Source of the DNA: an uncultured Bacilli bacterium
GTDB taxonomy: Bacteria; Bacillota_I; Bacilli_A; RF39; UBA660
Reading direction: 5' to 3'
Assembly: GCA_947629235.1 (NCBI GenBank)
Contig: CANRCX010000001.1
Coordinates: 46,374 to 110,373 of the forward strand
Length of the DNA: 64,000 bases
Shown here: piece after piece, positions 1 through 64,000 of the stretch
How positions within the stretch are numbered: the first letter of the stretch is position 1
Layout of the letters: every line of letters begins with the position of its first letter
Notes under the pieces: model-generated
The model's input: the letters and a program-made list of their open reading frames with translations, nothing else
What the model was told of the DNA's origin: nothing
Databases searched by the model: none
Program-made: the position numbers and the translations under genes

Positions 1-732
1 AATGTTATGACTGTATTAATTCCAAGAAATACAACAATTCCAACAACTAAATCACAAGTATTTAGTACTGCTGCTGATAATCAACCAGCTGTTGATATTC
101 ATATTTTACAAGGTGAAAGACCAATGGCTGCAGATAATAAAACTTTAGGACACTTCCAACTAACTAACATACCACCAGCTCCAAGGGGAGTACCTCAAAT
201 TGAAGTATCATTTGATATTGATGCTAATGGTATTGTTAATGTTAAAGCTAAAGATTTAGGAACTAATAAAGAACAAGCTATTACAATTACTGCATCTACT
301 AACCTTAGTGATGAAGAAATTGATAGAATGATGAAAGAAGCAGAAGCAAATAAAGAAGCAGATAACAAACGTAAAGAAGAAGCTGAAATAAGAAATGATG
401 CTGAACAAATGGTATTTGCAAGTGAAAAAACATTAAAAGACTTTGGTGATAAAGTAAAAGATAAAGAAAAAGAAGAAATTGAAGATTTAGTAAAAGAAAC
501 TAAAGAAGCTCTTGAAGGTGATGATATTGATGATATCAAGAAGAAGAGTGAAGAATTATCACAAAAAGTAATGGAATTATCAAGTAGAATTTACCAAGAA
601 CAAGCAGCAGAGTCTCAAGCAGCTGCTGAAAATGCAAGCAAAGAAGATGAAGACGAAGATGATGAAGAAGAAAAAACTTCTAAAAAATCTAAAAAAAGCA
701 AAGTAAAAGATGCTGATTATGAAGAAAAATAA
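1..732 (+). CDS. dnaK: Molecular chaperone DnaK, C-terminal fragment; the gene starts upstream of the window
   Basis: Translation matches the Hsp70 substrate-binding and lid region (…[11 protein letters not shown]…[14 protein letters not shown]…[12 protein letters not shown]…) with an acidic EEK-rich C-terminal tail. The ORF is open to the window start. Confidence 0.9.
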
Positions 733-744
733 TTAATAAAAATT

Positions 745-775
745 CTAGGGGCTTTTAAAATAAGCCCCTATATAA
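745..775 (+). terminator. Rho-independent terminator after dnaK
   Basis: Inverted repeat TAGGGGCTT-ttaaaat-AAGCCCCTA lies immediately after the dnaK stop codon. Confidence 0.55.
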
Positions 776-802
776 TATAAATATAAATAAAAGGAGATAA
801 TA

Positions 803-2572
803 ATGGATAAATATAACTGGGACTTAACTAGAATGTTTAAAAACGAAAATGAATATAAAAATGCAATTAATGAAGTAAATAAATTACTTGATGAAATTGT
901 TTTATATAAAGGAAAAATATTAGAAAGTAGTAAATCATTATTAGAAGTACTAAAAATTGATAGTAGAATAGATTATTTAATAGAAAGATTATATGTATAT
1001 TCATTTTTAGGTTATTACATAAATATGAGTGATATTAAATTTATTAAATATAAAGAAGAAATACTTTCATTATGTAATAAATCAGATAGTTTAAGAAGTT
1101 TTATGATTCCAGAATTATTATCTTCAGATTTTAGTTTAATAGAAAAATATATAAGTGAAAATGAAAATTTAGAAAAATATAGATTTATGCTTGAAAAAAC
1201 ATTTAGATATAAAGATCATACTTTAAGTGAATGTGAAGAAAAATTATTAAGTGATATGTCAGATGTATTTAGAATTCCTGAATCTACTTATGAAGAACTT
1301 GATAACACTGATATTAAATTTGATAAAGTAATAGATGAAGATGGTAAAAAGGTAGAACTTACTACATCTAACTATAGTACATTTTTAATGTCTAAAAATA
1401 GAAATGTAAGAAAAACTGCTTTTAAAAAAGAATATAAATTTTATAAAGAACATATTAACACTATTTCATCTTTATATATAGGACAAGTTAAATCTAATGC
1501 ATTTATTTCTAAAACAAGAAAGTTTGATGATATTTTATCTTCTGCTTTATTTAGTGATAGAGTAGATAAGAAATTATATAATAATTTAATTAAAGTAACT
1601 GATAAAAATATAAAATATTTACAAGAATTTTATAAAAATAAAGGTAAAGTTTTAGGGTATAAATTACATATGTATGATTTATATGTAAATACATCTATTA
1701 CACTTGATAAAAAAATAGATTATGAATCTGCAATAAAAATAGTAAATGACGCTCTTAAACCTTTAGGAAAAGATTACTTAGATAAATTTAATTATTTACT
1801 TAATAATAATGCAGTAGATGTATATCCTAAAAAAGCTAAAAGAAGTGGAGCTTATGAATGGGGAAGTTATGATGCTCTTCCATATGTATCTTTAAATTAT
1901 GAAAATAATATGGATAGTGTAAGTACACTTGCTCATGAAATGGGACATGCTATGCATAGTTATTTAAGTAATGAACATCAAGATTTTATATATGCAGGAT
2001 ATCCAATATTCTTAGCAGAAATAGCATCAACTGTAAATGAAGTATTACTTTCAAATTATTTAATTAATAACACAAATGATAAAGATGAAAAAATATATTA
2101 TTTAGTAGAATTTTTAGATAAATTTAAAGCTACTGTTTATAGACAAGTTATGTTTGCTGAGTTTGAAAAAATAATTCATGAAAAATATGAAAATAATGAA
2201 GCACTTACTATGGAACTATTATGTGATACATATTTAAAATTAAATAAAAAATATTTTAGTCCTAGTGTAGTAGTTGATGATGATATTAAATATGAATGGG
2301 CAAGAATTCCACATTTTTATACTTCATTTTATGTTTATAAATATGCAACTGGATTTATTAGTGCACTTTTAATTGCAGATAAATTAATAAATGATAATGA
2401 TAATTTTAGAGATAAATATATTGAATTTTTAAGTAGTGGTGGAAGTGATTATCCATTAAATTTATTAAAGAAACTTGGAATAGATATTGAAAATGAAGAA
2501 ACTCTTAATAGAGCATTTGATATATTTAATGAAAAATTAAAATATCTTGAAAGTTTAGAAAGTGGTGAATAA
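803..2572 (+). CDS. pepF: Oligoendopeptidase F (M3B family metallopeptidase)
   Basis: 589 aa. HExxH zinc motif readable as [12 protein letters not shown]. Length and overall pattern fit PepF. RBS AAGGAG lies upstream of the ATG. Confidence 0.85.
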
Positions 2573-3719
2573 TGTGGCAAAAAGAGATTATTATGAAGTT
2601 TTAGGTGTTTCAAAAGATGCAACTGAAGATGAAATAAAAAGTGCTTTTAGAAAAAAAGCAAAAGAATTTCACCCTGATATAAATAAAAGTCCTGATGCAC
2701 CAGAAAAATTTAAAGAAGCACAAGAAGCATATGCTTGTTTAAGTGATAAAGATAATAGAGCTAAATATGATAAATATGGTCATGCAGCATTTGAAAATCC
2801 ATATGGAAATGCTGGTGGTGGAAGTTATCAAGGATATAGTGGTGGAAATCCATTTGGTAATTTTGACTTTGGAGATATATTTGATGATTTGTTCTCTGGT
2901 GGATTTGGATCTTTTGGAAGTGCATTTGGTGGAAGCAATAGAAACTCTAATAGAGCAAGAAAAGGTAATGATACATTATATGGCATGAAAATAGATTTTA
3001 TGGATGCTGTATATGGATGTAAAAAAGAAATAGATTTAGATTACTTTGAAGAATGTGAAGATTGTGATGGTCAAGGTGGCCATGGAGAAAGCACATGTTC
3101 TGAATGTGGTGGTAGTGGATATGTAATTAGACAAACTAATACAATTCTTGGAACTATTCAAACTAGAACTACTTGTTCTGAATGTAATGGAACTGGAAAA
3201 ACATTTAAATCTAAATGTAGTACATGTAAAGGTACTGGAAGAGTAAGAGTTAATAAAACAATTACAATAGATATCCCAGCAGGTATAGATAATGGTGAAC
3301 AATTAAGAGTAAGTGGAAAAGGTGAAGCTGGAATTAATGGTGGACCTAATGGAGACTTATATATTGAAATTAGAATAACACCACATGAACTATATAGAAG
3401 AGATGGAAATGATATTTATATAGATTTACCTGTTACAATAACTGATTTATGTTTAGGTTGCAGAAAAGATATTAAAACAATGGATGGAGTAGTTGAACTT
3501 AAAATAAAAGAAGGAAGTCAACCAGGAGATACACTTAGAATTAAAGGAAAAGGAATAAATAATCCAGATGCTTGGAAAAAAGGAGACTTCTATTGTGTTT
3601 TAAAATTAATTATTCCAACAAATTTAACAAGAAAACAAAAATCATTACTTCAAGATCTTGAAGATACTGATTTAGAAGATAGTATTGAATTTAGAAGATT
3701 TGATAAATTAAATAGATAA
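2562..3719 (+). CDS. dnaJ: Chaperone DnaJ (Hsp40)
   Basis: J-domain with HPD motif (…KEFHPDINK…), a Gly/Phe-rich linker, and four CxxCxGxG zinc-finger repeats ([32 protein letters not shown]). The true start may be the GTG at 2574, giving [12 protein letters not shown]. Confidence 0.9.
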
Positions 3720-3779
3720 TTAGTATAAAATCGCTAAATTATCATAAAATTTAAAGAAAATGCTTTACAAATAAAAAAA

Positions 3780-3905
3780 AGTATTATATAATCAAATACG
3801 TTGAAGTGACCAAAGACAGTAAGTACAAAAATAAATCTTACCGAGGAAACGATGTATAATAAGATTATCACAAGTTTCCTTGTCATGAGGAAACTTTTAA
3901 TTTAT
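3780..3905 (+). promoter_or_regulatory. rplJ (L10) leader / attenuator-like structure
   Basis: The long 5' leader before rplJ contains mutually exclusive helices: AGGAAAC…GTTTCCT, and GTTTCCT-tgtcatg-AGGAAAC followed by TTTTAATTT. This is consistent with the L10(L12)4 autoregulatory leader described in Firmicutes. Confidence 0.4.
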
Positions 3906-3920
3906 ATGAAAGGAGACTAT

Positions 3921-4424
3921 ATGGCAAGTAAAGAAATTCTTAAACAAAAAGAAGCTACTGTTAAAGAAATAACTGATAAACTTGATAGTTCTAAGACATT
4001 CTTATTACTTAATTATCAAGGACTTACAGTTAGTGAAATAAGAGAGCTAAGACAAAGTTTAAGGGAAGTTAACTCTGATATAAAAGTTTATAAAAATACT
4101 CTTATGAATTTAGCACTTAAAAATAAGAATATTGAATTAACTGATTATATGCAAGGTCCTAATGCTTACTTATTTTCAGAAAGCATTATAGAACCAATTA
4201 AAGTAGTTAGCAAATTTGCAAAAGATCATCCTGCACTTGAAGTTAGAGTTGGATATATTGATAATGAAGTAGTTGATACAACAGTTATTAATAAATATGC
4301 AACAATACCAAGTATGGAAGGATTACTTACAATGTTTGCTGGTGGCTTAATGGAACATGTAAGAAACTTAAGTATAGGGTTAAATTTATATGCTGAAAAG
4401 TTAGAAGAAGGAGGAAATAACTAA
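3921..4424 (+). CDS. rplJ: 50S ribosomal protein L10
   Basis: MASKEILKQKEATVKEI… is a typical L10 N-terminus. An AGGAG RBS sits 7 nt upstream. The ORF-track start at 3852 is an in-frame 5' extension with no RBS. Confidence 0.85.
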   Translation: MASKEILKQKEATVKEITDKLDSSKTFLLLNYQGLTVSEIRELRQSLREVNSDIKVYKNTLMNLALKNKNIELTDYMQGPNAYLFSESIIEPIKVVSKFAKDHPALEVRVGYIDNEVVDTTVINKYATIPSMEGLLTMFAGGLMEHVRNLSIGLNLYAEKLEEGGNN

Positions 4425-4798
4425 TGGCTAAAATTGAAAACAAAGATATTATCGAAGCTTTAAAAGAAAAAACTATTCTTGAAGTTAAAGAATTAGTTGA
4501 TATGATGAAAGAAGAATTTGGTGTTGATCCATCTGCAGTTGCTGTTGCTGCTGCTCCTGCACAAGCAGAAGCAGAAGAAAGTGCTACAAGTGGAGTTAAA
4601 ACTGTAGTTCTAAAAGATGCTGGAGCTCAAAAATTACAAGTTATTAAAGTAATTAGAGAAGCTACTGGTCTTGGACTTAAAGAAGCTAAAGATATTGCTG
4701 ATGCTGGTGGAAATGTTAAAGAAGGAATTCCTGCTAGTGAAGCTGACGAATTAAAAGCTAAATTAGAAGAAGCTGGAGCTACTGTAGAACTAGCTTAA
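4424..4798 (+). CDS. rplL: 50S ribosomal protein L7/L12
   Basis: 124 aa with an Ala-rich hinge and a conserved C-terminal domain (…KVIKVIREATGLGLKEAKD…EAGATVEL). TAATG overlap with rplJ. Confidence 0.92.
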   Translation: MAKIENKDIIEALKEKTILEVKELVDMMKEEFGVDPSAVAVAAAPAQAEAEESATSGVKTVVLKDAGAQKLQVIKVIREATGLGLKEAKDIADAGGNVKEGIPASEADELKAKLEEAGATVELA

Positions 4799-4863
4799 TT
4801 TATAAGGCCTTTTATATAAGGTCTTTCTGTGTATTTAAACAACTAAAATAAAAAAGGAGAATT

Positions 4864-5457
4864 ATGAGTCATTATTTTGAAAATGATATGAACTTAAAAA
4901 GTGAAATTAGAGAGTTAAGTTATAAATATAATTCTTCTTTTTTCATGTTTTATAGTGATAATGGTGTATTTAGTAAAAAAGCAATTGATTATGGAAGTAA
5001 ACTACTTTTAGAAACATACTTAGATGTTGATAAAACAAGTAAAAAAGTATTAGATGTTGGTTGTGGATATGGACTAATTGGAATAGTAATCAGTATTATT
5101 AATAATTCATATGTTGATATGATTGATGTTAATAAAAGAGCTATACATCTAACAAACAGAAATATTAAAAGATATAAAGAATTTAAAGGAACCGCATTTA
5201 TTAGTGATGCTTATGAAAATGTGCATGATAAATATGATGTTATTATTACTAATCCACCAATTAGAGTAGGAAAAGTTAAATTATTAGAAATATTAGAAGG
5301 TGCCTTTGAACATTTAAATAAAGATGGATATTTATATTTTGTTATTAGAAAAGATCAAGGCGCATTATCAATTAAAAAGATATTAGAAGAAAAAAATGAA
5401 GTAGAAATTATAAATAGAGATAAAGGATATTTTATTTTAAGAGTAAAAAACTTGTAA
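4864..5457 (+). CDS. Class I SAM-dependent methyltransferase (YbxB/RsmC-like) between rplL and rpoB
   Basis: SAM-binding motif VLDVGCGYGLIG and an NPP(I/F) motif (ITNPPIR) typical of N2-G/N6-A methyltransferases. It occupies the same position as B. subtilis ybxB. Confidence 0.7.
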   Translation: MSHYFENDMNLKSEIRELSYKYNSSFFMFYSDNGVFSKKAIDYGSKLLLETYLDVDKTSKKVLDVGCGYGLIGIVISIINNSYVDMIDVNKRAIHLTNRNIKRYKEFKGTAFISDAYENVHDKYDVIITNPPIRVGKVKLLEILEGAFEHLNKDGYLYFVIRKDQGALSIKKILEEKNEVEIINRDKGYFILRVKNL

Positions 5458-5573
5458 AAATTGATAAAAAAAGATTGACTTACTAGAAAACATTGTGTTA
5501 AAATTTTATATTGCAGTACAGTTTTATTTTTTAAAATTTGCGTTCTTTAAAAATTTAGGATTGGGGTGAAATA

Positions 5574-8500
5574 GTGGCATACAAAACAGTTAAATTTGGT
5601 GACCATAGAGAAAGAAGAAGTTTCTCAACAAAGTATAGTACTTTAGAACTATCTAACTTATTAGAAGTTCAAAAGAGTTCATTTGACTTATTTTTAAAGG
5701 AAGGAATTAAGGAAGTATTTGATGATATTTTCCCAGTAGAGAGTTTTTCAGGTTCATTATCACTAGAATTTGGTGATTATTATTTTGATGAGCCAAAATA
5801 TTCTGTAAAAGAAAGTAGAGAAAGAAAAACTACTTATGCTGCACCTTTAAAAGTTAAGGCAAGATTATTTATTAATGAAACAGGAGAAGTAAAAGAACAA
5901 GAAGTATATTTAGGTGATATGCCTTTAATGACTGATACAGGATCATTTATTATTAATGGTGCTGAAAGAGTTATTAACTCTCAACTTGTTATGGGACCAT
6001 CTTGTTATTACAAAAATGAAGTAGATAAGAATGGTAGAAACATAATATCAAGTGAAGTTAGACCTAATAAAGGAACATGGCTAGAATATGAACTAGATGC
6101 AAGAGGTATTTTATATGTAAGAATTGATAGAACTAGAAAAGTTACAGTTACTACATTACTTCGTGCATTAGGCCTTTCAAGTGATGAAGAAATATTAGAA
6201 TTATTTGGTCAAGATGAATATTTAATTAATACTTTAGAAAAAGATTCTACTAAGAATACTGATGAAGCATTAATTGAAATATATGAAAAATTAAGACCAG
6301 GTGAACCAGCTACATTAGATTCAGCTAAAAACCAATTAATCGTAAGATTCTTTGATAAATTTAGATATGATTTAGGTAAAGTTGGTAGATATAAATTCAA
6401 TAAAAAACTTAATGTTTTAGATAGACTTGTAAATAATAAAATAGCACAAGATATAAAAATAGGAAAAGAAGTTATTGTTAAAAAAGGAACAGTAATTACA
6501 AAAGATATTCTTGAAACTATTAAACCTTATTTTAATGAAGGTTATGGTGTAAAAGAAGTTACTATAAATGAAGAACTTGATACATATAATAAAATTCAAG
6601 AAGTTTTAGTATATGCTAATGACGATTCAGGAAAAGTAATAAAAGTTATAGGTAATGATCAAACTATTGATACTAAGAGACTTACTATTTCAGATGTATA
6701 TGCATCTTTATCATATTATATTTGTTTATTATATGGTATTGGTAAATATGATGAAATAGATCACTTAGGAAATAGACGTGTAAGACAAGTAGGAGAACTT
6801 ATTCAAAATCAATTTAGAATAGGTGTTGCTCGTATGGAAAGACAAATTAGAGATAAGATGTCAACACAAGAAATTGATGCTGTTACTCCTAAATCATTAA
6901 TTAATATAAGACCAGTAACTGCTGCTTTAAAAGAATTCTTTGGTAGTAGCCAATTATCAAAATTCATGGATCAAATAAATCCATTATCAGAATTAAATGA
7001 TAAGAGAAGACTTAGTGCTCTTGGTCCTGGAGGACTTTCAAGAGATAGAGCAGGTATGGAAGTTCGTGATGTAAACCCATCACACTATGGTAGAATTTGT
7101 CCTATCGAAACTCCAGAAGGTCAAAACATTGGACTTATTACATCTCTTGCAAGCTATGCAAGAATAAATGAATATGGATTTATAATGACTCCATATAGAA
7201 AAGTAGTAAATTCTAGAATAACTGATGAAATAGTTTATATGACTGCTGATGAAGAAGAAGATTATTATATTAGTCAAGCTACTGTAGAAGCAGATAAAGA
7301 TGGAAACATTTTAGATGATACAGTACCAGTTAGGTATAATAAAGATAACTTAATTGTTACAAAAGATAAAGTAGATTATATAGATGTTTCTCCTTCACAA
7401 ATAGTTTCTGTTACAACAAGTATGATTCCTTTTATGGAACATGATGATGCTAATAGAACACTAATGGGAGCTAACATGCAACGTCAAGCAGTACCACTAA
7501 TGATTACAGAAGCTCCAATTGTTGGAACTGGTGTAGAAGCAGCAATAGCAAGAGACTCTGGTTGTTCAGTAGTATGTGATATTGATGGTGTTGTTGAATA
7601 TGTTGATGCTAAGAAGATTATAGTAAAAGGTATAGATGAAAAGAGAACTTATGAACTTATAAGTTATCAAAGAAGTAATAATGAAACTTGTTATAATCAA
7701 AAACCAATTGTTAAAACTGGTGAAAAAGTACATAAAGGTGAAATTATTGCTGATGGACCTTCTACTGATAAAGGTGAAATAGCTTTAGGTAAAAATGTAG
7801 TTGTAGCATTTATGACTTATAATGGTTATAACTATGAAGATGCTGTTATTCTAAATGAAAGAATAGTTAAGGATGATGTGTATACTTCTGTACATATTGA
7901 AATGAAAGAAGTAGAATGTAGAGATACTAAATTAGGACCTGAAGAATTTACAAGAGATATTCCTAATATTAGTGAAGATGCACGTAAGAATTTAGATGAA
8001 AATGGTATCGTAAGAATAGGAACTGAAGTTAAAGAAAATGATATTCTTGTTGGTAAAGTTACTCCAAAAGGAATGCAAGAATTATCAAGTGAAGAAAAAT
8101 TATTACATGCAATTTTTGGTGAAAAGACAAGAGAAGTTAGAGATACTTCACTTAGAGTATCACATGGATGTTCAGGTATTGTACATGATGTACAAATATT
8201 TACTAAAGAAAATAGTGATGAACTTCCAGCTGGTGTATCAAAAGTTGTAAGAGTATATATAGTTAAGAAGAGAAAAATCCAAGTTGGAGACAAAATGGCT
8301 GGACGTCATGGTAACAAAGGTGTTTGTTCACTAATTTTACCAGAAGAAGATATGCCATATTTACCAGATGGTACTCCTGTTGATGTAATCTTAAATCCAT
8401 TAGGTGTTCCATCTCGTATGAACTTAGGACAAATCTTAGAGTTACACTTAGGTATGGCTGGTAAAAAATTAGGTGTTCACTATGCTACACCAATATTCAA

Positions 8501-9233
8501 TAGTGCAACTGAAGAAGATATCAAAGAAGAAACAGCTGCTGCTGGACTAGATCCTGATTATAAGACTTGGTTATATGATGGTCGTACAGGTGAAAGATTT
8601 GATAAGAGAGTATCAGTTGGTGTTATGTACATGATAAGACTTGTACATATGGTTGATGATAAAATCCATGCTCGTGCTACTGGACCTTATAGTTTAGTTA
8701 CACAACAACCACTTGGTGGTAAAGCTCAATTTGGTGGTCAAAGATTTGGAGAAATGGAAGTTTGGGCATTATATGCTTATGGTGCTGCTCATATCTTACA
8801 AGAAGTTATTACAATTAAATCAGATGATGTAGTTGGAAGAGTAAGAGTATATGAAGCACTTGTTAAAGGAAAACCAATCCCAGCACCAGGAGTTCCAGAA
8901 AGCTTTAGAGTATTAATTAAAGAATTCCAAGCTTTAGGACTTGATATTCAAATAATTAATAAAGATGGAAGCTTAAAAGATATTAAAGAACTTGAAATGG
9001 AAGAAGATAGAGAAGACGTGCCAGTTTCAATTGAAGAAGTTGGTAAACCTGAAGTAGAAGAAACTGAAGAAGATACAAGTGATTATGAAGATGTTCAAGA
9101 AGAAGACGATGAAGAAGATGAATTTGGTGATGACTTTGATGAAGCAGAGCCAACTGAAGAAGATCTTGAATATGAAGAAGAGTATGGACTTGATGATTAT
9201 AGTTTAGATGACTATGAAAGGGGTGAAGAATAA
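5574..9233 (+). CDS. rpoB: DNA-directed RNA polymerase subunit beta
   Basis: 1219 aa with conserved RpoB blocks, and an acidic C-terminal tail. GTG start follows a GGGGTGA RBS. Confidence 0.97.
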
Positions 9234-12200
9234 TGATGGAAGTTAACGATTTTGATGGAATTCGTATAGGAATCGCGTCTCCTGATAAAATTCGTGAATG
9301 GTCTTATGGAGAAGTTAAAAAACCAGAAACTATCAATTATAGAACACTAAACCCTGAAAGAGATGGACTTTTCTGTGAAAAGATATTCGGTCCAACAAAA
9401 GACTTTGAATGTGCTTGTAAAAAATATAAAAGACTTAGATATAAAAATGTAGTTTGTGATAGATGTGGTGTAGAAGTAACAAGAGCAAAGGTAAGAAGAG
9501 AAAGAATGGGACATATTGAACTTGCTAGTCCTGTAAGCCACATTTGGTATGCAAAAGGTGTACCTCCTAAAATTGGACTAGTTTTAGATATTAGTCCAAG
9601 AGAATTAGAAGAAGTATTATATTTCGTAAGTTATATAGTATTAGATCCAGGAATTGCACCTCTTGCTAAAAAACAAACCCTATCTGATAAAGAATACAGA
9701 GCTTATTATGAAAAATATGGTGATGGATTCAAAGTAGGTATGGGTGCTGAAGCAATTAAACAATTATTAACAGAAGTTGATCTTGATAAAGAAATAGAAG
9801 AACTTAAAAAAGAAGTAGAAAAATCACAAGGTCAAAAGAAATTAAGATTATTAAAGAGATTAGATTGCTTAAATGCATTTAAAGAAAGTGGTAACAGGCC
9901 AGAATGGATGATTCTTGATGTACTTCCTGTTATACCACCAGATTTAAGACCTATGATTCAACTTCCAGGTGGAAGATTTGCAACTAGTGATTTAAATGAT
10001 TTATATAGAAGAATTATTAATAGAAATAATCGTCTTAAAAAATTATTAGAATTAGAAGCACCTACAATTATTGTTCAAAATGAAAAACGTATGCTTCAAG
10101 AAGCAGTAGATGCATTAATTGATAATGGTAGACGTGGAAGAAGTGTATCAGGTGTAGGAAATAGACCTTTAAAATCACTATCTTCAATGTTAAAAGGAAA
10201 ACAAGGTAGATTTAGACAAAACTTATTAGGTAAGAGAGTTGACTATAGTGGTCGTTCTGTTATCGTAGTAGGTCCAAGTTTAAAAATGTATCAATGTGGT
10301 GTTCCAAAAGAAATGGCATTAGAACTATTTAAACCATATGTAATGCAACAATTAGTAGAAAGAGGTATTGCTCACAATATCAAAGCTGCTAAGAAGATTA
10401 TAGATGTTCAAGATGAAAGAGTATGGGATGTAGTTGAAGATGTAATAAGAGAACATCCAGTATTATTAAACCGTGCTCCAACATTACACAGACTTTCAAT
10501 TCAAGCATTTGAACCTGTATTAGTTGGTGGAAAAGCACTTAGATTACACCCATTAGTTTGTGGTGGATTCAATGCAGACTTCGATGGTGACCAAATGGCT
10601 ATTCACATTCCAATTAGTGAAGAAGCTCAAGCAGAAGCAAGACTTCTAATGTTAGGTGCTAATAACATTTTAGACCCTAAAGATGGAAAACCAATCGTTA
10701 CACCTTCACAAGATATGGTTTTAGGTAACTATTATTTAACACTAGAACTTCCAGGTGAAGAAAATGAAGGTAAAGCATATAAAGATGCAAATGAAGCTTT
10801 AATGGCTTATGAAAGAAGAGATATAACACTTCATACAAGAATTTGTATTCCTGCAAAAGAATTCAAACATAAAGTATGGACTGATGAACAAAAAGAAAAA
10901 TATTTAGTAACTACTGCTGGAAAATTAATATTCAATGAAATATTCCCAGATACATATCCTTATATTAATGAAGGAAGTAAAGAGAATATTGAATTTATGA
11001 CACCAGATAAATTCTTTATCGAAAGAGGTAAAAATTTAAGAGAAGAAGTTGCTAAAATGCCTGTAGTTCCTGCTTTAGTTAAAAAAGATTTAGGAAAAAT
11101 AATAGCTCAAATATTTAAGAGATATAAAACTACAGAAACTTCTATATTCTTAGATAAATTAAAAGATTTAGGATTTAAATATAGTACTAAATCAGGTATT
11201 ACATTCTCACTTAGTGATATACCTGTAAATGCTGAAAAGCAAACTATTATTGATGAAACTAATGCAACAATAGATAAAATTAATAAACAATTTAAGCGTG
11301 GTCTTATAACTGATGAAGAAAGACATAATAAAGTAATTAAGTTATGGACTGATGCTACTAATACTGTTCAAGGTAAACTTGGAGATATATTAAAAGAAGA
11401 TGTTGAAAATCCACTTTCAATGATCATAAACTCTGGAGCCAGAGGTTCTGCTAACCAATTAGGACAACTTGCTGGTATGAGAGGTATTATGGCTAAACCA
11501 GATGGTGGACAAGTAGAAATCCCAATTCTAGCTTCATTCCGTGAAGGATTAGACGTTCAAGAATTCTTCTTATCAACACACGGTTCTAGAAAAGGTACAG
11601 CAGATACTGCATTAAAGACAGCAGATGCTGGATATTTAACAAGAAGACTTGTTGATGTTGTACAAGATATTATTGTAAAAGAAGAAGATTGTGGAACTAT
11701 TCAAGGTATTGAAGTAGAAGCATTCACAGATGAAAAGAGTGGTGCTGTAATTGAATCATTTAGAGATAGAATAGTAGGAAGATATTCAAATCAAAAATTA
11801 TTACACCCAGAAACAAAAGAAGTATTAATTGATAAAGGTGCATTAATTACTGAAAGAATAGCTGATAAAATTGTTGATGCTGGTATTACTAAAATGGAAA
11901 TCAGAAGTGTACTTACATGTAGATGTCCAAATGGTATTTGCCAAAAATGTTACGGTATTAACTTAGCTACTGGTAACTTAGTAGAAGTTGGTGAAGCAAC
12001 TGGTATTATGGCTGCTCAATCAATCGGTGAACCAGGTACTCAGTTAACAATGCGTACATTCCACACTGGTGGTGTTGCATCAGCTGCTGATATTACTCAA
12101 GGTCTTCCAAGAGTTGAAGAGTTATTTGAAGCAAGAATACCAAAAGCTAAAGCAACAATTGCTGAAATTGATGGTAAAATTACAAAAATCACAGATGATA

Positions 12201-12910
12201 AAAATAATAGATTTAAAATCTATATTACTAATGATGTTGAAACTCGTGAACATGTAACACAATATAATGCTAAACTTAAAGTTGAAAAAGGTGAACAAGT
12301 AGTTGCAGGACAAGCATTAACTGAAGGAAGTGTTAGTCCAAAAGAATTACTTGCTGTAACTGACCCAACAACTGTACAAGAATATATCTTAAAAGAAATT
12401 CAAAAAGTTTATAAATCTCAAGGTGTTGATGTTAATGATAAACATGTTGAAACAGTTATTAGAAGAATGATTACTAAGATTAAAGTTGTAGATCCAGGAG
12501 ATACAAACTTAATTGAAGGATTAAGTGTTCCATTAAGAGAATTTGCTGAAATTAATAAACCAGTAATCTTAAATGGTGGTGTACCTGCTACAGGAAAACC
12601 TGTAATGCTTGGTATTACAAAAGCATCATTAGAAACAGATTCATTCTTATCAGCTGCATCATTCCAAGAAACAACAAGAATCTTAACAGATGCTGCTACT
12701 CGTGGTAAAGTAGATATGTTAAATGGTTTAAAAGAAAATGTTATTCTTGGTAAATTAATTCCTGCTGGTACTGGAGCAAAACAATATAATAATATTGAAG
12801 TTATGCTAAAAAATGAACTTTTAGATGACGATGCTGCTGAAGTACTAGAAGAAAAATTCTTAACAGATGATAAAAATGAAGAAGTAGTTGAAGGTGCTTT
12901 AGAAAGCTAA
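9233..12910 (+). CDS. rpoC: DNA-directed RNA polymerase subunit beta'
   Basis: 1225 aa with a zinc-binding CxxC…CxxC N-terminus, NADFDGD catalytic motif, and trigger-loop/bridge-helix regions. Start overlaps the rpoB stop. Confidence 0.97.
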
Positions 12911-12927
12911 ATCTTAAAATAATAAAT

Positions 12928-12956
12928 AAAATTCCTTAAATGGAATTTTATTTTTT
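12928..12956 (+). terminator. Rho-independent terminator after rpoC
   Basis: AAAATTCC-ttaaat-GGAATTTT followed by ATTTTTTG. Confidence 0.7.
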
Positions 12957-13009
12957 GTAAAAAATGTGAAAAATATGTTATAATTTATGAAAAGAAGGGA
13001 ATATTTAAA

Positions 13010-13486
13010 ATGAAAGATAAAAATTTTATAATAGGAATAGTTATTTCAGTATTATTAGTAATTATAATTGCATTATTAGTTTTTATATTTTTACCATCTA
13101 AATTTGAAAATTCAAAAGAAGCAGAAAATAATATTAATCAAACAGAAAATAAGGTGAAAGATGATATTAATAATTCAATAGAAAAGAGATCATTTGTACA
13201 ATCTGCACAAAAATTATATCAGATTGCACAAACTGCTTTTATTAATGATGCTATGAATAATAAAGAATTTTATCCTTGCTATGATGGAAGTAATAATCAT
13301 AATTTATTTCTATCTGATAATACACTTAGGTATTATGTAGAATTTGATATGTCTGGAAATATAATTAATTTTCAATTATCTAATAATTCATATAATATCA
13401 ATAAAAGTGGAACAGAAATTAAAATTGAAGAACTAAATGATGCTAATGATGGTAAAATAGATAGTATGAAAGTTTGTATTGATTAA
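13010..13486 (+). CDS. Hypothetical membrane-anchored protein
   Basis: 158 aa. N-terminal hydrophobic helix (IIGIVISVLLVIIIALLVFIFL) then a soluble domain. No recognisable family. Good RBS (AAGAAGGGAA). Confidence 0.5.
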   Translation: MKDKNFIIGIVISVLLVIIIALLVFIFLPSKFENSKEAENNINQTENKVKDDINNSIEKRSFVQSAQKLYQIAQTAFINDAMNNKEFYPCYDGSNNHNLFLSDNTLRYYVEFDMSGNIINFQLSNNSYNINKSGTEIKIEELNDANDGKIDSMKVCID

Positions 13487-13626
13487 AGTATAAAGTATTA
13501 ATTTTTATTAATACTTTTTTAATGAAATAATAATTAAAAATTATAAATGATAAGATAGTTTATTACTATTTTTTCCTTGACTTTTAATATATATATATAT
13601 AATTTAATAAGCGAGGTTGGTATATA

Positions 13627-16600
13627 GTGAATAAAAATTTAGAAAATATCTTTTCTTATATTGCTGATGTATTAAAAGTTAATGATAGAAGTATTTATGA
13701 TTATAAAAACTATGACGTTTTAATAGAATTAAATGATTTTATAGAGAAATATAAAGATTTTTCAAACGATATAGATGTAGATTCTATAAATATATTAAAA
13801 GATTCAAATATTTTGACATTAAAATATAAAAAAGAAGAAAACTATTTAAAAAAATATCCTATTATAAATGAAAAACTTAAAAATTATATTTCATTAGACA
13901 ATCACAATGAAATTGTAATTAGTGAAGAAAGTTATGCTTTATTAAAAGAAAATAATTTATTAGCTGAATATAACAATTATTTATTAGAATATAATAATGT
14001 AAAAAAGAATAATGATTATATAAATAATTATAATAAAATATATAAAGAATTATACAATTTAAATAAAAGAATAAAAGATAATGAAGAGAAAATTGAAATA
14101 ATATTAGCAACAAATTTATTATATTGGAAAAATGATACAGGAGATATAATAAAAAGACATATTTTAGAATGTAATTTAGACTTAGAAGTGGATTCAATTC
14201 GTGATGTTATAACTCTTAGTATAAGTAATGATAAATTTAAAGGTTTTGTAAGTGATTTTTTAAATGAAAAAAATTATTCAGTTAAATCTAAAAGTGAATT
14301 AGATGATTTAATTAATGAGCAAAATTCATTAATTAAATCTGGAGATATTAGTATTGATAAATTAAATGATAAAATTAGTGAATATATTAACTACATTTCT
14401 TACAATCATTCTATTAAAGATACATATTTTAATGAAAAAGAAATAGAAAATAATATAACATATTTATTTAAAGATAAAACAATATTTTTTAGAAAGAAAA
14501 CATTAAGATTATGGATTGATGATGCACTTGCAATAGCAAATTATTGTAAAGAGAATGAAGTTGATAGCAATATTTTAAAAATGCTTGATATAGATTTTTC
14601 AAATGAAGAAGAAGTAAGAGATGCATTATATGATAGAAGCAATGATATAAATGAAGAAGTATTATTTCCTTTAAGTTCTAATGCAGAACAATATGACATA
14701 GTAGAAAAAATAAATAGAAATAATATTGTTTTAGTTCAAGGCCCACCTGGCACTGGTAAATCTCATACAATAGCAAATTTATTATCACACTATATAGCAC
14801 AAGGTAAAAAAGTAATAGTTACTAGTGAAAAGTCTAAGGCATTAGAAGTATTAAGAGATAAAATTCCAATCTCAATTAGAAGCCTTAGTTTATCTTTATT
14901 GTCAACAAAAGGTATAGATAAAGATTTAGAATTCTCTATAAATAATATTTTAAGTAAACAAAGAGATGAAAAAACTTTAAAAAATAATCTTATAAATATA
15001 AAATTATTAGAAAAAGAGTTAGAAAAAATAAAAGAATGTAAAGGACAAAATCAAAAAGATATAATTGAAATTATGTCTAAAGATGCGATTGATTATAAAG
15101 ATAAATTAATTGGACTTATTGATATTAAATCAGATAGTAAATTTAATTTACAAAATATTGCAAAGTATTTAGAAGATAATAAAAAATATAAATTTATTAA
15201 AGAGAACGATATTGAAAATTATGATTATAAAAATATAGATGAAATGCTTGAAAATCTTGATGATATTAGAGATGAAATAAGAAACAATAATTATGCATTA
15301 TCAACTGAAATTCCAATTAATAACTTACTTCAAGATAATCAAATAGAACTAAGTATTAAAGAAGGGATTAGATATGAAGATTATACTATAAAAAATGAAT
15401 CATTAAAGAGTTCTATTATAGAATCAAAGCTTAATAGTGAAATAATAAATGAACTTACAAATAAAATAAATAATTTAAATAATTTATATGAATTTTTTCC
15501 TAAAAAATGGTTAATTGATAAATTAGATTGGAAAGTATTTTTTGATAATATAGAAAAATTAAAAAAAGAAATTATATCAAAAGAAAAATTAATATATGAT
15601 GTTGAATCAAATAGATTTGATTATAATCTTGATTATGATAGTAACAATTTAGAATATTACCATAATATTATTTTTAATATAACTTCTTTATATAATGATA
15701 AAAAAATTCTTCCTTTAATTAATAAAATAAAATTATCTAATTATTTAAATAAACTTAGTAATTTTAAATTAAACGATGATTATTTAACAAAAAATCTTTC
15801 TTTTGAAGTATTTGAAAATATAGAAAATCAATTAGAATATAAACTTTTCATAAACAATATACAAAATAAGTTAAGTAAAGTATTAGAAAAAGATATTATT
15901 AGTATATTAAATATAAATGAATTTGAATTTGGAAAATATGAAAAAAGAATTATTAATATATTAGATGAAATAATTAATTATAATAAATCTATTAAAGATA
16001 TAGATAATAATTTATCAAAAGTTATAAATACTAAATTATTTAATATATCATATATAGATTCTCTTGAAGAATTTATTTTATCTGTAATTGATGATTTGAA
16101 TTATTATATTACTATAAATTCTAATACATCTAATCAACAAGAGTTTTCAAATGAATTAAGAGATTTTTATAAAGATTATAAATTACAAAATTTAAATGAA
16201 TTAATATTATCTATAGAAAATAAGGATTTAGACGAATATAAAATTAATAAAGAAAAATTATTAAGTGAGATTAATATTATTAATAAATATAATAATATAA
16301 GAAAGAAATATTCTTTAATATTTAGTGATAAACCATTATTTATAAAAAGTTATATATATGATTATGATAATGTAGAAAAATCTTTTGTAAAGGATAATAT
16401 TAAAGAAATATTAAAATATCATTATGTAGAAAAAATTTATCTTTCATTAGAAAAGAAACAGAATGTAAAAAAATTATATGATATAAGAAATGGATTAATT
16501 CAAAAAGAAAAACAAGTCATTGAAGAATTGATTAGTGAAAAAGGATGGTACTATCAAAATAAACAAATGACTCCTTTAATTAGTTCATCACTAAGTAAAT

Positions 16601-18456
16601 GGATGTCATTAAAGAAAAAATTAGGAAGTGGTACTGGAAAAACTGCATATAAAATTTTAAATGAAATGCAAAAAGAAATGCAAATAGCAAAGAATGCAAT
16701 TCCAGTATGGATTATGCCACTTGATAAATTAATAGAGCAATATCCATATAGTGAAAATCCACCATTTGATGTATTAATAATGGATGAAAGTTCTCAATCA
16801 TCTATATTTTCTATTAGTGCTTTAACTAGAGCAAAGAAAATAATAATTGTTGGAGATGATAAACAAATAAGTCCAACTAGCAGTTTTACAAGTGTTGATG
16901 ATGTAGAAGATTTAAAAAATAAATATTTAAAAAATAATCAATGGAAAGAACAATTATCTAAAGATACAAGTATATATGATTTTATAGGTATGATTTGTAA
17001 TAATAGTAAAGTTGTATTATCAGAGCATTTTAGATGTTTAAGAGAAATAATTGAATTTTCAAATAGATATTATTATAATGGTCAAATAAATCCATTAAAA
17101 GTAAGAAGCAAAGAAAATACAATTGATAAACCAATTATGACAATATATGTAGATGGAAGGGTTAAAAAATATGGAAATCAACCTTATAATGAAAAAGAAT
17201 TAGAAAAAGTAATAGAACTATTAAGAAATATTTCTAATGATGAAAAATATAATAATAAAACAATTGGTATAATTACTCTTCAAAGAAGTGATAAGTTTGT
17301 TCTAAAATTAATAGAAAAAATATGGAGTACATTCGGAGATAAATTTGCAACTGATAGACATATTAAAGTAGGAGATACCGCTAGTTTTCAAGGTGATGAA
17401 AGAGATGTTATTATACTTTGTATGTTAAATGCTAGTGTAGATGAAAATGGCGATAGTAATATAATTAGAGCACTTACTACACCAGAATATGAACGTATTT
17501 ATAATGTAGCAGCATCAAGAGCTAAAGAACAAATGATTTTAATACATTCATTAACATTAGAAGAATTAAGAGAAAATTGTTGTAGATATAAACTATTAAA
17601 TTATTGTTTAAATTATGATAAAGAAGAAGAAAAACAAATAGAAGAAAAATTTGAATCTAATTTTGAAAGAGAAGTTTATAAAGATTTAACAGCAAAAGGA
17701 TTAAAATTAATTCCACAATTTAAAGTTGGTAATTATAGAATTGATTTTATAATAAAGAATGATAATGATCAAAACATAGCTCTTGAATGTGATGGAGATA
17801 GATACCATAATGTTGATAATCTTAAAGCTGATTTAGAAAGACAATCAGTATTAGAAAGATGTGGTTGGAAATTTATTAGAGTAAGAGCAAGTGAGTATTT
17901 TTATGATAGAGAAAAAAGCATTAACAGAATTTTAGAAGAAGTAAATAATATTTTAGATAGAAATTATTCAACTTCTAATATTAATTATGATGTAAGCGAT
18001 ATAATAAAATTTGATAAAGAAGAAGCATTAAAAGAAGTAAAAGAAGAACTAGAAAAAAATGAAACTAAGGAAATAAAAAAAGAAGAAAAACATCAAGATA
18101 AACCATTAAATATAAAAAGTAATTCTAATTTAGAGAGTGATATATTAAATTATATGTCAGAAGAAAATAAATCAAATATTGATTTAGAAAAGAAAATATT
18201 TAATGAAGATGGTATTACTAAAAATAGTTATAGATTTTTAACTTTATATTGTGAAGGAGTTAGTATAGAAGATATATCAAAATATTATGTATCATCTATT
18301 GGAGAAGTTAAAAGAATATTAAATTTATCATTATTAGTTTATAAAAAAGACACTTTAGAAGAAGCAGCAAAAATCTTTAAAGAAAAATTTAAAGGTAGTC
18401 AAAAATATAATAATATATATGATAATTATAAAAAATATAAGAAAAATAATTTGTAA
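13627..18456 (+). CDS. Large Upf1-like SF1 helicase fused to a C-terminal DUF559/Vsr-like (restriction-endonuclease fold) domain; candidate defence helicase-nuclease
   Basis: 1609 aa. AAA_11 start (SSNAEQYDIVEKI…VLVQGPPGTGKSHTIANL Walker A), then a ~600-aa insert, Walker B VLIMDESSQSS, IVGDDKQISP, AAA_12 motifs (EHFRCLREIIEFSNRYYYNGQI; VGDTASFQGDERDVIILCM). C-terminal …VGNYRIDFIIKNDNDQNIALECDGDRYH…LERCGWKFIRVRASEYF matches the DUF559/REase_MTES_1575 pattern. The N-terminal ~350 aa are unassigned (possibly DUF4011-like). Confidence 0.8.
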   Translation: MNKNLENIFSYIADVLKVNDRSIYDYKNYDVLIELNDFIEKYKDFSNDIDVDSINILKDSNILTLKYKKEENYLKKYPIINEKLKNYISLDNHNEIVISEESYALLKENNLLAEYNNYLLEYNNVKKNNDYINNYNKIYKELYNLNKRIKDNEEKIEIILATNLLYWKNDTGDIIKRHILECNLDLEVDSIRDVITLSISNDKFKGFVSDFLNEKNYSVKSKSELDDLINEQNSLIKSGDISIDKLNDKISEYINYISYNHSIKDTYFNEKEIENNITYLFKDKTIFFRKKTLRLWIDDALAIANYCKENEVDSNILKMLDIDFSNEEEVRDALYDRSNDINEEVLFPLSSNAEQYDIVEKINRNNIVLVQGPPGTGKSHTIANLLSHYIAQGKKVIVTSEKSKALEVLRDKIPISIRSLSLSLLSTKGIDKDLEFSINNILSKQRDEKTLKNNLINIKLLEKELEKIKECKGQNQKDIIEIMSKDAIDYKDKLIGLIDIKSDSKFNLQNIAKYLEDNKKYKFIKENDIENYDYKNIDEMLENLDDIRDEIRNNNYALSTEIPINNLLQDNQIELSIKEGIRYEDYTIKNESLKSSIIESKLNSEIINELTNKINNLNNLYEFFPKKWLIDKLDWKVFFDNIEKLKKEIISKEKLIYDVESNRFDYNLDYDSNNLEYYHNIIFNITSLYNDKKILPLINKIKLSNYLNKLSNFKLNDDYLTKNLSFEVFENIENQLEYKLFINNIQNKLSKVLEKDIISILNINEFEFGKYEKRIINILDEIINYNKSIKDIDNNLSKVINTKLFNISYIDSLEEFILSVIDDLNYYITINSNTSNQQEFSNELRDFYKDYKLQNLNELILSIENKDLDEYKINKEKLLSEINIINKYNNIRKKYSLIFSDKPLFIKSYIYDYDNVEKSFVKDNIKEILKYHYVEKIYLSLEKKQNVKKLYDIRNGLIQKEKQVIEELISEKGWYYQNKQMTPLISSSLSKWMSLKKKLGSGTGKTAYKILNEMQKEMQIAKNAIPVWIMPLDKLIEQYPYSENPPFDVLIMDESSQSSIFSISALTRAKKIIIVGDDKQISPTSSFTSVDDVEDLKNKYLKNNQWKEQLSKDTSIYDFIGMICNNSKVVLSEHFRCLREIIEFSNRYYYNGQINPLKVRSKENTIDKPIMTIYVDGRVKKYGNQPYNEKELEKVIELLRNISNDEKYNNKTIGIITLQRSDKFVLKLIEKIWSTFGDKFATDRHIKVGDTASFQGDERDVIILCMLNASVDENGDSNIIRALTTPEYERIYNVAASRAKEQMILIHSLTLEELRENCCRYKLLNYCLNYDKEEEKQIEEKFESNFEREVYKDLTAKGLKLIPQFKVGNYRIDFIIKNDNDQNIALECDGDRYHNVDNLKADLERQSVLERCGWKFIRVRASEYFYDREKSINRILEEVNNILDRNYSTSNINYDVSDIIKFDKEEALKEVKEELEKNETKEIKKEEKHQDKPLNIKSNSNLESDILNYMSEENKSNIDLEKKIFNEDGITKNSYRFLTLYCEGVSIEDISKYYVSSIGEVKRILNLSLLVYKKDTLEEAAKIFKEKFKGSQKYNNIYDNYKKYKKNNL

Positions 18457-18459
18457 AAG

Positions 18460-18492
18460 AATTATAGCAAAAATGCTATAATTTTTTTTAAT
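18460..18492 (+). terminator. Rho-independent terminator after the helicase-nuclease gene
   Basis: AATTATAGCA-aaaa-TGCTATAATT followed by TTTTTTTT. Confidence 0.7.
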
Positions 18493-18521
18493 ATTTGGTA
18501 TAATTTATTTAGGTGAATATT

Positions 18522-19817
18522 ATGTTTGAAAGTTTAAGTGAAAGATTACAAAAAGTAGTTAGTAATATAAAATCAAAAGGTGTTATTAATGAAGATAACA
18601 TTAGTGATATAGTAAGAGAAATAAGACTTTGTTTATTAGAAGCTGATGTTAATGTAAAAATAGTAAGAGAATTTATTGATAAAGTTAAAGAAAAAGCACT
18701 TGGTGAAGAAGTTAAAAAAAGTATTAAACCAGGTGACTTATTCGTTAAAATATTAAAAGATGAACTTGTAGAATTATTAGGTGGGGATAGTACTCCACTT
18801 GAAGTTAGTAAAAATCCAACAATTACAATGATAGTTGGACTTCAAGGTGGTGGTAAAACTACAACTATTGGTAAAATGGGTAATATGGTTAGAAAAAAAT
18901 ACCATAAGAAACCAATGTTTATAGCATGTGATGTTTATAGACCAGCAGCAATAGATCAATTAAAAAGTATAGGAAAAGAATTAAATATAGAAGTATATGA
19001 TGAAGGAAAGGGAAGTCCTGTAGAAATAGCTAAAAATGGTATAGAATATGCTAAAAGTAAAGGTTATGATTATATACTTATAGATACAGCAGGTCGTCTT
19101 CAAATAGATGAAAAATTAATGGATGAACTTGTTGAAATTGAGCGTACAGTTAGTCCCCATGAAGAATTACTTGTAATAGATGCTATGATGGGACAAGATG
19201 CAATAAATGTAATAACTGGATTTAATGATAAATTAAAATTAACTGGTTGTGTTTTAACTAAAATGGATGGAGATACTAAAGGTGGAGTTGCTCTATCATT
19301 AAGACATCTTACTAACATTCCAATTAAGTTAATAGGAGACTCTGAAAAATTAGATGGAATAGGTGAATTTTATCCTGATAGAATTGCAAATAGAATACTT
19401 GGTATGGGAGATCTACTTTCAATAATTGAAAAAACTGAAAGAGAACTTGATACCGATGAAATGATGGATACAGCTAAAAGAATGCAAAAAGGAAAATTTG
19501 ATCTTGAAGATTTCTTAAAAACAATGAAACAAATAAAGAAATTAGGTCCAATTGAAAATATACTAAAATTAATGCCAGGAGCATCTAAATTAGGACTTAA
19601 TAATGTAAATATTGATCCAAAATTAATGGCAAGAACAGAAGCAATAGTTTTATCAATGACAAAAGAAGAAAGAAGAAATCCTGATATAATTAAAGCTAGT
19701 AGAAAAGTAAGAATTGCTAATGGTTGTGGACAAAAAGTAGAAGATGTTAATAGATTATTAAAACAATTTGATCAAATGAAAGTAATGATGAAACAAATGA
19801 AAAACATGAAGTTTTAA
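18522..19817 (+). CDS. ffh: Signal recognition particle protein Ffh (SRP54)
   Basis: N-domain, then G-domain with GLQGGGKTTT P-loop, DTAGR, TKMDGD, then a Met-rich M-domain (…MKVMMKQMKNMKF). ATG at 18522 follows an AGGTGA RBS. The ORF-track GTG at 18513 is probably a 5' extension. Confidence 0.9.
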   Translation: MFESLSERLQKVVSNIKSKGVINEDNISDIVREIRLCLLEADVNVKIVREFIDKVKEKALGEEVKKSIKPGDLFVKILKDELVELLGGDSTPLEVSKNPTITMIVGLQGGGKTTTIGKMGNMVRKKYHKKPMFIACDVYRPAAIDQLKSIGKELNIEVYDEGKGSPVEIAKNGIEYAKSKGYDYILIDTAGRLQIDEKLMDELVEIERTVSPHEELLVIDAMMGQDAINVITGFNDKLKLTGCVLTKMDGDTKGGVALSLRHLTNIPIKLIGDSEKLDGIGEFYPDRIANRILGMGDLLSIIEKTERELDTDEMMDTAKRMQKGKFDLEDFLKTMKQIKKLGPIENILKLMPGASKLGLNNVNIDPKLMARTEAIVLSMTKEERRNPDIIKASRKVRIANGCGQKVEDVNRLLKQFDQMKVMMKQMKNMKF

Positions 19818-19870
19818 ATTTACAAAAAATGATTTTTAATGTATAATAAATTACAATTTCAGGAGGCTTT

Positions 19871-20371
19871 ATGGATAATATATATTTAGAAAATATACAA
19901 TCAATATTAAATAGTGAAACAACAGATGAAGAAAAACATAATGAATTGCTTGCATTAATAAAAAGCATAAGAAATGATTTACTTTTAGGGGCAGAAGAGA
20001 AAGAAAATTTAATAAATCAAATAGAGAATACTGATATTTTATTAAAATCAGATATAGAACTATTAAAAAAATTAAGAAATCGATCTAAAAAATTCTTAAT
20101 TACTAATTCTTTTATAGGATTAAGTGTAACTGGTCTTAGTGCAGGTTCTATTTACAAATGTATTATAGATCATAAACAAATAATTGATGCTATGAAAAAC
20201 TCATTTTCTTCTGATATTTTAGCTGAATTCACTCTCGGAAGTTTATTATTCGCAGGTTCATTAGTAGCTGGAATTTATGATTATTTAACTTATCAAGAAT
20301 TACAAGAATATATGGAATATGATAAAGAAATAAATTCATATCAAAGAAGATTAAAAGATAATCATAGATAA
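19871..20371 (+). CDS. Hypothetical protein (N-terminal helical region, two C-terminal TM helices)
   Basis: 166 aa with a GGAGG RBS. No recognisable family. Confidence 0.45.
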   Translation: MDNIYLENIQSILNSETTDEEKHNELLALIKSIRNDLLLGAEEKENLINQIENTDILLKSDIELLKKLRNRSKKFLITNSFIGLSVTGLSAGSIYKCIIDHKQIIDAMKNSFSSDILAEFTLGSLLFAGSLVAGIYDYLTYQELQEYMEYDKEINSYQRRLKDNHR

Positions 20372-20461
20372 AAATTATTTATGATTAAATGTATATAATA
20401 TTATTGCTGTAAAGCAATTAAAAAAGCTAGTGATTCCCACTATAAGAGGAAATTAAAAAAG

Positions 20462-20495
20462 AAACTAGAGAGCTTACTCTAGTTTTGTTTTGTTA
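20462..20495 (+). terminator. Rho-independent terminator
   Basis: AAACTAGAG-agctta-CTCTAGTTT followed by TGTTTTGTT. Confidence 0.65.
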
Positions 20496-20605
20496 TTTAT
20501 TATATAAATTATTAGATAAATGTAACAAATATAATCAATAATTATAATTTACCTATTCACAATTTATCTTTTATCATAAACTATCTATGAAAAGGAGTTG
20601 TTTAT

Positions 20606-20917
20606 ATGACAGATAATATGGGTATGTACCAAGGATATAGTGTTGAAGGTAGTGCAGAATTAAAAGTTACTCCAGATAAAATGACTGAAGGCTCTTCTTG
20701 TTGTATGGAAGCACCTATGATGTGCCCACCAGTTTATGAATGTCCACAAGAAAGATGTATTCATAAACAAATTATACATGAAGTACCACATGTACAACCA
20801 ATCAATACTAGAATAATTAATCATCATATATATAGACATACATATACACCTTGTTATACATGTACTGAAGAAAATGAAGTATGCAATGTTAATGTATGTG
20901 GTCCTAAATATATGTAA
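20606..20917 (+). CDS. Cys/His-rich small protein resembling inner spore coat protein CotD family
   Basis: 103 aa. Repeated H-x-x-V/I-x-P-V/I-N/H-like segments (IHKQIIHEVPHVQPINTRIINHHIYRHTY) and many Cys residues. AAAGGAG RBS. Confidence 0.4.
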   Translation: MTDNMGMYQGYSVEGSAELKVTPDKMTEGSSCCMEAPMMCPPVYECPQERCIHKQIIHEVPHVQPINTRIINHHIYRHTYTPCYTCTEENEVCNVNVCGPKYM

Positions 20918-20926
20918 CTTATTTTT

Positions 20927-20957
20927 ATAAAGACATTTTAATTAATGTCTTTTTTTT
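20927..20957 (+). terminator. Rho-independent terminator (copy 1 of a duplicated 30-nt element)
   Basis: AAAGACATT-ttaatt-AATGTCTTT + TTTTTTT. An identical sequence recurs at 22457-22486. Confidence 0.65.
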
Positions 20958-21052
20958 AAATGATATTCTTACACTTATTATGTAAACTTTTAAAAATTAT
21001 ATGTTAAAAATGTTAAAAAAATTCTATAATTTAGAAAAGGGAGGAGTAGTTT

Positions 21053-22456
21053 ATGAACTCTAGTAATTTATTTGGTGAAAATAATGAATCACAATCAAAT
21101 AACTACCAGTCAGTAACATCAGTACAAAATAATAATTTAAACAATCAGAATGTTACTTCATTTAATAATAATCAAATAAATCAAAATAGTAATAGTTCTG
21201 TAGGTTTAGAAAGACCACAAAGTTCAAGTCCCTTATGGCAAAATACGCCTGTTTCAGAAGAAAATTATCAAACACCATTTACAAAAATGTTAAATGAAGA
21301 TCAATATCAAACACCATTTACAGTAGCACAAGATTCTCCATTTACAAAAGATGCTGTTACAACACAAAAAATGACTACATCACCCTCAGCTTTAAATTAT
21401 ATGATAGATAATCAAAATAATGAAAAGTTATTAGAAGAATTTATTGGCAATAAATATGAAAAAATTATTAATAAACCATTTAATATATTTGGATTCCTAT
21501 TTGGAACATTCTATATATTTTATAGAAAAATGTATTTATTTGGTATTATTATTTTTATTCTTGATTTAATAATTTTTAATTTTATAAAAAATATTATAAT
21601 TAGTTTAATCTTAGTATTAGTACTTAGAATTATAATTGGATTTAGTATAAATAAAATATGTGTGCTTCATTCAAAAAAGAAAATAATAAAAATAAAAATT
21701 AAAGGTACACACAGCAATTTTGAAGAATTAAAAAATATTTGTTCTAAAAAAGGTGGAGCAAGTGTTGGCTCAATATTTTTAGGAATTTTTGCTGAACTTG
21801 GTATTGCTTTAGCGATAGTTATAGTAATGTTATTATTTGGAGTTAAAAATTATATAACAAGTTTATTTGATTTTAAAGATTCTAATGAAGAAGATGATAA
21901 TACACAAGTAAAAGAAACATTAGTGGAAGATGTAATGGTTAATGGTTATTCTTGTATAAATACAAAGTGTAATATTACAATAGAAGATGCTAATGGAGAT
22001 ACAATTGATTATACACTAAAAAGTGGAGATGCTGAATTATTTAAAATATTAGATAGTTATAATGATTATATTAATATTAATATATACTATATTATAAGTA
22101 ATAATGAAAGAAGAATTACTAAATATAATATATTCTTAAAATCAAATGATGAAGATATTAGTAATGTTAAAACAGAAGAAGAATTAAGAAAGAAAATAGG
22201 TTTATATACACTAGGTAATCATACTGATACACTTACTTTAACTAAAATAGGTAAACAAGGTTCTGGTATTAGTGGTAATGAAACATATACATATATAACT
22301 TATACATTTACTGATAGTAATGAAATAGAATATAAGATGAAATATATTAATCCAAATAAAAATTTAAAATTAACAGAAGGTAAAAAATATACTGTTACTT
22401 TTGAAGTAGTTGAAGGTACATTTGATTATGAATATAAAATTAAATCAATAAAATAA
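21053..22456 (+). CDS. Hypothetical polytopic membrane protein with Q/N-rich N-terminal region
   Basis: 467 aa. N-terminal ~130 aa are low-complexity N/Q/S with repeated YQTPFT motifs. Central hydrophobic helices. C-terminal ~200-aa soluble domain. GGGAGG RBS. Confidence 0.5.
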   Translation: MNSSNLFGENNESQSNNYQSVTSVQNNNLNNQNVTSFNNNQINQNSNSSVGLERPQSSSPLWQNTPVSEENYQTPFTKMLNEDQYQTPFTVAQDSPFTKDAVTTQKMTTSPSALNYMIDNQNNEKLLEEFIGNKYEKIINKPFNIFGFLFGTFYIFYRKMYLFGIIIFILDLIIFNFIKNIIISLILVLVLRIIIGFSINKICVLHSKKKIIKIKIKGTHSNFEELKNICSKKGGASVGSIFLGIFAELGIALAIVIVMLLFGVKNYITSLFDFKDSNEEDDNTQVKETLVEDVMVNGYSCINTKCNITIEDANGDTIDYTLKSGDAELFKILDSYNDYININIYYIISNNERRITKYNIFLKSNDEDISNVKTEEELRKKIGLYTLGNHTDTLTLTKIGKQGSGISGNETYTYITYTFTDSNEIEYKMKYINPNKNLKLTEGKKYTVTFEVVEGTFDYEYKIKSIK

Positions 22457-22487
22457 TAAAGACATTTTAATTAATGTCTTTTTTTGT
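22457..22487 (+). terminator. Rho-independent terminator (copy 2 of duplicated element)
   Basis: Identical AAAGACATTTTAATTAATGTCTTTTTTT to that at 20927-20957. Confidence 0.65.
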
Positions 22488-22499
22488 TATAATTGATTT

Positions 22500-22913
22500 G
22501 TGATTAATATGATAGAAAAAGCAGGATGTATCTTAATGGATACTAAAAATAAAAATATAGCAATTGTATATAGAAAAGAGTATGATGATTATTCTTTTCC
22601 AAAAGGTCATCTTGAAAAAGGTGAAACTTTACTTGAATGTGCTATTCGTGAAACTGAAGAAGAAACTAAAAGAATACCATTAATATTAGATAATAATGAA
22701 ATATTTGTAGAAAAATACAATGATTCTATGGGAAATTTATGTGAAGCACATTATTTTATAGCAAAAGATAATGGTCATAGTGATAATAAATCATTAGAAG
22801 TACATGAATTAATATGGAAAAATATAAATGAAGTAGATAGTATTTTAAGCCATGATCATACAAAAGAAATATGGAATAATGTAAAAGATATTGTTATTAA
22901 ATATATGGAGTAA
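22500..22913 (+). CDS. NUDIX hydrolase
   Basis: Nudix box readable as GHLEKGETLLECAIRETEEETK (Gx5Ex7REUxEExGU). The start may be one of the internal ATGs (MIEKAG… or MDTKNK…). Confidence 0.7.
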   Translation: MINMIEKAGCILMDTKNKNIAIVYRKEYDDYSFPKGHLEKGETLLECAIRETEEETKRIPLILDNNEIFVEKYNDSMGNLCEAHYFIAKDNGHSDNKSLEVHELIWKNINEVDSILSHDHTKEIWNNVKDIVIKYME

Positions 22914-22916
22914 AAT

Positions 22917-23363
22917 ATGAAGAAAAGAATAATACTATGGATACTTGTTATTTTATGGATGGGTATTATTTTTACTTTTTCTAGTTTTAATAGTAATGAG
23001 TCATCTAAACAAAGTAAAGGAATAATTAATTTCTTTATTGAAAATATAGTAGAAATATTTGATAAAGATTTAACAGAAGTAGAAAAAACTAATATTGTTA
23101 ATACACTTCATACTCCAGTTAGAAAACTTGCTCATTTTAGTATATATTTAGTTCTTGGAGTACTGGTTAGTTTACTCTTAAAAACATATAATCTTTCTAC
23201 TAAAAATATAATTTTAATGTCTATTTTAATATGTTTTTTGTATGCAAGTAGTGATGAAATTCATCAATTATTTATTAGTGGTAGAAGTGGAGAATTTAAA
23301 GATATATTACTTGATACATTTGGAAGTAGTGTTGGAATAGCTATATTTGGAAGAAGAAAATAA
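22917..23363 (+). CDS. VanZ-family membrane protein
   Basis: 148 aa with 4 TM helices. Conserved VanZ-like RKLAHFSIY…SDEIHQLFISGRSGEFKD. Confidence 0.65.
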   Translation: MKKRIILWILVILWMGIIFTFSSFNSNESSKQSKGIINFFIENIVEIFDKDLTEVEKTNIVNTLHTPVRKLAHFSIYLVLGVLVSLLLKTYNLSTKNIILMSILICFLYASSDEIHQLFISGRSGEFKDILLDTFGSSVGIAIFGRRK

Positions 23364-23449
23364 ATTATTAATATTTGAATAGTAAATTTTGCTATTCATT
23401 TTTTGTTTTTTATGATATACTTAATTATGATAAGATAGTAGGTGGATAT

Positions 23450-23695
23450 ATGTTAAATAATAAAGTTTTAGTAAATTTATATTGTTTATCATTAGGTAAA
23501 ACTTTTGAAGTATATTTGCCTATAAATGAAAAAATAGGAAATATAACAAAAATATTAAATACAACATTATTTGATTCAATTGATTCATCTAGAAATTATA
23601 TGTTTTTGAATTCAGAAACTGGAAATATATATAAAAATAATGAATTGATAAGAGAAACAGATATAAAAAATGGAACAAAAATAATATTAATGTAA
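23450..23695 (+). CDS. esaB: Type VII secretion ubiquitin-like protein YukD/EsaB
   Basis: ~81 aa from ATG 23450 (AGGTGG RBS 6 nt upstream). Beta-grasp-like pattern ending …ETDIKNGTKIILM, as in YukD (…ITNGDRLEIM). Sits directly upstream of essC. Confidence 0.6.
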   Translation: MLNNKVLVNLYCLSLGKTFEVYLPINEKIGNITKILNTTLFDSIDSSRNYMFLNSETGNIYKNNELIRETDIKNGTKIILM

Positions 23696-23715
23696 GAATA
23701 AAGGGTTAGTGTGTT

Positions 23716-26700
23716 ATGAATATATATCTATTTGATGAAAATTCTATTATTACATTTTGTTTACCAAGTAAAAAAATTGGTAATTTTTGGCTTACAGATA
23801 ATGAAAATAAAAATATAGTAAATATAAAAAATGAAGATAATGATTGGATTATTAGTGGAAGCGAAAATACTAAGGTTATATTAGGAAATAATGAACAAAA
23901 AGCTATTTTAAAATCTAAAAATTATTATGCAGTTGAAAAAAATGATAAGAAATATCCTATATTTGTATATGATTCAAATGACAATACATTCAATCCATAT
24001 ATTTTTCCTGAAAATAAAACAATTAAAGTTGGTAGGATAGATGAAAATGATGTAATTGTTAATATTCCATATTTCCAAAAATTACATTTTTGTTTATCTT
24101 TAGAAAAAGGATACTATAAAATTGAAAAAATGCCTGAATCAATTATGTACTTAAATGATGAAATAATAAAAAATGATATAACCTATGCTAAAACTGGTGA
24201 TGTAATAAATGTATATGGAATAAAGTTTGTTCTTGCACACAATTTAATATTTATAAATAATCCCATTGATAGAGTATGTGTAAAAGATATTTTAGAAAAA
24301 ACATCATTTTCTGTTGATGATGAAATAACTAGTGAAGAAATAATTAATGAAGATTTATATAGTGATAAAGATTATTTTTTAAGAAGCCCAAGACTTAGAA
24401 AAATAATTGAAACATTTAAGTTAAATATTGATTCTCCACCAACAAAAGAAAATATGCAACAAATTCCATTAATTATGACTTTAGCACCAATGATTACTAT
24501 GGCAGCAAGTTCAATGGTAACTCTTTCAAATGCAATACAAACTGTAACATCTGGTGAAAAAACATGGAAACAAAATGCACCAACTTTAGTAATTTGTATT
24601 TCAATGTTATTAAGTATGCTTGTATGGCCTTTTGTAACTAGAATATATGAGCAAAAACAAAAAGAAAAAAGGGAGAATGAAAGACAAGAAAAATATAAAT
24701 CATATTTATCAAATAAAAAAGATGAATTATCAGTGGAATATAATATGCAAAAAAGAATATTAGAAGAAAATTTACTTTCTACTGATATTTGTTATGATAT
24801 GATATTAAATAAAAGAAGAACACTTTGGGAAAGAAAAATAGAAGAAAGTGACTTTTTAACAGTTAGACTTGGTAAAGGTGAAATACCATTTGATGCTGAT
24901 ATATCATATAGAAGTGAAGACTTTACAATGGATGATGATAATTTAAAAAAGATGCTTGATGAATTAATAAAGTCATATAAAACATTAACAGATGTTCCAA
25001 TAGGATACTCTTTTTCTTCTAATAAATATACAGCTGTGAGTGGACTTAATCCTAAATATGTATATTTTGTAAATAATTTATTATTACAGATGATGGCATT
25101 TCATAGCTATGATAATTTAAAATTTGTAATATTTACAAATAAAAAAAATCAAAAAAGATGGAAACATTTTAAAGACTCTCCATATTGTTTTTCTGATGAT
25201 AAATATTATAGATTTTTTGCTACTAATACAGAAGAAATGCAAGAAGTATCAAATTATTTGAAACAAATATTCAATAATAGACAAACTTTATCAAATAATG
25301 GTAGTGAAAATGAAAGAATAAATAATTTTTCTAAATTTAATACATATTATTTATTTATTATTGATGATATAGATTTAGCTAGAAAAATAGATATTGTTGA
25401 TAGTGTTTTAGATGAAAAAAAGAATTTAGGTTTTAGCATTTTAGTTATAGAAGAAAGACTATCTAAATTACCAAGTCAAATAACTAAATTTATAAATATT
25501 GGTGATAAAACATCTGTTGTTATTAACAGTGAAAATAATGATCAAATTAGATTCAATGATGAACTTAAAAATTATAATATGGATTTAGTAACAAATACAC
25601 TTATGAATTTACCATTATATATTGATAATAATATAAAACAATTGCCTAATTCAATAACATTCTTGGAGTTATTCAGTGTAGGTCAAATTGATCAATTAAA
25701 TATTCTTAATAGATGGAAAGATAATGATCCTACTAAGTCGTTAAAAGCTGAAATAGGCGTTAATGAAAATAATGATATATTTGTGTTAGATTTACATGAA
25801 AAAGCACATGGTCCACATGGACTTATTGCTGGTATGACTGGTAGTGGTAAATCAGAGTTTATAATTACTTATATACTTTCTATGGCAATTAATTATAGTC
25901 CAGAAGAAGTCGCTTTTGTATTAATTGATTATAAGGGTGGTGGTCTTGCTGGTGCTTTTGTTAATAATGAAACAAAAGAAAAATTACCACATGTAGTAGG
26001 AACAATTACAAATTTAGATAAAGCAGAAATAAATAGAGCTCTTTCAAGTATTCAAAGTGAGCTTAGAAGAAGACAAACTAAATTTAATGAAGTAAGGGAT
26101 AAATTTGGTGAAAGTACAATTGATATATACAAATATCAAAAATTATATAGAGATGGTATGATTAAGGAAGCTATTCCACATTTAATTATAGTTTGTGATG
26201 AATTTGCAGAATTAAAAGATCAACAACCAGATTTTATGGATGATTTAATTAGTACTGCTCGTATAGGTCGTTCACTTGGAGTACACTTGATTTTAGCAAC
26301 ACAAAAGCCAAGTGGAGTAGTAGATTCACAAATATGGTCTAACTCTAAGTTTAAAGTTTGTTTAAAAGTTCAAGATAAATCAGATAGTATGGAAATGATA
26401 AAGTGTGATTTGGCAGCCGAACTTAAAAATGTTGGTAGATTTTATTTACAAGTAGGATATAATGAATATTTTGCAATGGGTCAAGCTGCTTGGGCTGGAG
26501 CACAATATTATCCAAATAAGGAGTATAAAAAACCAGTCGATAAAAATATGTATTTTATAAATAATACAGGTGCTATAAAAAAAGCATTAAATAATAATTT
26601 TGCTAAAAAATTAGTAAAGTCAGAAGGAGAAGAACTTACATCTATTGTAAAATATGTAATAGATATAAGTAAAAATATTGATATAGATGTAAAACAATTA

Positions 26701-28305
26701 TGGTTAGATAGAATACCAAATAAAATATTGATTCAAGATTTATTTAACAAATATAATTATGCTAAAGAAAGATTTAATATAAATCCAATAATAGGTGAAT
26801 ATGATGATCCAGAGAATCAATTACAAGGATTACTAACTCTTCCTATAACAAGCGATGGTAATACTGTTTTATATGGAATTGCTGATAGTGGAAAAGATGA
26901 ATTTTTGTCTACTTTGGTTTATTCTATAATAATGACTTATGATACAAGTGAAGTTAATTTATATTTATTAGACTTTGGTGCTGAAACATTGATTAATTAT
27001 AGTGAAGCACCACAAGTTGGTGATGTAATATTAAATGGTAATGATGAAAAATTAGAAAATTTAGCTAAAATGTTAAATAATGAAATGAATAAAAGAAAAA
27101 AATTATTTATTTCATATAATGGAAATTATAGAGATTATATTAAAAATAGTGGGAAGACACTGCCTAATATCATTGTAATAATAAATTCTATTGAAGTACT
27201 TACTGATACTTATCAAGATTATATAGATAAATTAATACCTGTAGTAAGAGAAGGAAGTAAATACGGAATTAACTTTGTAGTAACAACAAGTAGTCAAAAT
27301 AATATTAAGTTTAAAATAGCACAAGCTTGTAAACAAATTTTAACTCTTCAATTAAACAATGAAAGTGACTATAGAGATTTGTTAGGAAAAACAAATGGGC
27401 TTATACCATCTTCATGTTTAGGAAGAGGACTTGTCAAATTAGATAGAGTATTAGAATTTCAAACAGCTTTTATAACTAATGATGAAAGTTCATTTGTTAA
27501 AATAAAAGAATTAATAAGTTTACTTAATGAAAAAGGTATTAATAAAGCAAGAGAAATACCAGTTATGCCAGATATTATTAAATTAGATAGATTTAAAGAT
27601 AAATATTTAGGTATAGATACAATACCAATTGGATTAACTAAAGAAACATTAGTATCAAGTTTATATGATTATTCTAAAAATGTTGTTAATATTATTTCTT
27701 CTAATGAAATGGAAAGTATGAGAGAATTTATATTAAATTATTTAAAACTTATTGAACAAAATAGTAATAAGTTTAATAGAGTAGTAATAGATGCATGTAA
27801 TTATTTTGAAAACTTTAATTATAATATAAATTTAATAAATGATAAATTTGATTCTGCAATTGATTCATTAAAGAAAATTGATGATAGTTTCCAACAAATA
27901 ATTGAGAAAAACAATATGAATTTAAGAAGTGTTAAAAATCAAATGAATAGTTTAATAATTATAATTGGATTTGATAAATTCTTAACTAGATTAGATGATG
28001 CTCATAAAGAAATGTTTAAAAATATTTTGAAAAATCAAAAAGAAATTTTAAAATTATCATTTGTATTAATTGATATACCATCTGCATTTAAAAAATATGA
28101 ATATGAAGAATGGTATAAAGATAGCATTACTGGAAACGATGGATTATGGATTGGAAATAATATTTCACAACAATTTGTTATCAAAACAACAATTCAACCA
28201 AATAGTATTAATAATATTGGAAATGGTTATGCAGTTTCAGTTAAAAATGGTATGCCAATTGTTATAAAATTAATAAATGAAATAAAAGTCAAAAAAAGAG
28301 AATAA
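23716..28305 (+). CDS. essC: Type VII secretion system ATPase EssC/YukB (FtsK/SpoIIIE family)
   Basis: 1529 aa. N-terminal FHA-like region. Two TM helices (~aa 250-300). First ATPase domain with HGPHGLIAGMTGSGKSE Walker A and LIIVCDEFAEL Walker B. Two further degenerate P-loop domains (GIADSGKDEF…). Confidence 0.85.
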   Translation: MNIYLFDENSIITFCLPSKKIGNFWLTDNENKNIVNIKNEDNDWIISGSENTKVILGNNEQKAILKSKNYYAVEKNDKKYPIFVYDSNDNTFNPYIFPENKTIKVGRIDENDVIVNIPYFQKLHFCLSLEKGYYKIEKMPESIMYLNDEIIKNDITYAKTGDVINVYGIKFVLAHNLIFINNPIDRVCVKDILEKTSFSVDDEITSEEIINEDLYSDKDYFLRSPRLRKIIETFKLNIDSPPTKENMQQIPLIMTLAPMITMAASSMVTLSNAIQTVTSGEKTWKQNAPTLVICISMLLSMLVWPFVTRIYEQKQKEKRENERQEKYKSYLSNKKDELSVEYNMQKRILEENLLSTDICYDMILNKRRTLWERKIEESDFLTVRLGKGEIPFDADISYRSEDFTMDDDNLKKMLDELIKSYKTLTDVPIGYSFSSNKYTAVSGLNPKYVYFVNNLLLQMMAFHSYDNLKFVIFTNKKNQKRWKHFKDSPYCFSDDKYYRFFATNTEEMQEVSNYLKQIFNNRQTLSNNGSENERINNFSKFNTYYLFIIDDIDLARKIDIVDSVLDEKKNLGFSILVIEERLSKLPSQITKFINIGDKTSVVINSENNDQIRFNDELKNYNMDLVTNTLMNLPLYIDNNIKQLPNSITFLELFSVGQIDQLNILNRWKDNDPTKSLKAEIGVNENNDIFVLDLHEKAHGPHGLIAGMTGSGKSEFIITYILSMAINYSPEEVAFVLIDYKGGGLAGAFVNNETKEKLPHVVGTITNLDKAEINRALSSIQSELRRRQTKFNEVRDKFGESTIDIYKYQKLYRDGMIKEAIPHLIIVCDEFAELKDQQPDFMDDLISTARIGRSLGVHLILATQKPSGVVDSQIWSNSKFKVCLKVQDKSDSMEMIKCDLAAELKNVGRFYLQVGYNEYFAMGQAAWAGAQYYPNKEYKKPVDKNMYFINNTGAIKKALNNNFAKKLVKSEGEELTSIVKYVIDISKNIDIDVKQLWLDRIPNKILIQDLFNKYNYAKERFNINPIIGEYDDPENQLQGLLTLPITSDGNTVLYGIADSGKDEFLSTLVYSIIMTYDTSEVNLYLLDFGAETLINYSEAPQVGDVILNGNDEKLENLAKMLNNEMNKRKKLFISYNGNYRDYIKNSGKTLPNIIVIINSIEVLTDTYQDYIDKLIPVVREGSKYGINFVVTTSSQNNIKFKIAQACKQILTLQLNNESDYRDLLGKTNGLIPSSCLGRGLVKLDRVLEFQTAFITNDESSFVKIKELISLLNEKGINKAREIPVMPDIIKLDRFKDKYLGIDTIPIGLTKETLVSSLYDYSKNVVNIISSNEMESMREFILNYLKLIEQNSNKFNRVVIDACNYFENFNYNINLINDKFDSAIDSLKKIDDSFQQIIEKNNMNLRSVKNQMNSLIIIIGFDKFLTRLDDAHKEMFKNILKNQKEILKLSFVLIDIPSAFKKYEYEEWYKDSITGNDGLWIGNNISQQFVIKTTIQPNSINNIGNGYAVSVKNGMPIVIKLINEIKVKKRE

Positions 28306-28425
28306 ATTTATTTAAAAAACTACAATTTTTTACAAATAAGTTTTATTCTTTTTGCTGATTAAATTAAAATTACTTTACAATAAAAACCAAATATTGTAAA
28401 CTTATTATAGGAGGTAAAATGATAT

Positions 28426-29043
28426 ATGAATCATAAAGTAAATAATGTACAAAATTTATTTGATGATGCTCGAACTTTGTATATGTCTGTAGTTACAGGT
28501 GGGGCTCCTTATTCTGCTGATACAATAATTACTAATTTATCAACTGGAATTGATATATTAAAAAATTGTTGGTTTGGTAAAGATGCTGGAGTTCAAATTC
28601 AAAATTTAGTAGTTGTTCATAATGCAATGGTTGCAGTAAGAAATTCTTTAGGATTTTTAGCTGAAACTACTACTAAAATTGCATCTAATTATAGAGAAAT
28701 ACAAAATTCTAATGGTGCAGGTCTTGAAACATTAGTTCCAGTTACAAATGAAAATAGAACAATTCTTGGTAGCTATAGTGATATGAGAGATACTATTAAC
28801 ATTTCTCCAGAAGCAAATAATGGAAATCAAAAAGTTGTAGCTGCAAATGGTGAAATTGATAATTTCATTAGTAATGTAAGAAAATATTTTGACCAAATTA
28901 TGAATAATTGGACAGCTGGACCTGGAAGAGAAGAATTTCAAAATGAATTTAATACTTTTGTAAGTAGTGCAAATAAATACAAATCAGTATTAAATGAAGC
29001 ATCACAAAGTATAGCAACTGCTATAAAAAATTATGGAATGTAA
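28426..29043 (+). CDS. WXG-motif helical protein; candidate T7SS substrate or toxin chaperone (WXG100/Lap-like)
   Basis: 205 aa, helical. W-x-G motif in KNCWFGKDAG near residue 50. Located immediately 3' of essC and 5' of the giant toxin. Strong AGGAGG RBS. Confidence 0.4.
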   Translation: MNHKVNNVQNLFDDARTLYMSVVTGGAPYSADTIITNLSTGIDILKNCWFGKDAGVQIQNLVVVHNAMVAVRNSLGFLAETTTKIASNYREIQNSNGAGLETLVPVTNENRTILGSYSDMRDTINISPEANNGNQKVVAANGEIDNFISNVRKYFDQIMNNWTAGPGREEFQNEFNTFVSSANKYKSVLNEASQSIATAIKNYGM

Positions 29044-29048
29044 TAATA

Positions 29049-29072
29049 AGAAGCAATTTTGCTTCTTATTTC
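29049..29072 (+). terminator. Weak terminator-like hairpin
   Basis: AAGAAGCA-attt-TGCTTCTT followed by ATTTCC (short U-tract). Confidence 0.35.
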
Positions 29073-29124
29073 CTAAGTTGAATAGTATATATTCTATTTA
29101 GGAAATAAGAAGGAGAGTGATATT

Positions 29125-29568
29125 ATGGCATCTTCATCATATTGGGCAGGAAGACTAAATGAAGCAAAAGCATTAAAGGCAAAAGCAGAAGAAAGATTAA
29201 AAAAATTAGAAGAACTAAAAGGAAAAATAGATCCAATTCCAGAAGCATTAGAATCAGTAATTGATACTTTTCAAAAAATAGGATTTAGTTTATCTGCAGT
29301 TTGTCCAGCTGGTTATCCAATAGATAATGGAAGTTATAATAAAAATGCAGATGATTTGCAGACTGCAGAAAGTGATTATCTTTCATTAATAAGTGAATGT
29401 GCCAATCAAATAGAGGCTGAGAGACTCGATATTAGAGATTTTGATAATTCGATTACATACTATCAAAATCAATATGATATAGCTGTTGAAGCAGAAAGAC
29501 AGGCATATTTAGCATCATTACAAAATGCGAATAATAGTAAAAAGAATAATACTAGTACAAAAAAATGA
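29125..29568 (+). CDS. Small helical hypothetical protein (possible toxin-associated accessory)
   Basis: 147 aa, predicted coiled-coil/helical. AGGAG RBS. Sits between the WXG protein and the toxin gene. Confidence 0.45.
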   Translation: MASSSYWAGRLNEAKALKAKAEERLKKLEELKGKIDPIPEALESVIDTFQKIGFSLSAVCPAGYPIDNGSYNKNADDLQTAESDYLSLISECANQIEAERLDIRDFDNSITYYQNQYDIAVEAERQAYLASLQNANNSKKNNTSTKK

Positions 29569-29589
29569 AAAAAATAAATAGGAGTTAAT

Positions 29590-32500
29590 ATGAGATGCAT
29601 AAATTGTGGAAAAGAAATAGATGTTAGTTATGGAATGGTAATGTGTCCATATTGTGGAAGAATATTGGATGATAAAATAGATAAAACAGATTATGAAAAT
29701 GCATATAATGAATTTTCAAACGAAAGAGAAGAATTAAAAAAAAACAATAAAGATAATGATAAGCCAATAACAAATGAATTTAATAAAATGGATGATAATA
29801 CCAAACTAAAAAAAGCTATTGTAGGTGGACTAGCAACTACTGCTTTTGCAGCAAGTGCTGGAAGTCTTTATGCTGCAAATAAAAATATTAACAAAAGTAA
29901 TAAAGAAAACAAAAATAAAACTTTTCCAGATGATAATATTAACAATGTTGTTATAAATGATAACGATGAAATAGAAGAAAATGCAGACAATATATTAGAT
30001 GATGATTTATTTGATTCTAACGATGTGACTAATGAAGAAGACAATATAATAGTTGATAATAATGAAAATTTAGATACAAATAATAGTAGCCAAGCAGCTA
30101 AAGATAATGGTATAGATTATAACCCAAATGCAACTCCTTCTAAACCAAAAAAAAGTACTTCAAAAAAAGTAACATCCAAATCAAATAATAACAAAAATTC
30201 AACTACTACTTCAAAAGATGAAAATAGTAATGATAATAATTTAAATAATGAAGATCAAATAATAACAGATGAAAATATATCAGAAAACGAACAAGATTCA
30301 TCATCAGAAGAAACAGAAGATGATATATTTAAAAATCCAAATGAAGATGATGATACATCAAATAACGAACCTGATATAGATTCTGATAAATCAGATGAGA
30401 ATATTACTGATAATGAAGAATCTAATATCGATACATCAGAAGAAGGATTTGAAAATTTATCTCCATATCCAGCAACTACAATATCAAATAATACTAATTA
30501 TACAAATGATTCGTCATATAATAGTTCATCATTTTCGGTAGATTATTTTCATCTAGAAAATGCTATATCTTTAATAAATAATGCAAATGATTCTTTTAGT
30601 AATATAGTATCATTAACTTCTGATATAAATACTGACGGATTAAATTTACAAACATCTGTAGCCTCAGCTAATGCTACTATAGAAAAATGTTTTGGAAATG
30701 CATCTGGAAGTAAAGTTGGAGTTTCTGCTGGTACGGCATCTCAATTAAACAAATTAAGATCAGATTTACAAAAAATGGATCCAGATTATGATTTTAATTA
30801 TGATTATTATAAATATATGAATTTAGGTTATTTATCAGAGCAAGAAGGATGGAATTCTGATGAATTTAAAAAACAAGAAAGTAGTTTAGAATCAAGTTTA
30901 AGAAGTGAAATAGGAGAAAGAAAAAAAGAGTATGAAGGAAATACTAAAAAGATAGAATTTTTAGACCAAGTTATTGAATCAATAGATATTCAAAATGAGG
31001 CATTCGAAAATTATTATAAAAATTTAGTTGATATTGAAACATTTACTGCTGTAAATCAGTACGTATCTGATAGAATGAATGATTCTACTATACCTGCTAA
31101 TTCTACATATGAAAAATATATTGATGAAAAAGTACAAGAATTAAAAGATTTGAATGCAGAAAATGAAAAAAAATATAATGAATTAGAGAAGGCTAAGCAA
31201 AAAAATAAAAATGATATAAATACTAAAAATGGAACAGAAAATACTTCTTCTGAAGAAGAACTTACTGTTTCAAAATACTCTGATGGAACATATGCATATT
31301 TAGATGAACAAAGCTTACAATTATTACAATATTATACTAATTATAAGTATTTAAATGCATGTAATGAGAGTAATTCAATTTCATCAATCCAAAGTCAAAT
31401 ATCATCATTAGAAACTAAATTAAAAATGAATCAAGATAGTTTGAATTCTGGAATTGTTTATGAGAATGGTTATCCAACTGTTATGTCTAATGATGAAAAA
31501 ACTGAATTAGAAAATATAAATAAAAAATTAAGTCAAGAAAAAGATGATTTAAATAATAGAATTAATCAAATAAATGAATCTTTTGAAAGTATTCTTAAAG
31601 ATTATTATGATGCTAATGCTGAATCAATTTATAGAATACCAGAAATAAATAGAAAACCTGAACAAAAAGATTTCTTACTTTCAAGAGATAGTTATGTTGC
31701 AACTTTACAACAAAAAGATTTGAGAAATGAAATTCAAGAATATCAACAATATATAGAAGATATACAAGAAGAAATAGATAGTTTATCAGAAAAAGCAGCA
31801 GGAGCATATGCAACAAATGTATCTTATAATAGTTCAGAATATTCTGGAATAAATTATTATGCAAATTATAAAGCTGCTTTAAAATATGGATATGGTTTAG
31901 AGTATTTAGATGAAAAAGAACAAGCTAGATATAAATTTTTATTAGAAACTGTTTCTTCACTTGAAGAAAAAAGTGCCATTGCTTTAGATGCAAATAATAA
32001 ATTAGAAGAATTAAAACAACAATTAATAATGCAAAGAAGTGATTATAGTAAGTATTCTAATTTTAATAATATAAAAGTAGAAAATGGATTTTTTGGTGGT
32101 TTAGTTTTTAGAGATGCTACCACTAATGAAAAATTAGATTTGTCTAAAGAAGAACAAGCTGTAATTTTAGCAATGAAAGGCAGTAACTCTACAAATGGTA
32201 CAGTAAATGAATATATAAATTATTTAAAAAACGGAAGTGAAAATTTATCTTATGATGCTTTAGGTGTTATAGCATATAATATGAATAAATCAAAAGAATT
32301 TGAGGGATATGATTCTAACTTTGCTTCTAGTTTTGATTATCTTTATGATCAAGGTGCAAGAATACTTGGAAAACAAATGGCAGATGAATTTACTACTAGA
32401 TTAGATAATTGTCCTGATATATTTGATTGGGTTTTAGTTGCAGATGAGGCATTAGAAGATGGATTGACTGGTTTCTTCCGTGGATTTAAAAATATATTTT

Positions 32501-35500
32501 GTGCGGATGGAAGAGCAGATGCTAGAGATTATAAACCAATGTTTATAACAGATTATATTAATAATTCTGATCAATATTGTGGACTTTATAAAACAATTCT
32601 TACAAGTGAATATGAAATTACAAATAGTATAGGAAATATGTTACCATCTATGTTAGTTACTTTAATACCTGTTGTTGGTCCTGCTGTTGGTTTAATTTCT
32701 TTAGGTGTTTCTGCTGCAGGTAATGCTAGAGAACAAGGATTACAACAAGGCATGAGTCAAGCTTCAGCGTGGATGTATGGTGTTCTATCTGGTGCTTCTG
32801 AAGCTTTACTTGAGAAGTTCCTCGGAGGTATTCCTGGTCTTTCAGATATGTCAAATGTTGTTGGAGTTCATGGACTTGCAAGAATATTTAAGGCTGGATG
32901 TAGTGAAGCTAGAGAAGAAATGTTACAAGAATTCTTGGATCCAATATTTAAATTTGTATCAACAGGTGGAGAAATAAGAGAAAATATAAGTGTAGAAAAT
33001 ATTTTAAAAGCTGGAATTTATGCTTTTATAACTGCAGGAATTTTAAATGGTGGAAATGTAGCATTTGAAGGAGTTTCATATAGATTAACAGGAGATTATT
33101 TAGCTCTTGGTACTTTAGCATCTTTAAATACAAATAGTGATTTATCTATAAAAGAAAATATTAAAAATTTCTTAAGAGATTTAAATGAATTCCAAAATAG
33201 GGATATTAAGTCTCTTGAAGAAAGCTTAATGGAAAATGAAGAAGTAAAAGCTGCTTATGAAGCTGCTAAGGCTGGTAAAGGTGATCTTGCATTTAATGAT
33301 TTTGTATCTAGAATTGTAGTTGAACAAGTTGTTAGTGAAAATAATGCATTATCACAAGAGTTATCTGAAGAAATTAAACAAAAAACAAAAGATTTACAAG
33401 ATTTAAGAAATAAAAATATTGATGGTAGATATAATGAAGATATAAGTAAATTAGAAAGTGAAATAAATGATTTAACAGAGCAAAGAAAATCTATTTATGA
33501 TAATGATATGACAATTCAAGATTCAATAGAAAGAGCAAAAGAAAAAGCTGTTCAAAATATCGATGACTTAATAAGAAGAAATAACAAGCATTTAGCAAAA
33601 GATTTATCAGAAGTATCAGCTGAAAATCTAATAGAATATTTAAATAATACAGAAATAACAGCAGAAAAAATAAAAGTGTTATTTGATAATATTAGTGAAG
33701 AAAAAATAAATAAGATATTAGAAGAAAAACCAGAATTAAAAGCATTATTAGAAGAAAATAGTACTGAAAGTACTGATGCAAGTGTAATAAATCATGAGTT
33801 GATAGATAAATTTAAAGCAACTAAAAATTATGCAGAAAAAATAGAATTAATAGAACAAATGAGTTCAGAAGAAATAGTACAATTATTAAAAGAAGACTCA
33901 CAAGCAAAATTAGTACTAGGAAAAATAAAAGATAATGCGAAATTAGCAGATGTAATAAACAAATCAAATTCAGAAGTACTAAATTCAATTTTTGGTCCAC
34001 CATTAAATGAATATTCTGATACAACAACACAATTAAAGGAAACATTAAAAGCAAAATTAAAAGGCCAAGCATTATTTGAAGGAACTATAAATAAATTAAG
34101 AGAATTAGGAATAGAAATAGAAGAAAGTGAAGAACAAATAGAAACTTCAGATGATACAACGGCTGAACCAACTTCTGAAATAGTAGATCATCATGATGCA
34201 ACAACTGAAGAAAGTGAGTCAAAAACTCTACCAAAAAGTGATAATAGTACTGAAAGTACTGATGCAAGCGTAATAAGTCATGAATTGATAGATAAATTTA
34301 AAGCAACTAAAAATTATGCAGAAAAAATAGAATTAATAGAACAAATGAGTTCAGAAGAAATAGTACAATTATTAAAAGAAGACTCACAAGCAAAATTAGT
34401 ACTAGGAAAAATAAAAGATAATGCGAAATTAGCAGATGTAATAAACAAATCAAATTCAGAAGTACTAAATTCAATTTTTGGTACACAATTAAATGAATAT
34501 TCTGATACAACAACACAATTAAAGGAAACATTAAAAGAAAAATTAAAAGGTCAAACATTATTTGAAGGAACTATAAATAAATTAAGAGAATTAGGAATAG
34601 AGATTGAAGAAAGTGAAAAAACAAGTCATGAATTGATAGATAAATTTAAAGCAACTAAAAATTATGCAGAAAAAATAGAATTAATAGAACAAATGAGTTC
34701 AGAAGAAATAGTACAATTATTAAAAGAAGACTCACAAGCAAAATTAGTACTAGGAAAAATAAAAGATAATGCAAAATTAGCAGATGTAATAAACAAATCA
34801 AATTCAGAAGTATTAAATTCAATTTTTGCTACACAATTAAATGAACATTCTGATGCAACAACACAATTAAAGGAAACATTAAAAGCAAAATTAAAAGGTC
34901 AAACATTATTTGAAGGAACTATAAATAAATTAAGAGAATTAGGAATAGAAATAGAAGAAAGTGAAAAACAAGTAGAAATTGCACATGATATAACAACAGA
35001 ACAAACATCTGAAATAGTAGATCATCAAGATACAACAACTGATAAAGCAGCAGAAGAAACAGATCATCAAGATACAACAACTGATAAAGCAGCAGAAGAA
35101 ACAGATCATCAAGATGCAACAATTAAACCAACACCAGAAGAAACAGATCATCAAGATGCAACAATTGAACCAACACCAGATGAAGCAGGTCAACAAGATG
35201 CAACAATTGAACCAACACCAGATGAAGCAGAACAACATGATACAATAATTGAACCAACAATAGAAGATGCAGGTCAACATGATGCATTAACAGATGCAAC
35301 AGCAAAAGTAGATGAGGCACATGATGTAGTAACAGATGCAGCAGAACAAGTAAAAGAAGCAGAGAATTTAGTGGATTCTTCATCTGAAAATAATCAAGCA
35401 TCTGTTCCACCAGTTCCACCAATAGTAGATATTGACTCAAATGCAAATCAATCACCTATAAAGATGGAAATATCTGAATTTTTAGCAAAATATAAAGGCT

Positions 35501-37206
35501 TTAAAAATATATATGAATTTAAACAAAAATTTTCATCATTGTTAAGTCAATGGGAAAGTTCTTTAACGGCTAGAGAAATAAGTTTAATTGAGAATTATAC
35601 AGGTAATAATGAAATGGAATTTGGAAATTATGCAACTGTAAATAGCATATTGAGAGGAATCTTTTTCAATTCACAAGATGGTAAAATTCACATTAAAAGA
35701 ATTGGTGGAGATGAAGATTCATATACTTTTTCAGAATTTGCTTATATGGTAAGGAGTAAATACTCTTCTGCAGCAAATCTTAGTGATGCAGATGCAATAA
35801 AGTTTTTTGTGAGAGGCCAAATACAAGCTATAAATGATTTATCTAATGCAATAAGTAAATTTGAACTTCCAGAAGATATATTATTGGAAAGACGCATTGG
35901 TGGTAGTTCATTAGTTAAACTCTTTAATATTGATATAAATAATGATTCTGTTGAGGATGTTGTAAGAAAAATAAATGATGGTGGTTATTTTAGAGATAAT
36001 GGTTTTATGAGTACTTCAGCCGGTAAATCTCCAGGATATGGAAATGTTGTACTAAAGCTTGGATGTAAAGCTGGTATGTCTGCAGTTGATATCACAGGAA
36101 ATAGTAAATATTCAGTTGGAGAAAATGAAGTCCTTGTAAACATTGGTACAACATTTAGAGCGGTAAATGCAGAAAGAGTAAATGGAAGATTAGTTATTTA
36201 TTTAGAAAGTATTCCAGCTAATAATATTCAAGTTGATAGTATGGATAGCTTAAAAACATTTATTTCTGATAATATAAATGCTTCACCAAATTCAATAGCT
36301 AAAACAATTAATAATTATTTTGAACAACAAATGAAAAATAATGCATCTAATTCATACTTAAAACAAAGCCTTTATTATGATTTATTAGAAATATCTGGTA
36401 TGCCTGGAATTGATCAAACAACTATGTCAGAAATATTATCTTCAGTAATTTCAAATAATAAAGAAATGAGATCAATAATATATGAAATGGCACAAGAAGA
36501 AATAAAGCAAAGTTTTAAAGATACATTAGATATACAAAATGATGCTGATATAAAAACATTAACAGATTTTATATTAGGAGAATCTTTTGTAGAAAATGGT
36601 GTTGGTAATCAAAATTGGGATGGATTTTTTAACTTTATATATGATAAAGTTAAAGAATCAGTTGCTAAATCTGCAAAAAATAAAGAAGCAATATTATGGA
36701 GTAAGCTTCCAACAATAGCATTAAATCAAATGTATTCTACAATTGAAAATACTACACTTGGAGATACTATGTACTTTTTAGATTTAGTTTATTCAAATTG
36801 GAATAGTCAATTTAGCACTTTACCACCATTAGAAGAATTCTGGGGTAAAATGTCTAAATTATATGCAGAAGCATGTTCTAATTTAAAAGATGAAAATGGA
36901 AATCCAATAACAAAATTAAAATATATTTATCCAGGTCAAGATGCTATAGGTGAGTTATTTAAAAAAGAAGAATTACCTACATTGTTAGAAAAAGGAGTAA
37001 TAAAAACATTGGAAGTTGTTAAAGCTAATGTAGATGAAACAAATCCAGATTTACCTAAACTAACAAATGAAAAAACAATAGAAATAGATTTAACAGAATT
37101 AAGCAATTTCTATAGAAAGAATCTTAATAAAGGTGTTTCAAAAGATATTTTAATTGAAAAAGTTTATTCAAAATTCATTGAATTATTACATAAGGGAGGT
37201 TTATAA
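29590..37206 (+). CDS. Giant modular protein with C-terminal ADP-ribosyltransferase (iota/VIP2/C2-type, R-S-ExE) toxin domain
   Basis: 2538 aa. N-terminal CxxC…CxxC zinc ribbon (CINCGK…CPYCGR) then a TM helix (KLKKAIVGGLATTAFAASAGSLYAA). A D/N/S-rich linker, then a long helical region. A hydrophobic Gly-rich segment (aa ~1000-1150). Three ~116-aa tandem repeats, then TDHQD acidic repeats and a PPVPP motif. In the C-terminus the ART motifs read LLERRIGG (Arg, nt 35888-35893), FMSTSAG (STS, nt 36004-36024) and GENEVLV (ExE, nt 36118-36138). Confidence 0.8.
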   Translation: MRCINCGKEIDVSYGMVMCPYCGRILDDKIDKTDYENAYNEFSNEREELKKNNKDNDKPITNEFNKMDDNTKLKKAIVGGLATTAFAASAGSLYAANKNINKSNKENKNKTFPDDNINNVVINDNDEIEENADNILDDDLFDSNDVTNEEDNIIVDNNENLDTNNSSQAAKDNGIDYNPNATPSKPKKSTSKKVTSKSNNNKNSTTTSKDENSNDNNLNNEDQIITDENISENEQDSSSEETEDDIFKNPNEDDDTSNNEPDIDSDKSDENITDNEESNIDTSEEGFENLSPYPATTISNNTNYTNDSSYNSSSFSVDYFHLENAISLINNANDSFSNIVSLTSDINTDGLNLQTSVASANATIEKCFGNASGSKVGVSAGTASQLNKLRSDLQKMDPDYDFNYDYYKYMNLGYLSEQEGWNSDEFKKQESSLESSLRSEIGERKKEYEGNTKKIEFLDQVIESIDIQNEAFENYYKNLVDIETFTAVNQYVSDRMNDSTIPANSTYEKYIDEKVQELKDLNAENEKKYNELEKAKQKNKNDINTKNGTENTSSEEELTVSKYSDGTYAYLDEQSLQLLQYYTNYKYLNACNESNSISSIQSQISSLETKLKMNQDSLNSGIVYENGYPTVMSNDEKTELENINKKLSQEKDDLNNRINQINESFESILKDYYDANAESIYRIPEINRKPEQKDFLLSRDSYVATLQQKDLRNEIQEYQQYIEDIQEEIDSLSEKAAGAYATNVSYNSSEYSGINYYANYKAALKYGYGLEYLDEKEQARYKFLLETVSSLEEKSAIALDANNKLEELKQQLIMQRSDYSKYSNFNNIKVENGFFGGLVFRDATTNEKLDLSKEEQAVILAMKGSNSTNGTVNEYINYLKNGSENLSYDALGVIAYNMNKSKEFEGYDSNFASSFDYLYDQGARILGKQMADEFTTRLDNCPDIFDWVLVADEALEDGLTGFFRGFKNIFCADGRADARDYKPMFITDYINNSDQYCGLYKTILTSEYEITNSIGNMLPSMLVTLIPVVGPAVGLISLGVSAAGNAREQGLQQGMSQASAWMYGVLSGASEALLEKFLGGIPGLSDMSNVVGVHGLARIFKAGCSEAREEMLQEFLDPIFKFVSTGGEIRENISVENILKAGIYAFITAGILNGGNVAFEGVSYRLTGDYLALGTLASLNTNSDLSIKENIKNFLRDLNEFQNRDIKSLEESLMENEEVKAAYEAAKAGKGDLAFNDFVSRIVVEQVVSENNALSQELSEEIKQKTKDLQDLRNKNIDGRYNEDISKLESEINDLTEQRKSIYDNDMTIQDSIERAKEKAVQNIDDLIRRNNKHLAKDLSEVSAENLIEYLNNTEITAEKIKVLFDNISEEKINKILEEKPELKALLEENSTESTDASVINHELIDKFKATKNYAEKIELIEQMSSEEIVQLLKEDSQAKLVLGKIKDNAKLADVINKSNSEVLNSIFGPPLNEYSDTTTQLKETLKAKLKGQALFEGTINKLRELGIEIEESEEQIETSDDTTAEPTSEIVDHHDATTEESESKTLPKSDNSTESTDASVISHELIDKFKATKNYAEKIELIEQMSSEEIVQLLKEDSQAKLVLGKIKDNAKLADVINKSNSEVLNSIFGTQLNEYSDTTTQLKETLKEKLKGQTLFEGTINKLRELGIEIEESEKTSHELIDKFKATKNYAEKIELIEQMSSEEIVQLLKEDSQAKLVLGKIKDNAKLADVINKSNSEVLNSIFATQLNEHSDATTQLKETLKAKLKGQTLFEGTINKLRELGIEIEESEKQVEIAHDITTEQTSEIVDHQDTTTDKAAEETDHQDTTTDKAAEETDHQDATIKPTPEETDHQDATIEPTPDEAGQQDATIEPTPDEAEQHDTIIEPTIEDAGQHDALTDATAKVDEAHDVVTDAAEQVKEAENLVDSSSENNQASVPPVPPIVDIDSNANQSPIKMEISEFLAKYKGFKNIYEFKQKFSSLLSQWESSLTAREISLIENYTGNNEMEFGNYATVNSILRGIFFNSQDGKIHIKRIGGDEDSYTFSEFAYMVRSKYSSAANLSDADAIKFFVRGQIQAINDLSNAISKFELPEDILLERRIGGSSLVKLFNIDINNDSVEDVVRKINDGGYFRDNGFMSTSAGKSPGYGNVVLKLGCKAGMSAVDITGNSKYSVGENEVLVNIGTTFRAVNAERVNGRLVIYLESIPANNIQVDSMDSLKTFISDNINASPNSIAKTINNYFEQQMKNNASNSYLKQSLYYDLLEISGMPGIDQTTMSEILSSVISNNKEMRSIIYEMAQEEIKQSFKDTLDIQNDADIKTLTDFILGESFVENGVGNQNWDGFFNFIYDKVKESVAKSAKNKEAILWSKLPTIALNQMYSTIENTTLGDTMYFLDLVYSNWNSQFSTLPPLEEFWGKMSKLYAEACSNLKDENGNPITKLKYIYPGQDAIGELFKKEELPTLLEKGVIKTLEVVKANVDETNPDLPKLTNEKTIEIDLTELSNFYRKNLNKGVSKDILIEKVYSKFIELLHKGGL
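33760..34966 (+). repeat. Three near-identical in-frame tandem repeats (~348-nt core; ~116 aa) inside the toxin gene
   Basis: Units begin ~33760, ~34246 and ~34621 and each ends in GAAGAAAGTGAA. Their protein sequence (SHELIDKFKATKNYAEKIELIEQMSSEEIVQLLKEDSQAKLVLGKIKDNAKLADVINKSNSEVLNSIF…KGQTLFEGTINKLRELGIEIEESE) is nearly identical at nt level. Confidence 0.9.
35020..35290 (+). repeat. Short degenerate acidic tandem repeats (DHQDTTTDKAAEET / DHQDATIEPTPDEA)
   Basis: A 42-nt unit gatcatcaagatacaacaactgataaagcagcagaagaaaca is repeated exactly twice, followed by 3-4 diverged copies. Confidence 0.8.
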
Positions 37207-37207
37207 T

Positions 37208-37711
37208 ATGAATGCATTAACACAAATTAACACAGATTTATATGATAAGAGATTAGATATAAAATTCAATCCAGATTTATTAAATGAACTTGATTATGAT
37301 AGTAGGCATAAAGTGGAAAAAACTTTATTATCTTATTGTAAGCAAGGAATTGAAACATCATTTAAATATCTACAATATTTTAATACAATTAGTGAAGAAG
37401 ATATGATAACAGAAGAAGATATTTCAAAACTTTCATTACCATATCAGGTGGAAATTTATAGATTCTTATTTTTAAAAAGTAAAAATTTGGATATATTAAA
37501 TAAATTAATTAATTTATCTATGAATTCTTATAACGCTTTTTACCAGTTGTTAATGATATATAATTCTGATATAATAACTGATGAAGAAAAGGAAAAAATA
37601 AAATTAGCAATAGATAAGTCATTTGAAAATAATAAAACAGATATAAATTATAAATTTTTGATTGATAATTATATAGATGGTTATGATAATGATGATATAA
37701 AATTGTTATAA
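37208..37711 (+). CDS. Small helical protein immediately 3' of ART toxin; candidate immunity protein
   Basis: ~167 aa from ATG 37208 (GGGAGG RBS 9 nt upstream). The ORF-track start at 37154 overlaps the toxin 3' end and lacks an RBS. No recognisable family. Position is typical of a cognate immunity gene. Confidence 0.5.
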   Translation: MNALTQINTDLYDKRLDIKFNPDLLNELDYDSRHKVEKTLLSYCKQGIETSFKYLQYFNTISEEDMITEEDISKLSLPYQVEIYRFLFLKSKNLDILNKLINLSMNSYNAFYQLLMIYNSDIITDEEKEKIKLAIDKSFENNKTDINYKFLIDNYIDGYDNDDIKLL

Positions 37712-37730
37712 TATTAGGAGGATTTTAAAT

Positions 37731-37946
37731 ATGGAAAATAAGTATAGTAAATTTAAAAGTGATGAAGAAAATGAATTTACTACTGGTAATAAACGTGGTA
37801 GTTTAACACAAGAACAAATAAGAGAAGAATTGGAACAAAAATTACAGTCACAATTAAAAATGATTGATGACTGGGTTGCATCATCTTCAAGTCAAGAAGC
37901 AGATGAAGAACAAGAGCAAGAAAGAGAAGAAGGACTGCATAGATAA
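37731..37946 (+). CDS. Small acidic hypothetical protein
   Basis: 71 aa. Strong AGGAGG RBS. C-terminus is highly acidic (EADEEQEQEREE). The stop abuts the start of the ADP-ribosylglycohydrolase gene. Confidence 0.35.
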   Translation: MENKYSKFKSDEENEFTTGNKRGSLTQEQIREELEQKLQSQLKMIDDWVASSSSQEADEEQEQEREEGLHR

Positions 37947-37947
37947 T

Positions 37948-38910
37948 ATGAATAATATTATAAAAAATGGTTTATATGGTTTTGCTATTGGTGATGCAAT
38001 GGGTGTACCAATTGAATTCACACCTAGAGTTAGCGATGAATCAAAAAAATTAAAAGAAATGGTAGGATATGGATCACATCATGTTCCAGAGGGAACTTGG
38101 TCAGATGATACTTCAATGACAATTGCTACTATGGATTCTATACAAGAATGTAAAGGAATTGATTATTATGATATAATGGATAAATTTACAAATTGGTATA
38201 ATAATGCATTGTATACTGCAACTGATAGAGTCTTTGATATTGGAAATACTACACGTTTGGCAATAGATAAATATAGTAGATTATCAATGAATCCACTTCA
38301 ATGTGGTGGAAAAAATGAAAGAGACAATGGTAATGGTTCACTAATGAGAATGCTTCCTATTGCAATATATTTATTTTATAATAATTTAAGTGAACAAGAA
38401 GAAATGGAAATAGTAAAAAACATTTCTTCTCTAACTCATGCCCATGATATTAGTATATTAGGATGTAAAATATATGTAGATTTTATTAAAGAAATTCTTT
38501 CTGGAAAATCAAAAGAAGATGCATATAATAGTTTATCCAAAAATAATTATAATGTTTATTTTGATAATAATACAATTGAAAAATATGATTCTATATTAAA
38601 TGGTAATTTGAAAAATAAATCAATAGATGAAATAAGATCATCTGGTTATGTAGTTAATACACTAGAAGCATGTTTGTGGTGTACGTTAAATACAAAAAAT
38701 TATGAAGAGAGTATAATAGAAGCAATTAATTTAGGAAAAGATACTGATACAGTAGGTGCAATTACAGGATCTTTAACTGGATTAATATATGGATATGATA
38801 ATATACCACAAAGATGGCTATCAAAATTAAGAAAAAAAGAATATTTAGATGAACTAATTGATAAGTTTAATAATTATTTAAATAATGAAAATGTTAAAGT
38901 TAGAGGATAA
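37948..38910 (+). CDS. ADP-ribosylglycohydrolase (DraG/ARH family)
   Basis: ~320 aa from ATG 37948. N-terminal GLYGFAIGDAMGVPIEF matches the ARH family metal-binding region. C-terminal …KDTDTVGAITGSLTGLIYG is the conserved second Asp cluster. The ORF-track start at 37864 is an in-frame 5' extension. Confidence 0.8.
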   Translation: MNNIIKNGLYGFAIGDAMGVPIEFTPRVSDESKKLKEMVGYGSHHVPEGTWSDDTSMTIATMDSIQECKGIDYYDIMDKFTNWYNNALYTATDRVFDIGNTTRLAIDKYSRLSMNPLQCGGKNERDNGNGSLMRMLPIAIYLFYNNLSEQEEMEIVKNISSLTHAHDISILGCKIYVDFIKEILSGKSKEDAYNSLSKNNYNVYFDNNTIEKYDSILNGNLKNKSIDEIRSSGYVVNTLEACLWCTLNTKNYEESIIEAINLGKDTDTVGAITGSLTGLIYGYDNIPQRWLSKLRKKEYLDELIDKFNNYLNNENVKVRG

Positions 38911-38912
38911 TT

Positions 38913-39422
38913 ATGATAAATATTGTTTTATATGAACCAGAAATACCAGCTAATACTGGAAATATTATGAGAACTTGTGTTGCGACTAATTCAAGACTAC
39001 ATTTAATTAAACCACTAGGTTTTAGTTTAGAAGATAAATATATTAAAAGATGTGGTGTTAATTATATTGATAAATGTGTTTATACTGTTTATGAAAATAT
39101 AGATGAATTCTTTGAAAAGAATAAAGGTGAATACTATTTTTTAACAAGGTATGGACATAAACCACATACTAGTTTTGATTATAGTGATAAAGATAAAAAT
39201 TATTATTTCTTTTTTGGAAAAGAAAGTACAGGTATTCCACCTAAAATATTAAAACCATATATAGATAGATGTATGAGAATGCCTATGACTGATAATGTAA
39301 GAGCACTTAATGTTTCAAATACTGTTGCTATTATGGTATATGAAGCATTAAGGCAACAAGATTATCCTGGTTTATTATTTGATGAACCACATAAAAGTAA
39401 AAATTTTATAGAAGAGAGTTAA
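38913..39422 (+). CDS. trmL: tRNA (cytidine/uridine-2'-O)-methyltransferase TrmL (SpoU/TrmH family)
   Basis: 169 aa. MINIVLYEPEIPANTGNIMRTCVATN…LHLIKPLGF is the TrmL/YibK signature. Confidence 0.75.
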   Translation: MINIVLYEPEIPANTGNIMRTCVATNSRLHLIKPLGFSLEDKYIKRCGVNYIDKCVYTVYENIDEFFEKNKGEYYFLTRYGHKPHTSFDYSDKDKNYYFFFGKESTGIPPKILKPYIDRCMRMPMTDNVRALNVSNTVAIMVYEALRQQDYPGLLFDEPHKSKNFIEES

Positions 39423-39510
39423 ATACTAGTATATGACTAGTATTTTTTTTAATTTTGTGTTAAAATGTTTAATAGCATTTGAACTTTTTATTTTGAAGGA
39501 GATGAATATT

Positions 39511-41163
39511 ATGAGCAAAATTAATATAATGAGTTTAGGTGGATTAAATGAAAATGGTAAAAATTTATATACAGTTAGTATAGATGGTAAAATACTAATA
39601 TTTGATTGTGGAATGAAATATGCTCCAGATAAAATGTATGGAGTTGATTATGTTATTCCTAATATTTCATATTTAATTGAACATCAAAAAGATATAGTAG
39701 GTTTATTTGTGACACATCCACATCATGAAAATATGGGAGCTATTACAGATATTTTAACATCACTTCCAAATTTACATGTATATGCATCAAACTATACAAG
39801 TAAAATAATTGAATATAAGTGTGAAGAAGATAATGTTAAAATTAAAAATTTACATGTTATAAATGCACATAAAAAACTTGATTTTAAAACATTTAGTGTG
39901 TTTCCATTTAGTGTAACTCATAGTAGTCCTGAAACATTAGGATACTCTATAAATACTGATGATGGAGCTATTATATACATGGCTGATTTTGTAATTGATC
40001 CAACTATGAATGGTTTTTATGATATGGATTTAGGAAAACTTGCATATATTGGTAAACAAGGTGTTTTATGTTTAATGGCAGAAAGTGTATTTGCAGAAAA
40101 GAAAGGACATACAAGTCCTAATCATAAATTAGAAAGTTTCTTTAAAAAAGTAGTAGAAAGAAATAAAAATAGAATTATGTTTACAGTTCTTCCATTACAT
40201 ATTTATACTATTCAAGAAATATTTAATTCTCTAAAGGGTAAAAATAGAAAAGTAGTAATTATGGGAAAAGAACTTCATACAATAGTATCTTTATGTATTA
40301 AAAACGGATACTTAAATGTAGATGAAGATATGCTTGGTAATTTAACTGATTTAAAAATAGAAAATACAGTTATATTAATTAGTAATGATAGAGAAGCACC
40401 ATATTCAAATATTAATAGAATATTAAGTGGACATGATAAATTTATTACTCTTCAAAAAGGAGATACTATATGTTTTGCAGAACCTAGTTATGATGCTTAT
40501 GAGAAAGTACTTGTAAAGCTTATGAATGAGTTATCTATAAAAGGAGTTAATATAGAATCAATTCCAAAAGAAAATAGTGTTAGACATCATGCATCTAGTG
40601 AAGACTTAATGTTATTAATTAAACTTTTTAATCCAAAATACTATATGCCTATTAAAGGAGAATATAGATATCAAGTAGAAAATGGAAATCTTGCATATAA
40701 AGTAGGAGTACCAAAAGAAAATATTATATTAAAAGAAAATGGTGATATTGTTACATTTGAAAATGGTAAATTAATAGAAAATTATGATAGAGTGTTTGTA
40801 GATGATATATTAATTGATGGTAAGAGTAGTGAAGATGTAGGAGATGTAGTACTTAAAGATAGAGAACTTTTAAGTAGTAATGGTCTTGTATTAATATCAG
40901 CTACATTATCTAAAAAAGAAAAAAAATTACTTGTAGGACCAGAAATAGTTACAAGAGGATTTATATATGCTAAAGACAATATGGATATAATTGCTGAAAT
41001 AAGAAATATAAGTAATGAAGTAATAAAAGAAAATACTCATAATAAATATGCAGATTATGTAAAAATAAGAAATGATATTCGTGAAAAAGTAGGAACATAT
41101 TTATATAAAGCTACTGAATGTAAACCAGTAATACTTACAGTTATTCAAGAAATAGAGGTGTAA
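39511..41163 (+). CDS. rnj: Ribonuclease J
   Basis: Metallo-beta-lactamase HxHxDH motif (VTHPHHENMGA), a beta-CASP domain and an RNase J C-terminal domain. ATG 39511 follows a GGAG RBS. The ORF-track start at 39433 is upstream. Confidence 0.85.
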   Translation: MSKINIMSLGGLNENGKNLYTVSIDGKILIFDCGMKYAPDKMYGVDYVIPNISYLIEHQKDIVGLFVTHPHHENMGAITDILTSLPNLHVYASNYTSKIIEYKCEEDNVKIKNLHVINAHKKLDFKTFSVFPFSVTHSSPETLGYSINTDDGAIIYMADFVIDPTMNGFYDMDLGKLAYIGKQGVLCLMAESVFAEKKGHTSPNHKLESFFKKVVERNKNRIMFTVLPLHIYTIQEIFNSLKGKNRKVVIMGKELHTIVSLCIKNGYLNVDEDMLGNLTDLKIENTVILISNDREAPYSNINRILSGHDKFITLQKGDTICFAEPSYDAYEKVLVKLMNELSIKGVNIESIPKENSVRHHASSEDLMLLIKLFNPKYYMPIKGEYRYQVENGNLAYKVGVPKENIILKENGDIVTFENGKLIENYDRVFVDDILIDGKSSEDVGDVVLKDRELLSSNGLVLISATLSKKEKKLLVGPEIVTRGFIYAKDNMDIIAEIRNISNEVIKENTHNKYADYVKIRNDIREKVGTYLYKATECKPVILTVIQEIEV

Positions 41164-41165
41164 AA

Positions 41166-42290
41166 ATGATATATTTAGATTATAGTGCAACAACTCCAGT
41201 TGATGAAAGAGTACTTGATTCTTATTGCAAAACTACAAGAGAGTTTATAGGAAATGCAAATTCAATACATACTCTTGGTAGTAAGTCAAAAGAATTATTA
41301 ATGCAAGCAACTAATCAAATAGCAAGTATATTAAATTGTCATCCAAAAGAATTAATATTTACAAGTGGAGCTAGTGAAAGCAATACTACTGCTATTAAAG
41401 GGGTAGCATTTAAATATTCAAAATTTGGAAAACATATAATCACTTCTAAATTAGAACATAAAAGTGTACTTGAAGTTATGGGATACTTAAGTAATATTGG
41501 ATTTGAAGTTGATTTTGTAAATATTCTTCCAAATGGACAAATAGATTTAAAAAATTTAGAAGAATTAATTAGAAAAGATACAATACTTATAAGTATATGT
41601 GCTGTTAATAGTGAAACAGGATATAAACAACCACTTAAAACTATTAGACAAGTTATTAACAAGAAAAATCCAAATGTAATATTTCATAGTGATTTAACAC
41701 AAGCACTTGGTAAAACTAGATTTTATTTAAATGATTTAGATTTAGCATCATTCTCAGCTCATAAAATATATGCACCAAAAGGTATTGGAATTTTATATAA
41801 GAAAAGAGATTTACAAATTGATACATTAATATATGGAACAACAGAAAATTGTCCATTTAGAGGTGGAACACCACCACTTCCACTAGTAGTAGCATTTGCA
41901 AAAGCAATGAGACTTATTAGTGATAAATTAGAAACTAATATTAAAAAATGTGAAAAATTAAAAGCTGAATTATTAAAAGGACTTTCAAAATATCCTATAC
42001 AAATTAATTCAAATGAATTATGTGTTCCACAAATTGTTAACTTTAGTTTACTTAAAATTAAATCAGAAACATTTGTACATGCTCTTGAAAAATATGAAGT
42101 TTACGTATCAACTACAACAGCATGTTCTAGTTTAGAAGAAAGTACAGTATTAAAAGCAATATCAAATGGTAATAAAGATGTATCTACAACATCTATTAGA
42201 GTTAGTTTATCTCACTTAACTACTATGAGTGAAATACAAGACTTTTTAGAAATATTTGATAAAGTATGGAATGAGTTATTATTAAAATGA
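41166..42290 (+). CDS. Cysteine desulfurase (NifS/IscS/NifZ-like, class V aminotransferase)
   Basis: 374 aa. PLP-lysine region SFSAHKIYAPKGIGILY. Paired with thiI, as with B. subtilis nifZ-thiI. Confidence 0.85.
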   Translation: MIYLDYSATTPVDERVLDSYCKTTREFIGNANSIHTLGSKSKELLMQATNQIASILNCHPKELIFTSGASESNTTAIKGVAFKYSKFGKHIITSKLEHKSVLEVMGYLSNIGFEVDFVNILPNGQIDLKNLEELIRKDTILISICAVNSETGYKQPLKTIRQVINKKNPNVIFHSDLTQALGKTRFYLNDLDLASFSAHKIYAPKGIGILYKKRDLQIDTLIYGTTENCPFRGGTPPLPLVVAFAKAMRLISDKLETNIKKCEKLKAELLKGLSKYPIQINSNELCVPQIVNFSLLKIKSETFVHALEKYEVYVSTTTACSSLEESTVLKAISNGNKDVSTTSIRVSLSHLTTMSEIQDFLEIFDKVWNELLLK

Positions 42291-43462
42291 AACAAGTTAT
42301 ATTAATAAAATATGGTGAGTTAACAACTAAAAAAGATAATAGAAATTTCTTTATTAGAACACTTAAGAAAAATATTTTAAATAAACTTTCTAATTTTAAA
42401 TTTGATATAGTAGACGATTATTATAGAATGTTTATAATACCTAGTAATGATGATATTGATTTAATTGTAGATAATCTTAAAAATATATTTGGTATTCATG
42501 CAATTGTAATTGCTTTAATGAGTGAAGATAAAAGTGAAAATAATATTAAAGAAATCTCACTTAATATGATGAGAGAGTTAAACTATAATACTTTTAAAGT
42601 TGAAACTAAAAGAAGTGATAAATCATATCCTATAAAATCTATGGATATGAATAATATAGTAGGTTCACATATTCTTAAAAATACAAATTATAAAGTAGAT
42701 GTACATAACCCCGAAGTTTTATTAAATGTAGAAATAAGAAGAGAAGCAGTATACATTTATAATAGTAGTATTCCAGGTCTTGGTGGTTATCCTGTTGGTA
42801 CACTTGGAAGGGCTTTATTAATGTTAAGTGGTGGGATTGATTCACCAGTTGCTGGATACTTAACTATTAAAAGAGGAGTAGAACTTTATTATTTATATTT
42901 TGAAAGTAGACCACATACTAGTATTGAAGCAAGAAATAAAGTAATAAGTCTTGCAAGAAAACTAGAAAAATATAATTCAAATGGTAAATTATTAGTAGTT
43001 AATTTTACTAAAATACAAGAAGCAATATATAAGAATTTAGATCCTTCATATTTAATAACAATAATGAGAAGAAAAATGTATACAATAGCTGAAAAATTAG
43101 CTAAAAGATATAATTGTCTTGCTATTGTTAATGGAGAAAGTATAGGACAAGTTGCAAGTCAAACATTAAGTAGTATTTTATCAGTAAATGATGTTACTAA
43201 TTATCCAATATTAAGACCACTTTGTTCTTTTGATAAATTAGATATAATAGAAATATCTAAAAAAATAGATACATATGAAATATCAATACTTCCATATGAA
43301 GATTGCTGTACTGTATTTGTACCAAAACATCCAGTTATTAATCCAGAATTAAAGCATATTTATGAAGAAGAGAGTAAATTTGATTTTGAACCATTAATAG
43401 AAGAAGCAGTAAAAAATGTAGAAATAGTTGATTTAAAAGAAAAAATAAGTGATTTATTATAA
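42287..43462 (+). CDS. thiI: tRNA 4-thiouridine synthase ThiI
   Basis: THUMP-like N-terminus. PP-loop SGGIDSPVA. Overlaps the desulfurase stop codon. Confidence 0.85.
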   Translation: MKQVILIKYGELTTKKDNRNFFIRTLKKNILNKLSNFKFDIVDDYYRMFIIPSNDDIDLIVDNLKNIFGIHAIVIALMSEDKSENNIKEISLNMMRELNYNTFKVETKRSDKSYPIKSMDMNNIVGSHILKNTNYKVDVHNPEVLLNVEIRREAVYIYNSSIPGLGGYPVGTLGRALLMLSGGIDSPVAGYLTIKRGVELYYLYFESRPHTSIEARNKVISLARKLEKYNSNGKLLVVNFTKIQEAIYKNLDPSYLITIMRRKMYTIAEKLAKRYNCLAIVNGESIGQVASQTLSSILSVNDVTNYPILRPLCSFDKLDIIEISKKIDTYEISILPYEDCCTVFVPKHPVINPELKHIYEEESKFDFEPLIEEAVKNVEIVDLKEKISDLL

Positions 43463-43510
43463 AAATTGTGATATTCTTTTTATATAAGACATAGTAAAAG
43501 AGGAATGTGT

Positions 43511-44149
43511 ATGAGTAATGATTTAAATAAAACAGCAGATGATATAATGAAAGGATTTAAAGCACTTGGTGGTGGAGTACATGAAGCAGGTAAAAGAAGA
43601 GTAGATGAATTAGTAGCTAAACAAGGATATGTTGGATATAGAAATGAAAAAGCTGCTGAGTTATTCAAAAAAGAACATGAAAATTGGAGTACTGAATATA
43701 TTGATGGTGAATATAGATTTTATCCACCTAAACAAGAATTAAATAATGAAAATATTGATTATTTAAATGATTATAAAAATAATAAAAGTAATCCTATGAA
43801 TTCAACTTCTATAAATATAGAATTTTTAAATAATCAAGAATGTAAATATAGTTTAATTGTAATAGATAGAAGTACTGGTGAAAGAAAAGTATTAGATGAA
43901 AAAACAGTACGACTTGATAATAAATTTTTATATGAAACACTACCTAGTTTATATAACCAATTATGTTCAGGATTACCAGTAATAGATTATGAAAAAGATA
44001 CTATAATTAATTTTACTAGTGTTGATGGTAATCATAGTATGATGTTTGGTAATCTAAATGAAGAAAATAAAGAATTTATTAAAAATATGAAATCATTTGT
44101 AGATGAGAAAATGGGATATAATATTTATAGTGATGGTAAGGGTAGATAA
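43511..44149 (+). CDS. Hypothetical protein
   Basis: ~212 aa from ATG 43511 (AAAGAGGAA RBS). No family recognised. Confidence 0.45.
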   Translation: MSNDLNKTADDIMKGFKALGGGVHEAGKRRVDELVAKQGYVGYRNEKAAELFKKEHENWSTEYIDGEYRFYPPKQELNNENIDYLNDYKNNKSNPMNSTSINIEFLNNQECKYSLIVIDRSTGERKVLDEKTVRLDNKFLYETLPSLYNQLCSGLPVIDYEKDTIINFTSVDGNHSMMFGNLNEENKEFIKNMKSFVDEKMGYNIYSDGKGR

Positions 44150-44163
44150 ATAATAAAAAATAG

Positions 44164-44192
44164 TTGAATTTACTAAATAAATATTGTATAAT
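44164..44192 (+). promoter_or_regulatory. Sigma-A type promoter for T-box/leuS transcript
   Basis: TTGAAT (-35), 17-nt spacer, TATAAT (-10). Confidence 0.5.
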
Positions 44193-44198
44193 TTAGAC

Positions 44199-44400
44199 AT
44201 ATTTCATTGACAAAGAGAGTAGTAAATTAAATTTTTAATTCAAGAGAGTTAGTGGTAGGTGTAAACTAATATTAAAATTGATTGAACTTGCTTTTTTAGA
44301 AATAACGTTTTCCGCGATAAGGAATTAAAGATGCATAAAACTTTATGAAATAAGGTGGTACCGTGGGCTTGCTCATCCTTAATTATAAAGTTTTTATTTT
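44199..44400 (+). promoter_or_regulatory. T-box riboswitch leader (Leu-specific) with intrinsic terminator
   Basis: Stem I elements AGAGAGTAG…; candidate specifier region GAACUUGC (CUU Leu codon). Conserved T-box core AAGGTGGTACCGTGGG. Terminator helix ACTTTATGAAATAAGG…CCTTAATTATAAAGT enclosing the T-box core, followed by TTTTTATTTT (44341-44400). leuS lies downstream. Confidence 0.7.
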
Positions 44401-44411
44401 GGAGGAAGCAG

Positions 44412-44777
44412 ATGAATAAATTATTTTCATTCTTATATGATTTTGTCCTGTTATTCTTATTATTTTATATTGTATATCGTGTATTTATTAATAAGAAAAA
44501 GAAAAGTTATAGTAAACTTAAAAAGAATGATGAAGTTAAAATATTTATAGCTAGATATAATTTAGATGTAAGAAAATTAGATTATAAAAAAATACTAAAT
44601 ACAATAGCTTTAATTAATTCATTTATTATTTCATTTACTAGTACACTTATATTAAATATAGATAATTTTATAATATCAATAATGGTATGTTTTGTAGTTT
44701 TAATGATATTAATTTATTCACTTTATGAAATAGCTGGAAGATATTTTAAGAAAATGGAGGAAAAAGAAAATGTATGA
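44412..44777 (+). CDS. Small hypothetical membrane protein between T-box and leuS
   Basis: 121 aa from ATG 44412 (GGAGG RBS). Two or three hydrophobic helices. Stop overlaps the leuS start (ATGTATGA). The ORF-track start at 44355 would run through the T-box terminator and is rejected. Confidence 0.4.
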   Translation: MNKLFSFLYDFVLLFLLFYIVYRVFINKKKKSYSKLKKNDEVKIFIARYNLDVRKLDYKKILNTIALINSFIISFTSTLILNIDNFIISIMVCFVVLMILIYSLYEIAGRYFKKMEEKENV

Positions 44778-47172
44778 TTTTAAAGAAATAGAAGAAAAAT
44801 GGCAAAAAAGATGGGAAGATGCAAAATGTTTTGAAGCCAAAAATGCTAGTGATAAAGAAAAATATTATTTACTTGTAGAATTTCCTTATCCAAGTGGAAG
44901 TGGTCTTCATGTAGGACATGTTAGAAGTTATACAGCACTTGATGCTATGGCTAGAATTAAAAGAATGAGAGGATATAATGTATTATTTCCAATGGGATTT
45001 GATGCATTTGGTGCTCCAGCTGAACAATATGCTATTAAAAATCATGTATATCCTGCAAATATGGTAAAAGATTGTATTAAAACATTTAGAAGTCAAATGA
45101 AAAAATTAGGTTTTTCTTTTGATTGGTCTCGTGAATTTGCTACAACTGATCCAGAATATTATAAATGGACACAATGGCAATTCTTACAATTCTATAAAGC
45201 AGGACTTGCTTATAAAGCAGAAAAAGAAATAAATTGGTGTCCTAATTGTTTAACTGGTCTTTCAAATGAAGATGCTGAAGGTGGAATTTGTGAAAGATGT
45301 GGAAGTAAAACAGAAAAGAAATTAAAGAGTCAATGGATGCTTAAAATGAGTTCTTATGCTGATAAATTATTAGCTGGTCTTGATAAGACAGACTTTATGG
45401 ATAAAATAAAAATAGCTCAAATTAATTGGATAGGTAGAAGTGAAGGAGCAGAAGTTGATTTTAAAATTGATGGTGAAGAAGATACATTAAAAGTTTTTAC
45501 AACTAGACCTGATACACTTTATGGTGTAACATTTATGGTTATGTCACCAGAACATAAATATTTAGAAAAATATGAAAGTAAAATTAAAAATTTAGATGAA
45601 GTAAAAAAATATCAAGAATATGCTAAATCTAAAACTGAAATTGAAAGAACAGATTTAACTCGTGAAAAAACTGGTGTTAAATTAGAAGGATTTGAAGTAA
45701 TTAATCCAGTAAATGATGAAAAAATAGAAGTTTGGATTAGTGATTATGTACTTGCTAATTATGGAACAGGTGCTATTATGGCAGTTCCAGCTCATGATGA
45801 AAGAGACTTTGAATTTGCAACTAAATTTAATATTCCAATTATTCCTGTAATTGAAGGAGGAGATACAACTAAAGAAGCTTATACTGGAGATGGTAAAATG
45901 ATTAATTCAGGTAAGTTTAATGGAATTACAAATAAAAAAGAAGCAATTTCTAAAATGATTGAATACCTAGAAGAAAAAGGCGTAGGAGAAAAGAAAATAA
46001 ATTATAGATTACAAGATTGGATATTTAGTAGACAAAGATTCTGGGGTGAACCAATTCCAATGATTTATTGTGAAAAATGTGGTTGGGTTCCAGTTCCAGA
46101 AGAAGAATTACCTTTAATTCTTCCAGATGTTCCATCATATGAACCAACTGAAACAGGTGAAAGTCCACTTGCAAATGTTACTGATTGGGTAAATTGTAAA
46201 TGTCCAAAATGTGGATCTGATGCTAAAAGAGAAACTGATACAATGCCAAACTGGGCTGGATCTAGCTGGTATTGGTTAAGATTTATGGATCCACATAATG
46301 ATAAATGTTTTGCAAGTATGGATGCTCTAAAATATTGGGGAATGGTAGACTACTATAATGGTGGTATGGAACATGCTACTAGACACTTACTATATGCAAG
46401 ATTCTGGCATGAATTCTTATATGATCAAGGATTAGTACCAACAGAAGAACCATTTAAAAAACGTGTATCACATGGTATGATACTTGGTGAAAATGGAGAA
46501 AAAATGAGTAAATCTCGTGGAAATGTAGTAAATCCAGATGATATGATGAATGCTTATGGAGCAGATGCATTAAGAACATATGAAATGTTTATTGGAGATT
46601 ATGCAAAAGATGCATCTTGGAGTGAAAATGGACTTAAAGGATGTAAGAGATTCTTAGATAAAATATATAGATTAAAAGATAAAGTAAATGATAAAGAAGA
46701 GTATACAAAAGATTTAGAAATTTTAATTAATAAAACAATTAAGAAAGTAGAAGAAGATATTAATACAATGAATTATAATACAGCAGTATCTGCTTTAATG
46801 ATTTTATCTAATGAATATGATAAACTTGATAGTATTACAAGAAAAGATTATAGAACAATATTACATTTATTAAATCCAATTGCACCACATATTACAGAAG
46901 AATTAAATGAAATGTTAAATCTTGGTCCTGCATTTTATGAAAGTACTTTCCCAGAATATGATGAAAATAAAATTACATTTGATAAAGTAAATATTGCTTG
47001 TAGTGTAAATGGTAAATTAAGAGCAACTATTGAAGTTGATATGGATACTCCAAAAGAAGAATTATTAAGACTTGCAAAAGAACAAGAAAATGTAATTAAA
47101 CATATTGAAGGAAAAGAAATAGTAAAAGAAATAGTAGTACCAAATAAAATAGTTAATATTGTTGTAAAATAA
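44770..47172 (+). CDS. leuS: Leucine--tRNA ligase
   Basis: 800 aa. HIGH motif (PYPSGSGLHVGHVRSY), KMSKS motif (EKMSKSRGN), and a CP1 editing domain. Confidence 0.95.
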   Translation: MYDFKEIEEKWQKRWEDAKCFEAKNASDKEKYYLLVEFPYPSGSGLHVGHVRSYTALDAMARIKRMRGYNVLFPMGFDAFGAPAEQYAIKNHVYPANMVKDCIKTFRSQMKKLGFSFDWSREFATTDPEYYKWTQWQFLQFYKAGLAYKAEKEINWCPNCLTGLSNEDAEGGICERCGSKTEKKLKSQWMLKMSSYADKLLAGLDKTDFMDKIKIAQINWIGRSEGAEVDFKIDGEEDTLKVFTTRPDTLYGVTFMVMSPEHKYLEKYESKIKNLDEVKKYQEYAKSKTEIERTDLTREKTGVKLEGFEVINPVNDEKIEVWISDYVLANYGTGAIMAVPAHDERDFEFATKFNIPIIPVIEGGDTTKEAYTGDGKMINSGKFNGITNKKEAISKMIEYLEEKGVGEKKINYRLQDWIFSRQRFWGEPIPMIYCEKCGWVPVPEEELPLILPDVPSYEPTETGESPLANVTDWVNCKCPKCGSDAKRETDTMPNWAGSSWYWLRFMDPHNDKCFASMDALKYWGMVDYYNGGMEHATRHLLYARFWHEFLYDQGLVPTEEPFKKRVSHGMILGENGEKMSKSRGNVVNPDDMMNAYGADALRTYEMFIGDYAKDASWSENGLKGCKRFLDKIYRLKDKVNDKEEYTKDLEILINKTIKKVEEDINTMNYNTAVSALMILSNEYDKLDSITRKDYRTILHLLNPIAPHITEELNEMLNLGPAFYESTFPEYDENKITFDKVNIACSVNGKLRATIEVDMDTPKEELLRLAKEQENVIKHIEGKEIVKEIVVPNKIVNIVVK

Positions 47173-47271
47173 ATTAATAAAACTTTATTCAAAAATATTG
47201 AATAGAGTTTTTTAATGAAGTTTGTTTGATTTTTATGTGATTAATTAGTATAATTAAATTGAGGTGTAAAT

Positions 47272-47892
47272 ATGATAGGATTTTATGATTATACTGTATT
47301 ACTTACATACCTAGGATTCTCATCAGGAATACTTGGAATAATATTAGCAAATACTGGACACATTTTATTATCTATACTTTGTTTAATGTTTTCAGGATTA
47401 TGTGATATGTTTGATGGAAGAGTAGCAAGAACTAAAAAGAAAAGAACTCAAGAAGAAAAACATTATGGTATACAACTTGATAGTTTATCTGATTTAGTTT
47501 GTTTTGGAGTTTTACCATCTGTAATTGGTTTTAATATTGGAATGACTTATCCTTTATGGTATTTAGTATTAATATTTTTTCCACTATCAGCACTTATTAG
47601 ACTTGCATATTTTAATGTACTAGAAATTATGAGAAATAGTAGTACACCAGTAAAAGAATTTATTGGACTTCCAACTACATCATCAGCATTAGTATTTCCA
47701 TTTATTTATATATTTAAGAAATTTTTAGGTAAATATTTTGTATTAGTTTATGGACTTGGTTTATTATTAGTTGGAATCTTAATGATAAGTAAAATAAAAA
47801 TTAAAAAACCACAAAATAAAACAATGATATTATTAATTTTAATAGGAGTAATAGAGATAATATTAATTATCACTGTCAAAAAATTCTTATGA
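47272..47892 (+). CDS. pssA: CDP-diacylglycerol--serine O-phosphatidyltransferase (CDP-alcohol phosphatidyltransferase family)
   Basis: Motif DMFDGRVAR…G…LDSLSDLVCFG (D-G-x2-A-R…G-x3-D-x3-D). Polytopic membrane protein. Immediately followed by psd. Confidence 0.7.
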   Translation: MIGFYDYTVLLTYLGFSSGILGIILANTGHILLSILCLMFSGLCDMFDGRVARTKKKRTQEEKHYGIQLDSLSDLVCFGVLPSVIGFNIGMTYPLWYLVLIFFPLSALIRLAYFNVLEIMRNSSTPVKEFIGLPTTSSALVFPFIYIFKKFLGKYFVLVYGLGLLLVGILMISKIKIKKPQNKTMILLILIGVIEIILIITVKKFL

Positions 47893-48785
47893 AATATATA
47901 GCAAGAGAAAGAAATAGTGAACAAAATATAATTACAGAGTCTTCAAAAACTCTTAATTTTTTATATAATACTTTAATTGGAAGAATAATTTTAAGAATAT
48001 TAATAACTGCTCCTATATCAAATTTAGTAGCAATTTATATGAATAGTAGTTTATCTAAACATAGAATTAAAAAATTTGTTGATAAAAATGATATAAATAC
48101 ATTTGAATATGAAGATAAAAATTATAGTTCTTATAATGATTTTTTTACAAGAAAAGTCATTAGTGTAAAAAGACCAATTAATGCAAGAAGTGGAATACTT
48201 ATATCTCCTTGTGATAGTAAATTATCAGCATATAAAATTAGTGAAGATTTAACTCTTAATATAAAAGATTCTTATTATAGTATAAATAGTTTAATAAATG
48301 ATAATATAATAGATGAATATAAAGAAGGTTATGCTCTTGTATTTAGACTAACAACAGATAATTATCATAGATATTGTTATATTGATAGTGGTACTAAAGG
48401 AAAGAATTATAAAATAAAAGGAGTTTATCATACAGTTCAACCAATATCATTAAATCATTATAATTTTTTTAAAACTAATACTCGTGAATATACAATATTA
48501 AATACAAATAATTTTGGTAAAGTAATTGAAGTAGAAGTAGGAGCTTTATGTATTGGAAGAATTAAAAATAATCATGAAGAATATAAATTTAAAAAAGGTG
48601 AAGAAAAAGGTTATTTTGAATTTGGTGGATCTACAATAGTTTTATTATTTAAAAAAGGTGTATTAAATTTAGATGATGATATATTAAGAAATTCAAATGA
48701 AAATATTGAAACAATTGTTAAATATGGAGAAAGAATAGGTAAAGCTAAATTCTTTGCTAGAATAATTAATAAATTAAAATTCTAG
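47889..48785 (+). CDS. psd: Phosphatidylserine decarboxylase proenzyme
   Basis: 298 aa. Conserved G-S-T self-cleavage site in FEFGGSTIVLL near the C-terminus. Confidence 0.8.
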   Translation: MKYIARERNSEQNIITESSKTLNFLYNTLIGRIILRILITAPISNLVAIYMNSSLSKHRIKKFVDKNDINTFEYEDKNYSSYNDFFTRKVISVKRPINARSGILISPCDSKLSAYKISEDLTLNIKDSYYSINSLINDNIIDEYKEGYALVFRLTTDNYHRYCYIDSGTKGKNYKIKGVYHTVQPISLNHYNFFKTNTREYTILNTNNFGKVIEVEVGALCIGRIKNNHEEYKFKKGEEKGYFEFGGSTIVLLFKKGVLNLDDDILRNSNENIETIVKYGERIGKAKFFARIINKLKF

Positions 48786-48875
48786 TGTAAATTAATAAAA
48801 AATTAAATATGTTTACTTGATATATACTTAAAAATTAAATAAAATTATATTTAGTATAGAAAGGAGTAAATAATA

Positions 48876-49340
48876 ATGAATAAAAAAATATTAGTTGTTG
48901 TATTATCAGTTTTTATGTTATTTAGTCTTACTGGATGCTTTATTAAAAAGACACCACTTACAACTGATGATTTTATAAAAAATGCAAATTCATATAATTT
49001 TACAACTAGTGATATAACTAATCAATTTACTGATGAAGAAAATGTTTCTAAAGTAACTATTGCTTTACATGATAAAGGATATAAAATTGAATTTTATGAA
49101 TTATCTAATAAAGATATTGCTAAAAATATGTATAATACTGATAAATTAAGTTTTGATTCATTAAAAGAAGGTAAATATACTGAAACATCATTAAATATAG
49201 GTAATTATGATACTTATTCATTATCAACAGAAAGTGAATATATGTATATAAGTAGAGTAGATAAAACTTATTTATATTTAAGAGTAGATATTTCTCATAA
49301 AGATGAAGTAAAAGAATTCATTGACAAAATAGGTTATTAA
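48876..49340 (+). CDS. Putative lipoprotein
   Basis: Signal peptide with lipobox LTGC (…FMLFSLTGCFIKK). 154 aa. AAAGGAG RBS. Confidence 0.5.
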   Translation: MNKKILVVVLSVFMLFSLTGCFIKKTPLTTDDFIKNANSYNFTTSDITNQFTDEENVSKVTIALHDKGYKIEFYELSNKDIAKNMYNTDKLSFDSLKEGKYTETSLNIGNYDTYSLSTESEYMYISRVDKTYLYLRVDISHKDEVKEFIDKIGY

Positions 49341-49368
49341 AAAAGAATAATTAAATTTATTAAACTAA

Positions 49369-50106
49369 TTATTCTTTTTTTGTATCAAAATTTTCTAAAT
49401 ATTTTTTATATGCTTTAATAGATAATTCATCTAAACTTTTATATTTTAATTTTTTATCTTTACAAAGTTTATCTAATAAATAATCTGTAAAATATGGATT
49501 TCTAATAAGTAGTGGACCAATTATATGAGTCGCAAATACATTTTTATATATAAATCCTTCATGAGTATTTGTAAGATCATTTGAATATTTTTCATTAACT
49601 TCAAATAGATAATCTTTAATATTAAAGTTTAAATCACATCTATTTTCAAAACCAATTATTTTATTTTTAATAATTTTAGATTTACCATTAACTTCACCAA
49701 CAATTCTATCAGAAGATGCATTTTTAAATGTACTTTCATTTATTAGTTCTGTATAGTAATCAAATATATTTAAAGCATTTGTTTTTTTATTATTATATAA
49801 AATATATTCCCCAAATAAATCCATTGAATTACCTGTAAGTAATAAATATTTATCACTTTCAATATATTTTTTAATTTCATTTTTTCTTTTAAGTATATCA
49901 TTTAGTGCTAAAAACAAATTATCTTCACTACCACTACCAATATAAATAATATCATATTTTTCAAAATCAATTTTATCATTTAAACTTTTTAAATCAACAT
50001 TAACTTTTATTTTATTAAGTTCTAAATTATGTTTGATTGCTCTTGTATTAGCATTTTCTCCATAAAGGTTTAATAAGTCATAATATAAATGTAAAACATT
50101 AATCAT
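49369..50106 (-). CDS. gatD: Lipid II isoglutaminyl synthase glutaminase subunit GatD (CobB/CobQ-like type 1 glutamine amidotransferase)
   Basis: 245 aa. Overlaps and follows murT on the minus strand. GATase-like pattern (IYIGSGSEDN…). Confidence 0.7.
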   Translation of the reverse strand: MINVLHLYYDLLNLYGENANTRAIKHNLELNKIKVNVDLKSLNDKIDFEKYDIIYIGSGSEDNLFLALNDILKRKNEIKKYIESDKYLLLTGNSMDLFGEYILYNNKKTNALNIFDYYTELINESTFKNASSDRIVGEVNGKSKIIKNKIIGFENRCDLNFNIKDYLFEVNEKYSNDLTNTHEGFIYKNVFATHIIGPLLIRNPYFTDYLLDKLCKDKKLKYKSLDELSIKAYKKYLENFDTKKE

Positions 50107-51442
50107 TATTTTCCTCCTTTATAATTTTTTTAAGTTCAATTTCTTTATCAAAACATACCATAGAATATATTTTACCACTAGTTTTTTCTTTTAATATTTT
50201 TGATAAATTTGATAAATCTTCAACTAAAATTATTTTATTTTTATCAATAGATGCATATTCAAATCTAACTCTCATATCATAACAGAACTTTCCAATTAAT
50301 ATAATATTTTTTATAGATGAATCATTTAATTCTTCAAAATCAATATCCCAAATCCATGATATATCATTTTCTTTATATCTTCTAGATGAAGAATCAAAAC
50401 CTAATATAACAGTTTTATCTCCACTTTGATGAAGTATATAGTCAAGTGATTGTTTATAACTTAAATTATTTTCATTTTTACTTACTAACATTTGCCATTT
50501 TCTATTATCGAAGTCATATATATTAAGTCTTTTAGTTTTAATTTCATCACTATTTAATACTGAAAGTATATTTTCATCACTAAGATTAAGTGTTTTACTA
50601 AGAGCATAACAACCTGTTACAAAATATGCTGTATATAAGAAATTAGATGGAAGATGTATTTTATTTTCATTAATTTCTATTGTTTGATTATCAATATCAA
50701 TATTTTTAGCTTCATAGTCAGGATTTCCTCTATTAAAATGATATTTAGGACAATGATATGAACCAATATGCCCATAATGATAAAAATCATATTCTAATTT
50801 AGAATTACAAATAGGGCAGTATGCAGCATCTAAATTATTTAAATTATTTTTTCTAGAGTAATTATTTTCACTAAGTCCATAAGTAGTAACACCACCTTTA
50901 TGATTAACTCTAAGTCTATTAACAAATGGATCATCTACATTTAGTATAAGATGAGTACCATTTGGAATAGCATTTTTAATAGCATTATATATTTTTTCTG
51001 GATGAGAATTTCTTGGAGGTTGATCTCTTGTAATATTAGTTATCATTAAATGAGTTGGTGTTATATATTTAAAAATATATTTCATGAATTGTTCATCTAA
51101 TTCCATTAATAATACATCTTTTTTAATCTTACCAAATAAAGTAGAATTATTAAGTACTAATGAAGTTATAGCATTAATAGTATTACTTCCTTCTTTATTA
51201 TATATAGTTGTGTAGTTATTTTTAGTTAATATATTATACATAAGTTCAGTAGAAGAACTTTTACCACTAGATCCAGTAATACCAATTACATATTTAGGAA
51301 GTTTAATTTTCTTTAAAATATTTTTATCAAGTTTTAGAGCATAATATCCACCAATAACACTTCCTTCATGTCCAATAAGTTTACTTATTTTATTTGCTGC
51401 TTTACAAGTAAGAATAACTATAAATTTCCACATATAATTCAC
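50099..51442 (-). CDS. murT: Lipid II isoglutaminyl synthase MurT (Mur-ligase domain + DUF1727)
   Basis: 447 aa. Mur ligase P-loop GITGSSGKSSST. Cys-rich zinc ribbon (CPICNSK…CPKYH) typical of MurT. DUF1727-like C-terminus. Confidence 0.8.
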   Translation of the reverse strand: MNYMWKFIVILTCKAANKISKLIGHEGSVIGGYYALKLDKNILKKIKLPKYVIGITGSSGKSSSTELMYNILTKNNYTTIYNKEGSNTINAITSLVLNNSTLFGKIKKDVLLMELDEQFMKYIFKYITPTHLMITNITRDQPPRNSHPEKIYNAIKNAIPNGTHLILNVDDPFVNRLRVNHKGGVTTYGLSENNYSRKNNLNNLDAAYCPICNSKLEYDFYHYGHIGSYHCPKYHFNRGNPDYEAKNIDIDNQTIEINENKIHLPSNFLYTAYFVTGCYALSKTLNLSDENILSVLNSDEIKTKRLNIYDFDNRKWQMLVSKNENNLSYKQSLDYILHQSGDKTVILGFDSSSRRYKENDISWIWDIDFEELNDSSIKNIILIGKFCYDMRVRFEYASIDKNKIILVEDLSNLSKILKEKTSGKIYSMVCFDKEIELKKIIKEENND

Positions 51443-51612
51443 CTAAATATATTATATAACATTTTTAGTATTTTATAAAGTTTAGTATTTCTGTAAAAAA
51501 GAAACTATATTAGCTATTGTAATAGTTTTATAAATTATTGCAATAGAAAATCACTTAACATAAAGTGATTTTCTACTTAATATTAATTATTTTAATAATT
51601 TTATAATTGTTT

Positions 51613-51665
51613 AAATTAAAAAGCACCTAACTCAACTTTTGAATTAGGTGTTACAAGAACTAGGT
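51613..51665 (-). terminator. Hairpin with U-tract on minus strand in murT 5' region (possible leader attenuator or sRNA terminator)
   Basis: CACCTAAcTCAA-cttt-TTGAaTTAGGTG is a 12-bp stem with one mismatch. On the minus strand it is followed by CTTTTTAATTT. Confidence 0.3.
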
Positions 51666-51913
51666 AACATCCAACGAAGAAATTGGTATGTTTCCTTTTT
51701 TTTATTTTATTCAAGTCATCCTTGACAAATATATAATATCATAAAAAATAATATTTTTCAAGCAAATGTATAGTAATACTTTATAATATACTTGTTGTTA
51801 ATAAAATTACAAATATCCTTTTTTCATATTAAATCATTTGCTTTCAATTGTAAAATTATATTTTTTTGTGATAATATAAGTATGTATTAAAATACTTTTA
51901 AAGGGTGAATAGT

Positions 51914-53506
51914 ATGATAGTTAGTAATTTAAAAGTTACAATTAATGGAAATAATATTCTAAATGATATAAATTTTTCTTTAAATAATAAAGATAAAGTA
52001 GGATTAGTTGGAGTAAATGGAAGCGGTAAATCCACTTTATTAAAAGCATTAAAAAATTTAATAGATAAAGAATCTGGAAGTATTAAAACAGATAATGAAA
52101 GTATAGGATACTTAGAACAAGAAATACCAAATTATTATAATGATTATACTATAATAGATTATATAAAGAAAAATATTGGAATTGATGTTTTGGAAGAAAA
52201 ACTTTATAAATTAGAAAATAATTTAACAGAAGATGTAATGGAAGAATATAGTGATGTTTTAGATAAATATATAGCATTAGATGGTTATAATTTTGAAGAT
52301 AATTTAAAAATTATATTATCAGGTTTAAAATTTAATGAAAATATTTATGATAAAATATCTATTCTTTCAGGTGGAGAAAAAATAAAAGTATTACTTTCTT
52401 CTTTATTACTTCAAAACACAGATATATTACTTTTAGATGAACCAACTAATAATTTAGATATAGAAGCAATAACTTGGTTAGAAAATTATTTAAAATCTTT
52501 AAATAAAAAAATGATAATAGTGTCTCATGATGAGTTCTTTTTAAATAATATAGTTTCTAAAATTTTTGAGTTATCTGATGGTAAAATATTAGAATATAAT
52601 TTAAGCTATAATGATTATTTATTAAAAAAAGAAGAAGAATATAATCAGATGCTAAATTCATATAATTCTCTTAAAGATCAAAAAGAAAAATTAAAGAAAG
52701 AATTAATAAGAGCAAAGCAATGGGCAAATAAAGGAAATAAAAAAGCATTTAATGATAATGATAAACTTGCTAATAACTATGCAAAAGAAAAAACAAATAA
52801 TAAAAATATTTCTAAAATAAGTAGTGCTCTTGAAAATTTAGAAATACCAGATTTTAAGGAAAAAGAAAAAATTAATATAAATTTAGATTTTGATAGTTCT
52901 AAAGGAAATAGAGATATAATATTAGAAAACTTAGTTTGTGGATATGATACATTTAAAACTCCAGTAATAAATTTAATTATTCCATTTGGTAATAAAGTAA
53001 TGATTGAAGGTAAGAATGGAAGTGGAAAATCTACATTAGTAAAAACTATTTTATGTGAGATTGAACCTTTATCAGGTAAATTAATAATAGGTAATGATGT
53101 TAGAATAGGTTATATTTCTCAAGATACATTAAGTGAAAATACTAATTCTACAATCCTTGAATATTTAACAAAAGATAAAGAAGATATTAATTTGTCAAAA
53201 ATATTTATTTTACTTGATAAATTTAATATAAGTTATGAAGATAAAGATAAATTATATAGGAGTCTATCACCTGGACAAAGAACTAGAGTAAATTTAGTAA
53301 AAATGGCTTTAGATAAAACCAATGTATTAGTATTAGATGAAGTAACTAATCGTTTAGATAAAGATGCTCTTGAATTAATTTATGAATTAGTACAAGAATA
53401 TAAAGGTACTATTATTAGTATTTCTCATAATAGAAAATATAATGAAATATTTTCTCCTAATATTATATTAAATATTGAAACTGGTAAAGTGGAATATAAA
53501 AAATAA
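51914..53506 (+). CDS. ABC-F family ATPase (two ABC domains, no TMD)
   Basis: Two Walker A motifs (GVNGSGKST, GKNGSGKST), two LSGGE/LSPGQ signatures, and a ~80-aa charged interdomain linker. ATG 51914 follows an AAGGGTGA RBS. Confidence 0.8.
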   Translation: MIVSNLKVTINGNNILNDINFSLNNKDKVGLVGVNGSGKSTLLKALKNLIDKESGSIKTDNESIGYLEQEIPNYYNDYTIIDYIKKNIGIDVLEEKLYKLENNLTEDVMEEYSDVLDKYIALDGYNFEDNLKIILSGLKFNENIYDKISILSGGEKIKVLLSSLLLQNTDILLLDEPTNNLDIEAITWLENYLKSLNKKMIIVSHDEFFLNNIVSKIFELSDGKILEYNLSYNDYLLKKEEEYNQMLNSYNSLKDQKEKLKKELIRAKQWANKGNKKAFNDNDKLANNYAKEKTNNKNISKISSALENLEIPDFKEKEKININLDFDSSKGNRDIILENLVCGYDTFKTPVINLIIPFGNKVMIEGKNGSGKSTLVKTILCEIEPLSGKLIIGNDVRIGYISQDTLSENTNSTILEYLTKDKEDINLSKIFILLDKFNISYEDKDKLYRSLSPGQRTRVNLVKMALDKTNVLVLDEVTNRLDKDALELIYELVQEYKGTIISISHNRKYNEIFSPNIILNIETGKVEYKK

Positions 53507-53508
53507 TA

Positions 53509-53537
53509 TAGACACCACCCCCTAGGGGTGGTATAAT
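53509..53537 (+). promoter_or_regulatory. Promoter with embedded CsoR-type operator for csoR-copZ-copA
   Basis: -35 TAGACA (53509-14), 17-nt spacer, -10 TATAAT (53532-37). The spacer is the GC-rich palindrome ACCACCCC-cta-GGGGTGGT (53514-53532), typical of CsoR operators, in an otherwise AT-rich region. Confidence 0.6.
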
Positions 53538-53560
53538 TTTATTGAGGTGTTAAGTTTTAA

Positions 53561-53854
53561 ATGGAAGATTGTTGTAATTATAAATTAAAAAGTAGAAGTG
53601 AAGATGAGAAAAAATATTTTAAGACAAGACTTAAAACAATAGAGGGGCAAGTAAGAGGAATATCTAATATGATAGATGAAGATAGATATTGTAATGATAT
53701 ATTAATTCAATTACTTGCGATTAATAAATCTATAAAATGTATTAGCAATGATCTACTTAAGAGTCATATGAATAGTTGTGTTGTTGATAAAATTAAAAAT
53801 AATGATTTATCCGTTATTGATGAAGTAATGGAATTGATTAAAAAATTAGATTAG
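53561..53854 (+). CDS. csoR: Copper-sensing transcriptional repressor CsoR
   Basis: 97 aa. Conserved C-H-C ligand pattern (…RYCNDIL…H…C…). Confidence 0.8.
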   Translation: MEDCCNYKLKSRSEDEKKYFKTRLKTIEGQVRGISNMIDEDRYCNDILIQLLAINKSIKCISNDLLKSHMNSCVVDKIKNNDLSVIDEVMELIKKLD

Positions 53855-53865
53855 GAGATGAAATT

Positions 53866-54075
53866 ATGAAAAAAGTTATTTTAAAAGTAGAAGGAATGAA
53901 ATGTGAAGGATGTAAAAATAGACTTCAAAATTATTTAAATAGTAAAGAAGGAGTAAATGCTCAAGTTGATTTAGAAAATAAAGAAGCAGTAATTGAATAT
54001 GATGATAAATTAGAAATAAAAGATTTAGAAGATTATATTGATGATATGGGATTTAAAAGTTTAGGAAAGAAGTAA
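53866..54075 (+). CDS. copZ: Copper chaperone CopZ (HMA domain)
   Basis: 69 aa with GMKCEGC metal-binding motif. Confidence 0.85.
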   Translation: MKKVILKVEGMKCEGCKNRLQNYLNSKEGVNAQVDLENKEAVIEYDDKLEIKDLEDYIDDMGFKSLGKK

Positions 54076-54076
54076 T

Positions 54077-56275
54077 ATGAAAAAAATAGTTCTTAAAATT
54101 GAAGGTATGAGTTGTAGTGCATGCTCAAATGGACTTGAAAAATATTTAAATAAACAAGATGGAATAATTAGTGCAAATGTTAATTTAGTATCAGCAAGTG
54201 CTTTAATTGAATATGATGATAAATTAAAACTAGAAGACTTAAATAGATTTGTAAGTGAAGCAGGTTTTACTAGTTTAGGTGAATATAAAGTAGAAAAAGA
54301 AGAAAAAAATAATAAAAATAAAATATTATTAATTGTATTTGCATTTTTAATAATATTACTTATGTATGTATCTATGTCACATATGATTGGTCTTGTAGAA
54401 ATACCATTTTTAAGTATGCATAAACATCCTATGAATTATTCAATTTGTTTATTTATTTTAACAATACCATTTCTAATATATGGAATAGATATATTTAGAA
54501 GTGGATATAAAAATTTAATACATAAAACACCTAATATGGATACTTTAGTTACTCTTGGAGTTGCTTGTAGTTTTATATACAGTTTTTATAATTTAATAAT
54601 GGTATTATTAGGTCATTTAGAAAACGTTGGAAACTTATATTTTGAAAGTTCTGCTACTATTATTTTCTTTATTAAACTTGGAAGATTCATAGATAAAAAA
54701 TCTAAAGAGAAAACTAATAGTGCAGTAGAAGGTTTAGTTCAAATAACACCAGAAAGTGCCATTGTTAAAACAAAAGATGGTGAAAAAGAAGTAACAATAG
54801 ATGAAGTTAAAAAAGGAGATATATTAATTTGTAAACCAGGTTCACGTTTTGCAGTAGATGGAACTATTACTAAAGGAGAAAGCCATATTGATGAATCATT
54901 TATAACTGGTGAATCTACTTTAAGTAAAAAGGGTATTAATGATAAAGTAATAGCTGGATCTATAAATATAGATGGATATGTTGAATATAAAGCAGAGAAA
55001 ATAGGTAAAAATTCTACAGTAAGTGAAATGGTAAAATTAGTAGTAGAATCTCAAAATACTAAAGCTAAAATATCACTTTTAGCTGATAAAATATGTGGAT
55101 ATTTTGTTCCATCAATAATTTTAATTGCATTACTTACATTTTTTGGATATTTAGTTTTATCTTATCCATTTAATGAATCATTAACAAGATTTGTATCAGT
55201 TTTAGTAGTTGCATGTCCTTGTGCATTAGGTCTTGCAACACCACTTGCTTGTGTTGTAAGTACAGGTGTGTGTGCTAAAAAAGGAATACTTATTAAATCA
55301 AATGATGTACTTGAAAATGCTTGTAAAATAGATACAGTTGTATTTGATAAAACAGGAACATTAACTTATGGAAAACTTAGAATCTCAAAAATAAAAAATT
55401 ATAGTAAATATAAAGACAAAGAAATAATACAAATAGTAAGTAGTATTGAAAGTAAATCATCTCATCCAATAGCTTTCACTTTTACAAGTTATGCTAAAGA
55501 TAATAATATTGATTTACTTGAAGTTACTGACTTTAAAAATTTAAGTGGAATAGGAATTTATGCTAAAATAAAAAATAAAGAATATTATATTGGAAATAAT
55601 AAATTATTTAAAAAATTTAATAGTGACAATAATTATTCACATGTAGAAGATGAACTTTCTAAAGATGAAAATAGTATAGTTTATGTAATTGAAAATAATA
55701 AAGTAATTGCAATAATTGGTGTAAAAGATGTAGTAAGAGATAACTCAAGAAAAGTAGTTTCAGAACTACAAAAGCTTAAAATTGATGTAATAATGCTTAG
55801 TGGTGATAATGAAAAAACTGCTAATATTATTGCTAAAAGTATTGGTATTAAAAATGTTATATCAAATGTTTTACCAAAAGAAAAAACTGATGTTATAAAA
55901 GACTTAATATCTAAAAATAAAAAAGTTATGATGGTAGGAGATGGAATTAATGATGCTCCTGCACTTGAAAGTGCTACTATTGGAGTTAGTATAAGTAGTG
56001 CTACTGATATAGCAGCTTCATCTTCTTCAGTAATTTTAATAAATGATAATTTAGAAAGAATTGTTGATTTAATAAACATTAGTAAAAAAACATTTAGAAT
56101 AATTAAAGAAAATTTATTCTGGGCATTTATATATAATATTCTTATGATACCAATTGCTATTGGATTACTTAAACCATTTAATCTTACATTAAATCCAATG
56201 TTAGCATCTATCTCTATGACTATTAGTAGTCTTTGTGTAGTATTTAATTCTTTAAGAATAAGAAATATTAAATAA
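54077..56275 (+). CDS. copA: Copper-translocating P1B-type ATPase CopA
   Basis: N-terminal HMA (GMSCSACS). TM CPC motif (VACPCALGLATP). DKTGTLT phosphorylation site. MVGDGINDAP hinge. Confidence 0.9.
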   Translation: MKKIVLKIEGMSCSACSNGLEKYLNKQDGIISANVNLVSASALIEYDDKLKLEDLNRFVSEAGFTSLGEYKVEKEEKNNKNKILLIVFAFLIILLMYVSMSHMIGLVEIPFLSMHKHPMNYSICLFILTIPFLIYGIDIFRSGYKNLIHKTPNMDTLVTLGVACSFIYSFYNLIMVLLGHLENVGNLYFESSATIIFFIKLGRFIDKKSKEKTNSAVEGLVQITPESAIVKTKDGEKEVTIDEVKKGDILICKPGSRFAVDGTITKGESHIDESFITGESTLSKKGINDKVIAGSINIDGYVEYKAEKIGKNSTVSEMVKLVVESQNTKAKISLLADKICGYFVPSIILIALLTFFGYLVLSYPFNESLTRFVSVLVVACPCALGLATPLACVVSTGVCAKKGILIKSNDVLENACKIDTVVFDKTGTLTYGKLRISKIKNYSKYKDKEIIQIVSSIESKSSHPIAFTFTSYAKDNNIDLLEVTDFKNLSGIGIYAKIKNKEYYIGNNKLFKKFNSDNNYSHVEDELSKDENSIVYVIENNKVIAIIGVKDVVRDNSRKVVSELQKLKIDVIMLSGDNEKTANIIAKSIGIKNVISNVLPKEKTDVIKDLISKNKKVMMVGDGINDAPALESATIGVSISSATDIAASSSSVILINDNLERIVDLINISKKTFRIIKENLFWAFIYNILMIPIAIGLLKPFNLTLNPMLASISMTISSLCVVFNSLRIRNIK

Positions 56276-56330
56276 AGTATTGTATTAAATAAATTTTCGT
56301 AATAATATATTTATAGTAGGTGAAGTTAAA

Positions 56331-56978
56331 TTGAGAAGAAGTAGTAAAAAACCAAAGGTAGGATTTTACAATATGTTTTGGTTATTCATATTTGGTAGTG
56401 TATTTGGATGGATTTATGAAGTATTATTTAGTTTACTTGTTCATGGTGTATTCATTAATCATTCAGCACTAGTAATCGGACCATTTAATGTTTGTTATGG
56501 AATTTGTGCTTGTGCATTAACATTCTTATTATATAAATATAAAGATAAAGGAAACATTGCATTATTTTTTATAAGTTTCTTTATAGGATCAGCTCTTGAA
56601 TATATTATGAGTTGGGGAATGGAATTAGTACTTGGTTTTTCTGCATGGGATTATAGTGATATGTTTTTAAATTTAAATGGAAGAGTATGTTTAGTTATGT
56701 CTATATTATGGGGATTTTTAGGTATAGTTTGGATTAAATGTATATATCCATATATAGAAAAAATTATTAATAAAATGAATAAAGATTTAGGAAATAAATT
56801 AATGATTATTTTAATAGTATTCTTAATATTTGATTTAATATTAACAATAACTGCAGTACTTAGAGCTAAAGAATGTGAAAAAGGAATAGAACCAAGTAAT
56901 TTTTATGAAGAATTTTTAGATAATACATTTGATAAAGATTATTTATATAATATGTTTAATAATAGTTGGAGTGAATAA
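56331..56978 (+). CDS. Hypothetical polytopic membrane protein
   Basis: ~200 aa with 5-6 predicted TM helices. Start may be the internal ATG at 56373 (MFWLFIFG…). Ends at the start of the glycosyltransferase gene. Confidence 0.45.
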   Translation: MRRSSKKPKVGFYNMFWLFIFGSVFGWIYEVLFSLLVHGVFINHSALVIGPFNVCYGICACALTFLLYKYKDKGNIALFFISFFIGSALEYIMSWGMELVLGFSAWDYSDMFLNLNGRVCLVMSILWGFLGIVWIKCIYPYIEKIINKMNKDLGNKLMIILIVFLIFDLILTITAVLRAKECEKGIEPSNFYEEFLDNTFDKDYLYNMFNNSWSE

Positions 56979-58057
56979 TGAAAGTATTAGTTTTATCTTG
57001 TAGTACAGGTGGTGGTCATAACTCCTGTGGTAAATATATTAAAGAAGAATTTGAATTAAATAATATTGAATGTGATTTTATAGATTATTTAAGTATTCTT
57101 GGAAATAAATTGTCTAAAAGAATAGAAAAATTATATTTAAAATCAACTAGTGGAAAAGGAAAAATATTTAAAAATGTTTATAAATTAGGAGAAGTATATA
57201 ATAAAACTGGAATAACTAGTCCTGTATATGAATTAAATAAACTTGCTAAAAATAAAATGTTAGAATACATAACTGAAAATAAATATGATTTAGTTATTTG
57301 TTCACATTTATTTCCATCTATGGCAATTACAGCATTAAAAAAAGACGGAAGAGATATAAAACTTATAAATGTAGCAACTGATTATAGAGATATACCTTTT
57401 TGGAATGAAACAACTCCTGATTATTTTGTAATACCACATGAATCATTAAAAAATGAATTTATAGAAAAAGGTACTGATGAAAAAGTATTATTACCACTGG
57501 GTATTCCGGTATCAACAAAATTTCAACAAAAGAAAAGTAATTTATCACTTAAAAAAGATAAACCAAATATATTAGTGACATCAGGTAGTATGGGATTTGG
57601 TAATTTAAAAGAAATAATTAAAAGTCTTTTAGATAATATAGATGCTTATGTAATTGTAATTTGTGGTAGTAATAAAAAATTAGTAAAAGAATTATCAAAT
57701 ATAAAAAATTCAAAATTAACTGTTCTTGGATTTATTGATAATATGAGTGATTATATTAGAGCATGTGATGTTATATTATCAAAACCTGGTGGACTTACAA
57801 GTACAGAAGTAGCTGTTTTAAATAAACCACTTGTACATATGATGCCTATACCTGGAGTAGAAAATCATAATGCAAGTTTCTTTCTTGAAAATAATTTAAG
57901 TTTAGTATCAAATACAATAGATGAAGTAATTACAAATACTAAGAAATTATTAGAAGATGAATCTTTAAGAAATAAAATGATTAAAAGTCAGAAAAAAATA
58001 ATTAATAATAATTCTGCTAGTGATTTAGTAAAATTTGTAAAAGAAAATATAAAATAA
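56978..58057 (+). CDS. Diacylglycerol glycosyltransferase (MGDG-synthase/UgtP-like, GT28)
   Basis: N-terminal LVLSCSTGGGHNSCGKYI matches the MGDG-synthase family G-loop. GT-B C-terminal domain (…SKPGGLTSTE…). Confidence 0.65.
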   Translation: MKVLVLSCSTGGGHNSCGKYIKEEFELNNIECDFIDYLSILGNKLSKRIEKLYLKSTSGKGKIFKNVYKLGEVYNKTGITSPVYELNKLAKNKMLEYITENKYDLVICSHLFPSMAITALKKDGRDIKLINVATDYRDIPFWNETTPDYFVIPHESLKNEFIEKGTDEKVLLPLGIPVSTKFQQKKSNLSLKKDKPNILVTSGSMGFGNLKEIIKSLLDNIDAYVIVICGSNKKLVKELSNIKNSKLTVLGFIDNMSDYIRACDVILSKPGGLTSTEVAVLNKPLVHMMPIPGVENHNASFFLENNLSLVSNTIDEVITNTKKLLEDESLRNKMIKSQKKIINNNSASDLVKFVKENIK

Positions 58058-58204
58058 TAGTTTCATAATAAGTGAAACTATTTTTAATTAAAATTTGTAT
58101 TCTATGTAAAAATATGTTATAATATGCTCGTTTTTTAAAAAATATTTAAAAAAAAGAAGTGTTTTTTAATTTTATATCGTATATATCTATTAGGAGGGCA
58201 AAAA

Positions 58205-59947
58205 ATGGCATTTGTTTCTAAAGAAATAATTGATGAAATTAAATCTCAGAATGATATTGTTGATGTTATTCGTAGTTATATTGATTTAGACGACAAATTA
58301 AAAGGTAAATGTCCTTTTCATCAAGATAATCATCCTTCATTTAGTGTACATAAAGAAAAACAAATTTATAAATGTTTCTCTTGTGGAGAAAGTGGTAATG
58401 TAATAACATTTGTTCAAAAGAAGAATGAAATATCATTTATGGAAGCTGTCAAATTACTTGCTGATAGAGTTGGAATTAAATTAGATATAAGCACTCCTAA
58501 AAAAGTAAATAGTCATTTAGAAAAATATTATGAAATAAATGATACAGTTAATAAATATTTTAAAAATAATTTACTTTCTTCAAAAGGAAAATTCGCGATT
58601 AAATATTTAAGTGATAGAAGTATTGATAAAGATATAATAAATGAATTTTCTATAGGTCTTGCTACTAATGATAATCTTACACAAATATTAGAAAAGAAAT
58701 ATAATGTAAAAGATTTATTAGATATAGATATATCAAGAGGAAGTGATGAAAAACAATTTGATACATTTCAAAATAGAATTATTTTTCCAATAATTGATGA
58801 AAATAATAATGTAGTAGCTTTTAGTGGAAGAAAATATTTAAGTGATGATTTGAAAGATAATACAATATCTAAATATACTAATTCTAAAGAAACAATTATA
58901 TTTAAAAAAAGTAATATTTTATATAATTTAAATAATTCACTTTCAAATATTAAAAAGTCTAAAGAAATAATTATTACTGAAGGATTTATGGATACTATTA
59001 GAATGAGTACTATCGGATATAAAAATGTAGTAGCTTTAATGGGTACTGCATTTACTAAAGAACATTTAGATAAAATTCTTAAATTAAAATGTAGAGTAGT
59101 ATTAAATTTAGATCAAGATAATCCAGGAAAAGAAGCAACAATAAATATAGGAAATGAACTTATAAAACATAATCTTGAAGTAGATGTAATAGTATTTGAT
59201 GATTATAAAGATAGTGATGAATTTATTATTGCAAAAGGAAAAGATGCATTTGATATAGCATATAATAATAGAATATCATTTATAGATTTTAAACTTAATT
59301 ATTTAAAATCTAATAAAAATATGAAAGATTCTAATGAAATAAGTAAATATATAAATGAAGCAATTGAATCTATAAATGAATTAGATGATGATATATTAAA
59401 AGAACTTAAAACTAAAGAGTTATCTTCTGAGTTTGGAATAGATGAATCAATTATTAAAAGTAAACTTAAAAGTAATAGTAATAGTAAAAATGAAGTAAAA
59501 GAAAATAAAGAAATAAAAAACAAAAGATATAATAAATATGATATTAGTGAAATTAGAATATTATATTTAATGTTAAATTATGATGATGTAATATTATATT
59601 TTGAAAATACTTTAGGTTATTTAATACATGATAATATGTCAAAACTAGCATATAAAATAATTGAATTTAGAAATGATTATGGATATTTTGATTATAGTGA
59701 TTTTATTGATTATATAAGTGATAATAATTCATTAAATGAAACATTAAAAGAAATAATGAAATATCCAAATAATGAAAAATATAGTATGAATGAATTAGAT
59801 GAATATATAAATACAATAAAAAAATATACAGTAGAGAAAAGAATAGAATCACTAAAAAAAGAAATGAAAGAAACATTAGATGTTAATAAACAAATAGAAA
59901 TAGCAAAAAAGATTGAAGATATAAAGAAGGAAGTGTTAAAATGGTAA
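58205..59947 (+). CDS. dnaG: DNA primase
   Basis: Zinc-binding domain [13 protein letters not shown]…CFSCGESG. Toprim domain (EGFMD…D.D..G). C-terminal helicase-interaction domain. Confidence 0.9.
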
Positions 59948-61035
59948 ACAATATTAAAACATTTGAAGAAAGAGTAGATGAATTAGTTAAAGAAGGAAAA
60001 GAACAAGGGTTTTTAACTTATGAACAAATTGCTAAGAAAACAATAGATTTAGAACTTGATGCTAATTCACTTGATATGCTTTATAATACTTTAACTGAAA
60101 ATAACATTGAAGTAAGAGCAGAAGATGAAGATGATGGTGGAAGTGAAATAGATTTAAAAAATGAAATTATTATTGATGATGTACCAGATGAAAGTAAAGA
60201 TATGTCAGTTAATGATAATGTAAGAATGTATTTAAAAGAAATAGGTAAAATATCACTTCTTACTCTTGAAGAAGAACAAGAATTATCTAAAAGAGTAGCT
60301 GAAGGTGATGAACAAGCTAAAAATACATTAGCTGAATCTAACTTACGTTTAGTTGTTAGTATTGCTAAGAGATATGTAGGAAGAGGTCTATTATTTTTAG
60401 ATTTAATACAAGAAGGAAATATTGGACTTATGAAAGCAGTTGAAAAGTTTGACTACGATAAAGGATATAAATTTTCAACATATGCAACTTGGTGGATAAG
60501 ACAAGCAATTACTCGTGCTCTTGCAGATCAAGCAAGAACAATTAGAGTTCCTGTTCATATGGTAGAAACAATAAATAAAATGGCTAGAATTGAAAGACAA
60601 ATGACACTTGAATTAAATAGAGAACCAACTGATCAAGAACTATCTAAAAAAATGAATTTGTCTGTTGATAAAATTGCAGAAATTAGAAAAATAAGTCAAG
60701 ATCCTGTATCACTTGAAACACCAATAGGTGAAGAAGATGATTCACACCTAGGAGACTTCCTTGCAGATGAGCGAACTATGTCACCAGAAGAATTTGCAAC
60801 TTATGAAATACTTAAAGATGAATTAAGAGAAGTATTAGATACATTAACTGTAAGAGAAAAAGAAGTATTAGAACTTAGATTTGGTTTATTTGATGGATCT
60901 AGTCATACATTAGAAGAAGTTGGTAAACAATTTAAAGTTACAAGAGAAAGAATTAGACAAATAGAAGCAAAAGCTCTTAGAAAATTAAGACACCCATCAA
61001 GAGCTAAAAAATTAAAAGATTTCTTAATTGAATAG
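59941..61035 (+). CDS. sigA: RNA polymerase sigma factor SigA (sigma-70)
   Basis: Region 2 (…[19 protein letters not shown]…[12 protein letters not shown]). Region 4 (…[29 protein letters not shown]). Sits in the dnaG-sigA operon. Confidence 0.95.
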
Positions 61036-61648
61036 AATAGAAGCAATTTATTCATTTATAGATTTAAATGATAAAGTTGTTGATGTAGGGTGTGATCAAG
61101 CTAAATTAAGTTTGATGTTATCAAAAAGAAATCAACATTCAATTGCCTGTGATATAAGTATAAATGTAATAAATAAAGCAAAAGAGAATATTAATTCTCC
61201 ATTAATAGATTTAAGAGTTTCTAATGGACTTGAAAATATAAAATATAAAGAAGCAGATACACTCGTATTATCTGGTATGGGAACATATACAATAATAGAT
61301 ATACTAAAAAATACTAATCTAAGATTTAAAAAAATAATAACTATATCTAATAATTATCATGATACTTTAAGAGAAAAATTAAATGAATTAAATTATAAAG
61401 TAGAAGAAGAATTAATAATAAAAGAAAATAACAAATATTATAATTTAATATTGTTTACAGAAGGAAATAGAGAGTATAGTGAAGAAGAATTATTACTTGG
61501 TTTAAATCATAAAGATAAAAGTTTATATAATGAATACTTAAAATATTTATTAAAAAAATATAATGATATTAAAAAACTTTCTAAAAATAAAAATTCTAAA
61601 ATAGATAAAATGATATATTTATTAAATTCTAAAATAGTTTCAAATTGA
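61028..61648 (+). CDS. trmK: tRNA (adenine22-N1)-methyltransferase TrmK-like
   Basis: 206 aa. SAM motif [13 protein letters not shown]. Conserved position after sigA (cf. B. subtilis yqfN). Confidence 0.55.
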
Positions 61649-61725
61649 AACTGTTTTTTTGATATTTACTTTTTGTAATAAATTTAGTACAATTATAATG
61701 TTAGAATAATAAGGAGTTTTTTTAT

Positions 61726-63561
61726 ATGGGTACTATTCATATTATATTATTGGTTGTTTGTGTTATTATGTTACTTTTAGTATCAATATTTATAAAAAAC
61801 AGATTAAATAAAATTGAAAATGTAGCATATATGTTTTTACTAGTGTTTGCAATTATAGGTTTTGTAATGCAAACTATTACATTTTTACTTATGATTGGAA
61901 ATGTTGAAAATTATATTGAAACTTATAGTATTTTTTCAAAATTACTATATGGGTGTTATGGTGCCTGGATGTTTATGTTTACTATATATTATTTAATAGT
62001 ATCAATTAAAGAAGAAAAAAGAGAAAAAATAGGTGCTTTAATACTTAAGTTTTCATCTATTCTATTATTTGCATTATTTTTAATTTATATAATACTACCT
62101 ATGAATATATTATATAAAGATGGAATGTATATTCCAGTAGGATCACCTATTATATTTATATATATTTCAATAGCTGTTTTTACAATAATTAGTTTAGTTT
62201 TAATAGTTGTAAATAAAAGAAAATTCAAAGATAAAAAATATTGGCCACTTCTTTTTATAATAATGTTTTTTATAATAACTTTAATTGTAAATGATAATTA
62301 TTTTGATTTAACAATTGTTAATCAAAGTGCTATTCTTCTTACATTTATTATGTTCTTTACAATAGAAAATCCAGATGTTAAATTAATAGAAAACTTAAAT
62401 TCAGCTAAAATAGAAGCTGATAGAGCTAATAATGCTAAGAGTGATTTCTTATCAAATATGTCACATGAAATTAGAACACCATTAAATGCTATAGTAAGTT
62501 TTAGTAATGTTATGAAAGATATGGATAATATGCCTGAAGAAGCAAAAGAAGATTTAGAAAATGTCTTAATATCTAGTAATGCTTTATTAGAACTTGTAAA
62601 TGGAATTTTAGATATTAGTAAAATAGAAGCAAATAAATTAGAAATTGTAGAAGGACCATATAAATTTATTGATTTATTTAATCAATTAGTTACTTTATCT
62701 AAAGCAAGATTAAATGGAAAAAATTTAGATTTTAATTATTCTTATGATGATAAAATACCAGAGTATTTATTTGGTGATATGATAAGAGTTAAACAAGTAA
62801 TATTAAATTTACTTACAAATGCAATTAAATATACTCATAATGGATATATAGATTTTAAAATAGATTCATTCTTAAAAAAAGATACAATTAGATTAATAAT
62901 TGTAGTAGAAGATTCTGGTATTGGTATTAAAGCAGAAAATTATAGTAAATTATTTACTAAATTTGAAAGAATTGAAGAAGATGGAAATACACAAATAGAA
63001 GGTACTGGATTAGGACTTGCAATAACAAAAAATTTAGTAGAATTAATGGGTGGTAAAATTGTTGTTAGAAGTACTTATGGAAAAGGAAGTACATTTATAA
63101 TAGCATTAGAACAAAAATTTGTAGATCCAAAAACAATACAACAATTAGAATTAGAAAACAATTCTAAGATTGAAGTAAGTTTAGATACTATTAAGGGTAA
63201 GAGAGTATTAATAGTAGATGATAATAAAATGAATCTTAAAGTTGCTGAAAAACTATTAAAACCTTATGAATTAGCATTAACAATGATAACTTCTGGTAGT
63301 GAATGTATAGAAAAAATTAAAAATAAAGAAGTTTATGATTTAATATTAATGGATGATTTGATGCCTAATATGAGTGGTGGAGAAACATTAAGTAAATTAA
63401 GAGAAATATCTGGATTTAATATTCCAGTTGTAATGTTAACTGCTAATGTTATTGGTAGTAAAAAAGAGATATATTTGAGTCAAGGATTTAGTGATTATTT
63501 AAGCAAACCAATAGAAAGAAATGAATTAGATAGAGTTTTAAAAAAATTTTTAAATAAATAA
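61726..63561 (+). CDS. Hybrid sensor histidine kinase (polytopic sensor + HisKA + HATPase_c + REC)
   Basis: About 6 N-terminal TM helices. H-box MSHEIRTPLNAI. N/G boxes (NLLTNAIKYT, DSGIGI, GTGLGLAI). C-terminal receiver (LIVDDNKMNLKV…DLILMDDLMPNMSG…KP). Confidence 0.8.
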   Translation: MGTIHIILLVVCVIMLLLVSIFIKNRLNKIENVAYMFLLVFAIIGFVMQTITFLLMIGNVENYIETYSIFSKLLYGCYGAWMFMFTIYYLIVSIKEEKREKIGALILKFSSILLFALFLIYIILPMNILYKDGMYIPVGSPIIFIYISIAVFTIISLVLIVVNKRKFKDKKYWPLLFIIMFFIITLIVNDNYFDLTIVNQSAILLTFIMFFTIENPDVKLIENLNSAKIEADRANNAKSDFLSNMSHEIRTPLNAIVSFSNVMKDMDNMPEEAKEDLENVLISSNALLELVNGILDISKIEANKLEIVEGPYKFIDLFNQLVTLSKARLNGKNLDFNYSYDDKIPEYLFGDMIRVKQVILNLLTNAIKYTHNGYIDFKIDSFLKKDTIRLIIVVEDSGIGIKAENYSKLFTKFERIEEDGNTQIEGTGLGLAITKNLVELMGGKIVVRSTYGKGSTFIIALEQKFVDPKTIQQLELENNSKIEVSLDTIKGKRVLIVDDNKMNLKVAEKLLKPYELALTMITSGSECIEKIKNKEVYDLILMDDLMPNMSGGETLSKLREISGFNIPVVMLTANVIGSKKEIYLSQGFSDYLSKPIERNELDRVLKKFLNK

Positions 63562-63607
63562 TTAAAAAATGTGATATAATGAAATTAAGGATAGGAGGAC
63601 GTTTAAT

Positions 63608-64000
63608 ATGAAAGATGTTAATATTCTTACTAGTAATGGTGTTAACATAAAGGGAAGTTTGGAATTATTTGGGGATATGCAGATGTATGATGAGACACTA
63701 AATGATTTCTTAGAGATGGTAAATGAAAAATTATCTAATTTAGAAAGATTTAAAGCTGTAAATGATATGCAAAATTATGCTGTTGAAGTTCATGCTTTAA
63801 AAAGTGATGCTAGATATTTAGGATTTACTACTCTTGGAGATTTAGCTTATGATGGAGAACTTAAAAGTAAAGCAGGAGATATAAATGGAGTTGATGCAGT
63901 ACATCCTAAAATATTAAATGAAGCAAATAAAATGATTAACATTGCTAAAGTATATTTAGGATTAATTCCACCATTAGATACAAATAATGTAGATCAAAGT
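63608..64000 (+). CDS. Hpt-domain phosphotransfer protein (partial, continues past window end)
   Basis: HALKSDARYLGF matches the Hpt H-x-x-K-G/S motif. GGAGG RBS. Follows the hybrid kinase. Confidence 0.5.
   Translation, partial: MKDVNILTSNGVNIKGSLELFGDMQMYDETLNDFLEMVNEKLSNLERFKAVNDMQNYAVEVHALKSDARYLGFTTLGDLAYDGELKSKAGDINGVDAVHPKILNEANKMINIAKVYLGLIPPLDTNNVDQS

Follow-up and report, generated by a model that had tools for sequence, protein, structure and literature searches.

Why would the gene of a bacterial toxin contain three almost identical copies of one domain, followed by a string of short acidic repeats, ahead of the toxin domain itself, and what would follow if their number changed? 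The question is raised by a 64-kb stretch of DNA from an uncultured low-GC gut Bacilli bacterium, referred to here as the window, in which a giant open reading frame (ORF) of 2,538 aa (29590..37206) contains all of the repeats in frame. Coordinates are given in window positions, and every feature described, some antisense ORFs aside, is encoded on the forward (+) strand. The explanation that we favor, and consider to be probable if modestly so, is that the repeats constitute a recombination-prone, variable-length linker of a type VII-associated giant polymorphic toxin, positioned ahead of the toxin domain. The role that we infer for the repeats is that of a spacer or "stalk". In the initial annotation it was suggested that the acidic repeats may be a flexible stalk, that the protein may be surface-exposed or contact-mediating, and that the repeats would set the reach of the toxin domain.

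The Toxin Gene and Its Neighborhood

Upstream of the giant ORF are the genes for EssC, the type VII secretion ATPase (23716..28305; TIGR03928, E = 6e-297), for a 205-aa WXG100-like protein (28426..29043), and for a 147-aa protein without a family match (29125..29568). The synteny of EssC and the WXG100-like gene is kept in the related loci L004–L006. The position of the 147-aa protein is likewise kept in related loci, and this protein may be a secretion partner of the toxin. Gene order, and gene order only, suggests that the giant toxin would be exported through the neighboring type VII system.

From its N- to its C-terminus, the giant protein consists of a zinc ribbon (aa 1–31), a weak Ala/Gly-rich hydrophobic stretch (aa 76–96), an N/D/S low-complexity region, a coiled-coil-rich region, a conserved hydrophobic, glycine-rich core (aa ~915–1300; 32332..33489), the repeats, an ADP-ribosyltransferase (ART) domain, and an extra C-terminal domain. 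The hydrophobic core has no match in Pfam or the PDB. It is the sole region common to all four giant proteins encoded downstream of EssC in related metagenome-assembled genomes (MAGs), and it also occurs in MuF-type giant phage proteins. Two other identities for the protein were considered and rejected. An LPXTG surface protein would carry a motif that is absent from the ORF, which also lacks a Sec signal and begins instead with the zinc ribbon. The layout of a transmembrane segment, a long coiled coil and hydrophobic clusters had likewise suggested an LXG domain or an EsaA/YueB-like component, for which no Pfam or NCBIfam matches were found; the LXG domain (PF04740) gave no match at E <= 1 with either the whole protein or its segments.

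That the repeats lie inside a toxin gene, as the initial annotation had it, is borne out by the ART domain (35821..36171), which is of the R-S-E type and matches Pfam ADPrib_exo_Tox (PF03496) at E = 4.7e-16 and 59.1 bits (cut-off 23.4). Its motifs are an R in LLERRIGG (aa 2098–2105), STS in FMSTSAG (aa 2139–2145), and ExE in GENEVLV (aa 2177–2183), and its matches in the PDB include Lmo0066 (8za7, E = 2.6e-8) and Tre1 (6dre, E = 0.015). The C-terminal toxin module starts at a PPVPP motif (aa 1940–1944; 35407..35421). The extra C-terminal domain (aa 2234–2515; 36289..37134) has no assigned function; a homologous domain lies inside the giant protein of L006.

Directly after the toxin gene lies a predicted gene for a 167-aa protein without an assigned function (37208..37711), and then a gene for an ADP-ribosylglycohydrolase (ARH; 37864..38910; PF03747, E = 5e-74, 250 bits), whose start is placed later (320 aa) by gene callers on other contigs. 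An ARH in this position would be the expected enzymatic immunity type for an ART toxin; strict pairing with R-S-E ARTs has been described for Imm-ARG (PMC3482391).

Anatomy of the Repeats

Two kinds of repeat follow the hydrophobic core. The larger kind begins with a diverged half-unit (aa 1338–1390; 33601..33759), which precedes unit 1 and aligns to the first half of a unit. Unit 1 (aa 1391–1514; 33760..34131) is made up of a leader, NSTESTDASVI, and a core. It is followed by a linker (34132..34245) that contains a single acidic repeat (34153–34209) and then SESKTLPKSD. Unit 2 (aa 1553–1676; 34246..34617) has the same leader and core, while unit 3 (34618..34965) has no leader and adjoins unit 2 directly, giving a 348-nt period. 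Tandem Repeats Finder reports this period at 34275–34973, with 2.0 copies and 97% matches, and a repeat search recovered three 300-nt copies (33786–34085, 34272–34571, and 34620–34919) of 96–98% identity at spacings of 486 and 348 nt. The 116-aa period reported initially thus holds for copies 2 and 3. It fails for copy 1, where a 39-aa linker before copy 2 results in a period of 162 aa. Strict tandem arrangement is confined to units 2 and 3, and three copies with one set apart by a linker make for a weak "array".

The near-identity of the three units at the nucleotide level was correctly described from the outset. Compared in register over 339 nt, units 1 and 2 differ at 8 sites, units 2 and 3 at 8, and units 1 and 3 at 10, corresponding to pairwise identities of 97.1–97.6% over about 340 nt. 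Chance is no issue for more than 300 nt at 97% identity. The longest exact runs shared by the copies are 140–198 nt. With two exceptions, the variable codons fall in the unit's final third (codons 63–109), and the first 60 codons are almost invariant. Copy-specific sites number 5, 3, and 5 in units 1–3, a star-like pattern. The flanks are shared in different combinations: a 34-nt leader (NSTESTDASVI) is common to units 1 and 2, and a downstream acidic segment to units 1 and 3. Antisense ORFs of 83 aa within units 1 and 2 are not considered genes, as the equivalent ORF is absent from unit 3, and Rfam gave no match in the repeat region.

The smaller kind of repeat forms an acidic, Thr/Pro-rich array of nine to ten 42-nt (14-aa) repeats (34987 to about 35364) with the consensus D(A/T)T(I/T)(E/D)PTPEE(T/A)(D/G)(H/Q)(Q/H). 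Periods of 42 nt were detected at 34987–35286, again with Tandem Repeats Finder. The array had been described as two exact copies, then diverged ones, ending in PPVPP. The first part of this description stands, with an exact pair at 35029–35112 and later copies falling to 63–75% identity. The ending does not, since PPVPP sits two degenerate units past the array and beyond position 35290, to which the region had been drawn. The repeat in the linker between units 1 and 2 matches the opening unit of the array at 84% identity, and the array has a 55-nt exact self-match at a shift of 42. Across aa 1792–1945 the net charge is -38 and T, E, D, A, and P are dominant; the acidic repeat is probably extended or disordered. 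Each of the three repeat periods, 348, 486, and 42 nt, is divisible by three.

Origin of the Extra Copies

Between units 1 and 3 there are 10 differences in 339 nt, and in their homologous flank 14 in 78 nt (p = 9e-6). That the units are far more alike than the homologous flanks argues for homogenization, in keeping with the initial suggestion of recent expansion or gene conversion. Among the three copies in the window, no mosaic gene-conversion tracts were seen, the copy-specific sites being star-like.

Comparison with related loci indicates where in the protein the extra copies arose. The orthologue in L004, a rabbit-gut MAG whose EssC is 81% identical, runs colinear with the window protein, at 32% identity, until unit 1 ends (window aa 1–1503). 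It keeps the trunk, the half-unit (at the same position), and unit 1. Past unit 1 come a diverged second unit of its own and an HExxH domain in place of the ART. Identity between the two L004 units is 64% (aa) and 78% (nt), against about 29% between the second of them and the window units. Furthermore, the two L004 units are about 210 aa apart, in contrast to the three close copies in the window. The extra units are lineage-specific duplications. Since the colinearity stops after unit 1, the units sit where the conserved trunk of a polymorphic toxin meets its variable end. Other contigs of the locus (L011–L014) end before the repeats and provide no copy-number data.

A mechanism for this arrangement can be proposed. 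The linker would be made of two in-frame repeat kinds, a folded all-alpha module of ~116–123 aa and the acidic 14-aa repeat, with one diverged half of the module and three near-identical whole copies. The half-unit and unit 1 would belong to the conserved trunk, and the extra units and acidic array would stand at the beginning of the variable C-terminal region, in which the toxin cassette (the R-S-E ART in this case) lies. Extra copies would have been generated by unequal homologous recombination, with their likeness kept by gene conversion. The same recombination would delete or add copies and leave the reading frame intact. As a consequence of such in-frame loss and gain, the distance from trunk to toxin, and the flexibility between them, would vary between strains.

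Copy Number in a Second Assembly

Repeats of this kind had been expected to be prone to copy-number variation or assembly collapse, and a second assembly agrees with that expectation. In L001, a metagenome contig from essentially the same strain, one unit is present versus three in the window, and the acidic array is one 42-nt repeat shorter. The single unit is chimeric, with a copy-1-like 5′ end and a copy-3-like 3′ end. One record lists the toxin gene at 2,538 aa, and another has it split, with a single unit. Elsewhere the two assemblies are identical over 4.2 kb upstream, except for one replaced segment within the toxin gene (a clean 24-nt to 41-nt swap), and show 2 SNPs in 2.8 kb downstream.

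The copy difference could reflect either a real deletion or assembly collapse. That there is no biological variation at all, with L001 collapsed or, less likely, the window over-expanded, is quite plausible, and we lean only slightly against it. L001 is a single SPAdes-style contig at a coverage of 2.9x. The identical runs of 140–198 nt exceed usual k-mer sizes and, together with the 55-nt self-match of the acidic array, would suffice for de Bruijn assembly at k=55 to merge the copies, so that the difference may be one of assembly only. A chimeric unit is also the expected outcome of a collapsed graph path. Nevertheless, over-expansion of the window is made unlikely by the private substitutions and different flanks of its copies. 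In addition, the L001 unit has G at offset 146 and T at offset 186, a pair within 41 nt that occurs in no window copy, which means that reads from the L001 sample hold a unit variant not found in the window. The 24-nt to 41-nt replacement elsewhere in the gene likewise marks L001 as a distinct haplotype. For short-read metagenome assembly, this repeat region is a documented pitfall.

Family and Fold of the Unit

The unit family is very rare. Whether queried with the unit, a unit alignment, or the whole protein, word-indexed protein searches returned only the toxin protein itself, and scans of genomes, metagenomes (two scans), and viral contigs with the unit found nothing. Among PDB sequences, the matches of the unit and of its profile (TPR-like, SRP68) did not rise above chance level. 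With exhaustive phmmer, three other matches were obtained among 1.84 billion representative proteins, including P0003 (E = 5e-6) and P0004 (E = 3e-5); a 314-aa neighbor of P0003 carries a further copy. In these relatives, one unit is located at the N-terminus of long, apparently cytoplasmic coiled-coil proteins in housekeeping contexts, a placement that suggests that the domain may act by specific binding and not passively.

Homologous units score near the Pfam cut-off (25.9 bits) for MgtE_N (PF03448), with 26.0 bits for P0003, 25.3 for P0004, and 23.7 for one of the L004 units (unit b). The window's own units gave no match to MgtE_N at E <= 1, so their link to this family is transitive, through the phmmer match to P0003. 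A direct hhalign comparison of the unit profile with one MgtE N domain yielded a probability of 2%. Judged by its sequence relatives, the unit is a genuine conserved domain, representing a new, small, and taxonomically narrow family at the edge of MgtE_N.

The fold initially predicted, a three-helix bundle, is not what AlphaFold2 (AF2) returns. The full unit is modeled as six short helices in a confident core plus a two-helix tail at low confidence, and the single-sequence model of the core has six helices at a pLDDT of 76.6. The best geometric matches of the core model are superhelices of the MgtE N domain (2oux_B, TM 0.52, rmsd 3.6 A; 2yvx_A, TM 0.54) and FliG (8umd_B, TM 0.56). Foldseek searches with both unit models against the PDB and a viral library gave no significant match (E of 0.9 or higher, and 3.9 or higher for the core). 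From model geometry, the fold class may be that of the MgtE-N/FliG superhelix.

Linker, Binding Platform or Homology Patch

Helical repeats of the MgtE-N/FliG type are typical protein–protein interaction surfaces. The units could consequently be binding or oligomerization platforms, for a secretion partner, a chaperone, the 167-aa protein, or self-association, in which case extra copies would change valency rather than length. This is unlikely in our estimation, and yet several observations are in its favor: the N-terminal, single-unit placement in other family members, the conservation of the half-unit and unit 1 in the L004 orthologue, and the near-invariance of the first 60 codons, with substitutions clustered in the tail. 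Synonymous sites share in this near-invariance, however, a sign of conversion and not of selection on the protein. Copy number and spacing also differ between the orthologues.

Alternatively, the unit might mark the boundary of trunk and cassette and serve mainly as a homology patch for swaps of toxin cassettes, as pre-toxin motifs do in Rhs and CDI proteins, with the extra copies being scars of such events. The L004 alignment fits this idea, as everything beyond the end of unit 1 differs, toxin domain included, and further units occur within the variable part in both genomes. We nonetheless consider it improbable, as no orphan cassette or additional unit was found elsewhere in the 64-kb window or in related loci, no cassette separates unit 2 from the adjoining unit 3, and the window and L004 units, at an identity of only about 29%, would be unable to recombine across these lineages. 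A more elaborate version of the linker explanation is speculative, and we think it doubtful: the unit would be an undescribed family, a distant MgtE-N/FliG offshoot that a secreted giant toxin acquired from one of the bacterium's own cellular coiled-coil proteins. In the toxin, losing or gaining identical copies in frame would, along with the acidic repeats, tune presentation or delivery of the toxin head on a "periscope" principle.

Comparison with Known Systems

Apart from the new domain family, the locus has an ordinary polymorphic-toxin feature in an arrangement of a known kind. In its setting, it resembles the LXG-type (T7SSb) toxins of the type VII secretion systems (T7SS) of Bacillota (Zhang et al. 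2012, PMC3482391; T7SS variants, PMC11217815). As in those systems, the toxin gene comes straight after those for EssC and a WXG100-like protein, is preceded by genes for small helical proteins and followed by one of the immunity type, and encodes a conserved N-terminal trunk joined to a variable C-terminal toxin (ART here, HExxH in the orthologue). In contrast to them, no LXG domain is detected, the protein has about 2,500 aa rather than about 400–700 aa and begins with a zinc ribbon, its hydrophobic core is held in common with phage MuF-type giant proteins, and it contains internal, near-identical domain repeats. Homologues of EsaA, EssA, and EssB were not detected near the toxin locus.

The toxin head, as distinct from the repeats, recalls Tre1-Tri1, a T6SS ART with ARH-type immunity, and the Imm-ARG pairs. 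The ART matches both Tre1 and Lmo0066 of a Listeria T7SS locus, and an ARH gene follows the toxin. The secretion system and carrier are different, however, and the ART is not terminal here, with a further 330 aa after it.

The unit itself is closest to the MgtE N domain and FliG (PF03448), in that its relatives score at the Pfam threshold and its six-helix core superposes best there (TM 0.52–0.56). It departs from them in that the window units miss the MgtE_N model, an extra two-helix tail (…TINKLRxxG…) is present, and there is no link to Mg2+ transport or flagella.

With respect to the repeats, the nearest parallel is provided by the Periscope Proteins (SasG/Aap, Rib/alpha C, and Sgo_0707; PMC8201768), which also possess tandem folded-domain repeats that are in frame and near-identical in DNA. 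Length variation through intragenic recombination is expected in both, and two assemblies do differ in copy number here, with collapse possible. Periscope Proteins are wall-anchored adhesins with many copies of beta-rich domains that form demonstrated rods. The present protein, on the other hand, has three all-alpha copies, one of them set apart, and is a toxin without LPXTG or signal peptide whose distal domain is an ART. If the copy difference is real, near-clonal strains would differ in the length of a secreted antibacterial toxin through identical domain repeats, a device then not confined to adhesins, and such variation would make it possible to test in what way giant type VII substrates present the toxin head.

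Repeat Architecture

In the window, which has a G+C content of 24.6%, the repeats in question lie within one 2538-aa ORF on the plus strand (29590–37206). Tandem Repeats Finder detects a 348-nt period at 34275–34973 (2.0 copies, 97% matches) and 42-nt periods at 34987–35286, and a repeat search recovers three 300-nt copies starting at 33786, 34272, and 34620, with 96–98% identity and spacings of 486 and 348 nt. The repeat feature reported in the initial annotation is thus real and rightly located; its description is correct, save that the 116-aa period given there fits units 2 and 3 only. Over 339 nt in codon register, the unit pairs show 8, 8, and 10 differences, with 4 synonymous and 4–6 non-synonymous codon changes per pair. 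The longest exact runs between copies are 140–198 nt, codons 63–109 contain every variable codon except two, and each repeat period is a multiple of three.

The layout begins with a diverged half-unit (aa 1338–1390), followed by a leader and unit 1, a 39-aa linker that includes one acidic repeat, a leader and unit 2, unit 3, and the acidic array. The array comprises nine to ten 14-aa repeats, including two exact copies (35029–35112), and aa 1792–1945 carry a net charge of −38. After the array comes the PPVPP motif, which is present as originally noted but at 35407–35421, beyond the region then delimited. Identical antisense 83-aa ORFs occur within units 1 and 2 (33821–34072 and 34307–34558, minus strand); unit 3 has none, and the ORFs are most likely incidental to the repeats.

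Toxin Gene and Neighborhood

Upstream of the giant ORF are genes for EssC (23716–28305; TIGR03928, E = 6e-297), a 205-aa WXG100-like protein, and a 147-aa protein without a family match. The giant protein has an N-terminal zinc ribbon, one strongly hydrophobic stretch (aa 1022–1046) within a conserved glycine-rich core, and an ADP-ribosyltransferase (ART) domain (aa 2078–2194; PF03496, 59 bits) with Arg, STS, and ExE motifs. The closest solved relatives of this domain are Tre1 (6dre) and Lmo0066 (8za7), the latter encoded in a type VII hypervariable region of Listeria (PMC5417603). The protein does not end with the ART domain, as another 330 aa lie C-terminal of it. These include a ~280-aa domain of unknown function (aa 2234–2515; 36289–37134), whose homology to an internal domain (aa 1813–2088) of the giant at a related locus, L006, suggests that the protein may contain more than one effector module.

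Downstream are genes for an uncharacterized 167-aa protein and an ADP-ribosylglycohydrolase (ARH; PF03747, 250 bits), an enzymatic immunity type paired with R-S-E ARTs (PMC3482391). From its TTG start, the ARH ORF (37864–38910) encodes 348 aa, compared to 320 aa as called on other contigs; a separate 71-aa gene precedes ARH on contigs L011 and L012, and the real start is probably downstream of 37864.

The flanking genes are chromosomal (an L10 leader, rpoB/rpoC-sized ORFs, ffh, RNase J, and a T-box leader). Between rpoC and ffh lies a 1609-aa superfamily-1 helicase protein (13627–18456; AAA_11, AAA_12, AAA_30) with a C-terminal MTES_1575/DUF559 endonuclease domain. The ffh–essC interval encodes DUF2628, Nudix hydrolase, and VanZ proteins, along with small proteins of unknown function. 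Pfam and NCBIfam searches near the locus (19871–29568) found no homologues of EsaA, EssA, EssB, or EsaB, and the secretion system may be one of the non-canonical type VII (T7SS) variants.

Identity and Predicted Fold of the Unit

Searched exhaustively with phmmer, 1.84 billion representative proteins yielded three matches to the unit: P0002, which is the same gene in a different assembly, P0003 (E = 5e-6), and P0004 (E = 3e-5). The unit was not found in JGI metagenomes, IMG/VR, or species-representative genomes. P0003 (a truncated version of the 756-aa protein P0005, from an NCBI genome) and P0004 each carry a single N-terminal unit ahead of a long coiled coil, in housekeeping gene contexts, and the unit recurs in a 314-aa neighbor of P0003. 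The sample that yielded P0003 also holds the T7SS locus at equal coverage (contig L013), so this cellular unit-bearing paralogue probably belongs to the same organism. These coiled-coil proteins (P0003/P0005, L002 5719–7722; P0004, L003 2423–4723) contain a PGGPAQ(S/N)(T/P) repeat tract. Each is preceded by a conserved 87–88-aa gene, and on L002 the 314-aa gene lies between that gene and P0003.

Against the Pfam MgtE_N cut-off of 25.9 bits, the units of P0003, P0004, and the rabbit-gut orthologue L004 (unit b) score 26.0, 25.3, and 23.7 bits, respectively; the window units give no MgtE_N match at E ≤ 1. Single-sequence AF2 models show eight helices for the full unit (pLDDT 66; confident at residues 12–78) and six for its core alone (pLDDT 76.6), rather than the three-helix bundle originally proposed. 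Foldseek returned no significant match with these models. The best superpositions are on MgtE N domains and FliG (TM 0.52–0.56; rmsd 3.6–3.9 Å for MgtE), and there is moderate evidence that the unit is a distant MgtE-N/FliG-like helical module.

Related Loci and the Conserved Core

Searching one genome per species with EssC identified seven loci in uncultured gut Bacilli and “Clostridium” MAGs, the nearest being L004, from a rabbit-gut MAG (81% EssC identity). L004, L005, and L006 share the gene order EssC, a 205–207-aa WXG-like gene, a ~144-aa gene, and a giant ORF (minimum lengths 2558, 2854, and 2820 aa, respectively). The L004 giant aligns colinearly with the window protein over aa 1–1503 of the latter, that is, through the end of unit 1. 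Beyond this point it has a ~210-aa linker, its own second unit, further degenerate helical repeats, and an HExxH domain where the window protein has the ART. Near its end (17890–18067, aa ~2500–2558), where the contig stops, are repeated SEGELTLEELD(R/K)VTAG segments, which we take to be similar to double-glycine-type leader peptides. Unit identity is 87–96% among the window copies, 64% between the L004 copies, and ~29% from one genome to the other, which argues for lineage-specific duplication or homogenization.

The only region common to all four giants is the hydrophobic, glycine-rich core (32332–33489, aa ~915–1300), for which Pfam and PDB searches gave no match. Relatives with ~30% identity over 190 aa occur in nine IMG/VR phage contigs (L015–L023) of ~61% G+C, in a protein of at least 2240 aa that has a MuF_C domain and is encoded directly after a portal-like gene. 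This is a MuF-type “polyvalent” head protein; a weak match to PHROG 2206 (“virion RNA polymerase”) was also recorded. The core may be a delivery or translocation module common to phage-injected and T7SS-exported giants.

Homogenization and Copy Number

Between units 1 and 3, 2.9% of sites vary, compared to 18% in the homologous 78 nt that follow them (p = 9e-6), which indicates that the units were homogenized, or duplicated later than their flanks. Copy number is addressed by L001, an ENA metagenome contig (coverage 2.9×) that is identical to the window over 4.2 kb upstream, bar one replaced segment, and has 2 differences in 2832 nt downstream. Only one unit is present in L001, which also has one fewer 42-nt repeat. 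The unit resembles copy 1 at offset 5, copies 1 and 2 at 146, and copy 3 from 186 on. Paralogue divergence (2.4–2.9%) far exceeds strain divergence (<0.1%); therefore, a single copy would have arisen secondarily, through recombination of unit 1 with unit 3, rather than being ancestral. Alternatively, the copy-number difference may be purely an assembly effect: given the long exact runs between units and a 55-nt self-match in the acidic array, the pattern is also expected from a collapsed assembly graph. The G146/T186 combination of the L001 unit, found in none of the window copies, hints at a real variant unit.

L001 differs elsewhere in the same gene. At 32353–32376, 24 nt (GARILGKQ) are replaced by 41 nt (L001 2772–2812) that supply an in-frame stop, an AGGAG ribosome-binding site, and the ATG of Met930, splitting the giant gene into 930-aa and 1317-aa genes directly before the conserved core. 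The L004–L006 orthologues are unbroken here, and L013, from a different sample, ends 78 nt short of the site. This looks like a natural split/fusion polymorphism, not a sequencing error.

A Proposed Modular Linker and Known Systems

We propose that folded helical units and an acidic, probably extended repeat would form a modular linker joining the toxin cassette to the conserved trunk, created and resized by in-frame homologous recombination; the earlier interpretation of the repeats was right in part. By comparison of the giants, the units straddle the trunk/cassette boundary of a polymorphic toxin, a position that can also be read as that of a recombination patch for cassette exchange. In another rival reading, the helical units are a binding platform.

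The repeat phenomenon itself is already known in kind; what is new is the rare domain family, together with its deployment as near-identical repeats within a giant toxin of type VII context. The proposed linker would work as do the stalks of variable length in Periscope Proteins (PMC8201768), but the toxin does not qualify as one by surface anchoring, and its copy-number variation is putative. By both gene context and cassette variability, the window protein groups with T7SS-associated polymorphic toxins; it has no LXG domain.

Follow-up and report, generated by a model that had tools for sequence, protein, structure and literature searches.

Among the forms of immunity to interbacterial toxins that work by repair, ADP-ribosylglycohydrolases (ARHs) are the best known. 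Their target is the modification rather than the toxin, and for that reason their protection can extend to non-cognate ART toxins. The passages on these families in the 2012 catalogue of Zhang et al. place ADP-ribosylglycohydrolase immunity strictly with R-S-E ART toxins, including those of Firmicutes T7SS WXG/LXG systems, and list Tox-ARC as a separate toxin domain (PMC3482391). In Serratia proteamaculans, the T6SS ART toxin Tre1 is paired with the bifunctional ARH immunity protein Tri1 (PMC8120803, PMC11606950; PDB 6dre, 6drh). Lmo0066 and Lmo0067 of Listeria monocytogenes are encoded in the variable region of the Listeria T7SS (PMC5417603) and their ART-ARH complex is available as PDB 8za7; our literature search found no published description of this complex. 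In Bacteroides stercoris, the ART toxin Bxa is neutralised by a small non-enzymatic binder, Bsi, together with the ARH BAH (PMC11699363). ARC toxins, represented by Tac1/Tci1 of the Streptococcus parasanguinis T7SSb (PMC12356396; 9ouf) and ARCtox/ARCimm of the Pantoea T6SS (PMC12605009; 9ro8), are neutralised by immunity proteins that bind the active site (PMC12356396, PMC12605009). Imm74 is the family known to neutralise ARC toxins of T7SS and CDI systems. ARH immunity for T7SS ART toxins (as the 2012 prediction) and the division of immunity between a binder and a hydrolase (Bxa/Bsi/BAH) are already known. The original prediction for the locus described here, which presented such a division beside a Gram-positive T7SS ATPase as previously undescribed, overstated its novelty, as the 2012 prediction, the 8za7 complex and Bxa/Bsi/BAH all came first.

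The window, a stretch of 64,000 nucleotides from an uncultured Bacilli bacterium, carries a giant polymorphic toxin gene followed by three small genes (Table 1). The C-terminus of the toxin contains two enzymatic-type domains in tandem, an ART domain and then an ARC-like domain. We consider it likely that this is a two-warhead toxin encoded with its own self-protection set, in which the 167-aa protein would block the ARC-like domain and the ARH would reverse the damage done by the ART domain. This reading draws on the structure of the genes, on domain identities and folds, and on co-occurrence, from which we infer enzymatic activities, binding and protection.

Table 1. Features of the toxin locus, in positions of the window.
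Feature	Position	Strand	Basis
FtsK/SpoIIIE EssC-like ATPase	23716-28305		
WXG100-domain protein	28426-29043		
Giant polymorphic toxin gene, 2538 aa	29590-37206	+	ORF, stop TAA
Toxin ART domain, aa about 1971-2204, R-S-ExE class	35500-36201	+	PF03496, PDB matches, motifs
Toxin C-terminal ARC-like domain, aa about 2218-2535	36241-37194	+	Predicted CD38/ADP-ribosyl cyclase fold
167-aa protein, undescribed family 'IMM'	37208-37711	+	Post-toxin position, family HMM co-occurrence
71-aa acidic orphan protein	37731-37946	+	Own RBS, slot before ARH
ARH, 320 aa, DraG/Tri1/Lmo0067-like	37948-38910	+	PF03747, PDB matches, conserved residues
trmL (SpoU methylase), cassette boundary, first housekeeping gene	38913-39422	+	PF00588

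The three genes that were originally predicted to follow the toxin stop codon, encoding the 167-aa protein, the 71-aa acidic protein and the ARH, are all present and tightly packed on the + strand. The ATG of the 167-aa ORF lies 1 nt past the toxin TAA, with the ribosome-binding site AAGGGAGG in front of it, and the 71-aa ORF is preceded by a TAGGAGG ribosome-binding site. The ATG of the ARH gene is 1 nt past the 71-aa stop and gives a protein of 320 aa, the 348-aa version in the mechanical ORF list being a TTG extension; trmL starts 2 nt past the ARH stop. An independent metagenome assembly (locus L001) has the same 167/71/320/trmL gene structure, and the three-ORF split is therefore not an assembly error. 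A promoter and terminator scan of positions 28000-44500 predicted no + strand terminators, and none from the toxin to thiI, and the frequency of promoter-like sites in the same scan was not above that of shuffled sequence; beyond the absence of an obvious transcriptional break, the scan is uninformative.

The toxin lies directly 3' of the EssC-like ATPase and the WXG100-domain protein, and a scan of the neighbouring ORFs revealed no Pfam-detectable domains other than FtsK/SpoIIIE and WXG100. Its N-terminus comprises a zinc-ribbon-like motif and a hydrophobic segment, followed by long low-complexity and repeat regions, and in relatives the toxin loci are flanked by DUF4176 genes. Since domain scans detected no LXG domain in the toxin or its relatives, adjacency to the T7SS genes is the sole ground for its export by a T7SS, which we regard as probable. 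A Pfam scan of the full-length toxin gave no ART match; scanned in isolation, the ART domain matches PF03496 (E 3.4e-16) and PF01129 (E 0.0012). The R, STS and ExE motifs can be read directly as LERRIGG, FMSTSAG and GENEVLV (ENE = ExE), and the best PDB matches are Lmo0066 (8za7_B, 1.7e-9) and Tre1 (6dre_B, 0.004).

The ARH covers the full PF03747 model (E 3.8e-74) and its PDB matches are Lmo0067 (6e-70) and Tri1 (9e-49), with motifs that agree residue by residue with both. The best solved relatives of the ART domain and of the ARH are the partners in the two known ART-ARH complexes, 8za7 and 6dre. Across 31 homologues, the clusters GDAMGVPIEF, WSDDTS, DIGNTT and DTDTVG are invariant or nearly so; the residues without variation are D16, E23, D53, D54, S56, D265, T266, D267 and T268, while at least 90% of the homologues have D97. 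The protein starts 5 residues ahead of the ARH domain, and the active-site-inserting N-terminal extension of the Tri1 type is not present on the window ARH. Given the homology to Tri1 and Lmo0067, the intact catalytic residues and the conserved linkage to ART toxins described below, the ARH is likely an enzymatic immunity protein, which would hydrolyse the ADP-ribose that the ART domain places on cellular targets.

Beyond the ART domain the toxin extends for about 320 aa, a region that the original prediction overlooked and that forms a CD38/ADP-ribosyl-cyclase-like domain. The alignment-based AlphaFold2 model of this region is confident and the ARC fold was found by two methods, with marginal Foldseek E-values of 0.05-0.14; a single-sequence AlphaFold2 model (pLDDT 65, meaningless Foldseek matches) was dropped. 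Proof of ARC membership was not obtained at the sequence level, as the domain has no Pfam match at E up to 10, including Rib_hydrolayse, and a profile search of the PDB returned CD38 at a non-significant E of 1.4-3 only. We term the domain ARC-like on the basis of its predicted structure. Four residues do not vary within the family, namely W155, W203, E246 and S207, the last of which takes the W+4 position that it has in CD38. The conserved pattern W...E/N...W..S...E, assigned from motifs rather than from a structural superposition, resembles the catalytic residues of CD38 (W125, E146, W189, E226), also in spacing, and those of ARC toxins (ARCtox W273, E299, W323, E356) (PMC12605009; PMC12356396). 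At the position equivalent to E146 the window has Glu (E171, within TIENTT), and some family members have Ser. The domain is a mobile module, mostly C-terminal. In many large proteins no other C-terminal module can be recognised, and the domain is also found by itself, in proteins about 300 aa long. We predict from the modelled fold that it is a second NAD-consuming warhead, such that the toxin would end in an arginine-type R-S-ExE ART followed by a divergent CD38/ARC-fold domain that destroys NAD(P)+.

Word-indexed searches returned nothing for the toxin C-terminal domain and only the self-match for the 167-aa protein, and relatives of both were retrieved by exhaustive HMMER and metagenome scans. 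The 167-aa protein has no Pfam or PDB relative and matches no Pfam Imm family. Membership of Imm74 or Imm41 was ruled out, as no Pfam family is shared, and a single PDB profile match (45 residues of a designed PPR repeat) was judged a helical-repeat artefact. The 167-like domain, alone or fused to an ARH, occurs in many gut and rumen Bacillota. A cross-table of family HMMs places it downstream in all eight independent ART+ARC toxin loci, and it lies immediately after both of the ARC-only toxins for which DNA was available (the L098 toxin and P0139 in L099), in which the ARC-like domain is present and ART is not detectable. By the same family HMM it is found in none of six independent ART-only loci, where the ARH stands alone, is accompanied by another small protein or carries another extension, of 60-85 aa. 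The comparison covers about 16 independent loci of one bacterial lineage, a sample small enough that the co-occurrence of the 167-like and ARC-like domains could partly reflect shared ancestry. Based on this strict co-occurrence and adjacency, we predict that the 167-aa protein is a binding-type immunity protein, the cognate inhibitor of the terminal ARC-like domain.

Among the 120 closest homologues of the ARH, at least 9 carry a 167-like domain fused to the N-terminus, and such fusions are also encoded in loci L090, L092, L094, L096 and L100. In relatives the fused protein has about 520 aa and faces ART+ARC toxins. Their existence ties the 167-aa protein functionally to the ARH, and to that extent the dual immunity originally proposed was sound. 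Given that relatives fuse the two, the window probably holds the split form of a two-headed immunity protein that is matched to a two-headed toxin. In locus L003 the domain order is inverted in the toxin and in the immunity protein alike, as would be expected of two independent toxin/immunity pairs.

The other half of that proposal, in which one and the same ART domain is countered by both proteins, the 167-aa protein and the ARH, would reduce the ARC-like domain to a mere accessory. The fusions copy the layout of Tri1, in which occlusion of the ART is the task of the N-terminal part, and a separately encoded binder and hydrolase acting on one ART toxin are proven for Bxa/Bsi/BAH (PMC11699363); ART and ARC-like domains are, moreover, adjacent in most family members. 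Locus L091 also speaks for it: there, a 167-like homologue follows an ART+ARC toxin (BLASTP 1e-11) and would guard it alone, with no ARH within 6 kb, so that the ARH may be dispensable or encoded at another site, or else protection against the ART also falls to the 167-like protein. This homologue has 231 aa, and its interpretation as a fusion of 167-like and 71-like proteins was rejected, as the N-terminal part matches (1e-11) and the tail does not. A binder directed at the ART is, however, at odds with the absence of the 167-like domain from the six ART-only loci, with its position directly behind the L098 and P0139 toxins and with the joint inversion in L003, and an accessory role sits poorly with an ARC-like domain that has an enzyme fold and conserved active-site-like residues and forms the sole C-terminal module of many proteins. 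As the 167 family tracks the ARC-like domain, we judge it unlikely that both proteins act on the ART.

A further possibility is that the ARC-like domain is a non-catalytic module for targeting, translocation or chaperone binding, and the 167-aa protein its export chaperone or stabiliser. T7SS chaperone genes normally lie upstream of the toxin, and not directly downstream as here. [quoted passage not shown] Against it, the domain is all that many large proteins have as a C-terminal module, forms proteins of its own, and retains the four invariant residues at CD38-like spacing, while fusion of the 167-like domain to the immunity enzyme ARH fits an immunity role. We consider an export chaperone unlikely, and slightly less plausible than two proteins acting on one ART, and return to the 167-aa protein as a putative inhibitor of the ARC-like domain.

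The 71-aa protein has a pI of 4.5, and its C-terminal 31 residues include 10 Asp/Glu and 3 Lys/Arg. The slot that its gene occupies holds ORFs of 71-97 aa in L086, L082 and L002 and of 171-176 aa in L009 and L099. The small proteins of L086 and L002 are related to each other (E 4e-7). Homology of the 71-aa protein to these same-slot proteins is undemonstrable, as 138 of 500 shuffled copies scored equally well, and we discarded its assignment to an L086/L002/L082 family. Its derivation from a split-off Tri1-like extension was likewise rejected (hhalign against the 60-85 aa ARH N-terminal extensions, probability 0.3%), and an HMM of the small proteins found no match to the linkers of the fusion proteins. 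By analogy with Bsi or with the N-terminal extension of Tri1, we speculate that the 71-aa protein, which would be translationally coupled to the ARH, might be a small ART-binding partner or occluder. The order of genes has the look of an older [ART ... small protein + ARH] module into which an [ARC domain + 167-aa] cassette was nested. The small same-slot ORFs end in arginine in five of six ART-linked families. One could envisage a three-layer defence in which the 167-aa protein plugs the NADase, the ARH erases ART marks and the 71-aa protein serves as a sacrificial pseudo-substrate or occluder, the ART modifying its C-terminal arginine, Arg71, and the co-made ARH regenerating it, although we give this elaboration little chance of being correct.

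ARH homology alone is no evidence of immunity, since the distant ARH family is functionally mixed: at 54 GTDB loci with ARH homologues of 40-55% identity, the commonest upstream genes are those for NrtR/NUDIX regulators and PRPP synthetases, and not toxin genes (148 ORFs). The assignment of the ARH to the toxin cassette, which the original prediction made and synteny bears out, comes instead from its closer relatives. The ARH is linked to an ART toxin in L086, L082, L002, L009, L059, L079, L090, L092, L094, L096, L100 and L003. Locus L086 reads EssC, a 920-aa ART toxin, 71 aa, ARH, rnj, nifS and thiI, and locus L082 reads EssC, trmL, rpoZ, DUF4176, ART toxin, 97 aa and ARH, the trmL orthologue (93% identical) sitting between EssC and the toxin and not after the ARH. 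The ARH also follows an ART toxin on the P0021 contig, where trmL is absent, as it is from L086 and L003; trmL is absent from L089 too, but there the contig end cuts off the region upstream of the ARH. Other lineages carry the toxin-ARH unit in unrelated housekeeping settings, trmD...rplS and mscL...gltX. In relatives, the flanking housekeeping genes are 75-93% identical to those of the window and the ARH 55-66%.

These observations leave hardly any room for the alternative, raised with the original prediction, of an ARH with a housekeeping or regulatory role in endogenous ADP-ribosylation or NAD/ADP-ribose metabolism, one that belongs to a trmL-rnj-nifS-thiI operon and neighbours the toxin by chance. 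In its favour, the ARH stop and the start of trmL are 2 nt apart, the stretch from the toxin to thiI has no predicted + strand terminator, and the commonest neighbours in the wider, heterogeneous family are not toxins. Against it, trmL lies beside the ARH in none of 80 GTDB loci, the ARH follows ART toxins where trmL is absent or upstream and in unrelated contexts, it diverges more than the housekeeping genes around it, and the solved proteins that it matches best are immunity proteins bound to a toxin.

The pairing of an ART with a second NAD-destroying domain that needs its own inhibitor suggests how attackers might get round generic ARH protection, and the recurrent fusion of both immunity functions in one protein would be the defender's answer. 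Were the three-layer defence to hold, the NADase warhead could be seen as a counter-move to ARH cross-protection of non-kin cells. The analysis provides a first functional hypothesis for the unannotated 167-aa domain family and would add a longer branch, divergent in sequence, to the recently characterised CD38-like toxins of bacteria. Together with the three small genes, the two toxin domains, ART and ARC-like, form a clean set for dissecting occlusion versus reversal.

The Imm-ARG/Tox-ART-RSE systems of Zhang et al. are the general class to which the window cassette belongs; the passages of the catalogue on these families include neither ART+ARC tandem toxins nor an ARG domain fused to an ARC-directed immunity domain (PMC3482391). 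The putative second warhead resembles Tac1/Tci1 and ARCtox/ARCimm in its predicted CD38-like fold and in its C-terminal position within a polymorphic toxin. In those systems the gene directly downstream encodes an immunity protein that is a predicted cleft plug, a place taken in the window by the candidate immunity gene for the 167-aa protein, and Tac1 is T7SS-associated, as the window toxin probably is. It differs from known ARC toxins in its size (about 320 aa with a helical N-terminal part, compared with 127-148 aa), in its fusion behind an ART domain, in a partner that is not Imm74 and in a kinship that is undetectable by Pfam or sequence.

Among the ART-ARH systems, Bxa/Bsi/BAH has exactly the arrangement of separately encoded binder and hydrolase that the original prediction proposed, with the 71-aa protein a possible counterpart of Bsi. 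It is, however, prophage-encoded in a member of the Bacteroidota, its BAH is ARH1-like and no second toxin domain has been reported for it, whereas the larger helper of the window, the 167-aa protein, tracks a different toxin domain, the ARC-like one. With Tre1/Tri1 the window shares an R-S-ExE ART, a DraG-like ARH encoded downstream and, presumably, the reversal of arginine ADP-ribosylation. Tri1 carries an occluding N-terminal extension of roughly 70 residues that the window ARH lacks (residue 6 of the latter aligns with Tri1 residue 73), and the window differs further in its probable T7SS-like delivery, its low-GC Gram-positive host, its predicted second, ARC-like warhead and two additional small genes. 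For both window partners, the nearest relatives with a solved structure are Lmo0066/Lmo0067, with E-values of 6e-70 for the ARH and 1.7e-9 for the ART. Both systems are Gram-positive and T7SS-linked and have an ARH without a long extension; compared with the solved fragment, the crystallised Lmo0066 chain of 180 residues, which is the ART alone, the window toxin adds the ARC-like domain.

The original prediction placed three genes behind the toxin stop codon, and the open reading frames of the window bear this out: the toxin gene is followed by genes for a 167-aa protein, a 71-aa acidic protein and an ADP-ribosylglycohydrolase (ARH), with trmL next, and an independent metagenome assembly (L001) has the identical four-gene structure from the 167-aa gene to trmL. 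The mechanical ORF list starts the ARH gene at a TTG, an extension that overlaps the 71-aa gene. Since the latter has its own ribosome-binding site, fits its gap exactly, is present in two assemblies and appears among the ORFs called for public NCBI and ENA assemblies, we regard it as a credible gene. Intrinsic terminator prediction over 28000-44500, from the WXG-like gene to thiI, found none on the + strand, so transcription of the island may continue into trmL, rnj, nifS and thiI.

Positions of the features discussed, numbered within the window or within each relative locus
Feature	Locus	Positions	Strand	Remark
Toxin ORF, 2538 aa	window	29590-37206	+	stop TAA
Toxin N-terminus	window	29590-29900		zinc-ribbon-like motif
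Toxin repeats, aa about 1400-1950	window	about 33790-35440		three, ~160 aa each
167-aa ORF	window	37208-37711	+	start 1 nt past toxin stop, preceded by AAGGGAGG
71-aa acidic ORF, pI 4.5	window	37731-37946	+	19-nt gap before start contains TAGGAGG
Arg71 codon of 71-aa ORF	window	37941-37943	+	
TTG start of mechanical ORF list	window	37864		
ARH gene, 320 aa	window	37948-38910	+	ATG 1 nt past 71-aa stop
trmL	window	38913-39422	+	2 nt past ARH; then rnj, nifS/iscS-like gene, thiI
1609-aa protein	window	13627-18456		
Mirrored toxin and immunity order	window	29590-38910		ART-ARC with 167-ARH
Mirrored toxin and immunity order	L003	1-11401		ARC-ART with ARH-167
Mirrored toxin and immunity order	L099	3-7610		[ART][ARC] with [167][171 aa][HD-ARH]
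Small ORF upstream of ARH	L086	9366-9581		
Small ORF upstream of ARH	L002	9552-9776		
Small ORF upstream of ARH	L003	9207-9437		
Small ORF upstream of ARH	L009	9431-9961		
Small ORF upstream of ARH	L099	5692-6207		
Small ORF upstream of ARH	L082	9705-9998		
HD_4-bearing protein	L003	9434-11401		655 aa
HD_4-bearing protein	L099	6204-7610		
HD_4-bearing protein	L100	5326-5775		separate, 149 aa
ARH to rnj	L082	10962-17511		

The ARH matches PF03747 from end to end (E 3.8e-74), and across 31 homologues the residues for metal binding and catalysis vary hardly or not at all (D97 is kept in at least 90%). Its best solved relatives are Lmo0067 of Listeria (8za7_A, E 6e-70) and then Tri1 of the Serratia type VI system (6dre_A, 9e-49), and those of the toxin's ADP-ribosyltransferase (ART) stretch are their partner chains, Lmo0066 (8za7_B, 1.7e-9) and Tre1 (6dre_B, 0.004); the closest structures for both enzymes thus point to immunity. 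Homology alone is insufficient for such a call, because members of the wider ARH family differ in function, distant homologues lying mainly behind NrtR/NUDIX regulators and PRPP synthetases. Bacteroidota homologues (~40-45% identical) are found downstream of NrtR-type NUDIX, PRPP-synthetase-like and nucleoside 2-deoxyribosyltransferase-like genes (L030, L039, L044, L046, L049, L053, L061, L071, L073, L076 and L080; about 7-10 kb in each), a neighbourhood that, on gene content, is one of NAD/ADP-ribose metabolism and not of toxins.

The alternative that the ARH is a housekeeping gene of the trmL operon was put to comparative genomics, and no toxin-less genome with the ARH conserved upstream of trmL was found. 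Without trmL, L086 reads EssC, a 920-aa toxin with terminal ART, 71 aa, ARH, rnj, nifS, thiI; the P0021 contig reads giant toxin, 152 aa, 153 aa, ARH fusion, rnj, DUF4186, nifS, thiI; L003 reads partial giant toxin, four genes, an HD-ARH-167-like fusion, 97 aa, rnj, nifS, thiI; and L089, whose contig ends upstream of the ARH in a partial 52-aa ORF, continues with rnj, nifS, thiI. L082 runs EssC, trmL, rpoZ, DUF4176, ART toxin, 97 aa, ARH, kinase, many small genes, rnj, its trmL orthologue (93% identical to that of the window) being positioned upstream of the toxin. Other lineages have the same toxin-ARH unit between trmD and rplS, or mscL and gltX, and trmL adjoins an ARH homologue in 0 of 80 GTDB loci. 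As far as gene order can tell, this synteny settles the ARH as part of the toxin cassette and not of the trmL operon. The flanking housekeeping genes share 75-93% identity with those of the window, whereas the nearest ARH homologues, from related uncultured low-GC Bacilli, reach only 55-66%, as would be expected of a fast-evolving or exchanged immunity gene. Behind the ARH of L082, the closest relative, a 259-aa protein-kinase-domain gene precedes a long small-ORF array with five DUF4176 genes, suggestive of orphan toxin/immunity or chaperone genes.

The ART domain went undetected in a Pfam scan of the full-length toxin and is clear once its stretch is scanned in isolation (PF03496, E 3.4e-16; R, STS and ExE motifs present). 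The original reading of one ART toxin was right about this domain and probably wrong about the single warhead, having overlooked a second, ADP-ribosyl-cyclase-like (ARC-like) domain in the ~320 residues that remain between the ART end and the toxin C-terminus. An exhaustive HMMER search gave this tail 39 family representatives; in most it forms the extreme C-terminus of a large protein, often 60-150 residues behind an ART, sometimes without a detectable ART, and sometimes it is a stand-alone ~300-aa protein, a distribution typical of a polymorphic-toxin tip. The motifs WS, TIENTT.G, NW, FW..S..YAE and FG..F...E.P, present in most members, are reminiscent of CD38, although only W155, N172, N188, W203, S207, G239, F242 and E246 are strictly invariant among the motif positions of a 14-sequence alignment. 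A Pfam scan of the tail gave no match, and a PDB profile search reached CD38 at E 1.4-3 only, so the relation is not confirmed by sequence. A single-sequence AlphaFold model was useless and was discarded. The model from the 14-sequence alignment (pLDDT 91.7, pTM 0.88) had as its top two Foldseek matches both solved bacterial ARC toxins, 9ro8 and 9ouf (Tac1 of Streptococcus). W155, W203, S207 (W+4, compare W189/S193 of CD38) and E246 agree with the Trp/Glu/Trp/Glu catalytic residues known from CD38, Tac1 and ARCtox of Pantoea (PMC12356396, PMC12605009). At the position equivalent to E146 the window has Glu, a residue that promotes complete hydrolysis to ADP-ribose in Tac1. An ARC-like NADase domain thus likely stands in tandem with the ART in this toxin, the ARC assignment depending on predicted structure.

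This second domain changes the place of the 167-aa protein. Scanning metagenomes for this domain brought up two loci. In L091, the stop of a 1309-aa ART+ARC toxin gene overlaps the start of the gene for a 231-aa homologue of the 167-aa protein (BLASTP 1e-11), and no ARH lies within 6 kb either side of the matched toxin domain. In L090, a 2429-aa ART-ARC-ART toxin precedes two paralogues of 527 and 525 aa whose N-terminal 155 residues are 167-like and whose C-terminal part is ARH. A 167-like HMM found the domain N-terminally in at least nine of the best 120 ARH homologues, each of 480-559 aa; all four fusions that could be placed, P0021 among them, lie directly behind a large toxin, and in the scan of the toxins of the other three all carry ART and ARC-like domains. 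Within our small, phylogenetically narrow locus sample, a 167-like sequence lies downstream of 8/8 toxins with both domains (window, L090, L091, L092, L094, L096, L100, L003) and immediately after 2/2 ARC-like toxins without detectable ART (P0123 in L098, P0139 in L099), and behind none of six ART-only toxins (L002, L009, L059, L079, L082, L086), all six of which have an ARH. P0126, a third ARC-like-only toxin outside that count of two, is followed by a candidate 173-aa gene. The proposal that the 167-aa protein and the ARH together counter one ART domain is therefore not borne out, and the simplest reading of these sequences is two independent pairs, ARC-like with the 167-aa family and ART with ARH, sometimes welded into single proteins.

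Searches of Pfam and solved structures with the 167-aa family returned no family and no solved relative; its assignment to Imm74 was rejected, as no Pfam family is shared. Immunity order mirrors toxin-domain order in the window, in L003, where both orders are inverted together, and in the nested L099, which suggests nested cassette insertion: the window looks like an [ARC + 167] cassette inside an [ART ... 71 + ARH] module.

The slot of the 71-aa protein holds ORFs of 71-97 aa in ART-only loci, and no homology was demonstrable between it and these small ORFs, fusion linkers or the N-terminal extensions of longer ARHs. If it is analogous to Bsi of Bacteroides stercoris (PMC11699363), it may be a small protein that binds the ART. 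Of 41 distinct ORFs lying just ahead of an ARH gene, 10 end in Arg, compared with 6.5% of 1289 background ORFs (binomial p 2e-4, post hoc), and among the ART-linked small-ORF families five of six end in Arg and the sixth in Arg-Lys. Where the genes are tightly coupled, the AGA/AGG codon may be part of the ARH ribosome-binding site, but it is not in L009 and L003; an arginine-specific ART might use the residue as a pseudo-substrate. An N-terminal HD_4 domain (RelA/SpoT-type HD hydrolase) occurs in many of the close ARH homologues, among proteins of 473-489 aa and in the 655-aa protein of L003, as in P0024, P0041, P0079, P0080 and P0099, and L100 encodes it separately behind the immunity fusion. 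HD_4 could represent an additional immunity enzyme, directed for instance at an alarmone-synthetase or other nucleotide-based warhead of the same giant toxins; Aph1, as cited in PMC11699363, offers a comparison.

Elsewhere in the toxin, three near-identical repeats contain HELIDKFKATKNYAEKIELIEQMSSEEIVQLLKEDSQAKLVLGKIKDNAKLADVINKSNSEVLNSIF, and short tandem ETDHQD(T/A)T repeats separate them from the ART domain. The N-terminus carries a CxxC…CxxC zinc-ribbon-like motif (weak Pfam matches, E about 0.003) and behind it a hydrophobic segment, AIVGGLATTAFAASAGSLYAA, a start unusual in a T7SS substrate. Neither this toxin nor the related ones gave an LXG domain in the scan, and export by the T7SS is predicted from the adjacent genes for an EssC-like ATPase and a WXG100-domain protein. 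The window also encodes, between rpoC-like genes and ffh, a protein with superfamily-1 helicase domains (AAA_11, AAA_12, AAA_30) and a C-terminal, restriction-endonuclease-like MTES_1575/DUF559 domain.

In the mechanism that we infer, as we do every functional assignment here (catalysis, binding, protection), the 167-aa protein would bind the ARC-like domain in the producer before export and block NAD(P)+ hydrolysis, by analogy with the cleft binders Tci1 and ARCimm. Arginine being the target of ExE-type ARTs as well as of DraG/Tri1-type hydrolases, the ARH would continually strip the ADP-ribose set by the ART on arginines of cellular targets. The same two proteins would protect sister cells that receive toxin. 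Tri1 partly rescues cells from the non-cognate ART toxin TreX (PMC11606950). We speculate that, ARH immunity being generic, a further NADase domain, which takes a specific inhibitor to neutralise, would let the toxin again kill competitors that carry an ARH.

As first stated, the claim of a previously undescribed arrangement does not hold. A prediction of ARH immunity to R-S-E ART toxins, with the T7SS toxins of Firmicutes explicitly among them, dates from 2012 (PMC3482391); such immunity is proven for Tre1/Tri1; 8za7 is a crystallised pair from a Listeria T7SS region, Lmo0066 being located in a T7SS hotspot (PMC5417603); and split binder-plus-hydrolase immunity is proven for Bxa/Bsi/BAH (PMC11699363). 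Three features appear to be undescribed: the ART+ARC tandem toxin, of which the searched text of the two ARC papers (PMC12356396, PMC12605009) makes no mention, the 167-aa family as its partner, and the recurrent 167-like/ARH fusion. Tac1-type T7SS ARC toxins have Imm74 as their immunity family, whereas the putative partner of the ARC-like domain here is the 167-aa family.
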